Shown: one piece after another, positions 1-43,220 of the stretch
Numbering within the stretch: the first letter of the stretch is position 1
How the letters are laid out: every line of letters starts with the position of its first letter
Virus record (IMG/VR): IMGVR_UViG_2526164633_000017
Origin: a virus
Taxonomy: Duplodnaviria; Heunggongvirae; Uroviricota; Caudoviricetes
Strand: one strand, 5' to 3'
Length of the DNA stretch: 43,220 nucleotides
Position numbers and translations under genes: made by a program
Notes under the pieces: model-generated
What the model was told of the DNA's origin: nothing
Databases searched by the model: none
Seen by the model: only the letters and a program-made list of their open reading frames with translations

Positions 1-1008
1 AACATCCAGACCATGCCCCATGCTTATCCGACCAGTTCTAAGGTTAATCGTAAAGGGGCGTAATGGCCCTATATCACCATTTTCTCCCTCGTTCTCTCGT
101 GTAGGGATGATATGCAGGCATTCTTCAGAACGGCGAAAAATGGCACCAAAAGATGAATTAAATATCCTCAGTGCATTGACTGTCGATATTTTTACTTCAC
201 TGCTGAAAAGGGCTTTAACAAGAACAGACAAAGCATCCCATTTAAGATTCATCAGGTCTTTTGTTGTGGTGCTTTGTTTGCTTCTCCATTTGAAATATTC
301 ATTGCCGTTGTCGCCTGTTTCAAACCACATGTATGAATCAGTGTCGCTGTCGGCATCATTTTTAAAACCAATCTTCGCCCAGTCAGTATTTCGAATCCAG
401 GCAAGGATTGAGTCGTTTTCAAAAGTAAGTCCACCGGACAAGGTATCGCCTGTCTTTTGAACAGCGTTACCAGCCTTGTTTACCGTTTCCTGTAAACCGA
501 CGTTTTGGATAAACAGCGGCTTATTGGGAATATCTGCTCCGTTCCGGTCTTTTGCCAGACGAGCATTGGCATTATCCATCGCAATTTTCACCGCTTTTGC
601 GGTGGCTGCCAACGTTTCACTGGGGCTGTCAGTGGCACTGGTTAGCTGAACGAGTCCTTTTTTGTTCAGGCTGGCATCATAGATATCCAGATTTTCACGT
701 GCTGTACGCTGTGCTGATGCCCCGGCAGTTTTAATTTCGCTGAGGTTATTTTTTATCAGCAGCGCGTTATTGCTCATAATGGCTTTAATGGACAGTGCAA
801 GCTGGTTTAATTTTGTTTTATCCGGTTGAATACCGGCTTCTTCCAGCGTGTTTAATAACTCCGCCTGAACAATATTAAACCAGTCCATGCCGGGCCATGT
901 GATAACATTATTCCCGTCACCTTCTGAAAACCAGCGAACGATAGCACTACGCTGGGCGGATACGGGCGGCATGACGGTTACGCCGCTGTCGTTATCAATA
1001 TAAAACAT
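1..1008 (-). CDS. Tail fibre protein, N-terminal part (Mu S/gp49-like); partial, continues beyond window start
   Basis: Manual translation of minus strand from ATG at 1006-1008 gives 336 codons with no stop down to position 1 (MFYIDNDSGVTVMPPVSAQRSAIVRWF...). Start overlaps stop of upstream gene (TAATG). Absent from ORF track because no stop lies in the window. Confidence 0.7.
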   Translation of the reverse strand, partial: MFYIDNDSGVTVMPPVSAQRSAIVRWFSEGDGNNVITWPGMDWFNIVQAELLNTLEEAGIQPDKTKLNQLALSIKAIMSNNALLIKNNLSEIKTAGASAQRTARENLDIYDASLNKKGLVQLTSATDSPSETLAATAKAVKIAMDNANARLAKDRNGADIPNKPLFIQNVGLQETVNKAGNAVQKTGDTLSGGLTFENDSILAWIRNTDWAKIGFKNDADSDTDSYMWFETGDNGNEYFKWRSKQSTTTKDLMNLKWDALSVLVKALFSSEVKISTVNALRIFNSSFGAIFRRSEECLHIIPTRENEGENGDIGPLRPFTINLRTGRISMGHGLDV

Positions 1009-1550
1009 TAGTTATCTCCGTCATGGTAAACAAATTTATAAATCTGATGCGCGGGTTTATATTTCTCCAGTAAACATTCCAGCGCACCCGATTCATAAAC
1101 ACGTAACGGCGTCAGGACATTATCCAGCACCGTTGCGTTGCGATAATTTTTAATACCGTAAATATTGACCTGCGTAACCCACTGGCTTTCTGTGGAATCC
1201 GTCAGCCTGACGGTAAAACCGTACTGCGCAGCCAGCCATTCATAAAAGCGCCGACTCAGATTGCCGGTCATACGCATTTTATTCGCGGCAGCCCGCTGGC
1301 GTTCGGACAGGGTGCCGTTTTCGCTTGTACAGTCCGGCAACCCCAGAAATGATTCCCACTCCCCCAGATACCAGCGGGATGTGGACGGGAAACGCTCCCG
1401 CAGCATTTGCCGCGCATCATCCGCCGCACTGGCAATCACGTCACTGATGGCCTGCGCCAGCGCAGATAATTTGCTGTCGGGGCTTTTATTCCAGGCAAGC
1501 CCTGACGGCAGTAATTGCAGAAAGGCCGTCTGATAGGGTGTTACAGCCAT
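1008..1550 (-). CDS. Tail/baseplate protein (Mu gp48-like)
   Basis: 180-aa ORF, position immediately after baseplate J-like gene and before tail fibre; family resemblance by eye. Confidence 0.7.
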   Translation of the reverse strand: MAVTPYQTAFLQLLPSGLAWNKSPDSKLSALAQAISDVIASAADDARQMLRERFPSTSRWYLGEWESFLGLPDCTSENGTLSERQRAAANKMRMTGNLSRRFYEWLAAQYGFTVRLTDSTESQWVTQVNIYGIKNYRNATVLDNVLTPLRVYESGALECLLEKYKPAHQIYKFVYHDGDN

Positions 1551-2623
1551 TCAATTGTCCCCGGTGTTAACAGTTCCGTATTCTCCGAACGCTGGATCTC
1601 TGTCGGGAAACGCACTTCAAAATCATCCAGACCGGTAACACCTGCCACCGCACGGATAATACGGGAGGTGGCAAGTGCGCCGCCCGGCGTCACCTCATTA
1701 AAAAACATGGTATTAATGGCGTGGGTAATAGCCTGTTTCAGTTCGGCTGTCTTCGGTGATATATAAATCCGTGGATTTACCGGCTTTGCCTTTGGCGCAA
1801 ATACAGTGACATTTACACCGTCAGGCTGTCCGACAATCAGACCGGTGATCGGGTCAGTATGACCGGCGATATAATCCGCCACGCGTTCCACGTCTGCCGG
1901 TTGTGGAAAAATATTGCTCCGGTTATCCATAACAAACGTCACCCCGACTGTGCCACCGCCTTTCCATGTCGGAAAACACCAGGCACGGGTAACGCCGCTG
2001 ACTTCACGTGCCCAGCGGACGTAATCAAACTGATTACCGCCGAACGGAGGATACTGGACACGATATTCCAGCCGTGACAGCAGCTCCGCTGCACTCTCAA
2101 TATCAGCTCCACCGGAAAACCCTTTTACAGTGATGGCATCGGAAACAACACAGGCAACCGGGGTGATCAACGTTAAAAGGGTATTCTCACCGGTATTTCC
2201 TGCCTCACCGGCAGCCAGTGCGGTAACGGTAATTTCCGTCGTTCCTGCACGGTCAATCACAATGGCATCAGCCAGGCTGTAAACCACACCATCAGCACGC
2301 TGCCAGCGTGTACCGGCAGGAATGGTGGTCGCTGCCGATGTGGTGACAGTCAGCGGGCCGCTGGCGGCTGTCGCCTGTTTGCGGCGCACCCCCCAGAACC
2401 GGCAGTGCTCCAGCAACTCATCTTCATCTGCTGTCGACGGGATAATCTGCCGTCCAACCCATGAAATATGCTCGTGACAACCGGCAGCAAGGCCCGCCTG
2501 AGCATAAGCAATGGCACTCAGCGTTTTTTCACGGGCCTGAGGCCAGCTACCCGGCAGGCGCTGTTCAATATTCTGTTCTGTACGGGCAATCAGCGATGAT
2601 AATGTCGGTGGTGAATAAGCCAT
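1541..2623 (-). CDS. Baseplate J-like protein (Mu gp47-like)
   Basis: 360-aa ORF in conserved baseplate gene order; overlaps neighbours by a few nt (translational coupling). Confidence 0.8.
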   Translation of the reverse strand: MAYSPPTLSSLIARTEQNIEQRLPGSWPQAREKTLSAIAYAQAGLAAGCHEHISWVGRQIIPSTADEDELLEHCRFWGVRRKQATAASGPLTVTTSAATTIPAGTRWQRADGVVYSLADAIVIDRAGTTEITVTALAAGEAGNTGENTLLTLITPVACVVSDAITVKGFSGGADIESAAELLSRLEYRVQYPPFGGNQFDYVRWAREVSGVTRAWCFPTWKGGGTVGVTFVMDNRSNIFPQPADVERVADYIAGHTDPITGLIVGQPDGVNVTVFAPKAKPVNPRIYISPKTAELKQAITHAINTMFFNEVTPGGALATSRIIRAVAGVTGLDDFEVRFPTEIQRSENTELLTPGTIEWL

Positions 2624-3061
2624 TTAAACCCCGTTAAATGCTGCTTTAAACTCATAAGGAATAACGGAACCATCCGGTAATGTCAGTGCAATGTAGAGGT
2701 ATAACCAGCCCTGATGTAACTGTTCCGCCCTGACGTTAATCGCACTTACCCGGCCCGCTGTTTTCAGCCATTCCAGCGCCTCTTCGGCATACCCTCTGGC
2801 GCGTTCCAGCGTATCCGGTGTGGCTTTTTCACGTGATAACAGCCACAACCGCGAACCGATGGGGCGGTCGCGGTAACTGTCACCCCACCATCCACGGCGA
2901 TCATCTGAACCATCCGGCAGCGTGTCAGAATCCAGCGAGCGCCGGTCGGTAAACAGGGAGATTGTCACATCGGTTGTCAGGCTGTCGTCGGTCAGCATAT
3001 CAATGCCATCCTGTGCAATATCGCCGCGTCCGTTCGTCCAGATAATGGCTAAATCGGTCAT
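2624..3061 (-). CDS. Baseplate protein (Mu gp46-like)
   Basis: 145-aa ORF, acidic, in baseplate cluster. Confidence 0.7.
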   Translation of the reverse strand: MTDLAIIWTNGRGDIAQDGIDMLTDDSLTTDVTISLFTDRRSLDSDTLPDGSDDRRGWWGDSYRDRPIGSRLWLLSREKATPDTLERARGYAEEALEWLKTAGRVSAINVRAEQLHQGWLYLYIALTLPDGSVIPYEFKAAFNGV

Positions 3062-3651
3062 TGCATTGGCCCCGTGGTTCCGCCGCTATCGCCACGGTGG
3101 ATATGCTTATCCGTCGATTTGCCATTGATGATGGCATCCGGGGCAGTAATATTGCTGTCGAACTGGCTTTTACCTTTAACGCCCAGACCTTTCTGGATCT
3201 CAACGTCGCCGGTAAACGTGGTTCTGGGTGTGTCAACGGTCATACTTTCATCAGCGTAAACCTCAACCGTTTTACAGGTAATGATGCAGCGTCCGTCCTT
3301 TGTCAGCCTGATACGATGCCCCTCGTGGTGGTAAATGCCAGCATCACCCGGTTCAAGATTTGTCGGGCGGTAGCGGCGGTCTTCCACCACAACGGCAATC
3401 CCCTGATCACGTTGTGCACCCACACAGGCAATCAGCGCCTCTGCGCCCGGCAGAGGAACGCTGAAATGCCCGTAATTTTGCAGGCGCTCCACTTCATCAG
3501 ATTCCTCATCATCCAGCAGACCAACCTGCAGGTTCTGAACCTTTCGTCCGTCGTTAATCACGTTAACAACGGCACGCGCAAGCATCAGGCGCACACGACG
3601 CATCAGCGGCATCAGCAGGCGGTTCATGGCGGAATCATTTACTCTTTCCAC
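3058..3651 (-). CDS. Baseplate assembly protein V / spike (Mu gp45-like)
   Basis: 197-aa ORF in baseplate cluster, gene order. Confidence 0.7.
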   Translation of the reverse strand: MERVNDSAMNRLLMPLMRRVRLMLARAVVNVINDGRKVQNLQVGLLDDEESDEVERLQNYGHFSVPLPGAEALIACVGAQRDQGIAVVVEDRRYRPTNLEPGDAGIYHHEGHRIRLTKDGRCIITCKTVEVYADESMTVDTPRTTFTGDVEIQKGLGVKGKSQFDSNITAPDAIINGKSTDKHIHRGDSGGTTGPMQ

Positions 3652-4778
3652 GGCGGCGTTTTCTCCGGGTGTCTGCGATAATAATCTTCAACCAGCGCAT
3701 CAATACCGCCGTTACTGTCGCCGCCTTTCCTGTTTTTACGGTCGCTTTCAACCGGCACCAGAAAGCCTTCGCGTGGTGCAAGGCTGACGCGGGTTTTCAG
3801 CCCGTCCTGGTCATTCAGTATCAGGGTGACTTTGCTGACCAGTAATTCCGTGGTTTTGATGGCATATTTCGAGGCATCAATAGTGACCAGCAGGTTCGGC
3901 ATCCAGAGTTGCCCGTCCTTGCGAGTCCATCCGTCAATTTCTGCCTCAAAGGTGATGGATTTTGCCAGTCTGCGGCGTTGCTCACGCAGGGCGCGGGCCT
4001 GTGCATCCTTCGCCGTAATCTTGCTGTCAGCAATGATGATCATCGGTCTGTAACGGGTCACATCACTGTCAGTGGCGGTCCCTTTCCGGGAGACGATACT
4101 TTTCGCATCAATATCATCACCCTCAGCACCATTTGCGCGGGCATACCCCTTGACGGTGTATTCGCTGAACCGGTCGCGGAAGTCTTCCTCAAAATCCAGC
4201 GTCAGCAGATTTTCTCCGAGAACCAGCTCATCAGTGGCTGTGCTGGCAGCCCGGCTGAATACCAGCTCTCCGGCGGCATTGCTGGTCATCAGTACACCGC
4301 GTGCGCGGGAGGCACGCACCAGCGCCTCATAAACGGTTTCTGAATGGTCCAGCGTGAAGCCGGGAAAAGCTGCCGAACTTTCCTTATCGGAAAGCTCCCA
4401 GCGAACGGTAACGCCATAAGGAGCGCACAGGTCACGCGCAATCTGCTCCAGTGTGCGTTTTTTCCACTGTCCGCCACTGTAAACGGCAGCACAGTCAATC
4501 AGGTCAGCCGTTTTGTCACGTCCGGCGACAGTGATTTTCATACTGTCAGCGGTCATCTGGCGTCGCCGTGAATCGATATAACCGGTGCAGACAATCTGCC
4601 CCTCGATTTCGAGCGTGAACTTCTTCCCCGGAGCCAGCCCGGATAAATCCGTGCCCGGTGGCACGTTCACCCCCAGCTCAAAATATCCGGCTACGGATTC
4701 AATCGAGCGGGTGACAGAGACTGACGTCCAGCCGGTAAAAAGCCTGCCATCCGTTCGCAGCGTGACGGTATTACTCAT
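3639..4778 (-). CDS. Baseplate hub / late control D-like protein (Mu gp44-like)
   Basis: 379-aa ORF following the DNA circulation gene; order and size fit. Confidence 0.75.
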
Positions 4779-5522
4779 TAATCACCTCAATACTGACACC
4801 ACCGGGAACAAACAACGGGTTGCTGATACCGTTCCTGCGGGCCAGCCGTTGCCAGTTCCGGCTGTTTCCTGTGTAACGGTACAGGGCCACCATTGCAGGC
4901 ATCGTCTCCGGCAGGCGGTGCGTTTCACTGCCCGCCAGTTGCAGCCCGCGTTTTTCCAGGTCGGCAACAACCAGCAGACGCAGTTGCGTAAGCTGAACGC
5001 TGTCTGTCGAAAAGCCCTGCTCAGATGCCGTCAGAATGACGGTATCCAGTGCAGCCCCCAGCATGGCGGCTGTTTTTCCGATATCGGACACACTTTCAAA
5101 TACCGGGGGCGTGGCTGTACCACTGTCTGAAAAGGATACCTGTGAAAAACCGCCGTCCGGGGTTATGGCAGTTAACTGTAACTGTCCCTGTGTGACGGTA
5201 GCGGATGTGCTGCTGGCCCCGATGGCTGTGCCGGTTGTGGTGGACGGGGCATCCAGTACAGGTGCACGGGCGGCATTATCCATCCGGCGACTGAAATCCA
5301 GTGCCGCAGTCAGTGCCTGGCTGGCAGCTTCTGCCCGGTATGTCTGCGCCGCTGCCAGCATGACGTAGTTCAGTGTGGCAATATTTTTTTCTGCAACCGG
5401 ACTGTTGTACGAGGTTGTGATTGTCCCCTGTCTGCCTGCGGTGGCAGCATGGCGACGTTCGAATCGCTGCGCCAGACGGTTCCATGTGGAAAATGCTGTC
5501 CGGGTATCGCATAACGATGAAA
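4771..5522 (-). pseudogene. DNA circulation protein (Mu N/gp43-like), C-terminal fragment, separated from its 5' part by IS66-family insertion
   Basis: ORF 4771..5361 is in-frame continuation up to the IS boundary at 5522; the N-terminal fragment lies at 7977..8720; combined length about 498 aa matches an intact gene. Confidence 0.75.
5515..5522. repeat. Target site duplication CGATGAAA (left copy) of IS66-family insertion
   Basis: Identical 8-mer CGATGAAA at 5515-5522 and 7977-7984 directly flanking the element ends. Confidence 0.85.
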
Positions 5523-5559
5523 GTAAGCGTGCAGCAAGAACCGTATTGACGGGGATGTG

Positions 5560-7098
5560 TTATTCAGTCGGCAGTGCTACGCGCCAGGGGAGCAGTTCGC
5601 CGACCCGGTTTATCGGCCAGTCGGCTATGACGTCAAGGACATAGCGGAGGTAGCTTTCTGGCTCCACTCCGTTCAGTTTGCACGTCCCGATCAGGCTGTA
5701 CAGCAGCGCTCCCCGCTCTCCTCCATGATCCGAACCGAAGAACAGGTAGTTTTTGCGGCCCAGACTGACCATCCGCAACGCATTTTCAGCGATGTTATTG
5801 TCCGCCTCAGCCCAGCCATCATCTGCATAGTACGTCAGCGCCGGCCACTGGTTCAGGGCGTATGCGAACGCTTTCGCCAGTTCTGAGTGTCGCGACAGGG
5901 TTTTCATCTTTTCACGCAGCCAGCTTTCCAGGGATTTCAGCAGCGGTTTCGTTTTCAACTGACGTTCGGCAAGGCGCTGCTCCGCCGTCATTCCCCTTAT
6001 CTCTGCCTCGATGGCGTACAGTTCGCCGATCCGTTTCAGCGCTTCCTCCGTCAGGGCTGACGGGGTGCGAACGTGCACATCGTGGATTTTACGGCGGGCG
6101 TGAGCCCAACAGGCGGCTTCCGTTATCCGGCCATCCCGGTACAGCTCGTTGAACCCGGCGTATGCATCCGCCTGCAGTACACCACTGAACCCCGCAAGAT
6201 GGGTCTGCGGATGGATGCCTTTTCTGTCCGGGCTGTAAGCGAACAACACCGCCGGCGCCAGCGTTGACCCGGCGTTACGGTCGTCACGAACGTAGGTCCA
6301 TAACCGCCCGGTCTTCGTTTTCTTATTGCCTGGCAACAGCACCGGGACAGGCGTGTCATCAGCATGGAGCTTACCGTCAGTCAGCACATAGTCCTGAAGC
6401 GCTTCTTCCAGCGGTGACAGTAGCCGGCAGCATGCATCCACCCAGCCCGACAGCAGTGAACGACTCAGCTCCACGCCCTGGCGGCCGTACATTTCAGACT
6501 GGCGGTACAGCGGGGTGTGCTCTGCATACTTTGAGATCAGCACGCGGGCCAGCAGCCCCGGTCCTGCGATACCCCGCTCGATGGGCCGTGAAGGCGCGGG
6601 GGCCTGCACGATGGCATCGCACTGAGTACAGGCATGCTTTTCACGTACAGTCCGGATAACCCGGAAGGCGCTGCGCATCAACTCCAGCTGTTCGGCGGCA
6701 TCCTCACCCAGATAGCTCAGTGAGCCTCCACATTCCGGGCAGCATGATGCTGCCGGCAGCAGCCGTTTTTCATCGCGGGGGAGTGATTCGGGGAACGGTT
6801 TGCGGGTGCGGGTTTGACGCAGCGGGCGCTGCACGGCCGGGTCGTCAACCCGACCGGTAAGGGTATCACTTTCTTTCTGAAGTGCCTTCAGGTCAGCTTC
6901 CATCTGTGCGATACGACGGGAGACTTTTTCGGAGCGGCTGCCGAAGTTCATCCGGCGCAGCTTATCCAGCTGTGCCTGCAGATGGTCTATTTCGCGTTCA
7001 CGCTCGTTCAGCTTTTCCAGCAGGGCACGGTTCAGCGCCTCCTGTTCGGCAAGGAGACGTTTCAGTGCATTGATATCGTCAGGAAGTGAGCTGCTCAT
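5560..7098 (-). CDS. tnpC: IS66-family transposase (large ORF)
   Basis: 512-aa ORF with N-terminal leucine-zipper-like region, CPECGG zinc-finger motif and DDE-type core; typical third ORF of IS66 elements. Confidence 0.8.
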
Positions 7099-7146
7099 AC
7101 CGGGTATATTACCAGGCTCATTCAGCGTCGACCAGGATAAAGAGGC

Positions 7147-7494
7147 TTACAACATAGTCAGGGACGTAAGCAGTCTTTTAGGCTGCCGCCAGTCGATACC
7201 TTCCAGCAGCATCGCCAGCTGTGCCGGTGTGAGGAACACTTTGCCATCCCGGGCTGACGGCCAGGCGAAGCGGCCGCGCTCCAGCCGTTTGGTCAGCAGA
7301 CACAGTCCATCGCCGGTAGACCAGAGGAGCTTTACCTGACTGCCATTACGCCCACGGAAGATAAAAACGTGACCTGACATCGGATCGTCTTTCAGCGTCG
7401 TCTGCACCTTTGCCGCCAGGCCGTTGAAGCCGTTTCTCATATCGGTGATGCCAGCGACCAGCCAGATCTTTGTCCCTGATGGTAATGGGATCAA
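7147..7494 (-). CDS. tnpB: IS66-family accessory protein (Orf2/TnpB)
   Basis: 115-aa ORF MIPLPSGTKIWLVAGITDMRNGFNGL..., overlaps upstream ORF stop; IS66 second ORF. Confidence 0.8.
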   Translation of the reverse strand: MIPLPSGTKIWLVAGITDMRNGFNGLAAKVQTTLKDDPMSGHVFIFRGRNGSQVKLLWSTGDGLCLLTKRLERGRFAWPSARDGKVFLTPAQLAMLLEGIDWRQPKRLLTSLTML

Positions 7495-7895
7495 CGTTTG
7501 AGCTCCCGTATCAGCAGGTTCAGGATATTTTCGCTGATGGCACCATTCAGACGGAGTGATCCGTGCCGGAACGTCACTTCACAGCTGATATTGAGTGATT
7601 CAGGTGTCGCAGCAGCTACAGGTTGTGACCGGGGGGAGGTTGTAGGGACAACATCTTCGGCATCAAGTGTTATCGGGAGCAGCTCAGGCACGTTGTTTTC
7701 TGTTGTTGAAGGAGGACGTAGTTTTCCTTCGCGCCAGTACTGGCGCCACTTGAACAGCAAATTATCGTTGATCCCATGCTCACGAGCGAGTTGCGCTACG
7801 GAGATCTCTGGTCGATGCGAGAGTTCAACCATTTTGATTTTGAACTCAACGGGATAATTAGGGCTTTTTTTACGCACTGCGGTTAATGATTTCAT
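7491..7895 (-). CDS. tnpA: IS66-family accessory protein (Orf1/TnpA, HTH)
   Basis: 134-aa ORF with HTH-like segment (SVAQLAREHGINDNLLFKWRQ); first ORF of IS66 arrangement. Confidence 0.8.
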   Translation of the reverse strand: MKSLTAVRKKSPNYPVEFKIKMVELSHRPEISVAQLAREHGINDNLLFKWRQYWREGKLRPPSTTENNVPELLPITLDAEDVVPTTSPRSQPVAAATPESLNISCEVTFRHGSLRLNGAISENILNLLIRELKR

Positions 7896-7976
7896 GGATA
7901 GCGTCCACCATATTTGGTGTCCACTATTCTCTCAGGAATTTCAGGATCTGCCAGACGGTGCTGAGACGACGCTTAC

Positions 7977-7984
7977 CGATGAAA
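7977..7984. repeat. Target site duplication CGATGAAA (right copy)
   Basis: See left copy at 5515-5522. Confidence 0.85.
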
Positions 7985-8720
7985 CGCCGGACAGCGCCCC
8001 CATCAGCGAGGAGGCCAGCATGGCAGGCTGGTTAATCAGGCTGGTCACAGAGCCTTTCATCGCAGAAAGCGATCCCATCAGACCGCTGACAGTCTGCGTA
8101 ACCCCCAGATTGTCCACCGCATCACTGATATCATCGATGACACCGGTTACAGCTTCCATCACGGCGGTTGCCGCCGCAGTGCCATCTTTTACGGTCTGCC
8201 AGACAGAGGACAGCGTATCTCCCAGAGAACCGGTTACAGCAACGGCCTGTGCCGGTACGGCTGCACTGGTGTCTGTCTCTGCGTCCGGGGCAGTATCCTG
8301 CAACGACGGATAAACGGTAACGGTGAACGCGTAATAATTCAGTTCATCCGCTTTAGTGCGGCATTCCCATGAATCCACCATGACGTCCACAGTGCCGAAA
8401 TCAGGATGTACCAGCTCACCGCTACCCGGAGCATCAAGAGCATCCATCAGCGCACCCGCTTCATCTCTGGCTGTTTCTGCGTTGCTGTTCAGAATGCAGG
8501 CGCTGAATGTACGGGAGCGAAGCTTTTTCCCCAGGTCATTGACGCCGCCGGTATCACGTAACGGGTACTCGCGTTTAACCAGGCGACGTCCGCCAGCCTG
8601 TTTTTGCTCCTCGATGACGAGAAACGGCACGTTACGGAACGTGCCTTTGCCGGTTGTTTTCCTGCCTCCACCGGTTTTATCCCGGACAGCATTAACGACA
8701 TTTAAAGCATCTTCAAACAT
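7977..8720 (-). pseudogene. DNA circulation protein (Mu N/gp43-like), N-terminal fragment truncated by IS66-family insertion
   Basis: ORF 7941..8720 runs from its ATG into the IS right end and terminates 36 nt inside the element. Confidence 0.75.
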
Positions 8721-8724
8721 GGTT

Positions 8725-10797
8725 TTACCAGCCCGTAATGTAGTTATCGCCCGCGTAAATATTCAGCCCCATACCGTCCTCGGTGACGCGGGAACTGGTC
8801 AGACGTAACCCCTCGCCAAGTTCGACGCGCAGCGAGGCTTCCGCATTGACTTTTTGTTCCTGCGGTTCCTTATCCGTGGCCGTCCATTTCTGATACAGGT
8901 CGGTTACAAAACCGCCCAGATACTCCCCGGCGACACTGCCCAGCGTGGCACCGGCAACCGTACCCAGCGGTCCGGCAAGGCTGCCAACGGCACCGCCGAG
9001 CCATGCACCGGCTGTACTGCCAATTGCGCCTGCTTTTTCATGGGTTGACGCCTGCTCATCCATCAGGACGGGGGCAAGCTGGAGTGCCCCCATTACCGGG
9101 CCACCCAGACGTGACAACGCACGACCGGCACCTTTCCCCATCCAGCCCAGCGCCCCGGCACCTTTTGTCACAACCCGACCGATCGCACTGCCTGCAAGTT
9201 TGTTTCCGATACCGGAAAACCACCCGCCAGCGGCACGCCCGGCATCAGCCAGCTTTCCGACCGTTCCCGTAACCAGTTGCCCGGCAGCACTGCCTGCAAG
9301 CCTGCTCAGAAGACCGGATTTACCGGGTAAAGGTAATGGTGCAGGCCGTGCCGTTACCGGTACGCCGGGTGGGGGTAATGCCAGTACAGGGCGTGGTGCA
9401 GGTAATGCCAGCGGCTGTGGCCCGGACAGCAATAACGGCTGGCGGGGTAACAGCGGGGCCATTCTTCCGCCGCTCCGTACGCGACGACCGCCGCCACTCC
9501 CGTAGCCACCAAATCCACGGGGCCAGTTGATGACAAACACACGCTGAATGCCGATACCCTGCAACAGCGTCTCAGACGTCATGGCATCCGGGACCGGCAG
9601 CCCTGCCTGCCCACGTTTGCGGTTTCGCATCCAGCGCCACATACGACGCCCGGTTTTAAACGGATAACTGGCAACCTGCCATGAGGGTTTTGCCACGGCC
9701 CAGCCTGCTCTCAGGGCTTTATTGGCAAGCCAGACAGACACCAGAACAGCAGCCAGTTTTTTCAGGCTGACAATATTCTGGTCAACCCATGCCAGCGCAT
9801 CTTTACCCGGTTTCAGCCAGCGCCATAACTCCTGCGCCGCGATTTTTACCGTTCTGAACGTGGTCAGAAATTTCTGACCAATGTTTTCTGCCAGTGCGTC
9901 AAGTTCCCCGGATTTATCCGCCATGTCGTGCCAGTTAAGCACCCGGCGCATCTCGTTCTTGATTTCTTCAAAGGGGCCGCTGTTTGCCACCTTTATGCGA
10001 AATTCAAGCAGGTTGGCTTCCATCTGGGCGAACATCCCGTCCCAGGAGTTCATCGCACTGGCCTGTGCACCTTTTGACTGTTCTGACAGCGTTCTGAATA
10101 CCGTCAGAATGGATTTCAGGCCCAGCTTGCCCTTTGTACCCAGATCACGGATTTTTTTAACGTCCGTTCCCGTTGCATCCGCCAGCGCCTGATAAACGTT
10201 GATACCGTAACCGGTCAGCAGGTTGGCATCCGCCGCTGTGATTTGCTGGCGGGCAAACATCTGTTTCAGTTGCAGTGAGGCACCCTGGGCAGTGGGTAAA
10301 TCCCAGCCGTGCATGGCCCCCTGATCCTGCAACATGGTGATGAACTGTTTCGTCTGTTCATCCGTCATGCCGAAGCCTTTCGACGAACGGATCTCATCCA
10401 GAACACCACTCAGCCCCCACGTGGTGTCCTTCGCGTTCTGCTTTGCCCAGGCCATCATGGCCTGCGCTCTGACCTTATCGCCGTGATACAGCGAGTTCAT
10501 GGCGATGATCTGCTGCTCACGCTGGGCGGCTGCACCAATAAACAGTTTATTGGCGGTGTAACCCACGCCAGCGATACCCAGCGCCCCGGCTGACAGCATT
10601 CGGAATGTACGGGTTGACAGTGAACCCATTCTGTCAATGGCACCAGAAACGCGCACAACCTCCATACGCAGGGCACGAAGGGAACTTTGCCCGCTACGGG
10701 ACAGGGCGTTTATCTGGTTCGAATACTGGCGGGAACGCCGGGAAAGATTGCCATTAAGATCAATAATGACAGACGCCTTTAAGCGTTTCCCGGTCAT
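8725..10797 (-). CDS. Tail tape measure protein
   Basis: 690-aa ORF, Gly/Ala/Pro-rich C-terminal half, located between tail chaperone/tube genes and baseplate genes. Confidence 0.85.
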
Positions 10798-10941
10798 AGA
10801 GATTTCCTGATTTAACGGTGATATTGAGAGAGGGTTTTAGCCTGCTGGCAGTGCCGGAAAAAGCGGGACAGCGGGAGAGACAAGGCCCATTCCGGGCCAC
10901 TTTTCAGAATAACGCCAATCGCTGTCGCCGCTTTCTCAATA

Positions 10942-11376
10942 TCATTCCGGCACCGCAGCCACTCGCCCCCGTTCTTGCGTCAGCGATGCCGCCACAGCCA
11001 TGTCGTACATTTCTGTGGCCAGCGACAGACGCTGGAAGTCATCGACAGACAGCTTACGAATCAGCGCCATCGACAACGGGCCTTTGATGCAGCCCACGCT
11101 GGCAATCTGTCGGCGCAGCATTTCCAGTCCCATCCGGGACGGGGAACTGACCAGCACCGGACCTTCCTTGCTCATTACCAGCTTTTCAGCAGCCGCCTGT
11201 GCATCAATCATATCGCCTGCGGTCAGTTCACGCAGCGTCACGTCATACTGCATTTCAGTCTCGTCACCGGTGCCGAACGGCAGGCCGTCTTTCAGTTTCA
11301 GCACGCCGGACTGAATTTCTGCCACAATGCTGTCATGCAGTTCCTGTGCTTCAGGACCTAAATTCATTTCGTCCAT
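10942..11376 (-). CDS. Tail assembly chaperone (Mu gp41-like)
   Basis: 144-aa acidic ORF directly upstream of the tape measure gene. Confidence 0.7.
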   Translation of the reverse strand: MDEMNLGPEAQELHDSIVAEIQSGVLKLKDGLPFGTGDETEMQYDVTLRELTAGDMIDAQAAAEKLVMSKEGPVLVSSPSRMGLEMLRRQIASVGCIKGPLSMALIRKLSVDDFQRLSLATEMYDMAVAASLTQERGRVAAVPE

Positions 11377-11385
11377 TGTTTCCCC

Positions 11386-11742
11386 TTATGCAATGCGTTT
11401 GCTTTGTTTTGCCATCAGTACCAGCGAAATTTCGCCGCCGTCGTTTTTCGGTTCATCTGCCTGCCAGGCATTCGCCATCATCCAGGTTTCACCGGTGTCT
11501 GCCTGAAACTCTGCCGTGATGTTTTCCCAGCCGATGATTTCATCCAGACCGATATCACCACCGCCCGGAATTTTGCATTCCAGCTTTGCGGCACGTGGTT
11601 TACCTTTCCAGCCATAAACCCGCGAGCCGGTCACTTCTTCACGGGTGATGCCGGAAGGCGTGAAGGAGGCCCCTTCCATCGTTTCAAGCTCCATGCCATT
11701 GACACGGATGAACGCCACCCCCTGACGCTGATTTCCAGCCAT
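11386..11742 (-). CDS. Tail tube protein
   Basis: 118-aa ORF immediately after the sheath gene. Confidence 0.8.
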   Translation of the reverse strand: MAGNQRQGVAFIRVNGMELETMEGASFTPSGITREEVTGSRVYGWKGKPRAAKLECKIPGGGDIGLDEIIGWENITAEFQADTGETWMMANAWQADEPKNDGGEISLVLMAKQSKRIA

Positions 11743-11751
11743 AAATGCTCC

Positions 11752-13239
11752 TTACAGAATGAACTGAACTTGTGCCGCGAAAATGCGGAACTGGTTAATC
11801 AGATTCGGGCCGCACAGCACATCAAGGCGGTCTTTGTCGTCCTTGTTACGTGCCACATACAGCTCCTCTTTGAACGTGTCGAAATCCTCGACCAGTCCGG
11901 CGTTTTCCCATTCTTCAAACAGTGCCAGCAGCTCCGTTTTAATCACGGATGGCGTCACCACGGCCTGACCGGTGGCAAAGCGGGTGCCATCACTTGCCAG
12001 CTTGTAGTTCGGGAATTTCTGCGTGATGCGGGTTCGCAGCGAATAACGCAGATAACTCAGCGTGGCGATGGTATTCACGTTCAGATAAGACGGATCGCTG
12101 TCACCGTACTTGTTTGTGCGGTACATCGTGATCATGCGTTCAATCTGCATTTCACCACCATCATTCACGTTAAACGTGGAGATGCCGTCAAACAGCAGCG
12201 CATTACGTTCTGACCAGGTGAAACGATCCCCCACCGCAGGCGGCATTCTTCCGGGCAACGTCAGCGTCTGGAGTGGACGCGCCGGGTCGATGGAAAGCGC
12301 CTGGCTGGCAACGGCACACAGGGTGGCGGCGTACAGATATGACGGTTCCGGTGCACCGGCAATCCCCATACAGGAAATCAGATGGTCATTACGGCTGACA
12401 CCAAACGTGGAAATATCCCCATACGTGCCGGACAGCACTGTCACGGCAAAGCCATCAGCCTGATTGACTGGTCCCCAGCGTTCCTGCAATTCAGTGCGTA
12501 ACAGATTCAGGTTCGGTTCATCGGTATAGGGCATCACAATATATTTGTATTGCAGATCGCCCATTCCCGCGATACTTGCGCTGATATCCGGGTTGCCATT
12601 TTTCCCGGAGGCGGCTTTGAATGCCGTGATAATCCCGTAAGGGGTCGTTTCACCCGCGTAATAGTTCCAGCGCACGTCCACGGCAGATAATGCACCCGTA
12701 AATTTTGCACTCAGAACCACATCTGCATGGGTGTCATCATCCCCGCTGTCTGCGCGAACTTCTGCCGTCACCGGTAAATCAGGCTGGCCTTTGATTCGGG
12801 CAACCAGCAGGTCAGCCAGCGCCGCTCCCGTTGCACCTGCTGCGACAGATACCGCCAGTCGCTGACCGGCAATGTAAGTCACAAGCGAGCCGTTTTCGCC
12901 TGCCGTTCCTGACAGTGAAATTTCACCGACAGCAGCATTACCGGTGCCATTCCCCTGCGGGATACACCACAGCTCCGCCACGCGGTTAGCGTTCAGGAAT
13001 GCATCTGCCATCAGTGCCAGCATGGAACCCTGACCAAACGCCGCACTGGCCTGTGAGCCGGAACGGATACGGACAGGCACGTTTGGTGCCGCACTGGCTT
13101 TACTTCCGCTTTGCCCGAACATCAGCACGCGCTGACGGGGTGCCGGTGTTCCGCTGACGGCATTACTGTTATCAAATTCGATATACGTCAGAGGAACGCG
13201 AACATCTGACGGGATCGCGTTAAATGAAATATCGCTCAT
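11752..13239 (-). CDS. Contractile tail sheath protein
   Basis: 495-aa ORF; size and position before tube gene; myovirus-type. Confidence 0.85.
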
Positions 13240-13442
13240 TTCGATTTACTCCGTTTTTTCGGCACAGCGACGGTATCATCCGCCGTGTTTTCGGTGCTCC
13301 CGACTTCAACCACATCACCGGCTGCAAGGCGACGTATCCAGAAACTGTTACGGGGCTTTTCTTCTCCCTCAGACGCCAGTAATTTCATCGTGAGCGGGTC
13401 ACGGATGGCTTTTCCCGCTGCGGGTTTAATTTTCAGCATCAT
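13236..13442 (-). CDS. Small virion-associated protein (Mu gp38-like)
   Basis: 68-aa ORF, translationally coupled between neighbours. Confidence 0.6.
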
Positions 13443-13974
13443 GATCCTTTTCCTGATTCACATTGATATGTGCGGCAAATTCCGGGGTTCCGTCCGGATA
13501 TTCCCAGGTCTGCCAGTGACGCTCATAATCATCCAGCGAGTCCGTATCCACCACGGACGGTAACGGGGTAGTGCCACTGAACAGAACACCGTAAAGCACC
13601 ACACCGGCATCGATACGGTTGTCGTTACAAAGATTTCTGACCTGCGTCAGTCTCATCCCGGTGGTCGGGCCAAACGTCTGACCGTTAACACCGGCAATCA
13701 GTCGCTCCACAATCTGATAAATACCGGGCCGGTTTACCTGTTCCCCGTTCAGCAACTCCGCCACGACAAAAAATGCCCAGCGACTTTCAACTTCCCGACG
13801 CGTACGCCCCTCACCACAGCCCATCCATGCCAGAAATACCGATGGCGGGGCCAGAAAGAGACGGTGCACATCCTCGTTAGTCCATGTGCCGGTAAGGGGT
13901 TCCACCTGCCGCAGGGTTGCCCCAAACAACTCACGAACGCGCGCCAGCAGTGCGGCTTCGGTTTCTTCCAGCAT
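13426..13974 (-). CDS. Head-tail joining/tail completion protein (Mu gp37-like)
   Basis: 182-aa ORF in conserved position. Confidence 0.65.
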   Translation of the reverse strand: MLEETEAALLARVRELFGATLRQVEPLTGTWTNEDVHRLFLAPPSVFLAWMGCGEGRTRREVESRWAFFVVAELLNGEQVNRPGIYQIVERLIAGVNGQTFGPTTGMRLTQVRNLCNDNRIDAGVVLYGVLFSGTTPLPSVVDTDSLDDYERHWQTWEYPDGTPEFAAHINVNQEKDHDAEN

Positions 13975-14399
13975 CAGATAAACCCCTTCTGTTTTCGTGA
14001 GAAGACCGGCGCGTCAGACTGCACCTGCACAAGGTTTTCACCATCCGGCGAGGCTGCCGTCCTGCTTTCCACGCCGGGATCTGTTTTGCCATCGCGCACC
14101 TGTTCCAGCCAGCGCACCGTGTCCCTGTAAGTTGCGATGAGCTGCTCGGTGGGTTGTGATTCATTCAGATAAAACCAGGCCACCACGCAACACTGCCGTT
14201 TCAGCAGTGAGGGGACGACGGTAAGCGGCAGAACAAAGCGCGCGGCGAGATAGCCATCAATAAAGGCCGAAGCATCTGCCAGTGCCTGTTCTGCCACGGC
14301 ATCATCCGGCTGCCCGTCCGCTGTTTTAGGGCGGGTGAGAATATCCAGCCGCGTACGTGTATAGCGGGCGCACAGGTCATTTACCGTCGCGTAATTCAT
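13974..14399 (-). CDS. Head-tail connector protein (Mu gp36-like)
   Basis: 141-aa ORF in conserved position. Confidence 0.65.
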   Translation of the reverse strand: MNYATVNDLCARYTRTRLDILTRPKTADGQPDDAVAEQALADASAFIDGYLAARFVLPLTVVPSLLKRQCCVVAWFYLNESQPTEQLIATYRDTVRWLEQVRDGKTDPGVESRTAASPDGENLVQVQSDAPVFSRKQKGFI

Positions 14400-14806
14400 G
14401 CATCCACCTCAGCCAGCGCCGCTTTGATTTGCGCACCGCTCACCGGTTCCCCCAGCGCCGCACTGACGGCTTTCACTTTGGGTTCCCCCCCTGCGGTAAA
14501 GTGTTCCGGGTTTGCCTTATCCAGACCGGCAACGGTCGCACGGATACGGGTATTCAGATCGCCCACACCCAGAACGTCCAGCCCCCCAGCCTCAGCGAGC
14601 GTTTCTGCTGACGATGCAGATACCACAGACAGCACGCTGTCGGCACGAATGATCGCCAGTTGTTCTTCGGTGACTTCCACGGTGTTTTCGCCACGCGTAA
14701 AGGCGATTCCGGCGCGGCGGTAGACCGGACGAAGGCATTTAATAATCGCCGTGCAAGTGATGCGAGAAGTGTCCAGCCGTTGTGAATTAAGCGAAGTGCC
14801 TGACAT
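14396..14806 (-). CDS. Head-associated protein (Mu gp35-like)
   Basis: 136-aa ORF downstream of major head gene. Confidence 0.6.
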   Translation of the reverse strand: MSGTSLNSQRLDTSRITCTAIIKCLRPVYRRAGIAFTRGENTVEVTEEQLAIIRADSVLSVVSASSAETLAEAGGLDVLGVGDLNTRIRATVAGLDKANPEHFTAGGEPKVKAVSAALGEPVSGAQIKAALAEVDA

Positions 14807-14840
14807 AACACATGCTCCTCCTTTTCCTTTAAATCAGGTT

Positions 14841-14864
14841 AAAAGGCGGTCTGAACCGCCTTTT
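14841..14864 (-). terminator. Rho-independent terminator-like hairpin after major head gene
   Basis: AAAAGGCGGT-CTGA-ACCGCCTTTT: 10-bp perfect stem, 4-nt loop, A-run on one side and T-run on the other, in the 66-bp gap after the capsid gene stop. Confidence 0.6.
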
Positions 14865-14872
14865 AATGACGG

Positions 14873-15790
14873 TTACAGGTAGTCAGCGACAACCAGTTGC
14901 AGCTTGCCCTTCATCTCGTTGGAGACGGTGGTATTGCCATCCGCGAACAGTTCACGGTTAAGCAGTTGCTCTGCGGCTTTTTCCAGCCCGACCGGTACAA
15001 CGATATGCGTCGGCTTCAGGCCCAGCTTCTTACCGCCATCACCTTCAAAAGATCGCATCAGTTGCCAGCCCTTCCAGAGGTTATCCAGCGTCAGATCGCC
15101 TTTTACCGCGACAGCCATCTGCCAGAAGCCGTAACCGGCAGCACGGCGGGCGCTGGCACCAAACAGGAACTCGTTATCCATAAAAACGTGGTCGTCATCG
15201 ATACGGGTACGTGCGACCAGCTCCGGTTTGCGGCGCTCCTGGAAAATCAGCGGTTTGACTGCGCGGGAGCAGTCCAGCAGATAGAACGGCAGACCGCTGA
15301 AGCTGTCCTGCTCAACGATGTTGGAGGTATTAACCGCGCTGCCCGTGCCGTCCACATTCGGATATACCGGATGCTCCTTGTCGAAGAAGTTCTGACCGTC
15401 ATAGCACGGCTGGGTAAAGCCATCTTTCAGAAGTTTAAAAATCAGCTCATCCGGCTGAACTGCCGCAGAACGCCCCATCTCCTGAAAAATCGGCGCATAA
15501 ATACCCAGATTGTCATCCTCGAAGTCATCACGGGAAATACCCACGGTGCCTTCAAACGTTTTATTGGCGATGGAGTAGCCATGCGCTTCCATTTGCTGAA
15601 TGGTTCGCTTACCCACCCATTCTTTCAGGGTCGAGAATTTACCCAGCCAGCCATAGGTATTACTGCGGGTGGAAGAGTTCACCACCATTGCAATTTTGCT
15701 GTACTGCGACGGGGCGTCTTCAAGACCGCCCTGAAAATCCTTACGCCAGGAGGTCATCAGGGCTTTAATGGATGCCGGGGTGACAATCAT
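14873..15790 (-). CDS. Major head (capsid) subunit (Mu T/gp34-like)
   Basis: 305-aa ORF following protease/scaffold gene, followed by terminator hairpin. Confidence 0.85.
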   Translation of the reverse strand: MIVTPASIKALMTSWRKDFQGGLEDAPSQYSKIAMVVNSSTRSNTYGWLGKFSTLKEWVGKRTIQQMEAHGYSIANKTFEGTVGISRDDFEDDNLGIYAPIFQEMGRSAAVQPDELIFKLLKDGFTQPCYDGQNFFDKEHPVYPNVDGTGSAVNTSNIVEQDSFSGLPFYLLDCSRAVKPLIFQERRKPELVARTRIDDDHVFMDNEFLFGASARRAAGYGFWQMAVAVKGDLTLDNLWKGWQLMRSFEGDGGKKLGLKPTHIVVPVGLEKAAEQLLNRELFADGNTTVSNEMKGKLQLVVADYL

Positions 15791-16872
15791 TTTTCTTGTT
15801 CCTGTTTCATTTTCAGATACTCAGCCTCAGTAATGCCGAGCGCCTTCACTGCTGCCTGTTCATCAGCAGACAGCACCGCCACCGCCGGTTTTTCCTGCGA
15901 CGGGATTTTCGCTGTGGTGGTCTGCATGGCAGATAACGCAGCGATGGGCTGTTTTTTCTCAAGCTGTGCCGACAGTGCCGCCACGCCAATCTGACCGCCA
16001 AGCTGTTCCAGGTAGGTACGTTCGCTTTTGAAAATGCGGCCTTCCTGTTCCGCCTTGTCCAGAACGGCGCTCAGGCTGGCTGTGGCGCTTTGTGCAGTCG
16101 CCTGTGCCAGTTCATCACGCAGGGCGTTGTAGCTTTCCACAGGGACGTATTTCGTCAGGTCAACGGCGGCTTTCTGTGCCTTTTCCAGTTCGGCGGATAA
16201 CGACGCCACTTTTCCGGCATCTGTTTCGAGCGCATCAAGCGCACTCAGGGCCGCGCTGGCCTGTTCATCGGTGATGTCTGCATTTTCGGGGACAGTCACC
16301 CCAAGACGCGCAAGCAGCTTGCGCAGCGTTTCATTCATGGGTTTGTTCTCCTGTTGAAGGATGTCGGGAAGGTCTGCCGCCAGTGCGGTCAGCTTTTTCA
16401 TGCCGGTGGCACCGGGGTCATTGGTCAGCGCAGCAAGGCGGATTTGCAGCACCGCACCGGTGGCGGTGTCATACGGAAAAACCGCAGAGAGATAACCAAA
16501 TTCGCCGTCATCGATGCGCTGCTGGGCCGCCGCCGTCCAGCGTGGGTGGATAAATAACCCTTCACCTTCACGCCACTGCATTTCATCGGCGTTAAACCAG
16601 CCAGCCGCGACGAGTTGTTCCGGGGGTAATCCTTTGTCCTTACGTAGCTGGTTATGCTCGTAATCAATCAGCACGTCCTGGTTGAGCGCGCGAACGCCTT
16701 CAACCAGACGCCCGGCAATCTCACCGTCGATGAACCACCCCTGACCACCTGTCACATCAAACGGGCGACCATCACGGGCACTGAAATGACCGGCAGGCAA
16801 TAGCTGGCACCAGCCGTCATCGTCAATGGACAGCGCATTCAGTGCGGCAATGCCAATCGCGTGTTTTTTCAT
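15787..16872 (-). CDS. Head maturation protease/scaffold protein (Mu I/gp32-like)
   Basis: 361-aa ORF with Ala/Gln/Glu-rich coiled-coil C-terminal half typical of scaffold domain. Confidence 0.8.
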   Translation of the reverse strand: MKKHAIGIAALNALSIDDDGWCQLLPAGHFSARDGRPFDVTGGQGWFIDGEIAGRLVEGVRALNQDVLIDYEHNQLRKDKGLPPEQLVAAGWFNADEMQWREGEGLFIHPRWTAAAQQRIDDGEFGYLSAVFPYDTATGAVLQIRLAALTNDPGATGMKKLTALAADLPDILQQENKPMNETLRKLLARLGVTVPENADITDEQASAALSALDALETDAGKVASLSAELEKAQKAAVDLTKYVPVESYNALRDELAQATAQSATASLSAVLDKAEQEGRIFKSERTYLEQLGGQIGVAALSAQLEKKQPIAALSAMQTTTAKIPSQEKPAVAVLSADEQAAVKALGITEAEYLKMKQEQEK

Positions 16873-17068
16873 GTCCTGCTGCTCATCATGGTTTGTGAGC
16901 AGTCAGTTTGCGGGAGGTGCGGGAAAATCTGGGGTTATGCTATTTGAGTACTGGAGAAAGAAAGTGGAAGGAAGATAAAACGGGATTCATACACCGTTAA
17001 ATACCGGTTTAAAAATCCCGTGGCGCGTTTTAAAAAATCTGTGCGGCTGATTTCATGTCTGATTCCGT
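16873..17068 (-). promoter_or_regulatory. Candidate late promoter region upstream of protease/scaffold gene (P_I-equivalent)
   Basis: 196-bp non-coding gap in otherwise tightly packed operon; on the transcribed strand contains GCATAACCCCAG about 110 nt upstream of the ATG. In Mu a C-dependent late promoter lies upstream of gene I. Confidence 0.4.
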
Positions 17069-17539
17069 TTATTGCCTCAGAGCGGCGCTGACGCGTTTTC
17101 TGATGGCATCAAAAATTTCCTGTTCCCCGGTCTTATCCAGCCCCATATAAGGACGCGCAGGAACGCCTGCCGGGCGGGGTGCCATATCGGGTGTACCGCC
17201 CCACTGATGGATGGCAGCATAAATTTTTGGCGAACCAATCAGGGCATAATCCTGTCCATAATCGGTGGTAATGCTGCGTGCCAGATCGCCATGCAGGGTA
17301 AGGATACTGCCCGGAACAAAACCATGATCCTGACGCCATGCCTGCCACGAATCGCTCCACGCTTCCCAGCCTTTCCCTGTATCCGGGTCTGCCTGCCGTT
17401 CAAATGCCTGTTCCGTGGATGACAGCAGCGCCGCAGCCATCACACGGGGAATGGCGCGGTCACGTGTAACGGTTCCCAGTTCATCCAGTGCAAGCTGAAT
17501 ACGTCGCACATCCACGGCAACGTTCATATCAAGACTCAC
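17069..17539 (-). CDS. Virion morphogenesis protein (Mu G-like)
   Basis: 156-aa ORF between F-like and I-like genes. Confidence 0.75.
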   Translation of the reverse strand: MSLDMNVAVDVRRIQLALDELGTVTRDRAIPRVMAAALLSSTEQAFERQADPDTGKGWEAWSDSWQAWRQDHGFVPGSILTLHGDLARSITTDYGQDYALIGSPKIYAAIHQWGGTPDMAPRPAGVPARPYMGLDKTGEQEIFDAIRKRVSAALRQ

Positions 17540-18891
17540 TTATTCACCTCCACATGCCCCTCCAGTACGTCAATCATCCCGTCAGCAATCGCGGCTTCAA
17601 GCGACTGTGCAGATACGCGGCTGATACTGACCAGCACATCCGCACGGTCATTCTGCCTGCCGACTGTCTGTGATGTTCTGACTACAATCCGGGCCATGCC
17701 GTCACGGGTTGCCACAACATACAGCAACTGGTGGTTCTCCCTGTCCCACAATACTGCCTGTGGTTTTGCCATCAGCGACGGCAGACGCTGTAAATCTTCC
17801 GGTTTCAGGGCGGCATCAGCAGTGGTCGCCAGACTTTTCCCGTTCATCACAAGCAGACGGGCTGGCATATTCCCGGTGCGCTGATGTACGGCTTCAGCTA
17901 CCGATTCCGTCATAAAACCCAGTGCCCGGATTTCATGAGCGGTCTGACGTGATCCTGCCAGGCGTTTAAGCCAGAGGGAAAAAGCAAGCTGACGCTCCCG
18001 GCTGTTATTCAGCGTCTGAACAACCTGCTCACGCAACTGCGCGTCGCGAATTTCCACCAGTTTTCGAATCAGTGCCTGATCCGTACCAAACGCCGCCGAA
18101 CCCGGGTTATATGACCAGCCCACATCCGGCGTCATTTTTACCCGACCGTTGTCAAACGTGGTTGACGATGTGCGGAAAATCTCTCCGGTGCTTTCATCCA
18201 TACCGGCGTCCACTTCGCGGGTATTCATGAATGACGCACCATAACTGACCTGTAGCCCCAGTTCTTTCATGCGGGCCGCAGACACCGCCCGGACGCGACA
18301 GCGGCAGTTCCAGCCATTGGGCGGGTAATGCGTCTGCCAGAAAATGTCGTCATACCTGAAAACCATATTGTGCAGCCGCGCATGTTCCGGGCGTGTTCTG
18401 CCATCCATAACGGCAACGTACTGCCAGTATGGATACAAATCTGCGGTATTCATCATCTGCGCATAACGTCCTGCCCCATACGCCGTACGGGTATTGACGT
18501 TATAAATGGTTGCCAGACGACGCGGACTGCCCAGCTCGATTACCTTTGCGTTTCCCTCTGCATCCACGATGATTTGTTTTCCCCACCATCCGAGTTTTTG
18601 CAGCCGGGGGGCCAGTGTGCGGGTAAATTCCTCACGGGTGATGCCTTCACTGACAGCCCGCTCCACTTCCTCACGGATTGTGGTCAGGACATCCATCCGG
18701 GTGGCTTTGGCAACGGTAAAGGCGCGGGCGTGCGCGTCTGCCAGTTGTTCGTACCAGTTCCAGGTGATGTTGTAGCCTTTGGCGCGGAAATACGCGACAG
18801 CCTCCTTTGGCGGGAGGCGTGCGGCATACGCCAGATCAATGGTCTGCTGCGGCATCCAGACGCCCCCATATATCGGCAACAAAAATGGCAC
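17536..18891 (-). CDS. Minor head/head morphogenesis protein (Mu F/gp30-like)
   Basis: 451-aa ORF after portal gene; true start may be the internal ATG at 18855 because 18836-18891 overlaps portal 3' end. Confidence 0.8.
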   Translation of the reverse strand: MPFLLPIYGGVWMPQQTIDLAYAARLPPKEAVAYFRAKGYNITWNWYEQLADAHARAFTVAKATRMDVLTTIREEVERAVSEGITREEFTRTLAPRLQKLGWWGKQIIVDAEGNAKVIELGSPRRLATIYNVNTRTAYGAGRYAQMMNTADLYPYWQYVAVMDGRTRPEHARLHNMVFRYDDIFWQTHYPPNGWNCRCRVRAVSAARMKELGLQVSYGASFMNTREVDAGMDESTGEIFRTSSTTFDNGRVKMTPDVGWSYNPGSAAFGTDQALIRKLVEIRDAQLREQVVQTLNNSRERQLAFSLWLKRLAGSRQTAHEIRALGFMTESVAEAVHQRTGNMPARLLVMNGKSLATTADAALKPEDLQRLPSLMAKPQAVLWDRENHQLLYVVATRDGMARIVVRTSQTVGRQNDRADVLVSISRVSAQSLEAAIADGMIDVLEGHVEVNK

Positions 18892-20374
18892 GGGTCAGCA
18901 TGTCGATAAGTTCTGCATCATCCATCTGCGGATATAATGAAGCGGCTTTGTTCATGGCGGCTTCCGGGCCATCTTTCAGCACAGAAAAAATGACGGGTTT
19001 CAGCAGGGGATCAACCGAACGCTGCCAGTCTTCCGGTGAAACGCCCATCCGGTCGACATCATCCTCCTGCGGGATATCATCAGCGGATAATGCGGCTTCT
19101 TTCTGCGGACCGTTATCCGGGACAACCGGTTGAGCAGTAAACACGGCTTCGTCACCGACCGGCTGTGGAATATGGAGTTTTTCCTGTATCCAGGAGACCG
19201 GAATACGCATTCCCGCCGCCAGTTTCGGAATGGCGTCAGACAGTGCCGTAATATCACCCGCTTCACTGGTATCAAACACAATGCCCGGCAGGCGGTTAAT
19301 ATCAATGGTGCTGTCACTGTTCAGTGCCAGCAGGGGATAAATCAGATCACGGTTAATACTGCGGGCAAGCTGGCCCACATCCGCGTTACGGATTTCCCGG
19401 CGAACCTCATCATGCACTTCACCCAGCGACCGTGCGCCTTTATCGCCAGCCTCTGTGGTCAGGGTGCCGCCCAGAATGGCTTTTGAAATCGCTTTTTCTG
19501 CCCAGCCAATCATCGCCATAAAGGGGTCTGACTGACCATCTGCGGCGCTCTGAAAATCCAGCGTCATCCCCATCGGAATAATGCCACCGGCACGTCGCCC
19601 GATATCCATCACGGCCTGCATCAGCGTGGCTTTCTCGCGGTTCGTGGAGCCGGTCGGATATTTACCGACGCGCATGGGGAGTCCGTAAATTTCCAGAAAC
19701 TCTGCAAAATCACGCACGGAATAGTTTTTAAAAATAAAAGGCCAGATAAGCGTGCGCACAAGGCCATTGGTGCCGACATACCCGGTGCGGGATTTGGCCC
19801 GGTGCATAAACCAGCCGAACGGTTGCAGCTCCAGCCCGTGATAAGACGCATCACGCAGGTGTAATTCGTTCAGATTGTCGGGGTTCGCGCAGAACAGCGC
19901 CGGATCGCGATGATGCAGCGCCACCGGCACGCGCATTTTCCCCAGCCAGCCCCATTCAATCTCCTGCATGGAATAGCCCTTGAGAATGGCATCACCGGCA
20001 TCAAACAGGGCATCTTCAAACCACGCCGCATCATGCAGATATTCATTCAGCATGTCAGCGTCTTTTTTCTCCTGTGCGCTGGCATCACGTGCCGGAGCGA
20101 TGCGCCATTCCAGCGCCTGAATGGCAAGGCGGCGTTTGCTCAGTTCGGAAAAAAGGTGGGTGTCCTTTTCTTCCATATCAAAGGCCAGGTCAGCCTGTGC
20201 TGTCAGATCACCGCGTTCGGCATCACGCAGCATCTGCGCGGCCCGGTTCGGCGTCACACCACTGGAAGGATGCTCCTGCGTACGCTTCATGACCATTGCC
20301 AGCTCATCGCTGCGGGTCTGCATTTCATCGTCAAAATCAAACGGCTGCCCGGAAATATCCAGAATACGGCCCAT
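18836..20374 (-). CDS. Portal protein (Mu gp29-like)
   Basis: 512-aa ORF immediately after large terminase gene. Confidence 0.85.
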   Translation of the reverse strand: MGRILDISGQPFDFDDEMQTRSDELAMVMKRTQEHPSSGVTPNRAAQMLRDAERGDLTAQADLAFDMEEKDTHLFSELSKRRLAIQALEWRIAPARDASAQEKKDADMLNEYLHDAAWFEDALFDAGDAILKGYSMQEIEWGWLGKMRVPVALHHRDPALFCANPDNLNELHLRDASYHGLELQPFGWFMHRAKSRTGYVGTNGLVRTLIWPFIFKNYSVRDFAEFLEIYGLPMRVGKYPTGSTNREKATLMQAVMDIGRRAGGIIPMGMTLDFQSAADGQSDPFMAMIGWAEKAISKAILGGTLTTEAGDKGARSLGEVHDEVRREIRNADVGQLARSINRDLIYPLLALNSDSTIDINRLPGIVFDTSEAGDITALSDAIPKLAAGMRIPVSWIQEKLHIPQPVGDEAVFTAQPVVPDNGPQKEAALSADDIPQEDDVDRMGVSPEDWQRSVDPLLKPVIFSVLKDGPEAAMNKAASLYPQMDDAELIDMLTRAIFVADIWGRLDAAADH

Positions 20375-22029
20375 TACCAGCCCCCTCGTTCAAACTGGTG
20401 ATAATCATCAAAATCATCGTTATCAACACCATCACCACGGTGGCGTGGTGGCAGCGCCTGTATGCTGTCCTCGTCGATAACAAAACCATTCATATAAGAC
20501 GCCCTGACAGCCATACAGAGCGCCACGGCAAAGTCGCCATGTCGTCGGCCTTTACCGCCTTCGTCTTTTGTGCGCCCCTTATCAATCTGCGGAATACCTT
20601 TGTCCACCTTGATGTGGAGCAGGTCATCAAGTGTGGTCTGGTGCCGGGCAATCGTGATGTTCTGCGCTTCAAACTCGCCTTTCAGTTTCGGCATCCACTC
20701 CTGATACCAGGATGCGGTCAGATTCACACAGTCGATCATCTCCGGGCCATAAATCAGACGGGCGGCTTCTGCCAGATAACCGCCGTTACCGGTGGCATCA
20801 AATGCAGCGCCGGTAAAACGGGGCAAACGGGACAGAATGAATAAAAGGATTTGTCGCTGCTGGTCATAGGTCACATTACGCAGCTCCACGCGGAAACATT
20901 CGCGTTTGCGTAAGTCAGGAGTGATGGCAAGCGGCACAAACACCGTCAGGTCGCCACGGCGTGCAAAGTCTTCGCCCAGTACGTGTTTATTGAGCGGCGA
21001 CAGCGCATCGAGCAACGGGAGCAGCTCCTGTTCACACCAGTCCTGAACGATGCCGTGGCGCATTTGTGGTGTCAGCGATTCAAAATCGTCCGGGGCTTCA
21101 AAACGCAGAATCGGGATATCCCGCACTGGCGTCATGGCGGCTTCAATCAGCACGCGTGACAGATAAGCGCCCCCGGATTTTTTGGGAATGCAGCCGTATT
21201 CCTCGTCGGCACTCTCTTTATTCGGCGCATTCCGGTACAGGCCATCACGCCAGGCTTTTTCCGCTTCCGGCGACCACGGCTGATTCGTGACGTAACAGAT
21301 ACGTCGGTACAACCCGTCAGCGATGGCATCATCCAGCGTGATGCGGTGAACGCTGTAATCCTTGCGCCCCTCGCGCGCATCCTGAATGTACTGGTTAAAC
21401 AGGTTATCGACGCCGTTATGTGTCGATATGATCCGCACGCGGGCACCCCACATGGTGAGAGCAAAAGCCGCTTTCAGGAGTTCGTCCAGGGCTTCATGAA
21501 ATGCCGCCTCATCAATCACCACGTCTCCCTGCAAACCACGCAGGTTAGACGGACGGCTTGACAGCGCCTGCACCTTAAATCCGCTGTTAGGGAAACGGAT
21601 CATATAAGTGAGGATTTCTTCTTTTTTGTCGCTGTCCCAGAAGGTCTGCTCCCATACGTCAGCCTTTGCCAGTTGGTTAAAGGCGCGGGCAAACAGGGCA
21701 CAGGCGGCAATGTATTCCAGCGCCATTTCCTGACGGGAACCCACATAAAAAACGTTGCGACCGCCACGGCGACGCGGCTTTGCTGCCGTCATGACATTGC
21801 GGCCCGCTTCGGCCCATGTCAGACCGGTACGACGGGATTTTTCAGCAATACAAATCTGGCTTTCATCCTCAAACCAGCGGCGCTGATAACCCAGAAAAAC
21901 CGGTTCATTGCGGGGCTGTGCTTCCCCGATATCGGTAACGATATTCACGCCCAGCAGTTCGGCTTCCTTACGCAGGTCGATTTTTCGGGGGGCATGAAGG
22001 GCTTTAAGATTGTTTTCTCTGGTGTTCAT
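20374..22029 (-). CDS. Terminase large subunit (Mu gp28-like)
   Basis: ORF track gives 20374..22221, but the upstream 64 codons overlap the preceding gene; ATG at 22027-22029 (MNTRENNLKALH...) lies just after that gene's stop and is the likely start. Confidence 0.85.
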   Translation of the reverse strand: MNTRENNLKALHAPRKIDLRKEAELLGVNIVTDIGEAQPRNEPVFLGYQRRWFEDESQICIAEKSRRTGLTWAEAGRNVMTAAKPRRRGGRNVFYVGSRQEMALEYIAACALFARAFNQLAKADVWEQTFWDSDKKEEILTYMIRFPNSGFKVQALSSRPSNLRGLQGDVVIDEAAFHEALDELLKAAFALTMWGARVRIISTHNGVDNLFNQYIQDAREGRKDYSVHRITLDDAIADGLYRRICYVTNQPWSPEAEKAWRDGLYRNAPNKESADEEYGCIPKKSGGAYLSRVLIEAAMTPVRDIPILRFEAPDDFESLTPQMRHGIVQDWCEQELLPLLDALSPLNKHVLGEDFARRGDLTVFVPLAITPDLRKRECFRVELRNVTYDQQRQILLFILSRLPRFTGAAFDATGNGGYLAEAARLIYGPEMIDCVNLTASWYQEWMPKLKGEFEAQNITIARHQTTLDDLLHIKVDKGIPQIDKGRTKDEGGKGRRHGDFAVALCMAVRASYMNGFVIDEDSIQALPPRHRGDGVDNDDFDDYHQFERGGW

Positions 22030-22036
22030 AACCCTC

Positions 22037-22627
22037 TCATGCCTTACCCAGCAGCACATCACGGATACGCTGCTCCAGCTCTTCGCTGATGCCATCCTGC
22101 CCGCGCAGTTCTTCACTGACGGCGTTTGCCGCTTCTTCTGCGAATGCCTGGCGGATTTCTTTCTCGCGCCGGTGGCTGGACATTGCCGTGGATTCCAGAC
22201 GCTGTGCCGCCAGCATGGCATTTTTCAGCAGGTCAATATCCACGTCAGATTCCGGGTTTTCGATTTGCCGCATCATGGCCTTAAAAAGCTGGCTGCGGGC
22301 CATTTCCAGAATCAGCTTTGTGGTTTCTCCCATTGGCTTGTCGCCAAGTTCTGCGGTCAGTGCTGACGTCATTTCACGCATCTGTCGCAGGTTATGGCCT
22401 ACCTGCTCGACGTTCGTCGCGTAACGGTTCAGACCGGAACGGGAGAGTTTCATCTCATCCGGCAGGCCAGCGTCTTCAATCAGTGCGTTAATTTCTTCCA
22501 GAATGCGGGCCTGTGGGATCGCTTTATCACGCAGCATTTCATGCAGCGTTTTACGTACGTTTTCCGGCAGTAAATCCACTTTTGAAGCCCGGCCCCGTGT
22601 TTTCCTGTCCATCACGCCTCCTGTCAT
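22037..22627 (-). CDS. Terminase small subunit-like DNA-binding protein (Mu gp27-like)
   Basis: 196-aa ORF directly upstream of large terminase. Confidence 0.65.
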   Translation of the reverse strand: MTGGVMDRKTRGRASKVDLLPENVRKTLHEMLRDKAIPQARILEEINALIEDAGLPDEMKLSRSGLNRYATNVEQVGHNLRQMREMTSALTAELGDKPMGETTKLILEMARSQLFKAMMRQIENPESDVDIDLLKNAMLAAQRLESTAMSSHRREKEIRQAFAEEAANAVSEELRGQDGISEELEQRIRDVLLGKA

Positions 22628-22914
22628 GCACGGGGACGAGGACGCTTGACACCGGCAACGCGGGCACGACCTTCCGCCACATCCTGACCTCGGGAGGTCA
22701 GCGTTACGACATAAAAGCCGCGCAGGTTTTCCACGGTGACCAGTTGCTGCTCTGCCAGCCAGTCAATCTGGCCGCGAACCACATCGCGGGAAACGTTGTG
22801 TCCGTATGCATCCAGACAGTCCTGAAGGATGGATTCGTTTGCTTCGTTATTGCAGTCCATCAGGGAACGCAGGATGACCAGACGACGGTCTTCGGTCAGA
22901 ATATCGTTAATCAT
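22624..22914 (-). CDS. Hypothetical protein (Mu gp26-like by position)
   Basis: 96-aa ORF, translationally coupled to neighbours. Confidence 0.55.
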   Translation of the reverse strand: MINDILTEDRRLVILRSLMDCNNEANESILQDCLDAYGHNVSRDVVRGQIDWLAEQQLVTVENLRGFYVVTLTSRGQDVAEGRARVAGVKRPRPRA

Positions 22915-23228
22915 GAATTACTCCGGTTTACTGCGTTTTCAAGCAGCAGCTCCAGTTGATGGGAAAATGACTGCACCCGCTGGGACAGCACCCGGATATC
23001 GCCGGACAGCTCTGCAATTCGCAGGCGCATTTCGTGTACATCTTCTGTGCCAGGGATGCTGGCGTAGCGGGTTTCCATTTCGGTCATCCGGTTTTCAAGA
23101 CGCTCCACACGCTCAGTGCTGGCAAAACTACGACGCATTGCCCAGACGGCCCCACCGGCCACAACAGGCAACAGGTAAGGCCATAACGCTAAAACTGAAA
23201 TCAAATCCATTATTCTGCTCCACGGCAC
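22911..23228 (-). CDS. Membrane-anchored lysis-associated protein (Mu gp25-like)
   Basis: 105-aa ORF with one N-terminal hydrophobic segment (LISVLALWPYLLPVVAGGAVWAM) then coiled-coil-like region; located in lysis cassette. Confidence 0.6.
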   Translation of the reverse strand: MPWSRIMDLISVLALWPYLLPVVAGGAVWAMRRSFASTERVERLENRMTEMETRYASIPGTEDVHEMRLRIAELSGDIRVLSQRVQSFSHQLELLLENAVNRSNS

Positions 23229-23404
23229 CAGTGGCAGTAGTTCGCCATCGGCTGCTGTCTCAGCACATCAGGCCGCAGCTCACGACCGCAACCGGGACAC
23301 AATACAGGCGGGTCATACGCCGCCGGGCGGGGAATATCACGGGTATCCCCCTGCCAGAGTTCAGCGAGCAGCAGCGCCACCGCCCGGTTCTGGTCTTCGT
23401 TCAT
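23210..23404 (-). CDS. Small zinc-ribbon protein
   Basis: 64-aa ORF with CPGCG...CHWC pairs. Confidence 0.5.
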   Translation of the reverse strand: MNEDQNRAVALLLAELWQGDTRDIPRPAAYDPPVLCPGCGRELRPDVLRQQPMANYCHWCRGAE

Positions 23405-23702
23405 AAATTTCTTTCCTTCGGGTCTCCTGTTCCCGGACTGATGCCTTGTCGCGGTTGCACTGCCCGAGCGCCATCAACAGGTCAGCATTCCAGAGAAGGG
23501 ATGCTCCCCACGTCAGGGGCTGTGGCATGGGCGGAACGGGCGTTGCTTCCGTCAGTTCTGCATCAGTTTCGGGCAGGATCACCACCGATGGCACGGGTGC
23601 GTTTTTCGAGTTCCCGCAACCTGTCAGCAGCAACGGCAGGCACAGGACGAGTGCTGCAATTGTCACCGGTAATGGCGGTTGTAATTTTTTGTTTTGCATC
23701 AT
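23361..23702 (-). CDS. Outer-membrane spanin lipoprotein (Rz1-like)
   Basis: Start ATGATG at 23697-23702 inside the Rz-like gene in another frame; signal peptide MMQNKKLQPPLPVTIAALVLCLPLLLTGC with lipobox LTGC; Pro-rich mature part; overlaps i-spanin 3' end. Confidence 0.7.
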   Translation of the reverse strand: MMQNKKLQPPLPVTIAALVLCLPLLLTGCGNSKNAPVPSVVILPETDAELTEATPVPPMPQPLTWGASLLWNADLLMALGQCNRDKASVREQETRRKEIYERRPEPGGGAAAR

Positions 23703-23949
23703 GATGTTCTGTCTCGTCTGCCAGCCGCGCGGCACGATTTGCGGCACGGATAGCGGAAAATACCTGCATCGTCTGTTCCTGACCGTGTAACAACCATTCA
23801 GCCGTGTTGCGGGCCTGTTGCTCCGTCTGTAATTCACGGCGCAGCGTCTGGTTATCGTGGCGGGTGCTGTCCAGCCTGTGCCACAACACCCCGGACAAAA
23901 CGGCGGCAAACACGGCTGCCAGCAGTAAACTTTTACTGGCGAAGGTCAT
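23563..23949 (-). CDS. Inner-membrane spanin (Rz-like)
   Basis: 128-aa ORF with N-terminal TM segment (SLLLAAVFAAVLSGVLW) and charged coiled-coil periplasmic domain; directly after endolysin. Confidence 0.75.
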   Translation of the reverse strand: MTFASKSLLLAAVFAAVLSGVLWHRLDSTRHDNQTLRRELQTEQQARNTAEWLLHGQEQTMQVFSAIRAANRAARLADETEHHDAKQKITTAITGDNCSTRPVPAVAADRLRELEKRTRAIGGDPARN

Positions 23950-24451
23950 CCGCCCCCCTGATATTCCAGATAGCCATTTCCACTTCGCGACGGTTCATCA
24001 GTCCTTTCCATTTATGGCCTGCGGCAAACACCCAGCGGGCCATCTGGTCACGCGCTCCGGCGTAATCACCGGCATTGAGTTTTTTCAGCAGCGTTGATTT
24101 ACTGAATGCGGTAACACCGGTGTTGAAAATAAACGTTGCCAGCGCCGTTTTCTGATATGGCGTCAGCGGCACCCTGACAAGACGATCGATTGCCGCATAA
24201 ACCGGTTTTAAATCACTGTCGAGGAGAGCCATACACTCCGCATGGCTGTAACGGCGCATTTCGATATCCGGCCCGGTATGCCCCACACAGACCGAAAGCA
24301 CACCGCCAATATCGCGGTAAGGCATATAAGCGATATTTTCCAGGTGGATCAGAGACTGACGGGTCATTTCCTGATAACCACCCACACCGCCACCGGCAAT
24401 CGTTACAGCCAGCAGTGTGGCTTTCAGTTTTTTTGGTATCCCCGCCATCAT
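23933..24451 (-). CDS. lys: Endolysin, lysozyme-like with N-terminal signal-anchor-release (SAR) type segment
   Basis: 172-aa ORF; Gly/Ala-rich weakly hydrophobic N-terminus (LKATLLAVTIAGGGVGGY) followed by E-x8-D catalytic-type motif (ENIAYMPYRD) typical of T4-lysozyme-type muramidases. Confidence 0.8.
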   Translation of the reverse strand: MMAGIPKKLKATLLAVTIAGGGVGGYQEMTRQSLIHLENIAYMPYRDIGGVLSVCVGHTGPDIEMRRYSHAECMALLDSDLKPVYAAIDRLVRVPLTPYQKTALATFIFNTGVTAFSKSTLLKKLNAGDYAGARDQMARWVFAAGHKWKGLMNRREVEMAIWNIRGADDLRQ

Positions 24452-24521
24452 GCTTCCCTGAAAAAATGCTCTGATGGCAGTCTAAAAAATCAGGTGGCAG
24501 GTGCGGGATTATGGTGACAGG

Positions 24522-24548
24522 AAATAACCGGCAGGATGCCGGTTATTT
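24522..24548 (-). promoter_or_regulatory. Perfect interrupted palindrome AAATAACCGGC-N5-GCCGGTTATTT between C and lys; candidate activator site for late lys promoter and/or transcript end
   Basis: 11-bp arms at 24522-24532 and 24538-24548, overlapping the stop codon of the C-like gene, about 75 bp upstream of lys ATG. Confidence 0.45.
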
Positions 24549-24965
24549 TGGGCTTTCAGGTGAGAACAGATCAGGCTGATGACGTCGTGTATGCAGCTTT
24601 CTCTGGCGGGCAATAATCTGGTAGATCTGCGGCTGGGACAGGCGGTACTGGCGACGCAGTTCTTCCATGTTACGACCATTAAACTGGCAGTAAAGCAAAT
24701 CGTCGCGTAACGCGGTCAGGATCGTATCGCCGCAGGGGATGTAAAACTGCCGTCCACCCAGAAAACAGGACAGGGCAACGGCCTGTTTACGGGCAAGTTC
24801 ACGGGGATTGCTGACGTTCTGGCGTTTCAGTTCGTTTTCCAGAACATCAATCAGATCAACCACCGAACGGGGCCAGCGTGATTCCAGTTCCGGGGCCGGG
24901 ATGTTATCAATATGTCCGATTAACTGGCGAATTGCCGGATCGTGTTCAAATAAATCATGCTGCAT
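24543..24965 (-). CDS. C: Late transcription activator (Mu C-like, Mor/C family)
   Basis: 140-aa ORF; Mor/C family features (C-terminal HTH, QFNGRN motif shared with the Mor-like paralogue at 25944..26333); precedes lysis and morphogenesis genes. Confidence 0.85.
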   Translation of the reverse strand: MQHDLFEHDPAIRQLIGHIDNIPAPELESRWPRSVVDLIDVLENELKRQNVSNPRELARKQAVALSCFLGGRQFYIPCGDTILTALRDDLLYCQFNGRNMEELRRQYRLSQPQIYQIIARQRKLHTRRHQPDLFSPESPK

Positions 24966-25006
24966 ATTTTCCCCCGGTTAACAGACAAAAAGATACACCA
25001 CGGCAC

Positions 25007-25020
25007 TGATGGTTATCAGA
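25007..25020 (-). promoter_or_regulatory. Palindrome CTGATGGTTATCAG upstream of C-like gene; candidate middle-promoter element
   Basis: Dyad symmetric 14-mer in the 112-bp gap upstream of the C-like gene. Confidence 0.3.
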
Positions 25021-25077
25021 ACCACAAGGGCAATCACTTTTATCGCATTAATCAGCGTGGACGGCCCGAAACATTCA

Positions 25078-25308
25078 TCACTGAATTTTCTGTACACAAT
25101 ATTTTTCCTTATAACGTTGACAGTGGTGAAGAATTTCCGGCATATCAACTGACTGCCAGCCTTTCATGTAATAACTGCCGTGGGTGCCATCGTGCCCTGT
25201 GTAATCCATTGGCTTTGGTGGTGGGCCTCCGGCCTCCCGATGTAATACCTCCTGTCGTAAACGTTCACGCCTGCCGAACTGAAAGGACGCATCCCACCCT
25301 TTACCCAT
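25078..25308 (-). CDS. Hypothetical small protein
   Basis: ORF 25078..25362 in track; internal ATG at 25306-25308 avoids most overlap with upstream gene. No recognisable domain. Confidence 0.3.
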   Translation of the reverse strand: MGKGWDASFQFGRRERLRQEVLHREAGGPPPKPMDYTGHDGTHGSYYMKGWQSVDMPEILHHCQRYKEKYCVQKIQ

Positions 25309-25861
25309 GCAGAACCTCCCGACAGGCGCTGGCGAGCAGATCCAGACGGTTAAACCAGCCATTCAGATATTTCCCCTGCGAGGCACTGGATTTGATAATC
25401 CCTGCGTAATAGCGGGAACGACGCAGGAAGCACTGCAACAGCAGCCAGTCAGTATCGGCACGCAGAACGGCTGCGCGTGTGTTTTTACCGACGATGCCAT
25501 CATCATCAACACCTGCTGCCGCCTGGAGGATCTGAATCGCGCGTTTAACACCGTGCTGAACGGCAGCATCAAAAACGAATAAGGAAACGCCATCAGGCCA
25601 TTCGTTACACTTTGCCGCCAGCCAGTAATCACGCCAGTAGATCTGCGCCGCCTGCTCGCGGGTTAAATCCTTAATGCGGGTATCAGGTTTTCCGTCACCG
25701 TTAACATCGGTTTTGCCATCAATAACGCCGTCGCGACGGTCAGAAATACCGTATTTCGTTTCGCCGCCACGGTCGGCAGGATCATTAACATAGCCACCTT
25801 CAACATCAGGGCGTATAACGAAATTCAGCGAATGAAGGAATGCAGGGGAAAACTCAGGCAT
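25301..25861 (-). CDS. Peptidoglycan hydrolase, GH108-like N-terminal domain with C-terminal peptidoglycan-binding-like domain
   Basis: 186-aa ORF with motif EGGYVNDPADRGGETKYGI near N-terminus (characteristic of glycoside hydrolase family 108) and DGIVGKNT-type peptidoglycan-binding region. Confidence 0.7.
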   Translation of the reverse strand: MPEFSPAFLHSLNFVIRPDVEGGYVNDPADRGGETKYGISDRRDGVIDGKTDVNGDGKPDTRIKDLTREQAAQIYWRDYWLAAKCNEWPDGVSLFVFDAAVQHGVKRAIQILQAAAGVDDDGIVGKNTRAAVLRADTDWLLLQCFLRRSRYYAGIIKSSASQGKYLNGWFNRLDLLASACREVLHG

Positions 25862-25913
25862 GTTGCCCTCCTGTCATGAACGTTTTATCGTCACAACAGA
25901 ATATTGAGGGCGT

Positions 25914-25938
25914 AAAAAAAGCCGGATTAACCGGCTTT
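25914..25938 (-). terminator. Rho-independent terminator after mor-like gene (end of early transcript)
   Basis: On transcribed strand: AGCCGG-TTAAT-CCGGCT followed by T7 run, immediately after the mor-like stop. Confidence 0.65.
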
Positions 25939-25943
25939 ACTGT

Positions 25944-26333
25944 TTAAAACAAAGGGGGGGAACACTGACGATACTTTATACGCCGCATTCGTCGGATGGC
26001 TTTATAGACTGTGTTAAATGTCACACCATGACGGATTGCCAGTTCGTGAACATTGCGACCGTTGAAATCATTCCAGATACGCAAATCCCGAATAAGCGAA
26101 TCCAGAACCTGACCGCGTGGAATGTAGACCTGACCGCCGCCCAGATGCTTACAGATAGCCACAACAATCTCCAGTGAATGGGCCGGGTCAACACCTAACC
26201 GGGACAATTCCCCGCGCAGTAAATCGTTCAGCTCCGCCAGCAGTGCCGGAAAGCGTGACGTATCCTCTGCGGGATTGTCAAGATGTGCCAGGATGGTGTC
26301 ATCCTGCAAATCACCAAATAAATCTTCCGTCAT
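25944..26333 (-). CDS. mor: Middle operon regulator (Mu Mor-like, Mor/C family)
   Basis: 129-aa ORF, paralogous to the C-like protein (shared ...GGGQVYIPRG... / ...NDFNGRN... motifs). Confidence 0.85.
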   Translation of the reverse strand: MTEDLFGDLQDDTILAHLDNPAEDTSRFPALLAELNDLLRGELSRLGVDPAHSLEIVVAICKHLGGGQVYIPRGQVLDSLIRDLRIWNDFNGRNVHELAIRHGVTFNTVYKAIRRMRRIKYRQCSPPLF

Positions 26334-26881
26334 TGTGCCATCCTCCGTGTCTTTCTGGCACGGGCATAAGCCGCCGTCATGGCATCATAGCCGCGCAGTT
26401 CACGCCCGGACGGACTGACTGGCAACGGAAGCCCGTGACGGGAAAAGGCTTCACGAATACAGCGGATATGCCACTGCTTGAGAGTTTCGAGAACAATCAA
26501 CAGGGTGTCGCCATGACACCACGCCAGCGTGGAAACACCCTGTCCGCCATTACGTTTCGCCGTCAGGCGCTGAACATATTTATCCAGCGCCACATCACCG
26601 CCATCGGTAATAAAACCGTCTTCTGCCATCTGCTGCCAGACTTTGTATACCTTCTCGCGGGGCGTGACATGCCCCTTAAAGCGGCGACGTGGATGTTTAT
26701 TCAGCTTCTTAAAGCCGCGTTCTTTCATGGCATCGAGCACCTGTTCCAGTTGCGTAACCGTCAGCTCGCGGCAACTGATTTTGCCCGTTTTCTGCATCAG
26801 AAAAGCGCGGTAAGTGTCGTCGTCGAGTTGTAGCTCCCGACGGGCGACATGGATTAATTTAATCAGGGATGTGCGATTCAT
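26330..26881 (-). CDS. gemA: GemA-like early protein (Mu gp16-like)
   Basis: 183-aa ORF immediately upstream of mor, translationally coupled. Confidence 0.7.
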   Translation of the reverse strand: MNRTSLIKLIHVARRELQLDDDTYRAFLMQKTGKISCRELTVTQLEQVLDAMKERGFKKLNKHPRRRFKGHVTPREKVYKVWQQMAEDGFITDGGDVALDKYVQRLTAKRNGGQGVSTLAWCHGDTLLIVLETLKQWHIRCIREAFSRHGLPLPVSPSGRELRGYDAMTAAYARARKTRRMAQ

Positions 26882-26899
26882 GATCGTACCTCCGGAAAG

Positions 26900-26921
26900 A
26901 GGCGGTGCTGCAACACCGCCT
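26900..26921. promoter_or_regulatory. Hairpin AGGCGGTG-N6-CACCGCCT
   Basis: 8-bp perfect inverted repeat located between gemA start and the plus-strand ORF start; no T-run, so not a canonical terminator. Confidence 0.4.
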
Positions 26922-26950
26922 GAATTTACACATCAATCAGAGAGGATTTT

Positions 26951-27217
26951 ATGGAAAATAATGTACAACCTTATGATGTTGCAGGTTATGCGATTGCATC
27001 AGCACTGGTGCGCCTTCTGGTGAAGAAGGCGATCATCACCGCAGAAGAGGGCCAGGCCATTTTCAGCTCTTCAGCAGAGATTTTAAAAGATGCGCCTGCA
27101 ATAAGAACAAGCCGCCGCGAAAACATGCAACTGTCAAAGATCATGGAAGACATTATCAGTTCGTTAGACCCAGATGCTGACGGATCTCAAAAGCCTCAAA
27201 CACATGAGCGTCAGTAA
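26951..27217 (+). CDS. Hypothetical protein encoded opposite to the early operon
   Basis: 88-aa ORF with GAGAGGA Shine-Dalgarno 6 nt upstream of ATG; fills an otherwise non-coding 274-bp gap on the minus strand. Confidence 0.5.
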   Translation: MENNVQPYDVAGYAIASALVRLLVKKAIITAEEGQAIFSSSAEILKDAPAIRTSRRENMQLSKIMEDIISSLDPDADGSQKPQTHERQ

Positions 27218-27458
27218 CAATATCCTGGTCTGATAACCCCAGCCTGCGGCGGATGTACTCCTCGCGGGCTGTTTCATTTTGCAGTGCCACTACTGTTTCC
27301 AGACGATTCATTTCGCGGTTGATAATGTCACGGACTTCTCTGGCGGTGAGATTATGCTTAATACCATATTCAACGATAGCGCGAACACGTTCCAGCATCC
27401 CTTTTTCAGCCATGACGTTATCAATATTAAGGGGAGTAAATTTATCTTCATTGTTCAT
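27156..27458 (-). CDS. Hypothetical early protein
   Basis: 100-aa ORF, translationally coupled to upstream ORF. Confidence 0.55.
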   Translation of the reverse strand: MNNEDKFTPLNIDNVMAEKGMLERVRAIVEYGIKHNLTAREVRDIINREMNRLETVVALQNETAREEYIRRRLGLSDQDIVTDAHVFEAFEIRQHLGLTN

Positions 27459-27778
27459 TTTGCGGCCCTCAGAATAAATTCAGGATAAAATTTCAGACTC
27501 ATTTGCCGTAACACATCCAGTGCAGCAACGGCTGCTGATTTATCGTTGCCATCAGCAATAGCGCGGAGATTTTCAATAATCCAGTGAGGACTCAGTGACT
27601 CAGCAATAATGCCAAACCGGTACGCCATGACCTCATCAATAGCTTTTTCATGAGACGGCTCATATACAAAATTCACAAAGTCATGCACTTCTTTTTTCGG
27701 CAAACCACCGGCAATCAGCAGGGCGGCAAGCTCTTCTGATTTTGAAAATACACCATTATTCATGTCACTCACCTTCAC
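27455..27778 (-). CDS. Hypothetical early protein
   Basis: 107-aa ORF. Confidence 0.55.
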   Translation of the reverse strand: MKVSDMNNGVFSKSEELAALLIAGGLPKKEVHDFVNFVYEPSHEKAIDEVMAYRFGIIAESLSPHWIIENLRAIADGNDKSAAVAALDVLRQMSLKFYPEFILRAAK

Positions 27779-27947
27779 AATTCATGCACGCCGTGTCATC
27801 GCCCATATCGCAGTGGTTACATTTCTGCCCGCCACAATGAGGGCACTCTTTCAGATATTCAGGGGATTCATTACCGCAGGTCGGGCATTCCTGTTTCACC
27901 GTGGTAAATTTCCCCAGCCACGAATACGATGTTTCATTGTTTTCCAT
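27765..27947 (-). CDS. Small Cys-rich zinc-binding protein (four CxxC pairs)
   Basis: 60-aa ORF: CPTC, CPHC, CNHC, CMNC. Confidence 0.55.
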   Translation of the reverse strand: MENNETSYSWLGKFTTVKQECPTCGNESPEYLKECPHCGGQKCNHCDMGDDTACMNCEGE

Positions 27948-28464
27948 TGTTTACCTCCGCCTGTTTTTGCGCCCGGATAAATTCGTCAGAAAGGATTTCA
28001 GTCATGCGGCCCTGTGCGGGAGTCATCCCTGTCATGACGTAAATCACATCACCAACACGGAACCACCGGAGCGGGCCGAATATTGTTGCGCTGAAATCCA
28101 GTCCCAGTGCGGGTAAGAGAGCGTCAGTACGGGCATAAGTGACCGGAATATTCTCCTGCCATATTTTCGCCAGCTCTTTTGACTGCTCCCGCAGATGTGC
28201 AGGAATGCGCGATGTTCTTGGCCTGCAACTGTTACCTGATGCGGAGCGTTGTACAGTCCACAACTCCGGCGAGAAAGGTCGCTCATTCCCCGGAAAATTC
28301 ACGCCATGAAAATGACGCCCACCAATACCTGTGCTGAATACTGACCGGCAACCACAACCCAGAACCTTATCAAGATGGCGGGCTTCTTCGCGTAGTTTCA
28401 GGCAGTCCGCCATAAACTGGTCCCATGCCAGCAGTGCTGCGGGATTTGACGTTTTAAAAAACAT
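27934..28464 (-). CDS. Hypothetical early protein
   Basis: ORF track 27934..28503; ATG at 28462-28464 overlaps the stop of the upstream gene (ATGA) and is the likely start. Confidence 0.55.
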   Translation of the reverse strand: MFFKTSNPAALLAWDQFMADCLKLREEARHLDKVLGCGCRSVFSTGIGGRHFHGVNFPGNERPFSPELWTVQRSASGNSCRPRTSRIPAHLREQSKELAKIWQENIPVTYARTDALLPALGLDFSATIFGPLRWFRVGDVIYVMTGMTPAQGRMTEILSDEFIRAQKQAEVNNGKQ

Positions 28465-28994
28465 CACGCCACCTCCTGCACCGCTGCGGGAGCCGGAGAA
28501 CAATCAAGAATGAGATAACGCAGTACATGGTCGGTGATATTCCAGGCGCTGGAACTGCAAATAAAACGCCCCAGCCGGATATCGATATAAGCCATCACAA
28601 AACGGGGCATTCCCTGTTCGCACATTCTGTTATCCACCTCAGCAACAATGTGAACTGACTCACAGGTCAGCACGCCCGTCGCAAACTCTTTTGCCAGCGC
28701 GGGGATGGTATTACCTTCCACCCAGGGTAATGAGCGACGCCAGTTGCACCACACCGCATCATCAACAGCAGGCTGCTCAGTTGCGTTTCGTCTTACAGGC
28801 GGCGTCGGACGCGGGCGCGGAACGTCATAAAATCCGTTGCATTCGGTGAGCACTCCGGCATCAACCGCATCACGCAGGAAATACACCATTGACGAGGGCA
28901 GCATATTCATTTTTTCAGCCAGAACTCCGCAGGTCAGGCGTCCGTAAGCCCGTAATAATGTGCTGACACCATTCAGAATTTTTGCATCAACCAT
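28464..28994 (-). CDS. Hypothetical early protein
   Basis: 176-aa ORF. Confidence 0.55.
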   Translation of the reverse strand: MVDAKILNGVSTLLRAYGRLTCGVLAEKMNMLPSSMVYFLRDAVDAGVLTECNGFYDVPRPRPTPPVRRNATEQPAVDDAVWCNWRRSLPWVEGNTIPALAKEFATGVLTCESVHIVAEVDNRMCEQGMPRFVMAYIDIRLGRFICSSSAWNITDHVLRYLILDCSPAPAAVQEVA

Positions 28995-29092
28995 GTTTTA
29001 TTCCTCAGTAATCTGTTTCAGGCGCGAGCAATCCCCTGACGTATCGCGCCATAATTAAAAGAATGTGAATTAATTAAATATTAATGGTGGTA

Positions 29093-29617
29093 TTAAATAC
29101 CGGCTTCCTGTTCAAATGGAATAATAGAAAAATCCTCAATGCCTGATTTAACTGTAATTCCGGCAACGCCTGCGACCGCTTTCGGTTCCAGTAAAATCGC
29201 TTCCTTGTTGATTTCCTGCTTCGTGCGAATAAAGCGTTGCAGGCCAAGACGCTCCAGCGTTTCCATCACTGCATCCATACCACGAATACTTACTGATGGC
29301 GGACGGACCCGCCACGATACATCACCGGTGACAAGATTCGCCGTCTTCACTTTGCCGCCGTTCGTCAGTTCGTCGCGGTTCGCTTCACACCATCCCTGAA
29401 CGCCTTTTGAAAGGGTTTCAATATCGGTTTTAATCGGTGCAATCCGGGCTGCAAATTTCTCCGTAATTTCCGCGATGGCATCATTCATTTCCGTTTCCAG
29501 ACGTGATGCTTCGCGCTGTAAATCCCCGATGCGTTTAATATCGGTAATCACCGCATCGCGGTTTTGTGGCACATAAGCCGCTGCGGCACTTTTGATACGT
29601 TTTGCTGGTTTAGCCAT
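29093..29617 (-). CDS. gam: Host-nuclease inhibitor Gam (Mu Gam-like)
   Basis: 174-aa ORF MAKPAKRIKSAAAAYVPQNRD...; size and sequence character match Mu Gam as I recall it. Confidence 0.8.
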   Translation of the reverse strand: MAKPAKRIKSAAAAYVPQNRDAVITDIKRIGDLQREASRLETEMNDAIAEITEKFAARIAPIKTDIETLSKGVQGWCEANRDELTNGGKVKTANLVTGDVSWRVRPPSVSIRGMDAVMETLERLGLQRFIRTKQEINKEAILLEPKAVAGVAGITVKSGIEDFSIIPFEQEAGI

Positions 29618-29636
29618 AAATTAAAGCTCCTGTTAA

Positions 29637-29936
29637 TTAATATCCGCTGTATACAATGCTGGATACAGCTCGATTGCTTAATTCCATCTTTCGGGCAATG
29701 ACATGAATATCCAGTCCTTCTTTATAAAGTTCACGACATAAATATTTGTCGTGTTCACTGATTCGGTATACACACAATGATATTCCGTGCCTTCTGGCAT
29801 GTGCCCGGAGGGCGGTTGTGGCGACTTTCAGTTTTTCCGCCATTTCTTCAATGGTCATTTTCCCGACGTTGGCTTCGATAAATTCCCGGTCTTCGCGTGA
29901 CCAGCGCTTACGATTACACTTCATGTCAGTCACCAT
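29637..29936 (-). CDS. Hypothetical early protein with HTH-like segment
   Basis: 99-aa ORF. Confidence 0.5.
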   Translation of the reverse strand: MVTDMKCNRKRWSREDREFIEANVGKMTIEEMAEKLKVATTALRAHARRHGISLCVYRISEHDKYLCRELYKEGLDIHVIARKMELSNRAVSSIVYSGY

Positions 29937-30356
29937 TCAGTACAGCAGAGGCTCGCGCAGTGATGCCGGAATATGCCGCAGCGATAACTGAACCGCTTTC
30001 AGGGCAAGCGAGGAATAACAGCAGCGCGCCCAGCCTTTTGCCATTAACCGGTAATCGCGCCAGATACGCTGCCACATTTCACGGGCTTCAGGGTCTGATG
30101 CGCAGATGTATTCCCGGTCCATGACGTACTCCCATAAATCCACGTTGAACGCACCGCCAAATGCAATGGCGCGGGATATGCTTTCGCCGCAATAACGTGC
30201 ACAGATGCTGTAATGGTCGAAAGCAATCAGGTAAGTCTTTTCACCACAATCATCAACTTTCCGGGCGCAAATAAACTCGCGTAATTCACCACCGTTGTTA
30301 TTGCGTTCCTGAATTCGGATTAATGCCTGAATTTCATTTCGGATTTTGACGTTCAT
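29937..30356 (-). CDS. Hypothetical early protein
   Basis: 139-aa ORF. Confidence 0.5.
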   Translation of the reverse strand: MNVKIRNEIQALIRIQERNNNGGELREFICARKVDDCGEKTYLIAFDHYSICARYCGESISRAIAFGGAFNVDLWEYVMDREYICASDPEAREMWQRIWRDYRLMAKGWARCCYSSLALKAVQLSLRHIPASLREPLLY

Positions 30357-30376
30357 TGTCAGCGTTCCTTTGCGAA

Positions 30377-30646
30377 TTAATGTTTAACCGCATTCACCGG
30401 ATGTGGTACTAAATCACATTCAGCTTCCATACCCACTTTCTTCATAGTGGTCAGCATCTCATCTTTGGCCTTTTTAATAATTTCAGGAGCCATAGTCAGG
30501 ACGATATTTGCCAGTAAATCATGAGGCCCGATATTTTCCGTTGGCGAGATATCTGCAAGACATGCTTTTGCATCCAGAACTTCTCTGCGCCCATTGCAAC
30601 CGTCACTACTTTCCAGCCATGTAAACTCAAAGATAACTTTTGCCAT
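30377..30646 (-). CDS. Hypothetical early protein
   Basis: 89-aa ORF. Confidence 0.5.
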   Translation of the reverse strand: MAKVIFEFTWLESSDGCNGRREVLDAKACLADISPTENIGPHDLLANIVLTMAPEIIKKAKDEMLTTMKKVGMEAECDLVPHPVNAVKH

Positions 30647-30657
30647 TTTGCGTCTCC

Positions 30658-30912
30658 TTATTGATTCTGAATAACTGCGCTGGCTTTTACCTTCGCGCCT
30701 TTTACCTGCTTAAAGAAAACCGCGCTGCACCACGGACAACATGCAAAGGAGTCCCATACTTCATTTTCTGGTGAGCATTGCGTCATAATTTGCTCTTTGC
30801 ATTTGGGGCAATTAAATGCAGTCAGAGCCACATTGTTATTCTGTACCCGTTTAACCCATTCAATATATTTTTCAGCTTTAGTACACATCGTTATCTCCAG
30901 ATAATCTGGCAA
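30658..30912 (-). CDS. Small zinc-ribbon protein
   Basis: 84-aa ORF with CPKC...CCPWC. Confidence 0.5.
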
Positions 30913-31118
30913 CCATTAAGACGGGCCGTCCATACAGAACGGGCCACCCCGGACTTATGCTCCATAATTCTGACCGCGTTTTTTACCAGTTCCACCGGTG
31001 GGTAAGTGATTTCAAGAATCGGACGCGCCACGCCGAGATATGATTCATTTACATGACTCCCGCGCGCCTGTAACCAGTTCTGCGCATCCGTTGCCATTTT
31101 TATATTTCGGGCCATCAT
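30891..31118 (-). CDS. Hypothetical small protein directly after B (position of Mu kil)
   Basis: 75-aa ORF. Confidence 0.45.
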
Positions 31119-31133
31119 AATTTCTTCTCCTTC

Positions 31134-32072
31134 TTAATTACGCAGCAGCGTTGAAATATCAACGTCCAGGTCTAATTCACGGAAAGCCTGACGCAGATAA
31201 TCTTCGTTAACACGCTCACCTTTACCGTGAGCCGTCATGGCGGCAAGGCGAAGTGAATGATTCAGAATGCGAAGCGCACCTGGTTTCTGCGCAATCTGCT
31301 GTAATAACTCCAGTTCTTTTTCACCGTTAATCTGCCAGGCATCCGCAATAGCTTTTACATCGGCTTTTTTGGTTTTATTAATTGCAGTGCGCTTTGCAAT
31401 ACGGGAAAACAGACGGGCAAATTCAACCGTTCTGTTACCCCCCGTCATATTTGAATAAACCCGGTGATTTCCCATCAGCACAAGGCCAATACGGGTTGAT
31501 TCCTGTAACAGGCGGAGTTCTTCCAGAACCTCGGCACCAAGATGATCAGCTTCGTCGATGATAACCAGCCCCTGTGTACCTTCAAGGCGACGTCGCAGGG
31601 CGCGGGAGAGCGGCCCTTTACGGCGTGGTGCGTCATTCATTCCCAGCTCAAACGCCAGTTCAGTAAGACATTCCAGAACGCTGGCACAGGATGGCGTAAT
31701 GGTGATCATCCAGACATTGTTATTGGTGCGGCGATATTCACGGGCCGCTTCGGTTTTACCCACACCAGGATTGCCACATACAACAGCAATACTTTCAGTC
31801 AGGCTGGCAAAACGCATACTTGTCCAGATTTGTTTTACCGTCTGCGTTTCCACAAAGCGGGGCGGCTCAGGTAGTTCTGCAACTGCATGATATTTTTCCA
31901 GCCAGCGTTGCAGAATTTGTGAAACACGCTCGTTATCCCCGTTGTACTTATCATTGATAAAACTACTGATAGTTCCGGTAGAAAGCCCGCTCTCAAGAGC
32001 AATTTGTTTAAAGGTGGTTTCTTCATTTTCTACAAGCGTGCGCAGTTCTGCGCGAATATCGGAAATATTCAT
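31134..32072 (-). CDS. B: DNA transposition ATPase (MuB-like, AAA+)
   Basis: 312-aa ORF with Walker A GNPGVGKTE and Walker B VIIDEADHL; N-terminal HTH; immediately after transposase gene. Confidence 0.9.
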   Translation of the reverse strand: MNISDIRAELRTLVENEETTFKQIALESGLSTGTISSFINDKYNGDNERVSQILQRWLEKYHAVAELPEPPRFVETQTVKQIWTSMRFASLTESIAVVCGNPGVGKTEAAREYRRTNNNVWMITITPSCASVLECLTELAFELGMNDAPRRKGPLSRALRRRLEGTQGLVIIDEADHLGAEVLEELRLLQESTRIGLVLMGNHRVYSNMTGGNRTVEFARLFSRIAKRTAINKTKKADVKAIADAWQINGEKELELLQQIAQKPGALRILNHSLRLAAMTAHGKGERVNEDYLRQAFRELDLDVDISTLLRN

Positions 32073-32110
32073 CTGAATAACCTCGTAATTAAATTTTGTT
32101 TAAACGTTAA

Positions 32111-34204
32111 TTAAATGGCTTTTTTACGTCTGTTCTGTTCCAGAATATCCAGCGAATGATTCAGATATTCATCACGCTCAGTTTCGTATTCATCATCATG
32201 CTCTTCCTCACACCTCAACGGCTGAACGGTCACCACATTACCAACAGGGCGATAAACATTATCCAGCCAGGGTTCTATCGTTTTTTGTTCAATAACCTGA
32301 ATACCTTCATCCTCAGCATCACGTATTTTTTCCTCAGCACGCTTGCGCATTCCTTTAATACGTTGCTGTTGTTTGTGATATTCAGCCGTAACAGGAAAGG
32401 CTGCGCGTTTATTGCCGTTCCATATCGCCTCACAGATAAAGCTACCGTCCTTACGGCGTACCGTAATTCGCTCGGCATCGTGAATGTCATAGCTGATAAG
32501 TACCTTGCGACCATGTTCATCACGTAGCTCTGGCGCGTAGTAAATATTGTTCAGCCACTGGATTTCGCAGCGTCTTACCGGACGCTCCACCATCGGGCGG
32601 AACATGTCACGCAGCTCAATATCACTCAGCCACTCAATTTCAGTGTCTTCTTCCGCTAAGCGTTTTTTTCTGAACTCTGCCGGGCTGTAATGTTTTCCGT
32701 TTGGTTTCATCGGCAATTCAGAATGTGGGCGGTTGTTGTACCACTCCACCCCCTCACGGATAGCCTCAATCAGTTCTGACCAAGACGGCAGCTCGCGCAT
32801 TGCGGCTTTCTGACGGGCGCTCAGTGGCTTGTCCTGTTGCAGGGCATTAAACGCTGAACGCAGATCACGATTAAGTACTCGCAACGATTCCCGGTCAGCC
32901 CCCTTGCCGAAATAGGTGCGATACCTCCTTGCTATACGCATCGGTAACGTCCGGTTCAGGCGCTCAATAATGCCGCGTCCCTGCGGATTTCCCGCAATAC
33001 CAGTGGGGTGGTTAATCCCCAGGCGGGGCAGAATCCCGACGATCTCTTTATCCAGCATATCTGCCGTTTCACCGGAACCATTATCCGAGTAATACAGGAA
33101 TGGTTTTCCGTGATTGCGAATGCCGTGTTGTATCGCCCCGGCAACAGCGAACACGTTCTCCGCAAGATCAAGACTCCAGCCAACCACAAACCGGGTTCCA
33201 CCGTCGATCACAAACGTAACTTCCGGTGAAAATGGACGCCCGTGAACCGGATGCGCACATTTCAGCTTCATACCGTGACCGTCACCAATCCAGACATAAT
33301 TCACCGGCATAGCTGTCCAGTCGCGGCGGGTGAATCCTTCAAGCTGACGGTATTCACTGCCGGTAACGCGCCCTTTTTGTTTCACCACTTCCGGCAGTTT
33401 TTTCATGGCATACCGGACAACATCATAGGAAGGCATCACCTCCAGCATGTATGGTTCGTCCGCATGGCGACGCTGCCAATCAGCGACAAAATCCTCGTAT
33501 GCTTCTGACATAGGCCTGCCGTTAGCCTGACGATACTGCGCCAGAAATTCAGGCAGCCAGCTAATTTCTTCCGGTTTTATTTCGTCGCGCTTTCCTGGTG
33601 CCAGTAACAGCAATCGTTCTGCGGCATTCTGTGCTTTGTTAAACGCAGCTATCCAACGTTTGAGCGTAATTGCGCTCAGAGTTCGCTCTTTCCCTTTACG
33701 GGCATTAGCAGTAATGACCAAAGATTCCAGGCGTTCTTCCAGGTTACCCTGCGCTAACCGCGACACAATAAAACGTATAGCGCTGGCACAACTGAATCCC
33801 GGCTCCTGGCTAATTCGTAGAACTTCACAGACAAGAGCAATACGCGCTTCTGCAACTTTACGTTGATTTTCCGTAAGCGCATTCAGACGCTCTTCTACCA
33901 ATTGTGGCGAACCGCGATATGCCTCAACAGGCTGTACAACATTTTGTTTGCGTTCACGCTTTACAGGAGGCTGGGTAGTTATCTCCTGCGGGGCGGTTGC
34001 CATCAGTTGAGCTACATGGCGCTCACGTAACGCCCGTTGTGTAACCGGAGGGAGGCAGTCGATGCTGTATTCAATGGTTTTTGAACCCGCACGTTTGCGC
34101 CTGAAATGCTCAGATGAGGCCAGTTTCCTTATGGAATACCGCACCCCTTGCGCAGTTCCCGGCATACCCGGTAGCCCTACAAGCTCATTAACTGACACAA
34201 ACAT
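32111..34204 (-). CDS. A: DDE transposase (MuA family)
   Basis: 697-aa ORF; N-terminal winged-helix-like DNA-binding region, DDE-type core (IGDGHG...), C-terminus ...DEYETERDEYLNHSLDILEQNRRKKAI. Confidence 0.9.
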   Translation of the reverse strand: MFVSVNELVGLPGMPGTAQGVRYSIRKLASSEHFRRKRAGSKTIEYSIDCLPPVTQRALRERHVAQLMATAPQEITTQPPVKRERKQNVVQPVEAYRGSPQLVEERLNALTENQRKVAEARIALVCEVLRISQEPGFSCASAIRFIVSRLAQGNLEERLESLVITANARKGKERTLSAITLKRWIAAFNKAQNAAERLLLLAPGKRDEIKPEEISWLPEFLAQYRQANGRPMSEAYEDFVADWQRRHADEPYMLEVMPSYDVVRYAMKKLPEVVKQKGRVTGSEYRQLEGFTRRDWTAMPVNYVWIGDGHGMKLKCAHPVHGRPFSPEVTFVIDGGTRFVVGWSLDLAENVFAVAGAIQHGIRNHGKPFLYYSDNGSGETADMLDKEIVGILPRLGINHPTGIAGNPQGRGIIERLNRTLPMRIARRYRTYFGKGADRESLRVLNRDLRSAFNALQQDKPLSARQKAAMRELPSWSELIEAIREGVEWYNNRPHSELPMKPNGKHYSPAEFRKKRLAEEDTEIEWLSDIELRDMFRPMVERPVRRCEIQWLNNIYYAPELRDEHGRKVLISYDIHDAERITVRRKDGSFICEAIWNGNKRAAFPVTAEYHKQQQRIKGMRKRAEEKIRDAEDEGIQVIEQKTIEPWLDNVYRPVGNVVTVQPLRCEEEHDDEYETERDEYLNHSLDILEQNRRKKAI

Positions 34205-34206
34205 TT

Positions 34207-34443
34207 TTATGCCACCTTACGAGCGTAACGGCTGGGCCAGATCTCCTCCGGCGCAACACCAATAGCATCAGCAATAATGCGCTCATATTTTGGGCATTTG
34301 CGGTACAGGGCATTCTTTAAAGAATCCTGGTTTAAACCGGCTTCAATGGACAGAGAGCGTAAAGTAAAACCTTTTACATGCACCGCCGCGACAACATGCG
34401 CGGGGTGCCAGTCCTGTTTAACAACTTCATTTATAGACATCAT
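34207..34443 (-). CDS. ner: Ner-like DNA-binding regulator (Nlp/Ner family)
   Basis: ORF track 34207..34515; conserved Ner-type sequence starts at the internal ATGATG (34438-34443): MSINEVVKQDWHPAHVVAAV...IIADAIGVAPEEIWPSRY. Confidence 0.8.
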   Translation of the reverse strand: MMSINEVVKQDWHPAHVVAAVHVKGFTLRSLSIEAGLNQDSLKNALYRKCPKYERIIADAIGVAPEEIWPSRYARKVA

Positions 34444-34623
34444 TCGTTTATCCTTAAAAGTTATCTGTGCGGATAACACCGCCGGATAATCTCTGCGGAT
34501 AAAGTATTGATCCACATGTGGCGCATGTAAAGCAAAAATTTGATTTTCTTTTGCCTGATGTGGATCATCTGTGTTTTCTATTGAAATTATCCTTTTGTAT
34601 CAATTAGATAAGAGGAAAGAAAA
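34444..34623. promoter_or_regulatory. Divergent early promoter/operator region between ner and repressor gene
   Basis: Three direct repeats GCGGATAA/CCGGATAA at 34469, 34482 and 34495 (13-bp spacing); palindrome TTATC-N6-GATAA (34461-34476); inverted pair TGATCCACA (34508-34516) / TGTGGATCA (34559-34567); 10-bp palindrome CCACATGTGG (34511-34520). Confidence 0.6.
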
Positions 34624-35169
34624 ATGGATAAGCTGAAAGGAAAGTCACTTTCTTTGCCGGAAGTGACAAAAGAAAGTATCCCGGAGCGTTTGAGAGAATT
34701 AATTGGAAAAAGAAGTGTAAGGGCTGCTGCGAAAGATTGGGGGTTGTCTTTTTCTACTTTAAACAATTACCTGACGCGAGGTACTGAACCTTCACTCAGT
34801 GTGGCTCGGCAGATAGCTGCAATTGAAGGGGTTACTATCGAATGGATATGTGGATCACATGATGATTCATATGAGAATCACCCAATTTCAACTAACACGC
34901 ATAATGAGAATACAAAACTCATTATGAACATCATTAACGCCTTGGATGCAAAGGATATTGAGCGACTATCTAAGACTCTTGCCCTCAATGGTGCTAAGTA
35001 TCTGACTCAAATGTTGGAACCCGAAAATCAAGGCTTACTGCGTCTTGAAGGACGAAAACGTGTCGCCGCGCTGCTATTAGATGATTTACCTGATGAGCGT
35101 ATCAGAGAGATTTTGGAAGAAATTGAGAGCAGCAAACTCTCAAGTAGTGTAAAATCGAGAGCGGGCTAG
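34624..35169 (+). CDS. c: Prophage repressor (Mu c-like)
   Basis: 181-aa ORF divergent from ner-A-B operon; HTH-like segment (VRAAAKDWGLSFSTLNNYLTRG); RBS AGGAAAG upstream. Confidence 0.75.
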   Translation: MDKLKGKSLSLPEVTKESIPERLRELIGKRSVRAAAKDWGLSFSTLNNYLTRGTEPSLSVARQIAAIEGVTIEWICGSHDDSYENHPISTNTHNENTKLIMNIINALDAKDIERLSKTLALNGAKYLTQMLEPENQGLLRLEGRKRVAALLLDDLPDERIREILEEIESSKLSSSVKSRAG

Positions 35170-35183
35170 TTCAATTAGCCCGC
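35161..35183 (+). terminator. Hairpin at end of repressor gene (weak terminator candidate)
   Basis: GCGGGCTA-N7-TAGCCCGC overlapping the stop codon; followed by only a short T-run. Confidence 0.35.
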
Positions 35184-35233
35184 AGTGAACAGATTTTGAA
35201 GGCATTTAAAATGCTAAAATTGCAGTAACGCGT

Positions 35234-35389
35234 AGTATCAAATATTTTTTCGTTTTTAGCTTTCTTTGCGATGGTAGTATCAAATCGCATGTTGTGCGCA
35301 TAACACTGTTTTATGTCATAACTGTTTGTTTTATCCCATCAAATCCCGTTTAATCCACTTTCCTCCCGGATTTTTCACCAGTATCAAAT
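35234..35389. repeat. Three direct repeats (G)TAGTATCAAAT near the Mu-like prophage end; candidate transposase end-binding sites (L1-L3-like)
   Basis: Copies at 35234-35243, 35277-35286 and 35380-35389; distances from the inferred end (about 35395) are roughly 10, 115 and 155 bp, resembling the L1/L2/L3 spacing of Mu attL. Confidence 0.55.
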
Positions 35390-35421
35390 AATTTACCTCT
35401 CTATACGACTATGAGGAGAAA

Positions 35422-35727
35422 TTGCTTATTGCCAGATGGGAACTGACAGCAGAACAGGCTGTTACACAGCAGTTAAAAAATGAGGTGTCAAAAGGAAAAC
35501 TGATTGACACCGGGTTCTGTATTTTTGCCCTCAGTAAGCTGGCAATGGCGTTATCCAGTACGCTTGATTCCATCCCTTTATCCATGCAGCGACAGTTTCC
35601 TGATTTAACACCGCGCCATCTTGACCATCTGAAAACCCTTATTGCGAAGGGGGCAAATCAGTGTGCGCGGGCAGGGGATAAATTACCGGATTTACTCGAT
35701 GAATATATCAGAGCAACAACTGAATAA
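35422..35727 (+). pseudogene. nu1: Lambdoid terminase small subunit (Nu1-like), C-terminal half only; 5' part displaced by Mu-like prophage insertion
   Basis: Reading frame matches the C-terminal half of lambda Nu1 as I recall it (...FCIFALSKLA...LDSIPLSMQRQFP...LLDEYI...); frame hits a stop at 35389-35391 inside the terminal repeat region; no ATG start (track start is TTG). Confidence 0.65.
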
Positions 35728-37627
35728 TATGATGGCTGCCGTTTCGGTTGCGCTGCAGCCTCTGGTCAGGGTTGTACCAATGACGGCAGTTGAATGGGCT
35801 GATCAAAATTATTATCTGCCTAAAGAATCTTCATATGGTGAGGGAGAATGGAAAACGCTGCCATTCCAGATCGCCATTATGAACTGTATGGGTAACGACC
35901 AGGTTCGCACGGTTAACCTGATTAAATCTGCCCGTGTTGGCTATACAAAGATGTTGCTGGGGGTGGTCGGGTATTTTATTGAGCATAAATCCCGAAACAG
36001 TCTGCTTTTTCAGCCCACGGATTCTGCCGCTGAAGATTTTATGAAGTCTCACGTGGAGGCGACGATTCGGAACGTGCCATGCCTGAAAGACCTTTCCCCA
36101 TGGCTGGGTCGTAAACATCGTGACAATACTCTCACGCTGAAACGCTTTTCATCGGGCGTCGGTTTCTGGTGCCTGGGCGGCGCTGCCGCCAAAAACTACC
36201 GTGAAAAATCCGTGGACGTGGTCTGCTATGACGAACTTTCCTCGTTCGAGCCGGATGTCGAAAAAGAGGGCTCGCCAACCCTGCTGGGGGATAAGCGTAT
36301 TGAGGGGTCGGTGTGGCCAAAATCCATTCGCGGCTCGACGCCTAAAATCAAAGGCACCTGCCAGATCGAAAAAGCCGCTAACGAGTCGGCGCATTTTATG
36401 CGTTTTTATGTGCCCTGCCCGCACTGTGGGGAGGAGCAGTATCTGAAATTTGGCGATGAGTCCACGCCTTTTGGGCTTAAATGGGAGAAGGACAGCCCTG
36501 AAAGTGTTTTCTACCTCTGTGAACATCATGGCTGCGTGATCCATCAGTCTGAGCTTGACCAGAGCAACGGGCGGTGGATCTGTGAAAACACGGGCATGTG
36601 GACCCGTGACGGTCTGACGTTTTTCAGCGCCCGGGGTGATGAAATTCCGCCGCCGCGCTCCATCATGTTCCATATCTGGACGGCGTACAGTCCGTTCACC
36701 ACCTGGGTACAGATTGTCTATGACTGGCTGGATGCACTGAAAGATCCCAACGGCCTGAAAACCTTTGTGAACACCACGCTGGGCGAGACCTGGGAAGAGG
36801 CCGTGGGCGAAAAACTCGATCACCAGGTACTGATGGATAAGGTGGTGCGTTACACGGCGGCGGTGCCTGCCCGGGTGGTTTATCTGACGGCGGGCATTGA
36901 CTCGCAGCGAAACCGTTTTGAGATGTATGTCTGGGGATGGGCTCCGGGAGAGGAAGCCTTTCTGGTGGATAAAATCATCATTATGGGGCGTCCTGATGAG
37001 GAAGAGACGCTGTTACGTGTGGATGCGGCGATCAACAAAAAATACCGCCATGCGGATGGCACCGAAATGACTATTTCCCGTGTCTGCTGGGACACCGGGG
37101 GGATCGATGGTGAAATTGTTTATCAGAGATCAAAAAAACACGGTGTTTTCCGGGTGCTGCCGGTAAAAGGCGCATCTGTCTATGGCAAGCCGGTGATCAC
37201 CATGCCAAAAACCCGCAATCAGCGGGGCGTGTATCTGTGTGAAGTGGGAACGGATACCGCAAAAGAAATTCTCTATGCCCGTATGAAAGCCGATCCCACG
37301 CCTGCGGATGAAGCCACGTCGTATGCCATCCGTTTTCCTGATGATCCGGAGATTTTTTCGCAGACAGAGGCGCAGCAACTGGTGGCGGAAGAGCTGGTGG
37401 AGAAGTGGGAAAAAGGAAAGATGCGTCTGCTGTGGGATAACAAAAAGCGGCGTAACGAAGCGCTGGACTGCCTGGTGTATGCCTACGCGGCATTACGTGT
37501 GTCCGTGCAACGCTGGCAGCTTGATCTGGCTGTACTGGCAAAATCCCGGGAAGAAGAGACGACCCGGCCAACCCTGAAAGAACTGGCAGCGAAGCTGTCC
37601 GGAGGAGTGAATGGTTACAGTCGCTGA
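35699..37627 (+). CDS. A: Lambdoid terminase large subunit (gpA-like)
   Basis: ORF track 35642..37627; ATG at 35699 gives MNISEQQLNNMMAAVS...TAVEWADQNYYLPKES..., 642 aa, lambda A-like throughout. Confidence 0.9.
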   Translation: MNISEQQLNNMMAAVSVALQPLVRVVPMTAVEWADQNYYLPKESSYGEGEWKTLPFQIAIMNCMGNDQVRTVNLIKSARVGYTKMLLGVVGYFIEHKSRNSLLFQPTDSAAEDFMKSHVEATIRNVPCLKDLSPWLGRKHRDNTLTLKRFSSGVGFWCLGGAAAKNYREKSVDVVCYDELSSFEPDVEKEGSPTLLGDKRIEGSVWPKSIRGSTPKIKGTCQIEKAANESAHFMRFYVPCPHCGEEQYLKFGDESTPFGLKWEKDSPESVFYLCEHHGCVIHQSELDQSNGRWICENTGMWTRDGLTFFSARGDEIPPPRSIMFHIWTAYSPFTTWVQIVYDWLDALKDPNGLKTFVNTTLGETWEEAVGEKLDHQVLMDKVVRYTAAVPARVVYLTAGIDSQRNRFEMYVWGWAPGEEAFLVDKIIIMGRPDEEETLLRVDAAINKKYRHADGTEMTISRVCWDTGGIDGEIVYQRSKKHGVFRVLPVKGASVYGKPVITMPKTRNQRGVYLCEVGTDTAKEILYARMKADPTPADEATSYAIRFPDDPEIFSQTEAQQLVAEELVEKWEKGKMRLLWDNKKRRNEALDCLVYAYAALRVSVQRWQLDLAVLAKSREEETTRPTLKELAAKLSGGVNGYSR

Positions 37628-37817
37628 ACTGCAGGCGCTGCGTCAGGCGCGCCTTGATTTATTAACCGGTAAACGGGTGGTGTCTGTCCAGAAAGATGGT
37701 CGCAGAATTGAATATACGGCGGCTTCTCTGGATGAGCTTAACCGGGCGATCAATGATGCGGAGTCGGTACTGGGGACAACCCGACGTCGCCGTCGTCCGC
37801 TGGGAGTGAGGTTATGA
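37611..37817 (+). CDS. W: Head-tail joining protein (gpW-like)
   Basis: 68-aa ORF ...LLTGKRVVSVQKDGRRIEYTAASL... Confidence 0.85.
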   Translation: MVTVAELQALRQARLDLLTGKRVVSVQKDGRRIEYTAASLDELNRAINDAESVLGTTRRRRRPLGVRL

Positions 37818-39406
37818 AACGAACGCCTGTCCTGATTGATGTGAACGGCGTTCCGCTTCGTGAGAGTCTCAGCTACAACGGGGGCGGCGCAGGATTTGGC
37901 GGGCAAATGGCGGAGTGGTTGCCACCGGCGCAGAGTGTCGATGCGGCCCTGCTGCCCGCGTTGCGTCTGGGGAATGCCCGGGCAGATGATCTGGTGCGCA
38001 ATAACGGAATAGCGGCTAATGCGGTGGCCCTGCATAAGGATCACATTGTCGGGCATATGTTTCTGATCAGCTACCGTCCGAACTGGCGCTGGCTGGGGAT
38101 GCGGGAGACCGCAGCAAAAAGCTTTGTCGATGAGGTGGAGGCGGCCTGGTCGGAATACGCAGAAGGGATGTCTGGCGAGATCGACGTGGAAGGAAAACGC
38201 ACATTTACGGAGTTTATCCGTGAAGGTGTTGGCGTTCATGCGTTTAACGGCGAAATCTTTGTGCAGCCGGTCTGGGATACGGAAACCACGCAGTTATTCC
38301 GTACGCGTTTTAAAGCCGTGAGTCCGAAACGGGTGGACACGCCAGGACACGGTATGGGGAACCGTTTTCTGCGGGCCGGGGTGGAGGTCGATCGATATGG
38401 CCGTGCCGTTGCGTACCATATCTGTGAGGATGATTTTCCTCGCTCCGGGAGTGGACGATGGGAACGGATCCCGCGTGAACTTCCCACCGGGCGTCCGGCC
38501 ATGCTGCATATTTTCGAGCCGGTGGAGGACGGGCAGACCCGTGGGGCTAATCAGTTTTACAGCGTCATGGAACGGCTGAAGATGCTGGATTCCCTGCAGG
38601 CAACACAGCTTCAGTCGGCCATTGTGAAAGCCATGTATGCAGCGACGATTGAAAGTGAACTTGATACCGAAAAGGCCTTTGAATATATCGCCGGCGCGCC
38701 ACAGGAGCAGAAGGATAATCCGCTTATTAATATTCTGGAGAAGTTCTCCAGCTGGTATGACACGAATAACGTGACACTGGGCGGTGTCAAAATTCCGCAC
38801 CTTTTCCCTGGTGATGATCTGAAACTACAGACTGCGCAGGATTCAGACAATGGATTTTCTGCGCTTGAACAGGCGCTGCTGCGGTATATCGCCGCCGGTC
38901 TTGGCGTTTCCTACGAACAGTTGTCCCGTGATTACTCGAAGGTCAGTTATTCAAGTGCCAGGGCCTCTGCCAATGAGTCGTGGCGCTATTTTATGGGGCG
39001 GCGAAAATTTATTGCGGCCCGGCTGGCCACGCAGATGTTTTCCTGCTGGCTGGAAGAGGCACTTCTTCGGGGGATTATCCGTCCGCCACGGGCGCGTTTT
39101 GATTTTTATCAGGCGCGATCAGCCTGGTCACGGGCAGAGTGGATTGGTGCCGGAAGAATGGCCATTGACGGGCTCAAGGAGGTTCAGGAATCGGTGATGC
39201 GCATTGAGGCCGGACTGAGCACGTATGAGAAAGAGCTGGCGCTGATGGGCGAGGATTATCAGGACATTTTCCGCCAGCAGGTCAGGGAATCTGCAGAGCG
39301 GCAAAAAGCCGGACTCTCACGTCCGGTGTGGATAGCGCAGGCGTATCAGCAGCAGATAGCGGAGAGTCGCAGGCCGGAAGAGGAGACAACACCACGTGAG
39401 ACGTAA
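37814..39406 (+). CDS. B: Lambdoid portal protein (gpB-like)
   Basis: 530-aa ORF following W. Confidence 0.9.
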   Translation: MKRTPVLIDVNGVPLRESLSYNGGGAGFGGQMAEWLPPAQSVDAALLPALRLGNARADDLVRNNGIAANAVALHKDHIVGHMFLISYRPNWRWLGMRETAAKSFVDEVEAAWSEYAEGMSGEIDVEGKRTFTEFIREGVGVHAFNGEIFVQPVWDTETTQLFRTRFKAVSPKRVDTPGHGMGNRFLRAGVEVDRYGRAVAYHICEDDFPRSGSGRWERIPRELPTGRPAMLHIFEPVEDGQTRGANQFYSVMERLKMLDSLQATQLQSAIVKAMYAATIESELDTEKAFEYIAGAPQEQKDNPLINILEKFSSWYDTNNVTLGGVKIPHLFPGDDLKLQTAQDSDNGFSALEQALLRYIAAGLGVSYEQLSRDYSKVSYSSARASANESWRYFMGRRKFIAARLATQMFSCWLEEALLRGIIRPPRARFDFYQARSAWSRAEWIGAGRMAIDGLKEVQESVMRIEAGLSTYEKELALMGEDYQDIFRQQVRESAERQKAGLSRPVWIAQAYQQQIAESRRPEEETTPRET

Positions 39407-40901
39407 TCTTTCACACATTATTGCCGCAGCATTCAATGAACCGCTGCTTCTGGAGCCCGCCTATGCGCGGGTTTTCTTTTCGCGCTCGGGCGCGAGATGG
39501 GGGCAGCAAGTCTTTCGGTACCACAACAGCAGGTACAGTTTGATGCTCCCGGAATGCTGGCTGAAACGGACGAGTACATGGCCGGAGGTAAACGACCGGC
39601 CCGTGTTTACAGGGTGGTGAACGGTATTGCTGTACTGCCGGTGACCGGCACGCTGGTGCACCGGCTGGGGGGTATGCGGCCATTTTCCGGAATGACAGGC
39701 TATGACGGTATTGTCGCCTGTCTTCAGCAGGCAATGGCGGATAGCCAGGTGCGGGGCGTACTGCTGGACATTGACAGTCCGGGCGGGCAGGCCGCCGGCG
39801 CGTTTGACTGCGCTGACATGATTTACCGCCTCCGTCAGCAGAAGCCGGTCTGGGCACTGTGCAATGACACGGCCTGTTCTGCAGCCATGCTGCTGGCGTC
39901 GGCCTGCTCCCGACGGCTGGTTACCCAGACATCCCGTATCGGCTCCATTGGCGTGATGATGAGCCATGTCAGCTATGCCGGTCATCTGGCGCAGGCCGGT
40001 GTGGATATCACGCTGATTTACTCAGGGACGCACAAGGTGGATGGCAATCAGTTTGAAGCCTTACCGGCAGAGGTTCGCCAGGACATGCAGCAGCGCATTG
40101 ATGCGGCGCGCCGGGTGTTTGCCGAAAAAGTGGCGATGTTTACCGGTCTGTCTGTTGATGCCGTCACGGGAACAGAGGCCGCCGTTTTTGAAGGTCAGTC
40201 CGGCATTGATGCCGGGCTGGCGGATGAATTAGTCAATGCGTCGGATGCCATCAGTGTGATGGCCACGGCGCTGAACAGTAATGTCAGAGGAGGCACTATG
40301 CCGCAATTAACTGCAACGGAAGCCGCAGCGCAGGAGAACCAGCGAGTGATGGGGATCCTGACATGCCAGGAAGCGAAAGGACGTGAACAGCTTGCCACGA
40401 TGCTGGCAGGACAACAGGGCATGAGCGTTGAACAGGCCCGGGCGATTCTGGCCGCGGCGGCACCGCAGCAGCCGGTGGCATCCGCGCAGAGTGAAGCCGA
40501 TCGCATTATGGCGTGTGAAGAAGCGAACGGTCGTGAACAACTGGCGGCAACGCTGGCGGCGATGCCGGAGATGACGGTGGAAAAAGCCCGCCCGATCCTG
40601 GCTGCTTCACCGCAGGCGGATGCCGGACCCTCACTCCGTGATCAGATCATGGCACTGGATGAGGAAAAAGGGGCGTGAGGCGCAGGCTGAACAGCTGGCT
40701 GCCTGCCCGGGAATGACTGTGGAGAGCGCCCGGGCTGTGCTGGCTGCGGGATCAGGTAAGGCAGAACCGGTCTCTGCATCCACAACCGCCCTGTTTGAAC
40801 GCATCATGGCGAACCATTCACCGGCTGCGGTACAGGGTGGCGTGCCACAGACGTCAGCAGACGGTGATGCGGACGTGAAAATGCTCATGGCCATGCCATG
40901 A
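39396..40901 (+). pseudogene. C: Prohead protease/scaffold (gpC/Nu3-like) with at least two frameshifts and a triplicated C-terminal repeat
   Basis: N-terminus in frame 0 (39396..39620: MRRNLSHIIAAAFNEPLLLEPAYARVFF) shifts near 39476-39482 (T-run) to the frame of ORF 39497..40678; second shift at GAAAAAGGGG about 40660 to the frame of ORF 40620..40901. Confidence 0.7.
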
Positions 40902-40937
40902 AGTCAGTGCTGACCATCAACAGGAGGTTTTTACAAT

Positions 40938-41283
40938 ATGGTAACGAAAACATCACTGAACAGCGTGCGGAAGTACGTATTTTTGCCGGTAATGATCCGG
41001 CTCATACCGCCACAGGCAGCAGCGGGATTTCCTCGGCAACACCGGCACTGACGCCCCTGATGCTGGATGAAGCCAGCGGGAAACTGGTGGTCTGGGACGG
41101 ACAGAAAGCCGGTAGTGCAGTTGGCATACTGGTACTGCCGCTTGAAGGCACAGAGACGGTACTGACCTATTACAAGTCGGGGACCTTGCGACGGAGGCAA
41201 TCCGCTGGCCTGAAAGTGTGGATGAACACAAAAAGGCAAATGCCTTTGCCGGCAGTGCCCTGAGTCACGCGGCGCTGCCGTAA
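40938..41283 (+). pseudogene. D: Head decoration protein (gpD-like) with two frameshifts
   Basis: ATG at 40938 with RBS CAGGAGG; frame shifts at A-run near 40946 into frame of ORF 40898..41263 (…GNDPAHTATG…), then near 41190 into the frame that ends ...AFAGSALSHAALP at 41283. Confidence 0.65.
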
Positions 41284-41340
41284 CACGTTATCAGGCCACC
41301 GCGGTGGCCTGACTGATTTCTGAATGAAAGGAACTGATTT

Positions 41341-42367
41341 ATGGGATTGTTTACGACCCGCCAGTTACTCGGTTATACCGAACAAAAAGTGAAATTTCGT
41401 GCGCTGTTTCTGGAGCTGTTTTTCCGCCGTACGGTGAATTTCCATACCGAAGAGGTGATGCTGGACAAAATTACCGGAAAAACGCCGGTGGCGGCCTATG
41501 TCTCCCCGGTTGTTGAAGGAAAAGTGCTGCGTCATCGCGGTGGTGAAACCCGCGTGTTACGTCCGGGCTACGTCAAGCCGAAACACGAATTTAATTACCA
41601 GCAGGCGGTTGAGCGTCTTCCCGGTGAAGATCCGGCTCAACTGAACGACCCGGCCTACCGTCGTCTGCGTATCATCACCGATAACCTCAAACAGGAAGAG
41701 CATGCCATTGTCCAGGTGGAAGAAATGCAGGCGGTGAATGCCGTGCTGTATGGCAAATACACCATGGAAGGGGATCAGTTTGATACTGTCGAGGTGGATT
41801 TTGGACGCTCTGAAGGAAATAACATTGAGCAGGCCGACGGTAAAAATGGTCTGAGCAGGACCGTGATACGTTTGATCCGACGCATGATATTGACCTCTAC
41901 TGCGATCAGGCCAGCGGTCTTGTGAATATTGCCATTATGGACGGTACTGTCTGGCGTCTGCTGAATGGTTTTAAGCTGTTCCGCGAAAAACTGGATACCC
42001 GTCGCGGCTCAAATTCACAACTCGAAACGGCAGTGAAAGACCTGGGGGCGGTGGTGTCTTTCAAAGGGTATTACGGCGATCTGGCCATTGTGGTGGCGAA
42101 AACGTCTTATGTGGCAGAGGACGGTACCGAAAAACGTTATCTGCCGGAGGGCACGCTGGTCCTGGGAAATACGGCTGCAGATGGGATCCGTTGTTACGGT
42201 GCCATTCAGGATGCGCAGGCGTTGTCCGAAGGTGTGGTGGCTTCTTCCCGTTACCCGAACACTGGCTGACCGTGGGCGATCCGGCCCGTGAATTTACCAT
42301 GACGCAGTCCGCACCGCTGATGGTGCTGCCGGATCCGGATGAGTTTGTGGTGGTGCAGGTGAAATAA
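41341..42367 (+). pseudogene. E: Major capsid protein (gpE-like) with two frameshifts
   Basis: Three collinear frame segments: 41341..about 41838, about 41838..42262, 42263..42367 (…WLTVGDPAREFTMTQSAPLMVLPDPDEFVVVQVK); shifts at A5 run near 41838 and near 42260. Confidence 0.7.
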
Positions 42368-42375
42368 TCCGTGAG

Positions 42376-42404
42376 CGGGGGCGAAATGCCCCCGTGTCTT
42401 TTTT
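42376..42404 (+). terminator. Rho-independent terminator after capsid gene
   Basis: CGGGGGC-GAAAT-GCCCCCG followed by TGTCTTTTTT. Confidence 0.7.
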
Positions 42405-42418
42405 CACAGGGGGCTGAT

Positions 42419-42802
42419 ATGGCAACAAAAGAAGAAAATCAGAAACGTCTTCGTCAACTGGCTGGCCTGCTGGGGCGCGAGGCGGATATGTCGGGGAGTG
42501 CTGCGGATATTGCGCAACGTGTGTCTGAGTGGGAAGAGGAGCTTGCTGCTTCCCGGGAGGGCATTATGCCTGGTGATGAGAGCGGGCCTGAGCAAAATCA
42601 CACAGACGATGGTGAGCAGTTGCACAACACTGATGCTACGGATGATGTTAAAGCGGTCCGTGTGCGGCAATGCCTGCATGTGATGGGGTATTGCCCGGAG
42701 ACAGGCCGTCCCGTTGAACTGACGTACCGGGGCATGCGTGTTCTGGTGCCATCACCACTGGCGACAGCCATGATACAGCACGGAACGGCTGAGCATGCGT
42801 GA
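42419..42802 (+). CDS. FI: DNA packaging/head assembly protein (gpFI-like)
   Basis: ORF track 42371..42802; ATG at 42419 lies after the terminator with RBS AGGGGG; acidic protein. Confidence 0.7.
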   Translation: MATKEENQKRLRQLAGLLGREADMSGSAADIAQRVSEWEEELAASREGIMPGDESGPEQNHTDDGEQLHNTDATDDVKAVRVRQCLHVMGYCPETGRPVELTYRGMRVLVPSPLATAMIQHGTAEHA

Positions 42803-43148
42803 TTTTCAGAATGCCTTTGATGCTGCCCTTGCCGGGGTGGACAGCACGATTGTTGAAGTGATGGGGCTCTGTGCGCAGTTCACCTCGGGGGCACAGTGTG
42901 GCAGCGAAGTTCAGGGGGTTTTTGACGATCCGGAGTCGCTGGGGTTTGCCGGTAGCGGGGTCCGTATTGAAGGAAGCTGTCCGTCATTATTTGTGCGGAC
43001 GGATACGGTGCGTGCCGTGCGGCGTGGTGACACGCTGACCATTAATGGTGAGACATTCTGGGTGGACCGTGTTTCTCCGGATGACGGAGGGAGTTGTTAT
43101 CTCTGGCTCAACCGTGGGCAACCACCCGCAGTTAACCGGCGACGATAA
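42795..43148 (+). CDS. FII: Head-tail connector protein (gpFII-like)
   Basis: 117-aa ORF ending ...FWVDRVSPDDGGSCYLWLNRGQPPAVNRRR. Confidence 0.85.
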   Translation: MRDFQNAFDAALAGVDSTIVEVMGLCAQFTSGAQCGSEVQGVFDDPESLGFAGSGVRIEGSCPSLFVRTDTVRAVRRGDTLTINGETFWVDRVSPDDGGSCYLWLNRGQPPAVNRRR

Positions 43149-43162
43149 ACGCAGGGTGAATT

Positions 43163-43220
43163 ATGGCGATAAAAGGGCTTGATCAGGCGATTGAAAATCT
43201 GAGCCGGGTTCGTAAAAACG
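43163..43220 (+). CDS. Z: Tail completion protein (gpZ-like), 5' end only; continues beyond window end
   Basis: ATG at 43163, MAIKGLDQAIENLSRVRKN..., lambda Z-like N-terminus; truncated by window. Confidence 0.7.
   Translation, partial: MAIKGLDQAIENLSRVRKN

Follow-up and report, generated by a model that had tools for sequence, protein, structure and literature searches.

The block of small genes at positions 27156-31118 of the analysed window (one strand of 43,220 nucleotides of viral DNA) is, with high confidence, the semi-essential early (SE or SEE) region of a transposable prophage of the Mu family (Muvirus). Eleven tightly packed minus-strand genes were found between B and gemA, together with one convergent plus-strand gene, gp15 (Table 1). 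The block is already known: its exact sequence is public and it belongs to one of the best-studied phages. Gene content and order identify it as the Mu region, and the roles proposed below for the nine proteins other than Kil and Gam are predictions from their sequences.

Identity and gene order

A nucleotide search with positions 26300-32100 revealed 100% identity of the block with the Yersinia phages vB_YpM_5 and vB_YpM_6 (MT374853/4, described in PMC10434027) and with E. coli prophages, and no difference from the block was seen in these phages or in the prophage of E. coli FDAARGOS_1059. Phage Mu matched the same query with 97% nucleotide identity over 90% of its length. Read from B to gemA, the genes are kil, gp6/E5, a gp7-family allele, gp8/E7, gp9/E8, gam, gp11, gp12, gp13/E14, an extra gene of the SfMu ORF14 type and gp14/E15; the same order is found in the annotated records of Mu, SfMu and D108 and in RefSeq prophages. 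Nine of the eleven proteins are 80-100% identical to the Mu products of kil, gp6, gp8, gp9, gam, gp11, gp12, gp13 and gp14, and the remaining two are a protein with 99% identity to SfMu ORF14 and the allele of the gp7 family. Thus kil directly after B and a Mu-type gam are both present, the orthologues of the small early Mu ORFs gp6-gp14 are kept in Mu order, the ORF14-like gene is shared with SfMu, and the gp7-family allele belongs to a family common to Mu and D108. B, the block, gemA and mor follow each other on the minus strand.

Table 1. Genes of the block and its neighbours, with their closest named relatives and family matches
Gene	Position	Strand	Product and start	Amino acid identity	Family match
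B	31134..32072	-	MuB AAA+ transposition protein; upstream boundary of the block	99% to MuB	
kil (Mu gp5)	30891..31118	-	75 aa	100% to Mu Kil	PHROG 2743 'Kil protein for bacterial septation inhibition', E = 2.8e-43, full length
gp6/E5	30658..30912	-	84 aa from TTG; 76 aa from ATG at 30888 (start used by Mu and RefSeq)	80% to Mu gp6; 100% to SfMu ORF6	PHROG 3786, E = 1.3e-40
gp7-family allele	30377..30646	-	89 aa	39% to D108 gp7	PHROG 2230, E = 4e-35
gp8/E7	29937..30356	-	139 aa	96% to Mu gp8	PHROG 3690, E = 3.7e-97
gp9/E8	29637..29936	-	99 aa; 95 aa from RefSeq start 29924	99% to Mu gp9	PHROG 323 'transcriptional regulator, D5-like', E = 6.1e-29
gam (Mu gp10)	29093..29617	-	174 aa	100% to Mu Gam	Pfam PF07352 Phage_Mu_Gam, E = 4.1e-42, above cut-off; PHROG 491
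gp11	28464..28994	-	176 aa	99% to Mu gp11	Pfam PF25754 Gp11_C, E = 1.3e-40; PHROG 1949
gp12	27934..28503	-	189 aa from TTG at 28503; 176 aa from annotated ATG at 28464	96% to Mu gp12	PHROG 2314, E = 5e-80
gp13/E14	27765..27947	-	60 aa; four CxxC pairs	97% to Mu gp13	
ORF14-like extra gene	27455..27778	-	107 aa from GTG; 102 aa from ATG at 27763	99% to SfMu ORF14	PHROG 1988, E = 1.8e-49
gp14/E15	27156..27458	-	100 aa	99% to Mu gp14; 36% to D108 gp14	PHROG 6075
gp15	26951..27217	+	88 aa; convergent	95% to Mu gp15	PHROG 8747, E = 1.3e-60
gemA (gp16)	26330..26881	-	Downstream boundary of the block	96% to Mu GemA	PHROG 286
mor	25944-26333	-	Follows gemA	92% to Mu Mor	

Compared with the kil-gp14 segment of Mu (NC_000929 / AF083977; Mup05-Mup15), gene order, strand and spacing are the same; Kil and Gam are completely identical, gp8, gp9, gp11, gp12, gp13, gp14 and gp15 are 95-99% identical, and gp6 is 80% identical. 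The block departs from Mu at two spots only, where the interior of gp7 is swapped and the ORF14-like gene is inserted. The Shigella phage SfMu (NC_027382) carries this same extra gene, an identical gp6 and identical gp13, gp14 and gp15, but it has a Mu-type gp7, an extra DUF5420 gene (ORF11) between gam and gp11, and an interrupted gp12 frame. In the Escherichia phage D108 (NC_013594) Kil, gp8, Gam and gp13 are 100% identical and the order is retained, whereas gp7 and gp14 are distant and both the ORF14-like gene and gp15 are missing.

A first-pass annotation of the DNA had described about twelve small, tightly coupled early genes in a Mu-type layout. The count was fair, made up of the eleven same-strand genes and the convergent gp15 that overlaps the low end, and the ORFs were present at the positions given, on the minus strand, with lengths of 60-189 aa; the layout goes beyond mere resemblance, this being the actual semi-essential early region of Mu. 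The genes had been regarded as unassigned, which was wrong for gam and for kil (the first ORF, identical to Mu Kil) and right for the rest, as it is in Mu itself. Only Kil and Gam are products with known function in the block. The other proteins belong to narrow orphan families confined to enterobacterial Mu-like phages. The annotation would have been refuted, in its own terms, if all ORFs matched characterised Mu proteins of benign function: all of them do match Mu-family proteins, but most of those are uncharacterised, so that this applies only by half. Each protein sequence of the block is already public, the number of contigs ranging from about 250 to at least 1000, almost always under no other name than 'hypothetical' or 'Mu prophage protein', and the window adds no new gene to Mu's list of nine small early proteins without assigned role.

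Packing, expression and coding character

The tight coupling was borne out by the intergenic spacing, which lies between -14 and +20 nt with the exceptions of 98 nt after gam and 274 nt before gemA. A GGAG-type ribosome-binding site precedes nearly every start, including that of kil, which begins 15 nt past B; the start of gp12 overlaps the stop of gp11 by 1 nt, the start of gp13 overlaps the end of gp12 by 14 nt, and gp15, on the opposite strand, shares 62 nt with the 3' end of gp14. The two gaps and the convergent gp15 show that coupling is neither uniform nor complete over the block. Promoter-like sites were not more frequent than in shuffled sequence.

Judging from gene order and spacing and from established knowledge of Mu, the block would be expressed as the distal portion of a long early operon beginning upstream of ner-A-B, the single operon being taken from Mu biology. 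One polycistronic mRNA would then be translated through start and stop codons that lie close together or overlap. Early co-transcription from Pe and dispensability for plaque formation are likewise predicted from the Mu literature (PMC3325207) and from the tight spacing.

It could be argued that several of the small ORFs are chance reading frames and not genes, since gp6 is left without annotation in some RefSeq prophages and early Mu annotations of the region held frameshift errors and many alternative ORFs. This is extremely improbable in view of the full-length PHROG family match of every ORF (E = 1e-35 to 1e-106), the ribosome-binding site at nearly every one of them, and the homologous frames that are still open at 31-52% amino acid identity. 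Identical prophages in RefSeq carry annotations for the same genes. Even the convergent gp15 keeps its frame at 52% amino acid identity in distant relatives, and its substitutions (28/24/38 by codon position) are enriched at third positions.

Products of the block

Of the two assigned products, Kil is a peptide that kills the host or inhibits its septation, and Gam is a Ku-like dimer capping linear DNA ends, by which RecBCD is kept off. Mu-type Gam prevents RecBCD loading, and a Gam homologue and a GemA homologue each sensitise a phage to Gabija (PMC12407980). The Mu SE region has 14 ORFs, few of them with a function, and when it was deleted from a MuBam phage, lysogen recovery and survival of infected cells each rose to 100% (PMC3325207), a result that links the region to host killing in Mu.

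The profile searches called for in that annotation gave a PHROGs family for all proteins. No solved-structure match for the block proteins was found in PDB searches, including those with gp11 and the ORF14-like protein, and the AlphaFold models of gp8 (pLDDT 45) and gp13 (mean pLDDT 50) were unusable, so that no fold was assignable to gp13. There is no recognisable fold in gp7, gp8, gp12, the ORF14-like protein or gp14; the ORF14-like protein is predicted to be helical. The view that the proteins are without enzymatic domain was upheld, as none was detected by Pfam, NCBIfam, PHROGs and PADLOC.

Two zinc-ribbon proteins had been proposed, and their CxxC pairs are indeed conserved. In gp13 (CPTC, CPHC, CNHC, CMNC) all eight cysteines are invariant or nearly so across the family, and in gp6 the four cysteines of CxxC...CxxC are kept even in a homologue of 31% identity. 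The best Pfam matches are sub-threshold, namely DnaJ_CXXCXGXG for gp13 (E = 0.0015, 19.2 bits against a cut-off of 32.7) and zf-LITAF-like for gp6 (E = 0.012, 16.2 bits against 23.8), and neither protein matches a curated zinc-ribbon family of Pfam above the gathering threshold. Since all these matches fall below the curated limits, we infer zinc binding from motif conservation: gp13 probably has two zinc sites, and gp6 and gp13 would be small Cys4 and Cys8 metal-binding modules, respectively. Only 14 database clusters contain gp13, which in some relatives is fused to an N-terminal domain of about 170 aa (PHROG 6418). The protein gp8, in which C52 alone is invariant and C56 almost so, is unlikely to bind zinc. 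It is a core gene of enterobacterial Mu-like phages, with 24 database clusters that are all from Escherichia or Salmonella where the source names the organism.

The helix-turn-helix noted earlier in gp9 agrees with its match to PHROG 323, but the Pfam and NCBIfam matches, at residues ~22-53 and ~64-98, are all sub-threshold, and a PDB profile search gave weak resolvase-type similarity (best E = 0.037). Taken together, gp9 is a probable tandem helix-turn-helix DNA-binding protein. On weaker grounds gp11 may bind DNA as well, since it is listed as 'Prophage DNA binding protein' by a single source in the database. The nine proteins other than Kil and Gam are short and non-enzymatic, and they would most likely act by stoichiometric binding; together they would tune host physiology and Mu replication in lytic growth while being dispensable for plaque formation.

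Backbone, exchangeable cassettes and the gp7 family

Presence and identity of the genes were compared in a matrix of 80 related loci, and the diversity of each gene was determined in 44 close relatives, the latter being phages with a Gam at least 90% identical. A conserved backbone consists of kil, gp8, gp9, gam, gp11 and gemA, and the exchangeable or optional cassettes are gp6, the gp7 interior, gp12-gp13, the ORF14-like gene and gp14-gp15. The median identity of kil, gp8, gp9 and gam is 83-94%, against 33% for gp7, 42% for gp14 and 47% for the ORF14-like gene. All 44 relatives possess gp9 and 42 of them a gp7 family member, while gp6 (24/44), gp12 (14/44), gp14 (18/44, accessory and diverse) and the ORF14-like gene (20/44) are carried by part of them.

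One tentative and somewhat doubtful reading is that the unassigned ORFs account for the classically mapped phenotypes arm (amplified replication of Mu) and cim (immunity control) and for a lig-like activity, and that they modulate the transposition, replication and repressor of Mu and not host defences. It is consistent with the location of arm, cim and sot in this region beside kil, gam and gem (PMC4553209), with the conservation of gp8, gp9 and gp11 as backbone genes alongside the transposition machinery, and with the DNA-binding look of gp9 and the name given to gp11 by one source, which suit regulatory roles. However, the literature searched ties the classical phenotypes to no particular ORF, and gp12-gp15 and the ORF14-like gene are missing in many functional relatives and thus cannot be core replication factors.

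It is unlikely, on the other hand, that gp6, gp7, gp12-gp13, the ORF14-like gene and gp14-gp15 constitute an island whose products inhibit host anti-phage systems, with an arms race against variable host targets driving the gp7 alleles apart. Small size, early expression and lack of enzymatic activity are seen in many known anti-defence proteins and also in the products of the variable genes here. These genes vary or are accessory among the Mu relatives compared, cassette exchange falls exactly at gene boundaries, and the same slots in relatives hold other cassettes, including a MazG-like NTP pyrophosphohydrolase. Nevertheless, mosaic recombination of neutral accessory genes would give the same variability, no paper in the literature searched gives these genes such a role, and no similarity was found to annotated anti-defence proteins in PHROGs, to Pfam, NCBIfam or PADLOC families (PADLOC gave one sub-threshold HTH match) or to PDB entries. 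The anti-defence functions suggested in the first-pass annotation are accordingly left without direct support, and the sole indirect support is the variable or accessory nature of gp6, gp7 and gp12-gp15 in relatives of Mu. The division into backbone and cassettes, together with the pattern of gp7, is a practical guide for testing the early genes of Mu in host interference or counter-defence.

The single lead of mild interest in the block is the gp7 family, which is hypervariable although nearly all close relatives have it. It occupies a fixed slot two genes past kil. At least three classes of allele exist, which differ by exchange of the interior and have in common only the first 8 residues (MAKVI[FI]E[FI]), the length (~87-89 aa) and the terminal His. 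In the window the interior (30372-30626) has zero nucleotide homology to Mu, and BLASTP detected no similarity between the allele and Mu gp7. The family is represented by only 12 clusters among 1.84 billion proteins. That gp7 is a dedicated arms-race factor of Mu-like phages, the allele classes of which neutralise different variants of a host protein or defence system, is quite improbable; if it were true, the allele of the window would have a specificity different from that of Mu.

The second departure from Mu is an insertion of 292 bp (27462-27753), which carries the 102-aa ORF14-like gene between gp13 and gp14. No match to this gene was found in Mu or D108, and in the paper on SfMu, ORF14 is said to occur in that phage alone. 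Outside the block, vB_YpM_5/6 match the immunity/left-end region of the window (34205-35404) only in part, with 55% coverage and 91% identity.

Gene content of the block between B and gemA

The block at 27156-31118 is the semi-essential early (SE) region of a phage Mu-type prophage, a reading already proposed in the first-pass annotation and confirmed here by a gene-by-gene match to Mu. Eleven consecutive minus-strand ORFs of 60-189 aa are present between B (31134-32072) and gemA (26330-26881), where that annotation had placed about twelve small early ORFs. Their intergenic spacing ranges from -14 to +20 nt, with the exceptions of 98 nt after gam and 274 nt before gemA, and a GGAG-type ribosome-binding site precedes nearly every start codon; the 274-nt gap contains a twelfth gene, a convergent plus-strand ORF (gp15). 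These are not chance ORFs, since each block ORF has a full-length PHROG family match (E = 1e-35 to 1e-106) and the RefSeq annotation of identical prophages has the same genes. The gene map combines protein identities with the annotations of the Mu, SfMu and D108 records. In three genes the longest ORF takes a TTG or GTG start ahead of the ATG annotated in Mu and RefSeq, and the likely sizes are 76 aa for gp6, 176 aa for gp12 and 102 aa for the ORF14-like protein. The individual genes had been regarded as unassigned, which does not hold for the first ORF, Kil. The sot function is generally attributed to gam.

Genes of the block, their identity to reference Mu-type phages and their distribution in the diversity set of 44 related loci
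Gene	Coordinates	Strand	Identity to reference phages	Class	Loci	Median pairwise identity
kil	30891-31118	-	100% to Mu	backbone	40/44	83%
gp6 / E5	30658-30912	-	80% to Mu, 100% to SfMu	optional	24/44	77%
gp7-family allele	30377-30646	-	Mu gp7 unmatched; 39% to D108 gp7	special case	42/44	33%
gp8 / E7	29937-30356	-	96% to Mu	backbone	37/44	84%
gp9 / E8	29637-29936	-	99% to Mu	backbone	44/44	85%
gam	29093-29617	-	100% to Mu	backbone	43/44	94%
gp11	28464-28994	-	99% to Mu	backbone	32/44	86%
gp12	27934-28503	-	96% to Mu	optional	14/44	96%
gp13 / E14	27765-27947	-	97% to Mu	optional	16/44	93%
ORF14-like extra gene	27455-27778	-	not in Mu or D108; 99% to SfMu ORF14	optional	20/44	47%
gp14 / E15	27156-27458	-	99% to Mu	optional	18/44	42%
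gp15	26951-27217	+	95% to Mu

The block is already known, as deposited sequence from a classic model phage family. The region 26300-32100 has 100% identity both to prophages of several E. coli genomes and to vB_YpM_5 and vB_YpM_6, two Yersinia phages, and phage Mu matches it with 97% identity over 90% of its length; the only DNA segments without Mu homology are 30372-30626 (the gp7 interior) and 27462-27753 (the inserted ORF14-like gene). All of the block protein sequences are public, and each occurs on some 250 to at least 1000 contigs, nearly always titled just "hypothetical protein" or "Mu prophage protein".

Variability of gp7 and of its neighbours

With Gam as anchor 80 related loci were gathered and scored for gene presence, and the 44 loci with Gam at least 90% identical formed the diversity set. 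In this set gp7 is nearly universal but hypervariable: 30 different sequences occur. The N-terminal MAKVI[FI]E[FI], a length of about 87-89 aa and a terminal His are common to every allele, and because these features are kept gp7 looks like one family, the interior of which would have been exchanged at the gene boundaries. Direct BLASTP of the window gp7 against Mu gp7 gave no match, and the PHROG cross-match was weak (E = 0.009). We considered the window gp7 as an unrelated replacement cassette and rejected this, since intermediate alleles connect it with the Mu allele, and both share their termini and length. When the gp7 profile was run with HMMER over all 1.84 billion representatives, only 12 proteins came up, of 47-89 aa and without fusions.

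Other positions of the block vary by gain, loss and replacement of genes. The ORF14-like insertion is located at a common start motif, ATGAAYAATG, and the same slots in relatives hold other cassettes, among them one MazG-like NTP pyrophosphohydrolase. In one related locus (L015, 6090-6848; also in L012, L019 and L045) the gp13 module forms the C-terminus of a 231-aa protein that replaces gp12 and gp13, with an N-terminal domain of about 170 aa belonging to PHROG 6418; this fusion suggests that gp13 and the product of the gene immediately upstream may work together. Loci without gp6 (e.g. L029, L032, L033, L035) retain a gp6 5' remnant, encoding MPDYL..., upstream of gp7, and the absence of gp6 would fit a deletion sparing the part that overlaps the end of kil. 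MuB is only 40-44% identical to the window B in eleven loci (L005, L009, L030, L035, L036, L038, L039, L041-L043, L046), while the early genes flanking it there are about 80-100% identical to the window, thus B itself seems to be exchanged between alleles in Mu relatives.

The block had been proposed as a source of anti-defence candidates, a proposal that received no direct support here; its variability pattern is compatible with host-interference or counter-defence cargo and does not demonstrate it. The hypervariable gp7 slot is the best first candidate for functional testing, and the remaining interest of the region lies in the old question of what the small early proteins of Mu do.

Cysteine-rich and putative helix-turn-helix proteins

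The absence of any recognisable enzymatic domain, stated in the first-pass annotation, was borne out with Pfam, NCBIfam, PHROGs and PADLOC, the PADLOC and NCBIfam scans of the block proteins yielding nothing meaningful. In gp13 the four CxxC pairs (CPTC, CPHC, CNHC, CMNC) were found, with all eight Cys conserved family-wide, so that two predicted zinc sites are a reasonable inference; the Pfam matches (DnaJ Cys-rich domain, zinc ribbons) fall under threshold. The paired CxxC of gp6 held up well: the motif CxxC-x19-CxxC is kept even in a homologue of only 31% identity. The window copy of gp8 is also Cys-rich, and it was considered as a zinc protein, but probably it is not, since across the family a single Cys is invariant and one other almost so.

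The gp9 protein matches PHROG 323 "transcriptional regulator, D5-like" with E = 6e-29; its HTH matches are sub-threshold and fall in two stretches (residues ~22-53 and ~64-98), which suggests a putative tandem HTH protein. Single-sequence searches of solved structures with gp8, gp12 and gp11 yielded no match under E = 0.06, and the family profiles of ORF14-like, gp11, gp14 and gp9 gave nothing significant against solved structures. AlphaFold2 models were unusable for gp8 (pLDDT 45, alignment of 13 sequences) and gp13 (pLDDT 50, 11 sequences). The breadth of the families in homologue searches is narrow, with 14 clusters for gp13, 24 for gp8 and 7 for gp7.

Expression, possible roles and the surrounding prophage

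The block would constitute the distal part of an early operon encoding also A and B, judging from position, spacing and Mu biology; a single operon is likewise in line with the promoter-like sites, which are no commoner than in shuffled sequence. Terminator-like sites exceed the shuffle mean by about two standard deviations, and an Rfam scan of 24000-35500 gave nothing near the gathering score. The gene of gp15 converges on this operon and overlaps the gp14 3' end by 62 nt. Since its reading frame is still open in distant relatives of 52% aa identity and the third codon positions are substitution-rich (28/24/38), gp15 looks like a real opposite-strand gene, possibly with its own expression. 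Just upstream of gemA (about 26900-26925, minus strand), between gp14 and the gemA ribosome-binding site, there is a GC-rich hairpin of 9 bp, GGCGGUGUU-GCAG-CACCGCC, with UCUUUCC after it; the surrounding 291 nt give a better fold than their shuffles (z = -2.25), and the hairpin could be an attenuator or RNA-stability element.

In the literature searched no function is assigned to gp6-gp9 or gp11-gp15. The nine minus-strand proteins of the block other than Kil and Gam may most plausibly be small stoichiometric binders, of DNA in the case of gp9 and perhaps gp11, and of proteins in the rest. The Mu SE region has 14 ORFs, only few of them with an assigned phenotype, and when it was deleted from a MuBam phage, 100% of infected cells survived instead of about 20% (PMC3325207). 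Gam of the Mu type forms dimers, binds the ends of DNA and keeps RecBCD from loading, and in a Pseudomonas Mu-like phage the Gam homologue and the GemA homologue each sensitise the phage to Gabija defence (PMC12407980).

Outside the block the transposase A ORF of the prophage is 697 aa. The immunity region and left end (34205-35404), with a ner-like ORF (34207-34515) and a 181-aa repressor-like ORF (34624-35169), matches none of Mu, D108 and SfMu at the nucleotide level, and vB_YpM_5/6 match it with only 55% coverage at 91% identity; on this comparison the prophage is probably of a different immunity type. Between mor and C (25301-25861, minus strand) a 186-aa endolysin-like muramidase (Glyco_hydro_108 and PG_binding_3) is encoded, the DNA of which is found among catalogued phages only in vB_YpM_5/6 and is absent from Mu, SfMu and D108; a separate lysozyme gene is located at 23933-24451. 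Beyond the Mu-type left end (junction near 35404/35405) lambdoid prophage head genes continue through 35405-43220, with a terminase large subunit (35642-37627), then portal, S49 peptidase, major capsid protein and FI, 99.8% identical to E. coli prophages, so that the Mu-type prophage seems to have integrated into another prophage, near the small-terminase gene of the latter.

Follow-up and report, generated by a model that had tools for sequence, protein, structure and literature searches.

The 180 bp between a ner-like gene and a divergently transcribed repressor gene, positions 34444-34623 of the analysed window (the whole stretch of 43,220 nucleotides), make up the entire ner-repressor intergenic region and serve a Mu-like transposable prophage as its early control region, which governs lysis and lysogeny. 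Comparison with related prophages points, with a probability of roughly two in three, to two separable operator sets around a single early promoter, of which a phased array of GGATAA-type units beside ner is most likely the Ner operator, not an immunity determinant, while an inverted pair of TGATCCAC(A) cores is most likely the operator of the repressor. The initial annotation had read these motifs as one joint operator for repressor and Ner; operator-like sites around the early promoter were indeed found, but they fall into two separate sets. The switch is an ordinary, hitherto uncharacterised example of a known phage-switch type, and the general picture of Mu-type switches is unchanged.

The divergent control region that had been proposed is borne out by a ner homologue on one side and a repressor gene placed like Mu c on the other; near the left end, the order of genes is that of the Mu record, with the repressor gene first, ner next in the opposite orientation, and A and B following it. 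The ner-like gene (34207-34443, minus strand, 78 aa) is the first gene of the early operon and is followed by a MuA-like gene (32111-34204) and a MuB-like gene (31134-32072). Its product, annotated as WP_000987079.1 in E. coli genomes, shares 46% identity with Mu Ner and 48% with D108 Ner, belongs to the Pfam family HTH_35 (2.9e-25, 88.5 bits against a cutoff of 25), and matches EnrR (7f9h, the best PDB match, 3.6e-17) and Mu Ner (1neq, 6e-13). Further Pfam matches in the early operon are Mu-transpos_C in the transposase and Phage-MuB_C, and the transposase retains the Mu-type N-terminal DNA-binding domain (HTH_Tnp_Mu_1, residues 7-78).

The repressor (34624-35169, plus strand, 181 aa) combines an XRE-type helix-turn-helix N-terminus with a Mu c-related C-terminal half. 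It matches phrog_3037 "transcriptional repressor" at 4.9e-58, and its N-terminus matches XRE/CI-type families only (HTH_3, Phage_CI_repr, phrog_3037, phrog_8 and phrog_4), the Pfam scores lying below cutoff (21.5 bits against 23 for HTH_3 and 17 against 22 for Phage_CI_repr); a near-identical copy is annotated by NCBI as an XRE family regulator. Residues 86-175 match phrog_7148, the family of Mu c and D108 c (3.7e-6), residues 90-185 of Mu c reciprocally match phrog_3037 (1.1e-4), and BLASTP aligns LLLDDLPDERIREIL with MMLDALPEEKRKEIL, a weak but reciprocal relationship suggesting that the C-terminal oligomerisation/regulatory half is homologous to that of Mu c. The Mu-type winged-helix N-terminus shared with MuA was not found in the repressor, and the transposase family phrog_310 was matched by the N-termini of Mu c and D108 c but not by this one. 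The XRE-type DNA-binding domain is a departure from Mu, where c and MuA share a winged helix; because of it, the operators should be unable to double as a transposase-bound enhancer via a shared domain, and Mu-style sharing of sites between repressor and transposase appears unlikely here.

Promoter prediction, which had been recommended for this region, found a putative early promoter Pe reading into ner (34503-34531, minus strand), with a -35 hexamer TTTACA (34531-26), a 17-bp spacer and a -10 hexamer AATACT (34508-03), as the only sigma-70-like match within 34350-34720. The hexamers and their spacing are invariant across nine immunity types (alignment A2), with the variable island lying exactly in the spacer, and the -35 block GCTTTACA is the same as in the annotated Mu early promoter (991-1028). 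A GATC at 34509-12, likewise invariant in the nine immunity types, abuts the -10. A transcription start near 34496 is predicted from the position of the -10 alone. In one near-identical copy (L002), the sole SNP in 1.2 kb falls in the -10, at 34505.

The same scan of 34350-34720 yielded no convincing repressor promoter, which counts against the two-operator reading. Two candidates were considered, namely TTGATT-N17-GATCAT (34540-68), which overlaps the right-hand repressor site described below and is not conserved, and a -10-like block before the conserved TCAAT, TATAAT in some relatives and TTGTAT in the window, which is without a -35.

The array beside ner contains the three direct repeats at exact 13-bp spacing reported initially, with GGATAA starting at 34471, 34484 and 34497. 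Their full forms are GCGGATAA at 34469-76 (U2), GCCGGATAA, with one extra base, at 34481-89 on the plus strand (U3), and GCGGATAA again at 34495-502 on the plus strand (U4), the last abutting the Pe -10 and covering the predicted start at about 34496. The palindrome TTATC-N6-GATAA noted beforehand is likewise present at 34461-34476, where it joins TTATC (U1, 34461-65) to U2. One more unit, not noticed initially, is TTATCC at 34448-34453 (U0; GGATAA when read on the ner-coding strand), which shares bases with the ner Shine-Dalgarno sequence and keeps the 13-bp register of the TTATC at 34461. The array as a whole (34448-34502) occupies the DNA between the ner ribosome-binding site and the predicted start of Pe. 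A 6-mer present in three evenly spaced copies arose in only 2 of 5000 dinucleotide-preserving shuffles of the 180 bp, so the repeat is significant, whereas some 5-N6-5 palindrome arose in 1107 of 5000 (22%) and is not significant alone; a perfect 9-bp inverted pair like the one discussed below arose in 427 of 5000 (8.5%) and is not significant alone either. For the palindrome and the inverted pair, support therefore comes from comparative data only.

The wider abundance of the motif was considered as a possible set of scattered Ner sites and rejected. CGGATAA occurs 21 times in the window against a shuffle expectation of 4.2, and GGATAA 55 times against 14.5, in mixed frames and on both strands; with the E. 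coli chromosomal flanks at much the same density (0.59 against 0.46 per kb), only the local cluster is meaningful.

Across 13 Ner types (alignment A3), motif blocks recur about 13 columns apart (at approximately columns 9, 22, 35 and 47), the register being constant and the unit sequences variable. TTATC-N6-GATAA is kept in NerA and NerB loci irrespective of repressor type, the counterpart of U3 is inverted (GTGTTATCC) in NerB loci, and NerB and NerC loci carry GATAAC-N8-GTTATC upstream of ner. In four loci with the same repressor type and another Ner (L015, L016, L056 and L058), the array is replaced by TTGATAAC-N8-GTTATCAA. The unit flanks co-vary with the helix-3 motif of Ner, whose position as recognition helix was predicted by analogy with Mu Ner: CGGATAAC goes with DSLKNAL, and TTGATAAC with NNLYNAV. 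Because the array follows the Ner type and lies downstream of the predicted Pe start, ahead of the ner ribosome-binding site, its most likely role is that of Ner operator.

The modular nature of the region was assessed in 32 distinct ner-repressor intergenic regions from related prophages. Similarity over the 58 bp nearest ner correlates with identity between the Ner proteins (rho 0.85, Mantel p 0.0005) and not with identity between the repressors (rho 0.04, p 0.27). For the part nearest the repressor gene, the correlation is with the repressor N-terminus (rho 0.63, p 0.0005) instead of with Ner (rho 0.11, p 0.12). Where two loci share their Ner and differ in repressor (47 pairs), identity is 95% in the ner-proximal part and 55% in the other; the Yersinia phage vB_YpM_5 and E. 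coli S6, for instance, possess the same Ner with unrelated repressor N-termini (46% identity). Three Ner types are each paired with two or three repressor types, and the helix-turn-helix type of this repressor is paired with several Ner types, the junction being the invariant Pe core. The array also lies in physical linkage with ner and with the sequence for the transposase N-terminus, a domain that likewise varies by type, so that co-inheritance alone would give much of the correlation and the transposase N-terminus is not cleanly separated from Ner as a protein that might bind the array.

Binding of the array by the Mu-type winged-helix domain at the transposase N-terminus, for which it would be a transposition enhancer, or by a host factor in place of Ner is quite an unlikely alternative. 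The Mu-type N-terminal domain is kept in the transposase and is unrelated to the DNA-binding domain of the repressor, so an enhancer, if there is one, needs sites of its own, and with the transposase gene linked to ner, co-variation separates the two proteins incompletely. In Mu, however, the enhancer is on the side of Pe that faces the repressor gene, outside the ner leader, whereas the array is positioned like the D108 repeat and the NerB and NerC loci share its N8 inverted-repeat geometry. One relative (L007) keeps the array with a Ner that is 96% identical and a transposase only 68% identical over residues 1-90, and the variation of the unit flanks with the Ner helix-3 motif argues in the same direction.

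A single multi-site operator for the repressor, together with Ner, in which the GCGGATAA repeats help to set immunity, is very unlikely in the light of the same comparison. All motifs do lie within one 180-bp divergent region, and in Mu the repressor site O3 is close to the Ner site, as is also seen in the Mu record annotation, so that sites of both kinds adjoin there. Yet the array is 95% identical where the repressor N-terminus is 46% identical and the repressor-proximal DNA unrelated, and it is replaced in phages sharing this repressor type. The claim that the GCGGATAA-type repeats and the palindrome define immunity specificity is not supported in view of the former observation, and judged by conservation among phages with the same repressor type, as the initial annotation proposed, they do not qualify as sites of the repressor or of immunity, since they give way to others along with another Ner. 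By the same measure the TGATCCACA/TGTGGATCA pair does qualify, its 8-bp core being kept at matching positions with this repressor type and absent in other types.

These two elements, TGATCCACA at 34508-16 and TGTGGATCA at 34559-67, form the inverted pair 42 bp apart that had been described beforehand. The pair was said to flank the palindrome CCACATGTGG, which in fact (34512-21) shares bases with the left arm; relatives do not conserve it and have CCACTTGTGA and CCACTTCTGC instead. The left candidate operator, O_L (34508-34525), contains the core TGATCCAC(A) inside the Pe spacer and is an 18-bp pseudo-palindrome with the halves TGATCCACA and TGTGGCGCA, symmetric at 7 of 9 positions in the window and at 5-6 of 9 in relatives, and including a GATC. 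Its core is kept where the repressor type matches (the window, L015, L016, L056, L058 and L021), columns 15-23 of alignment A2 vary with repressor type, and the base following TGATCCA is C, A or T by repressor type. The right candidate operator, O_R (34558-34567, plus strand), is a second copy of the core, ATGTGGATCA, inverted with respect to O_L and also including a GATC. The two 8-bp cores lie 52 bp apart, start to start, in the window. O_R is kept in Rep1a and Rep1b loci, reads TGTGAATCA in L021 and is absent in Rep3 and Rep4 loci; GTGGATCA occupies the same alignment position in Rep1a and Rep1b despite 65-69% identity there, and the TGATCCAC/GTGGATCA cores are 51-54 bp apart in these loci. 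Length variants of a poly-A tract shift the spacing over this range, which weakens the idea of strict helical phasing between O_L and O_R. The pair in L021 consists of TTGATCCACAAGTGAG and TTGATTCACATGTGAG, and other repressor types have pairs of their own in equivalent places, such as CCATATATAG/CCATATAAAG and ATCCAAATGTA/ATCCAAATAAA. Against the two-operator reading, O_R has just one good arm.

It is very improbable that the TGATCCACA/TGTGGATCA pair has no operator function, the left element being conserved as Pe spacer and the right a chance match. TGATCCA is invariant in all immunity types compared, as expected from its adjoining the Pe -10, the 8.5% of shuffles with a 9-bp inverted pair agrees with a chance origin, and per-locus shuffle tests of inverted pairs are mostly non-significant in this AT-rich DNA (p 0.01-0.8), so that the argument for the pair rests on positional conservation. 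That conservation is specific, as the diverged Rep1a and Rep1b loci keep GTGGATCA and Rep3 and Rep4 loci lack it, the base after TGATCCA depends on repressor type, and the other types have their own pairs. In addition, two of the three SNPs in another near-identical copy (L003), at 34560 and 34568, cluster at O_R. TGTGGATCA occurs three times in the 43-kb window (0.43 expected), all within 350 bp. The third ATGTGGATCA copy (34848-34857, plus strand) lies in the repressor coding sequence, where it coincides with the codons C-G-S, and was rejected as a distal operator: Rep1b relatives have TGTGGATTCA with changed spacing, and this lack of conservation, which would also suit a chance origin of the pair, indicates that the third copy is probably coincidental or non-essential.

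Between O_L and O_R lies the sole IHF-consensus match of the 43-kb window on either strand, AATCAAATTTTTG (WATCAANNNNTTR) at 34533-34545 on the minus strand; it is not conserved among the relatives compared in alignment A2, and the IHF site is for this reason tentative. Next to it, the block TTTCTTTTG (34545-34553; invariant columns T45-T51 of alignment A2) shows little or no variation among the immunity types compared, and may represent an UP element, part of Pc, or a transposase enhancer site.

The gene identities, motif positions, conservation and co-variation come directly from the analysis; protein-DNA contacts, the transcription start, the role of IHF and cooperation between sites are what we infer in the following model of two operator sets. 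Pe, on the minus strand, would drive ner, A and B. The Ner operator would be the phased array between the ner ribosome-binding site and the predicted Pe start; its four or five GGATAA-type units have cores that fit G-W-T-A-W-C on the ner-coding strand (at 34448, 34461, 34472, 34485 and 34498) with a 13-bp period, and Ner protomers on these units would turn Pe down, giving autoregulation like that by Ner of Mu and D108. The repressor would bind the TGATCCAC(A) cores, excluding RNA polymerase from O_L in the Pe spacer, with O_R, inverted and some 52 bp closer to the repressor gene, as an auxiliary site. The Mu-c-like C-terminal half could let repressors on both sites cooperate across the Pe -35, perhaps aided by an IHF bend at 34533-45, and O_R may autoregulate the repressor promoter. 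Immunity specificity would reside in the repressor with O_L and O_R, while the Ner module would be swapped independently through recombination inside the invariant Pe core.

The layout of such a switch is shared with Mu (O1, IHF site, O2/Pe, O3/Ner site) and with D108 (O1, IHF site, O2/Pe, Ner site), as far as candidate sites predicted from sequence can be equated with these: as in Mu, one operator would lie over Pe and another about 50 bp toward the repressor gene, with the IHF-consensus match between them and Ner-side sites in the ner leader. In the comparison of operator sequences with those of Mu and D108, proposed initially, nothing is shared but the Pe -35 block GCTTTACA, and the consensus repeats of Mu O1-O3 are missing. 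The Ner units are also unlike those of Mu, where the Ner repeats are 12 bp long. In D108, the Ner operator lies upstream of ner and is built from 11-bp inverted repeats separated by 8 bp; CCGTGAGCTAC-N8-GTAGCTCACGG, which we take to be the site footprinted with Ner in the 1980s literature, is placed like the array between Pe and the ner start and has the same N8 inverted geometry as GATAAC-N8-GTTATC of the NerB and NerC relatives. The repeat sequences on the Ner side are unrelated, however, and in place of a single inverted repeat the window has three direct and one or two inverted units with a 13-bp period, the direct orientation counting against the proposed Ner operator. EnrR, a Ner-like protein from Edwardsiella whose DNA complexes have been solved (PDB 7f9h/7f9i), is a monomeric protein of which two copies pack side by side on one short, continuous palindrome (PMC9023278), offering a model for short quasi-symmetric G-W-T-A-W-C units that flip orientation between phage types. 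In contrast to the system considered here, EnrR, a chromosomal nucleoid-associated regulator with AT-rich targets AATAAATNATTTATT (PMC9023278), has neither a phased array nor a phage switch context. The exchange of Ner and repressor modules resembles that of repressor/operator cassettes in the mosaic immunity regions of lambdoid phages, except that here two cassettes meet inside one promoter of a transposable phage. In the papers found on SfMu and Yersinia Mu-like phages, c and Ner are treated in general terms and no operators are described.

A more far-reaching joint reading, in which the exchangeable cassettes in one promoter are combined with a wound Ner array, Dam sensitivity and a separate enhancer, is unlikely as a whole. 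Under it, Ner would act on a 13-bp-phased array of quasi-symmetric G-W-T-A-W-C units wound round the DNA between the Pe start and the ner ribosome-binding site; the GATC beside the Pe -10 and the GATC in each repressor core would make repressor binding or Pe Dam-sensitive; and the invariant GTAAAGCAAA...CTTTCTTTTG block between O_L and O_R would be a transposase enhancer, separate because the DNA-binding domain of the repressor and the transposase N-terminus are no longer related, with the repressor occluding it from either side. GATC in a promoter core, here in Pe with a second GATC in O_R, is likewise found in the Dam-sensitive promoters of IS10 (pIN) and IS50, and Dam sensitivity, if true, would couple transposase expression to replication as in these elements. 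The Ner array, Dam sensitivity and separate enhancer would each be new for Mu-like phages.

With two operator sets as the preferred reading, a concrete operator map becomes available for a group of Mu-like prophages, found in E. coli, Yersinia, Klebsiella and Photorhabdus, in which the repressor combines an XRE-type DNA-binding domain and a Mu-c-like C-terminal half. Superinfection immunity should follow the repressor and the TGATCCAC cores and not the Ner array, and Ner and repressor modules reassort at the conserved early promoter. The map could be used for prophage typing, for the prediction of cross-immunity and for the choice of mutations for induction or virulent derivatives.

That the ner-proximal repeats act in RNA, through a leader hairpin or UUAUCC/GGAUAA pairing with the Shine-Dalgarno sequence controlling ner translation or transcript stability, is highly improbable. 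The leader of 57 nt does fold at -12.5 kcal/mol (z = -2.1; 9 of 200 shuffles fold equally well), and in the alignment fold the Shine-Dalgarno region is paired with a UUAUCC unit. Yet the consensus fold of the 13 Ner types is weak (-2.57 kcal/mol, covariation -0.32, one compensatory pair), and the strong hairpin that NerB and NerC loci could form is lost in the window, with its direct repeats, while the 13-bp register is still kept.

The left end of the prophage (35234-35404, plus strand) features three exact AGTATCAAAT repeats at 35234, 35276 and 35380, and four independent insertions diverge past 35404/35405, which places the left terminus at 35404. The prophage junction of the window was absent from the 5,426 complete E. 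coli genomes searched. The prophage in the window is inserted in a lambdoid nu1 gene and its relatives in other genes, and the same prophage is located at three other E. coli chromosomal sites, ppsR, ycjP and mscM, in three genomes.

The interval 34444-34623 is the exact 180-bp gap separating two divergent genes. On the minus strand, a ner homologue (34207-34443; 78 aa, 46% identity to Mu Ner and 48% to D108 Ner) encodes a product that matches Pfam HTH_35 (2.9e-25) as well as two Ner-like proteins of solved structure, EnrR and Mu Ner, and it is followed by genes for a MuA-like transposase (32111-34204) and a MuB-like ATPase (31134-32072). On the plus strand, a repressor gene (34624-35169; 181 aa) occupies the Mu c position. 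Its product has an XRE/CI-type helix-turn-helix (HTH) N-terminus (phrog_3037, 4.9e-58; Pfam HTH_3 slightly below threshold) and a C-terminal half that, judged from reciprocal cross-hits between phrog_3037 and phrog_7148 plus a short BLASTP match, is homologous to that of the Mu and D108 c repressors. In Mu c, this half carries oligomerisation and the ClpXP-sensitive tail. Compared with Mu c (339-929 of the Mu record L019), the repressor is a domain chimera, the XRE-type HTH replacing the Mu winged helix.

All motifs listed in the initial annotation were recovered from the sequence. GGATAA direct repeats at a 13-bp period start at 34471, 34484 and 34497 (units GCGGATAA, GCCGGATAA and GCGGATAA), the TTATC-N6-GATAA palindrome lies at 34461-76, and the inverted pair TGATCCACA (34508-16) and TGTGGATCA (34559-67) is separated by 42 bp. 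The CCACATGTGG palindrome is present at 34512-21, overlapping the left arm of the pair rather than lying between its members as had been described, and it showed no conservation across the compared loci. An additional TTATCC (34448-53) is in phase with these 13-bp repeats and overlaps the Shine-Dalgarno of ner. Of 5000 dinucleotide-preserving shuffles, two produced three equally spaced 6-mers, while a 9-bp inverted pair appeared in 8.5% and a palindrome of the 5-N6-5 form in 22%; taken singly, only the triple phased repeat reaches significance. Over the whole window, GGATAA (55 versus 14.5 expected from dinucleotide shuffles) and CGGATAA (21 versus 4.2) are in excess, but 20 kb of E. coli chromosomal flanks are equally dense, so that the excess reflects a host-wide oligonucleotide bias and no phage-specific sites.

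These repeats had been proposed to form one joint operator for repressor and Ner that sets immunity. BLAST against E. coli genomes and phages, together with scans of viral and genome contigs, provided 81 usable ner loci, among them 32 distinct intergenic regions from prophages whose repressor is XRE-type, which form a natural mix-and-match set of Ner and repressor types. The window combines Ner type A with repressor class Rep1a; Ner type A is also paired with Rep2, a repressor with an unrelated N-terminus (Yersinia phage vB_YpM_5 and E. coli S6), type B is found with two repressor types and type C with three, and the HTH type of the window's repressor has at least four further Ner types as partners. 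The ner-proximal 58 bp correlated with Ner identity (rho 0.85, Mantel p 0.0005) but showed no such correlation with repressor identity (rho 0.04), which does not support the joint operator, whereas the repressor-proximal part correlated with the repressor N-terminus (rho 0.63, p 0.0005) and not with Ner (rho 0.11). Among 47 pairs with the same Ner and different repressors, the ner-proximal part was 95% identical and the rest 55%. Nor are the GCGGATAA repeats kept with the repressor type: loci of Rep1b, which shares 64% identity with the window's repressor overall and 75% in the HTH region, have TTGATAAC-N8-GTTATCAA in place of the repeats and the palindrome. Since the ner-proximal DNA tracks Ner, the GCGGATAA repeats and TTATC-N6-GATAA belong to the Ner module, with the weak point that the transposase N-terminus is linked to the array just as ner is.

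Alignment of 13 Ner types on the ner-coding strand revealed motif blocks beginning about 13 columns apart (around columns 9, 22, 35 and 47) over the stretch between the promoter -10 and the Shine-Dalgarno, with both unit sequence and apparent orientation differing by Ner type. Where the predicted recognition helix (placed by analogy with Mu Ner) reads DSLKNAL or DTLKNAL, the units are CGGATAAC/GTTATCCG; NNLYNAV goes with TTGATAAC/GTTATCAA and DSLKSVL with GCGGATAT. The three CGGATAAC units of locus L024 are all oriented opposite to the window's three, and NerB units alternate. Most unit cores match G-W-T-A-W-C and are symmetric or nearly so (GATATC, GTTAAC, GGATTATCC). The Ner relative EnrR is monomeric, and two closely packed monomers bind a short palindrome (PMC9023278), a binding mode that the quasi-symmetric units would fit and under which it would be largely a matter of appearance whether repeats are direct or inverted. 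Upstream of ner, NerB and NerC loci have repeats of the GATAAC-N8-GTTATCC type, similar in position to the 11-bp inverted repeat with 8-bp spacer of D108. This D108 repeat is the Ner site known from footprinting. The analysis gave no support for a conserved RNA structure in the leader. More TTATC/GATAA motifs surround the window's repressor start codon (34587-34592, 34607-34611 and 34627-34631); Rep2 phages with the window's Ner have two TTATC and a GGATAT in unrelated repressor-proximal DNA (60 bp in locus L004), and NerC loci have TTGATAGG or GGTTATC there. These could be secondary Ner sites on the repressor promoter, at counts too low to distinguish from AT-rich background.

The only sigma-70-like site of the region is a predicted minus-strand early promoter into ner, Pe (-35 TTTACA 34531-26, 17 bp, -10 AATACT 34508-03); the same scan of the control region found no repressor promoter. 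In an alignment of nine immunity types, both Pe hexamers, their spacing and the adjoining GATCCA were invariant, while two islands changed with repressor type, one inside the spacer and a second about 50 bp nearer the repressor gene. GATC lies inside every TGATCCAC core copy (34509, 34563 and 34853), and the one adjoining the Pe -10 (alignment columns 9-12), invariant in all nine types, is reminiscent of the transposase promoters of IS10 and IS50, which are Dam-sensitive.

The two variable islands contain candidate repressor sites, O_L (TGATCCACATGTGG, in the Pe spacer) and O_R (ATGTGGATCA, in the second island). Rep1a and Rep1b loci keep an 8-bp core in each island, at a distance of 51-54 bp. 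L021 has TTGATCCACAAGTGAG and TTGATTCACATGTGAG; in Rep3 and Rep4 loci the matching pairs are different ones, CCATATATAG/CCATATAAAG and ATCCAAATGTA/ATCCAAATAAA, and Rep2 loci have a direct repeat TCACTACAAAAG/TATCTACAAAAG (p = 0.004). Per-locus repeat statistics are weak, and O_R has just one good arm. In the Rep1b prophages L016, L056, L058 and L107-L110, the run of A residues that separates the Pe -35 from the conserved CTTTCTTTTG block (equivalent to 34533-34537) varies by up to 3 bp in length, which gives the O_L-O_R distance of 51 to 54 bp, a spacing without strict phasing; this variation could be slippage noise or tuning of the switch. Two near-identical copies in other E. coli strains point the same way as the conservation data, albeit as anecdotes. 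The sole SNP in 1.2 kb of the L002 copy (equivalent to 34505) changes the predicted Pe -10 from AATACT to AATGCT and weakens it; of the three in 1.2 kb of the L003 copy, 34560 and 34568 lie in and beside O_R and 34883 inside the repressor coding sequence. These differences may be regulatory mutations in resident prophages.

From the observed gene identities, motif positions and co-variation, we infer a switch, including its binding events, transcript start, IHF role and site-to-site cooperation, in which Pe would transcribe ner, A and B, and repressor at O_L in the Pe spacer would silence this early operon, with O_R in an auxiliary or autoregulatory role. Oligomerisation would come from the Mu-c-like C-terminal half, and through it molecules bound at O_L and O_R may cooperate over the -35, perhaps together with IHF. 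The IHF consensus WATCAANNNNTTR has a single match on both strands of the 43-kb window, at 34533-45 between O_L and O_R, and this match was not conserved among relatives. Once produced, Ner would fill the phased units, which extend from the transcript start as far as the ner ribosome-binding site, and lower Pe. Immunity specificity would reside in the repressor and the O_L/O_R cores, and the Ner cassette would be swapped independently via recombination in the invariant promoter core.

Comparison with the Mu and D108 operators gave a match in layout (repressor, O1, IHF site, O2/Pe, Ner site, ner) and a -35 block, GCTTTACA, shared with the annotated Mu early promoter, but the site sequences are unrelated. 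The main difference from Mu is the XRE-type DNA-binding domain of the repressor, while the transposase retains a Mu-type N-terminal domain; Mu-style sharing of sites between operator and enhancer therefore cannot work in the same way. The publications located on the close relatives SfMu and Yersinia Mu-like phages describe no operators.

The prophage is truly transposable: in three E. coli genomes, near-identical copies disrupt ppsR, ycjP and mscM, and divergence of all copies begins past 35404. The Mu-like prophage ends at this position, and a lambdoid packaging module lies beyond (35405-39406), in which a Nu1 remnant (35422-35727) retaining only the C-terminal half (Pfam positions 86-163 of 164) is followed by genes for terminase gpA and a portal protein of the lambda family. 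The insertion of the transposable prophage lies within the small-terminase gene of a lambdoid prophage; that gene is uninterrupted in 1292 of 5426 E. coli genomes searched, and the window's junction was absent from all genomes searched. The left end presumably has CCGGGAGGA...TGGATTA...CGGGAT.TGATGGGAT in common with that of Mu. Within its 235 bp, AGTATCAAAT occurs three times exactly (35234-35243, 35276-35285 and 35380-35389), with no further mismatch-free copy elsewhere in the window, and by analogy with Mu L1-L3 these copies are likely transposase end-binding sites.

Follow-up and report, generated by a model that had tools for sequence, protein, structure and literature searches.

In phage lambda, procapsid assembly requires a scaffold in which Nu3 and C take part and which is removed by the protease, and interactions of Nu3 with itself, with C and with E have been reported (PMC3224144). 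For the corresponding gene pair of coliphage 21, GenBank record M81255 annotates gene 5 with a nested gene 6 and the ribosome-binding site (RBS) of the latter, and marks three repeat regions inside gene 6 as 'Tri1 box', 'Tri box' and 'Tri3 box', accompanied by the note 'function unknown'. A further phage 21 record, OL657228, names the gene 5 product 'capsid protease/scaffolding protein' and the gene 6 product 'scaffolding protein'.

The locus considered here lies in a viral stretch of 43,220 nucleotides (IMG/VR record IMGVR_UViG_2526164633_000017), which in its full length is referred to as the window. Its segment from 39396 to 40920 is 98.3% identical to phage 21 (M81255, OL657228) and 98.2–98.4% identical to several other coliphages, so that the feature under study is the gene 5/6 pair of phage 21, Tri boxes included, and is already known. 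The annotation of the triple repeat in the head operon of phage 21 is decades old, the gene is among the commonest in E. coli prophages, and the repeat as such has little discovery value. With a probability of roughly 0.85, we read the region as the scaffold domain of a phage 21-type gene pair, consisting of an old, triplicated and likely interaction-mediating module, with a frameshift that is most likely an error.

The gene 5/6 locus and its head operon

A head operon of the lambda type occupies the plus strand of the window between 35.6 and 43.2 kb (ORF map). Its gene order—terminase, W, portal, C, D, E—is also the one annotated in phage 21 and in an E. coli prophage with 99.7% identity. The relevant features are as follows.

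About 35699 (ATG) to 37627, plus strand: large terminase gene (ORF map)
37611–37817, plus strand: W-like gene (ORF map)
37814–39406, plus strand: portal gene (ORF map)
39396–40901, plus strand: C-like gene, equivalent to phage 21 gene 5 and of the lambda C type (98.3% nucleotide identity to M81255 and OL657228)
39830–40273, plus strand: peptidase S49 (SppA/ClpP-like) domain, aa 146–293 (Pfam PF01343, E = 2.4e-34)
40287–40293, plus strand: RBS GAGGAGG of the nested scaffold gene (read in the sequence; the RBS of gene 6 has the same place in M81255)
40298–40901, plus strand: gene 6 (Nu3 equivalent), nested in frame, 200-aa scaffold protein (annotation of M81255 and OL657228)
From 40938, plus strand: D-like gene (ORF map)
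From 41341, plus strand: E-like gene (ORF map)

The product of the C-like gene is an S49 prohead protease fused to a scaffold domain and comprises 501 aa once repaired, i.e. with its reading frame restored by comparison with relatives; all amino acid numbers given for the units below refer to this repaired protein. It differs by a single residue from the product of the matching locus in E. coli FDAARGOS_1059 (WP_001253919.1) and by 12 of 501 residues from phage 21 gp5. As it stands in the window, the gene is broken by two single-base indels into the ORFs 39396–39620, 39497–40678 and 40620–40901. The S49 domain, which in a sequence search of the PDB matches the SppA structures 3rst and 4kwb, retains the serine aligned with Ser166 of lambda C (in TACSAAM). 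The C-terminal 200 aa are matched by the head protease/scaffold families PHROG 53, 8399 and 8940, several of them with three matched stretches.

Thus, the window locus has the features that characterize the gp5/gp6 pair of phage 21, namely the S49 domain with its nucleophile serine, the position in the operon, the nested start with its RBS and the three Tri boxes. An uninterrupted reading frame is what it lacks (deletion at 39481, insertion at 40675), and the second of these changes also lies within gene 6. Gene 5/6 of the window is therefore a pseudogene or a sequence error, which leaves its membership by descent unaffected. A separate scaffold product starting from the nested ATG at 40298 is predicted. 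The lambdoid prophage as a whole is interrupted: a Mu-like prophage, itself carrying an inserted IS66-family element, ends at 35405 inside the region of the Nu1-like (small-terminase) gene.

Three related units in the scaffold part

The scaffold part contains three consecutive copies of a module of about 36–40 aa with the consensus ILxCEEAKGREALAxxLAxxxxMSVEEAKAILAAAP, and the beginning of a fourth.

40340–40465, plus strand: unit 1 (U1), aa 316–357, QRVMGILTCQEAKGREQLATMLAGQQGMSVEQARAILAAAAP, containing the Tri1 box (window 40365–40468); from M81255, unit alignment and unit HMM
40499–40615, plus strand: unit 2 (U2), aa 369–407, DRIMACEEANGREQLAATLAAMPEMTVEKARPILAASPQ, containing the second Tri box (window 40505–40615); same sources
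40640–40757, plus strand: unit 3 (U3), aa 416–454, DQIMALDEEKGAEAQAEQLAACPGMTVESARAVLAAGSG after repair, containing the Tri3 box (window 40646–40760); same sources
40794–40841, plus strand: truncated start of a fourth unit, FERIMANHSP, FERIMANHSPAAVQGG; from direct repeats and alignment to ALDRLMQGAP of lambda

At the protein level, the units of about 40 aa are 53–62% identical to each other in pairwise comparison. Their local alignment scores of 80–101 compare with a mean of 26 (sd 5) for shuffled sequences (z = 10.6–15.1), the observed score being reached by none of 2000 shuffles, and the unit HMM finds three domains in the window protein. Following the truncated fourth start, a conserved C-terminal tail ends in DADVKMLMAMP; in the scaffold alignment A1, F166, M170 and P200 at the C-terminus do not vary. 

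The Tri boxes of M81255 map onto the three units of the window. Their source paper is reportedly Smith & Feiss 1993, Gene 126:1-7. A literature search did not find the original Tri-box description, and what was known before is taken here from the GenBank annotation of M81255 together with this citation. Inside the repeats, OL657228 also marks two minus-strand matches to the 'CII binding site' pattern, which we treat as probable chance matches to a consensus.

A preliminary description of this stretch, which had been made from its letters alone, was right in placing three consecutive units at the 3' end of this gene, which the nested Nu3-like gene has in common with the C-like gene, and in noting that the reading frame must shift for the third unit to be reached: the 393-aa ORF 39497–40678 stops at the TGA 40676–40678, with the remainder being read in ORF 40620–40901. 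Its rendering of U3 as KGREAQAEQ had to be corrected, as it shifted the frame one base early; the intact unit reads ...EEKGAEAQAEQLAA..., with KGAEAQAEQ. Moreover, the C-like gene has two frameshifts, i.e. that at 39481 in addition to the one noted earlier at 40675, and the truncated fourth unit start is also an addition to the earlier picture.

Single-base indels in the C, D and E genes

The window was compared with phage 21 and with the E. coli prophage closest to it (strain FDAARGOS_1059), and relative to the latter it has six single-base indels.

39481, plus strand: missing G, first frameshift of the C-like gene (pairwise alignment with phage 21 and the E. coli prophage)
40675, plus strand: extra G (ggggcGtgagg, as against ggggctgagg in relatives), producing the premature TGA 40676–40678 (pairwise alignments)
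40947, plus strand: missing A (against the FDAARGOS_1059 prophage)
41186, plus strand: missing T (against the FDAARGOS_1059 prophage)
41842, plus strand: missing A (against the FDAARGOS_1059 prophage)
42258, plus strand: missing A (against the FDAARGOS_1059 prophage)

All six are confined to the 2.8 kb between 39481 and 42258, i.e. to the C, D and E genes. Over 6.8 kb, the FDAARGOS_1059 prophage differs from the window by 12 substitutions, nine of which cluster after 42824; the interval 39396–42290 combines six indels with about two substitutions. Against many genomes, window positions 40930–42290 give 99.7% identity (1361 versus 1365 nt), which fits four deletions and zero substitutions. The 32.5 kb of Mu-like prophage, on the other hand, are 99.94–99.98% identical to their FDAARGOS_1059 counterpart with zero gaps, and the terminase and portal genes have zero indels, though they too are multi-copy in E. 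coli. Gene 5 is present in three copies in the nearest relative. None of 1920 sites in complete E. coli genomes matched a 71-nt stretch around 40675 exactly (best match 98.6%, with one gap), and the D–E segment with its four deletions was matched exactly in no complete E. coli genome. Furthermore, exact matches were found in genome_contigs or viral_contigs neither for the frameshifted sequence nor for the junction between the Mu-like and lambdoid sequences.

Indels that outnumber substitutions, and do so only within a segment carried in several copies by E. coli genomes, look like an error of assembly or polishing, and most likely the shift at 40675 and the other indels are residual sequencing, assembly or polishing errors in a multi-copy prophage segment. 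Alternatively, the six indels could be real mutations, reflecting decay of the head genes after the insertion of the Mu-like prophage had inactivated the lambdoid prophage. The end of the Mu-like prophage inside the Nu1-like gene region would be in line with such a course of events, as would the IS66-family element, a sign that mobile elements are active in this genome; also, neither the extra G at 40675 nor the missing G at 39481 is a change in homopolymer length. However, neutral decay would not plausibly produce six indels alongside about two substitutions, the 32.5 kb of Mu-like DNA, the terminase gene and the portal gene are all free of indels, and the insertion at 40675 recurs at none of the 1920 comparable sites, just as the D–E segment recurs exactly in no complete genome. 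We thus consider real decay unlikely and retain sequence error as the preferred reading. For users of the record, calls of the C-, D- and E-like genes in the window will come out in pieces and are best regarded as probable sequence errors or pseudogenes.

Unit number in related phages and prophages

Three units are routine in the close relatives of the window locus. Twenty phage records—phage 21 and 19 others—cover the whole scaffold part, and all 20 have three units; in the same phage collection, Gifsy-1 also covers the scaffold part, at 55% identity. The unit HMM finds three units each in phage 21 gp5, in Gifsy-1 and in the window. Among 5426 complete E. coli genomes, the gene is present in 1884 (median two sites per genome, best identity 99.7%), or in 1866 if a coverage of at least 80% is demanded. 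By contrast, about 80 lambda-type phage records match with one unit only, and lambda C itself has exactly one (aa 358–400 of NP_040584, unit HMM), in agreement with the preliminary description. A wider family sample of 150 diverse S49 prohead protease representatives, clustered at 50% identity, contained 104 proteins with one unit, one with three, two with a second partial match and 43 with none, many of these 43 being fragments. One copy is thus the general state, whereas three are the mark of the phage 21/Gifsy clade, itself a very abundant group.

Lambda Nu3 has 201 aa and phage 21 gp6 has 200 aa, and their nested starts align (GGRMTKET in lambda, GGTMPQLT in the window); compared with lambda, the scaffold has therefore not become longer through the triplication, against the earlier expectation that it would change scaffold length. 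In place of U1, U2 and the linkers that go with them, lambda has about 56 aa rich in Ser, Thr, Ala and Gln in front of its single unit. The full C protein has 439 aa in lambda and 501 aa in the 21 type.

Copy-number variants within the 21-like proteins

Unit number also varies among 21-like proteins of E. coli. The census of these variants is based on a full-length protein search combined with the unit HMM; a 200-aa scaffold query had returned mostly fragments.

451/452 aa: two units, 24 clusters
482 aa: two units plus half of U2, 66 clusters
About 501 aa: three units, the form found in the window and in phage 21
551 aa: four units, 2 clusters
657 aa: five units, one protein with a large internal duplication, which may be an artefact

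For the 482-aa form, the exact P0279 sequence occurs in 3592 blocks of the assembly collection. P0031 is a more distant protein with four units.

For each of the 451-, 482- and 551-aa forms, the breakpoints of one example were read by DNA alignment. The 451-aa form has an exact 150-nt deletion between the U1 and U2 CGTGAACA strings, by which two units are fused in register. In the 482-aa form, the deletion lies inside U2 and comprises about 57 nt in all, with one flank reading CTGGCG as against CTGGCT at the corresponding flank of the reference. The 551-aa form has a 150-nt duplication at ATGAC(G/T)GTGGA, the junction bases being N in that record. All three of these genes have full-length neighbouring head genes, and the breakpoints of all three fall at short sequences common to the units.

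The repeats thus appear to promote rearrangement on an evolutionary scale, in line with the breakpoints at sequences shared between units, and to this extent the earlier suspicion that they could promote slippage was partly justified. It does not extend to the frameshift: the shift at 40675 has no visible link to the repeats and belongs to a set of six scattered single-base indels that only the window has. Moreover, unit number seems to be tolerated, at least in the intact-looking head modules of prophages, where the series of four lengths implies scaffolds of about 150, 181, 200 and 250 aa.

A possible role of the unit

Pfam has no family that covers the unit (matches to HHH and DUF7178 were sub-threshold and were rejected), and a sequence search of the PDB yielded only SppA, via the protease part, and no match for the unit. 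An AlphaFold2 model of the scaffold, based on a 19-sequence alignment and of low confidence (mean pLDDT 62.5, pTM 0.27), has three short helices per unit (xRIMA, REQLAxxLA and (S/T)VExARxILAA) and two further helices in the C-terminal tail, with low confidence in the linkers; a Foldseek search of this model against the PDB gave zero matches with E < 1. The linkers between the units are rich in Pro, Ala and Gln and are predicted to be flexible.

The unit is most likely a protein–protein interaction module. The gene pair would provide a protease joined to a scaffold part of about 200 aa, the latter also being translated alone from the internal ATG at 40298, and, by analogy with lambda, protease and scaffold would be built into the procapsid via the same contacts of their shared C-terminal part. 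In this part, a module of which lambda and most S49 prohead proteases have a single copy, and which was triplicated before phage 21 and Gifsy separated, may serve scaffold self-association and/or binding of the major capsid protein; its copy number would then determine valency and not serve as a ruler of length.

The units could also be passive spacers or a molecular ruler, which would determine the length of the scaffold and hence the size of the capsid. The nearly equal lengths of Nu3 with one unit and gp6 with three could indeed reflect a length constraint, and the inter-unit linkers are predicted to be disordered. However, no other part of the C-terminal region is as well conserved as the unit, which occurs in 104 of the 150 representatives with a strongly conserved motif (EAKGRE...M(S/T)VE.A..ILAA) and in this respect does not resemble a spacer, and a ruler is difficult to reconcile with prophage variants whose implied scaffold lengths spread from about 150 through 181 and 200 to 250 aa in otherwise intact head modules. 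A spacer or ruler is therefore improbable, and an interaction module remains the preferred reading. More tentatively, and as an idea that we would sooner doubt than adopt, the module may be an uncharacterised capsid-binding or scaffold-dimerising domain, with its copy number of 2, 2.5, 3 or 4, which recombination at short sequences common to the units would have generated, being not fixed but a naturally variable and tolerated 'valency dial' of the contact between scaffold and procapsid. A natural series of two to four units in a conserved module that has neither an assigned Pfam family nor a solved structure is a modest lead for future studies.

Age of the triplication and least likely alternatives

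At the DNA level, the in-frame identity between the units is 58–67%, compared with a background of 28 ± 5%. At third codon positions it falls to 35–41%, and the same codon is used at only 8–9 of the 18–21 residues that are identical between two units. Self-comparison gave its strongest diagonals at offsets of 150, 142 and 292, the longest strings common to the units measure about 12 nt, and Tandem Repeats Finder reported no array with a period of about 150 nt in the region; the high nucleotide identity and periodicity of a recent or collapsed tandem repeat are thus absent from the units. Judged by these comparisons of sequence, the repeat is real at the protein level and old at the DNA level. 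The units of Gifsy-1 point in the same direction: U1 and U2 share 26/36 and 29/36 residues with U1 and U2 of the window, respectively, as against 16–22 for non-corresponding pairs. As U1 and U2 of Gifsy-1 are closest to their namesakes in the window, the triplication is therefore older than the split between the phage 21 and Gifsy lineages.

The preliminary description had treated the triplication as a repeat expansion, with the implication that it is unusual, and had itself named a lack of nucleotide periodicity and a routine presence of three units in related phages as observations that would speak against it. Both are essentially what was found: three units are routine in related phages, in Gifsy-1 and in 1866 of 5426 E. 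coli genomes, and of the nucleotide periodicity only the weak diagonals at 150, 142 and 292 could be seen, which stay below detection by Tandem Repeats Finder. Hardly any credence is thus left for a recent tandem expansion or assembly artefact specific to the window sequence, a reading that three similar units in tandem with a frameshift inside the third might have suggested, given that nucleotide identity between units is just 58–67% with third codon positions near random, that shared strings reach about 12 nt at most without a detectable array, and that the same three units recur in phage 21 (sequenced twice independently) and 19 further phage records, as well as in Gifsy-1 and about 1870 complete E. 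coli genomes. Programmed frameshifting, by which recoding would give a shorter 2.5-unit scaffold along with a frameshifted full-length product and for which the A-rich and G-rich run GAAAAAGGGG upstream of the stop codon could be cited, is rejected, since the extra base is not conserved (it occurs in no relative examined, all of which read straight through), since a workable slippery site is absent and a +1 shift would be needed at GCG-TGA, where the P-site tRNA cannot re-pair, and since another five frameshifts nearby, in the essential genes C, D and E, point to damage or error rather than design.

Comparison with known systems

P22 gp8 and other phage scaffolding proteins have C-terminal helix-loop-helix domains that bind the coat protein. 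In the low-confidence model, the scaffold would likewise have small helical modules towards its C-terminus and be largely flexible, which resembles P22 gp8 by functional analogy only: no match of sequence or fold to the unit was detected, and the P22 scaffold is neither fused to a protease nor repeated.

Lambda C/Nu3 shares with the window locus the position in the head operon, the equivalent of Ser166, the position of the nested start, the unit motif and the C-terminal tail; in the protease part, i.e. the N-terminal 300 residues of lambda C, 181 of 288 residues are identical. It differs from the 21 type in having one unit instead of three. STM2605 of Gifsy-1, a Salmonella prohead protease of 498 aa and homologue of lambda gpC, has three units in the same order, with positional correspondence of U1 and U2, but is only 55% identical over the scaffold part and reads GRE in its third unit where the 21 type has GAE.

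The closest system is phage 21 itself (M81255; OL657228, PMC9119081). The window copy departs from it by the frame-breaking indels at 39481 and 40675 and by the interruption of its prophage by a Mu-like prophage; gene order, the nested start with its RBS and the three units at the same positions are the same in both.

Composite structure of the window

The larger part of the window is occupied by a Mu-like prophage, which is complete and itself carries an insertion relative to the reference Mu-like prophage:

1-35405, minus strand: complete Mu-like prophage, with head and tail genes among others
31134-32072: AAA ATPase of this prophage
32111-34204: transposase of this prophage
34624-35169: repressor-side HTH gene of this prophage
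~5522-7970: insertion of ~2.4 kb
5560-7098: IS66-family transposase within the insertion (PF03050, E = 9e-107)
7491-7895: HTH_Tnp_1 protein within the insertion

This IS66-family insertion splits the DNA circularisation gene of the Mu-like prophage. At one end of the window, positions 1-512 align to the reference locus (L004, 891-380) in inverted orientation, and in the reference prophage a recombinase gene adjoins the matching stretch. As judged from this alignment, the arrangement would fit an invertible tail-fibre segment in its flipped state, comparable to the G segment of Mu.

The end of the Mu-like prophage near 35405 falls within the small-terminase (Nu1-like) region of a 21-like prophage, and the lambdoid prophage is therefore interrupted. 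Both halves, i.e. the Mu-like and the 21-like one, are matched in E. coli FDAARGOS_1059, the strain with the nearest prophage, at separate loci and with 99.8-99.98% identity. The junction itself is absent from all 5426 complete E. coli genomes and likewise from the species-representative genomes. Further into the lambdoid part, 12 substitutions separate the sequence from the nearest E. coli prophage, and nine of them fall in the FI/FII-like genes at 42824-43127, a clustering which suggests a mosaic recombination boundary.

Disrupted head genes

In comparison to near-identical prophages, six single-base indels (at 39481, 40675, 40947, 41186, 41842 and 42258) disrupt the head genes of C, D and E type. 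The 32.5 kb of Mu-like DNA is free of such indels, as are the terminase and portal genes. The insertion at 40675 is absent from all 1920 comparable E. coli sites, and the D-E segment, which contains four of the deletions, is without an exact match in any complete E. coli genome. The six indels probably represent a local problem of sequence quality.

Copy number of the Tri-box units

E. coli prophages also contain in-frame variants of the Tri-box region, i.e. of the repeats in the scaffold part of the C-like protein, with 2, 2.5 and 4 units:

Prophage loci: L007 (3001-4356), L010 (3001-4449), L009 (3001-4656)
Related proteins: P0329, P0279, P0241, P0031, P0240

In the examples examined, the variant breakpoints lie at short sequences common to the units. 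With listings in 3592 collection blocks, the 482-aa form is extremely common; a single protein with 5 units may be an artefact. Iterating the unit HMM produced a marginal partial match (i-E 0.006-0.04) in the last part of the protease domain, and did so for the window, for phage 21 and for Gifsy-1:

~40110-40166: marginal unit-HMM match, aa 239-257 of the repaired (frame-corrected) protein, RRVFAEKVAMFTGLSVDAV

This match could be due to chance or be a remote echo of the LAxxxGMSVE motif of the unit.

Comparison with the lambda scaffold

The scaffold products of the window (40298-40901) and of lambda (nu3; 833-1438 of the lambda locus L005) are nearly equal in length, with 200 and 201 aa, respectively. 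Despite this near-equality they differ in unit number—the window product has three units, whereas lambda has one—and in the lambda scaffold a segment rich in Ser, Thr, Ala and Gln takes up the space.
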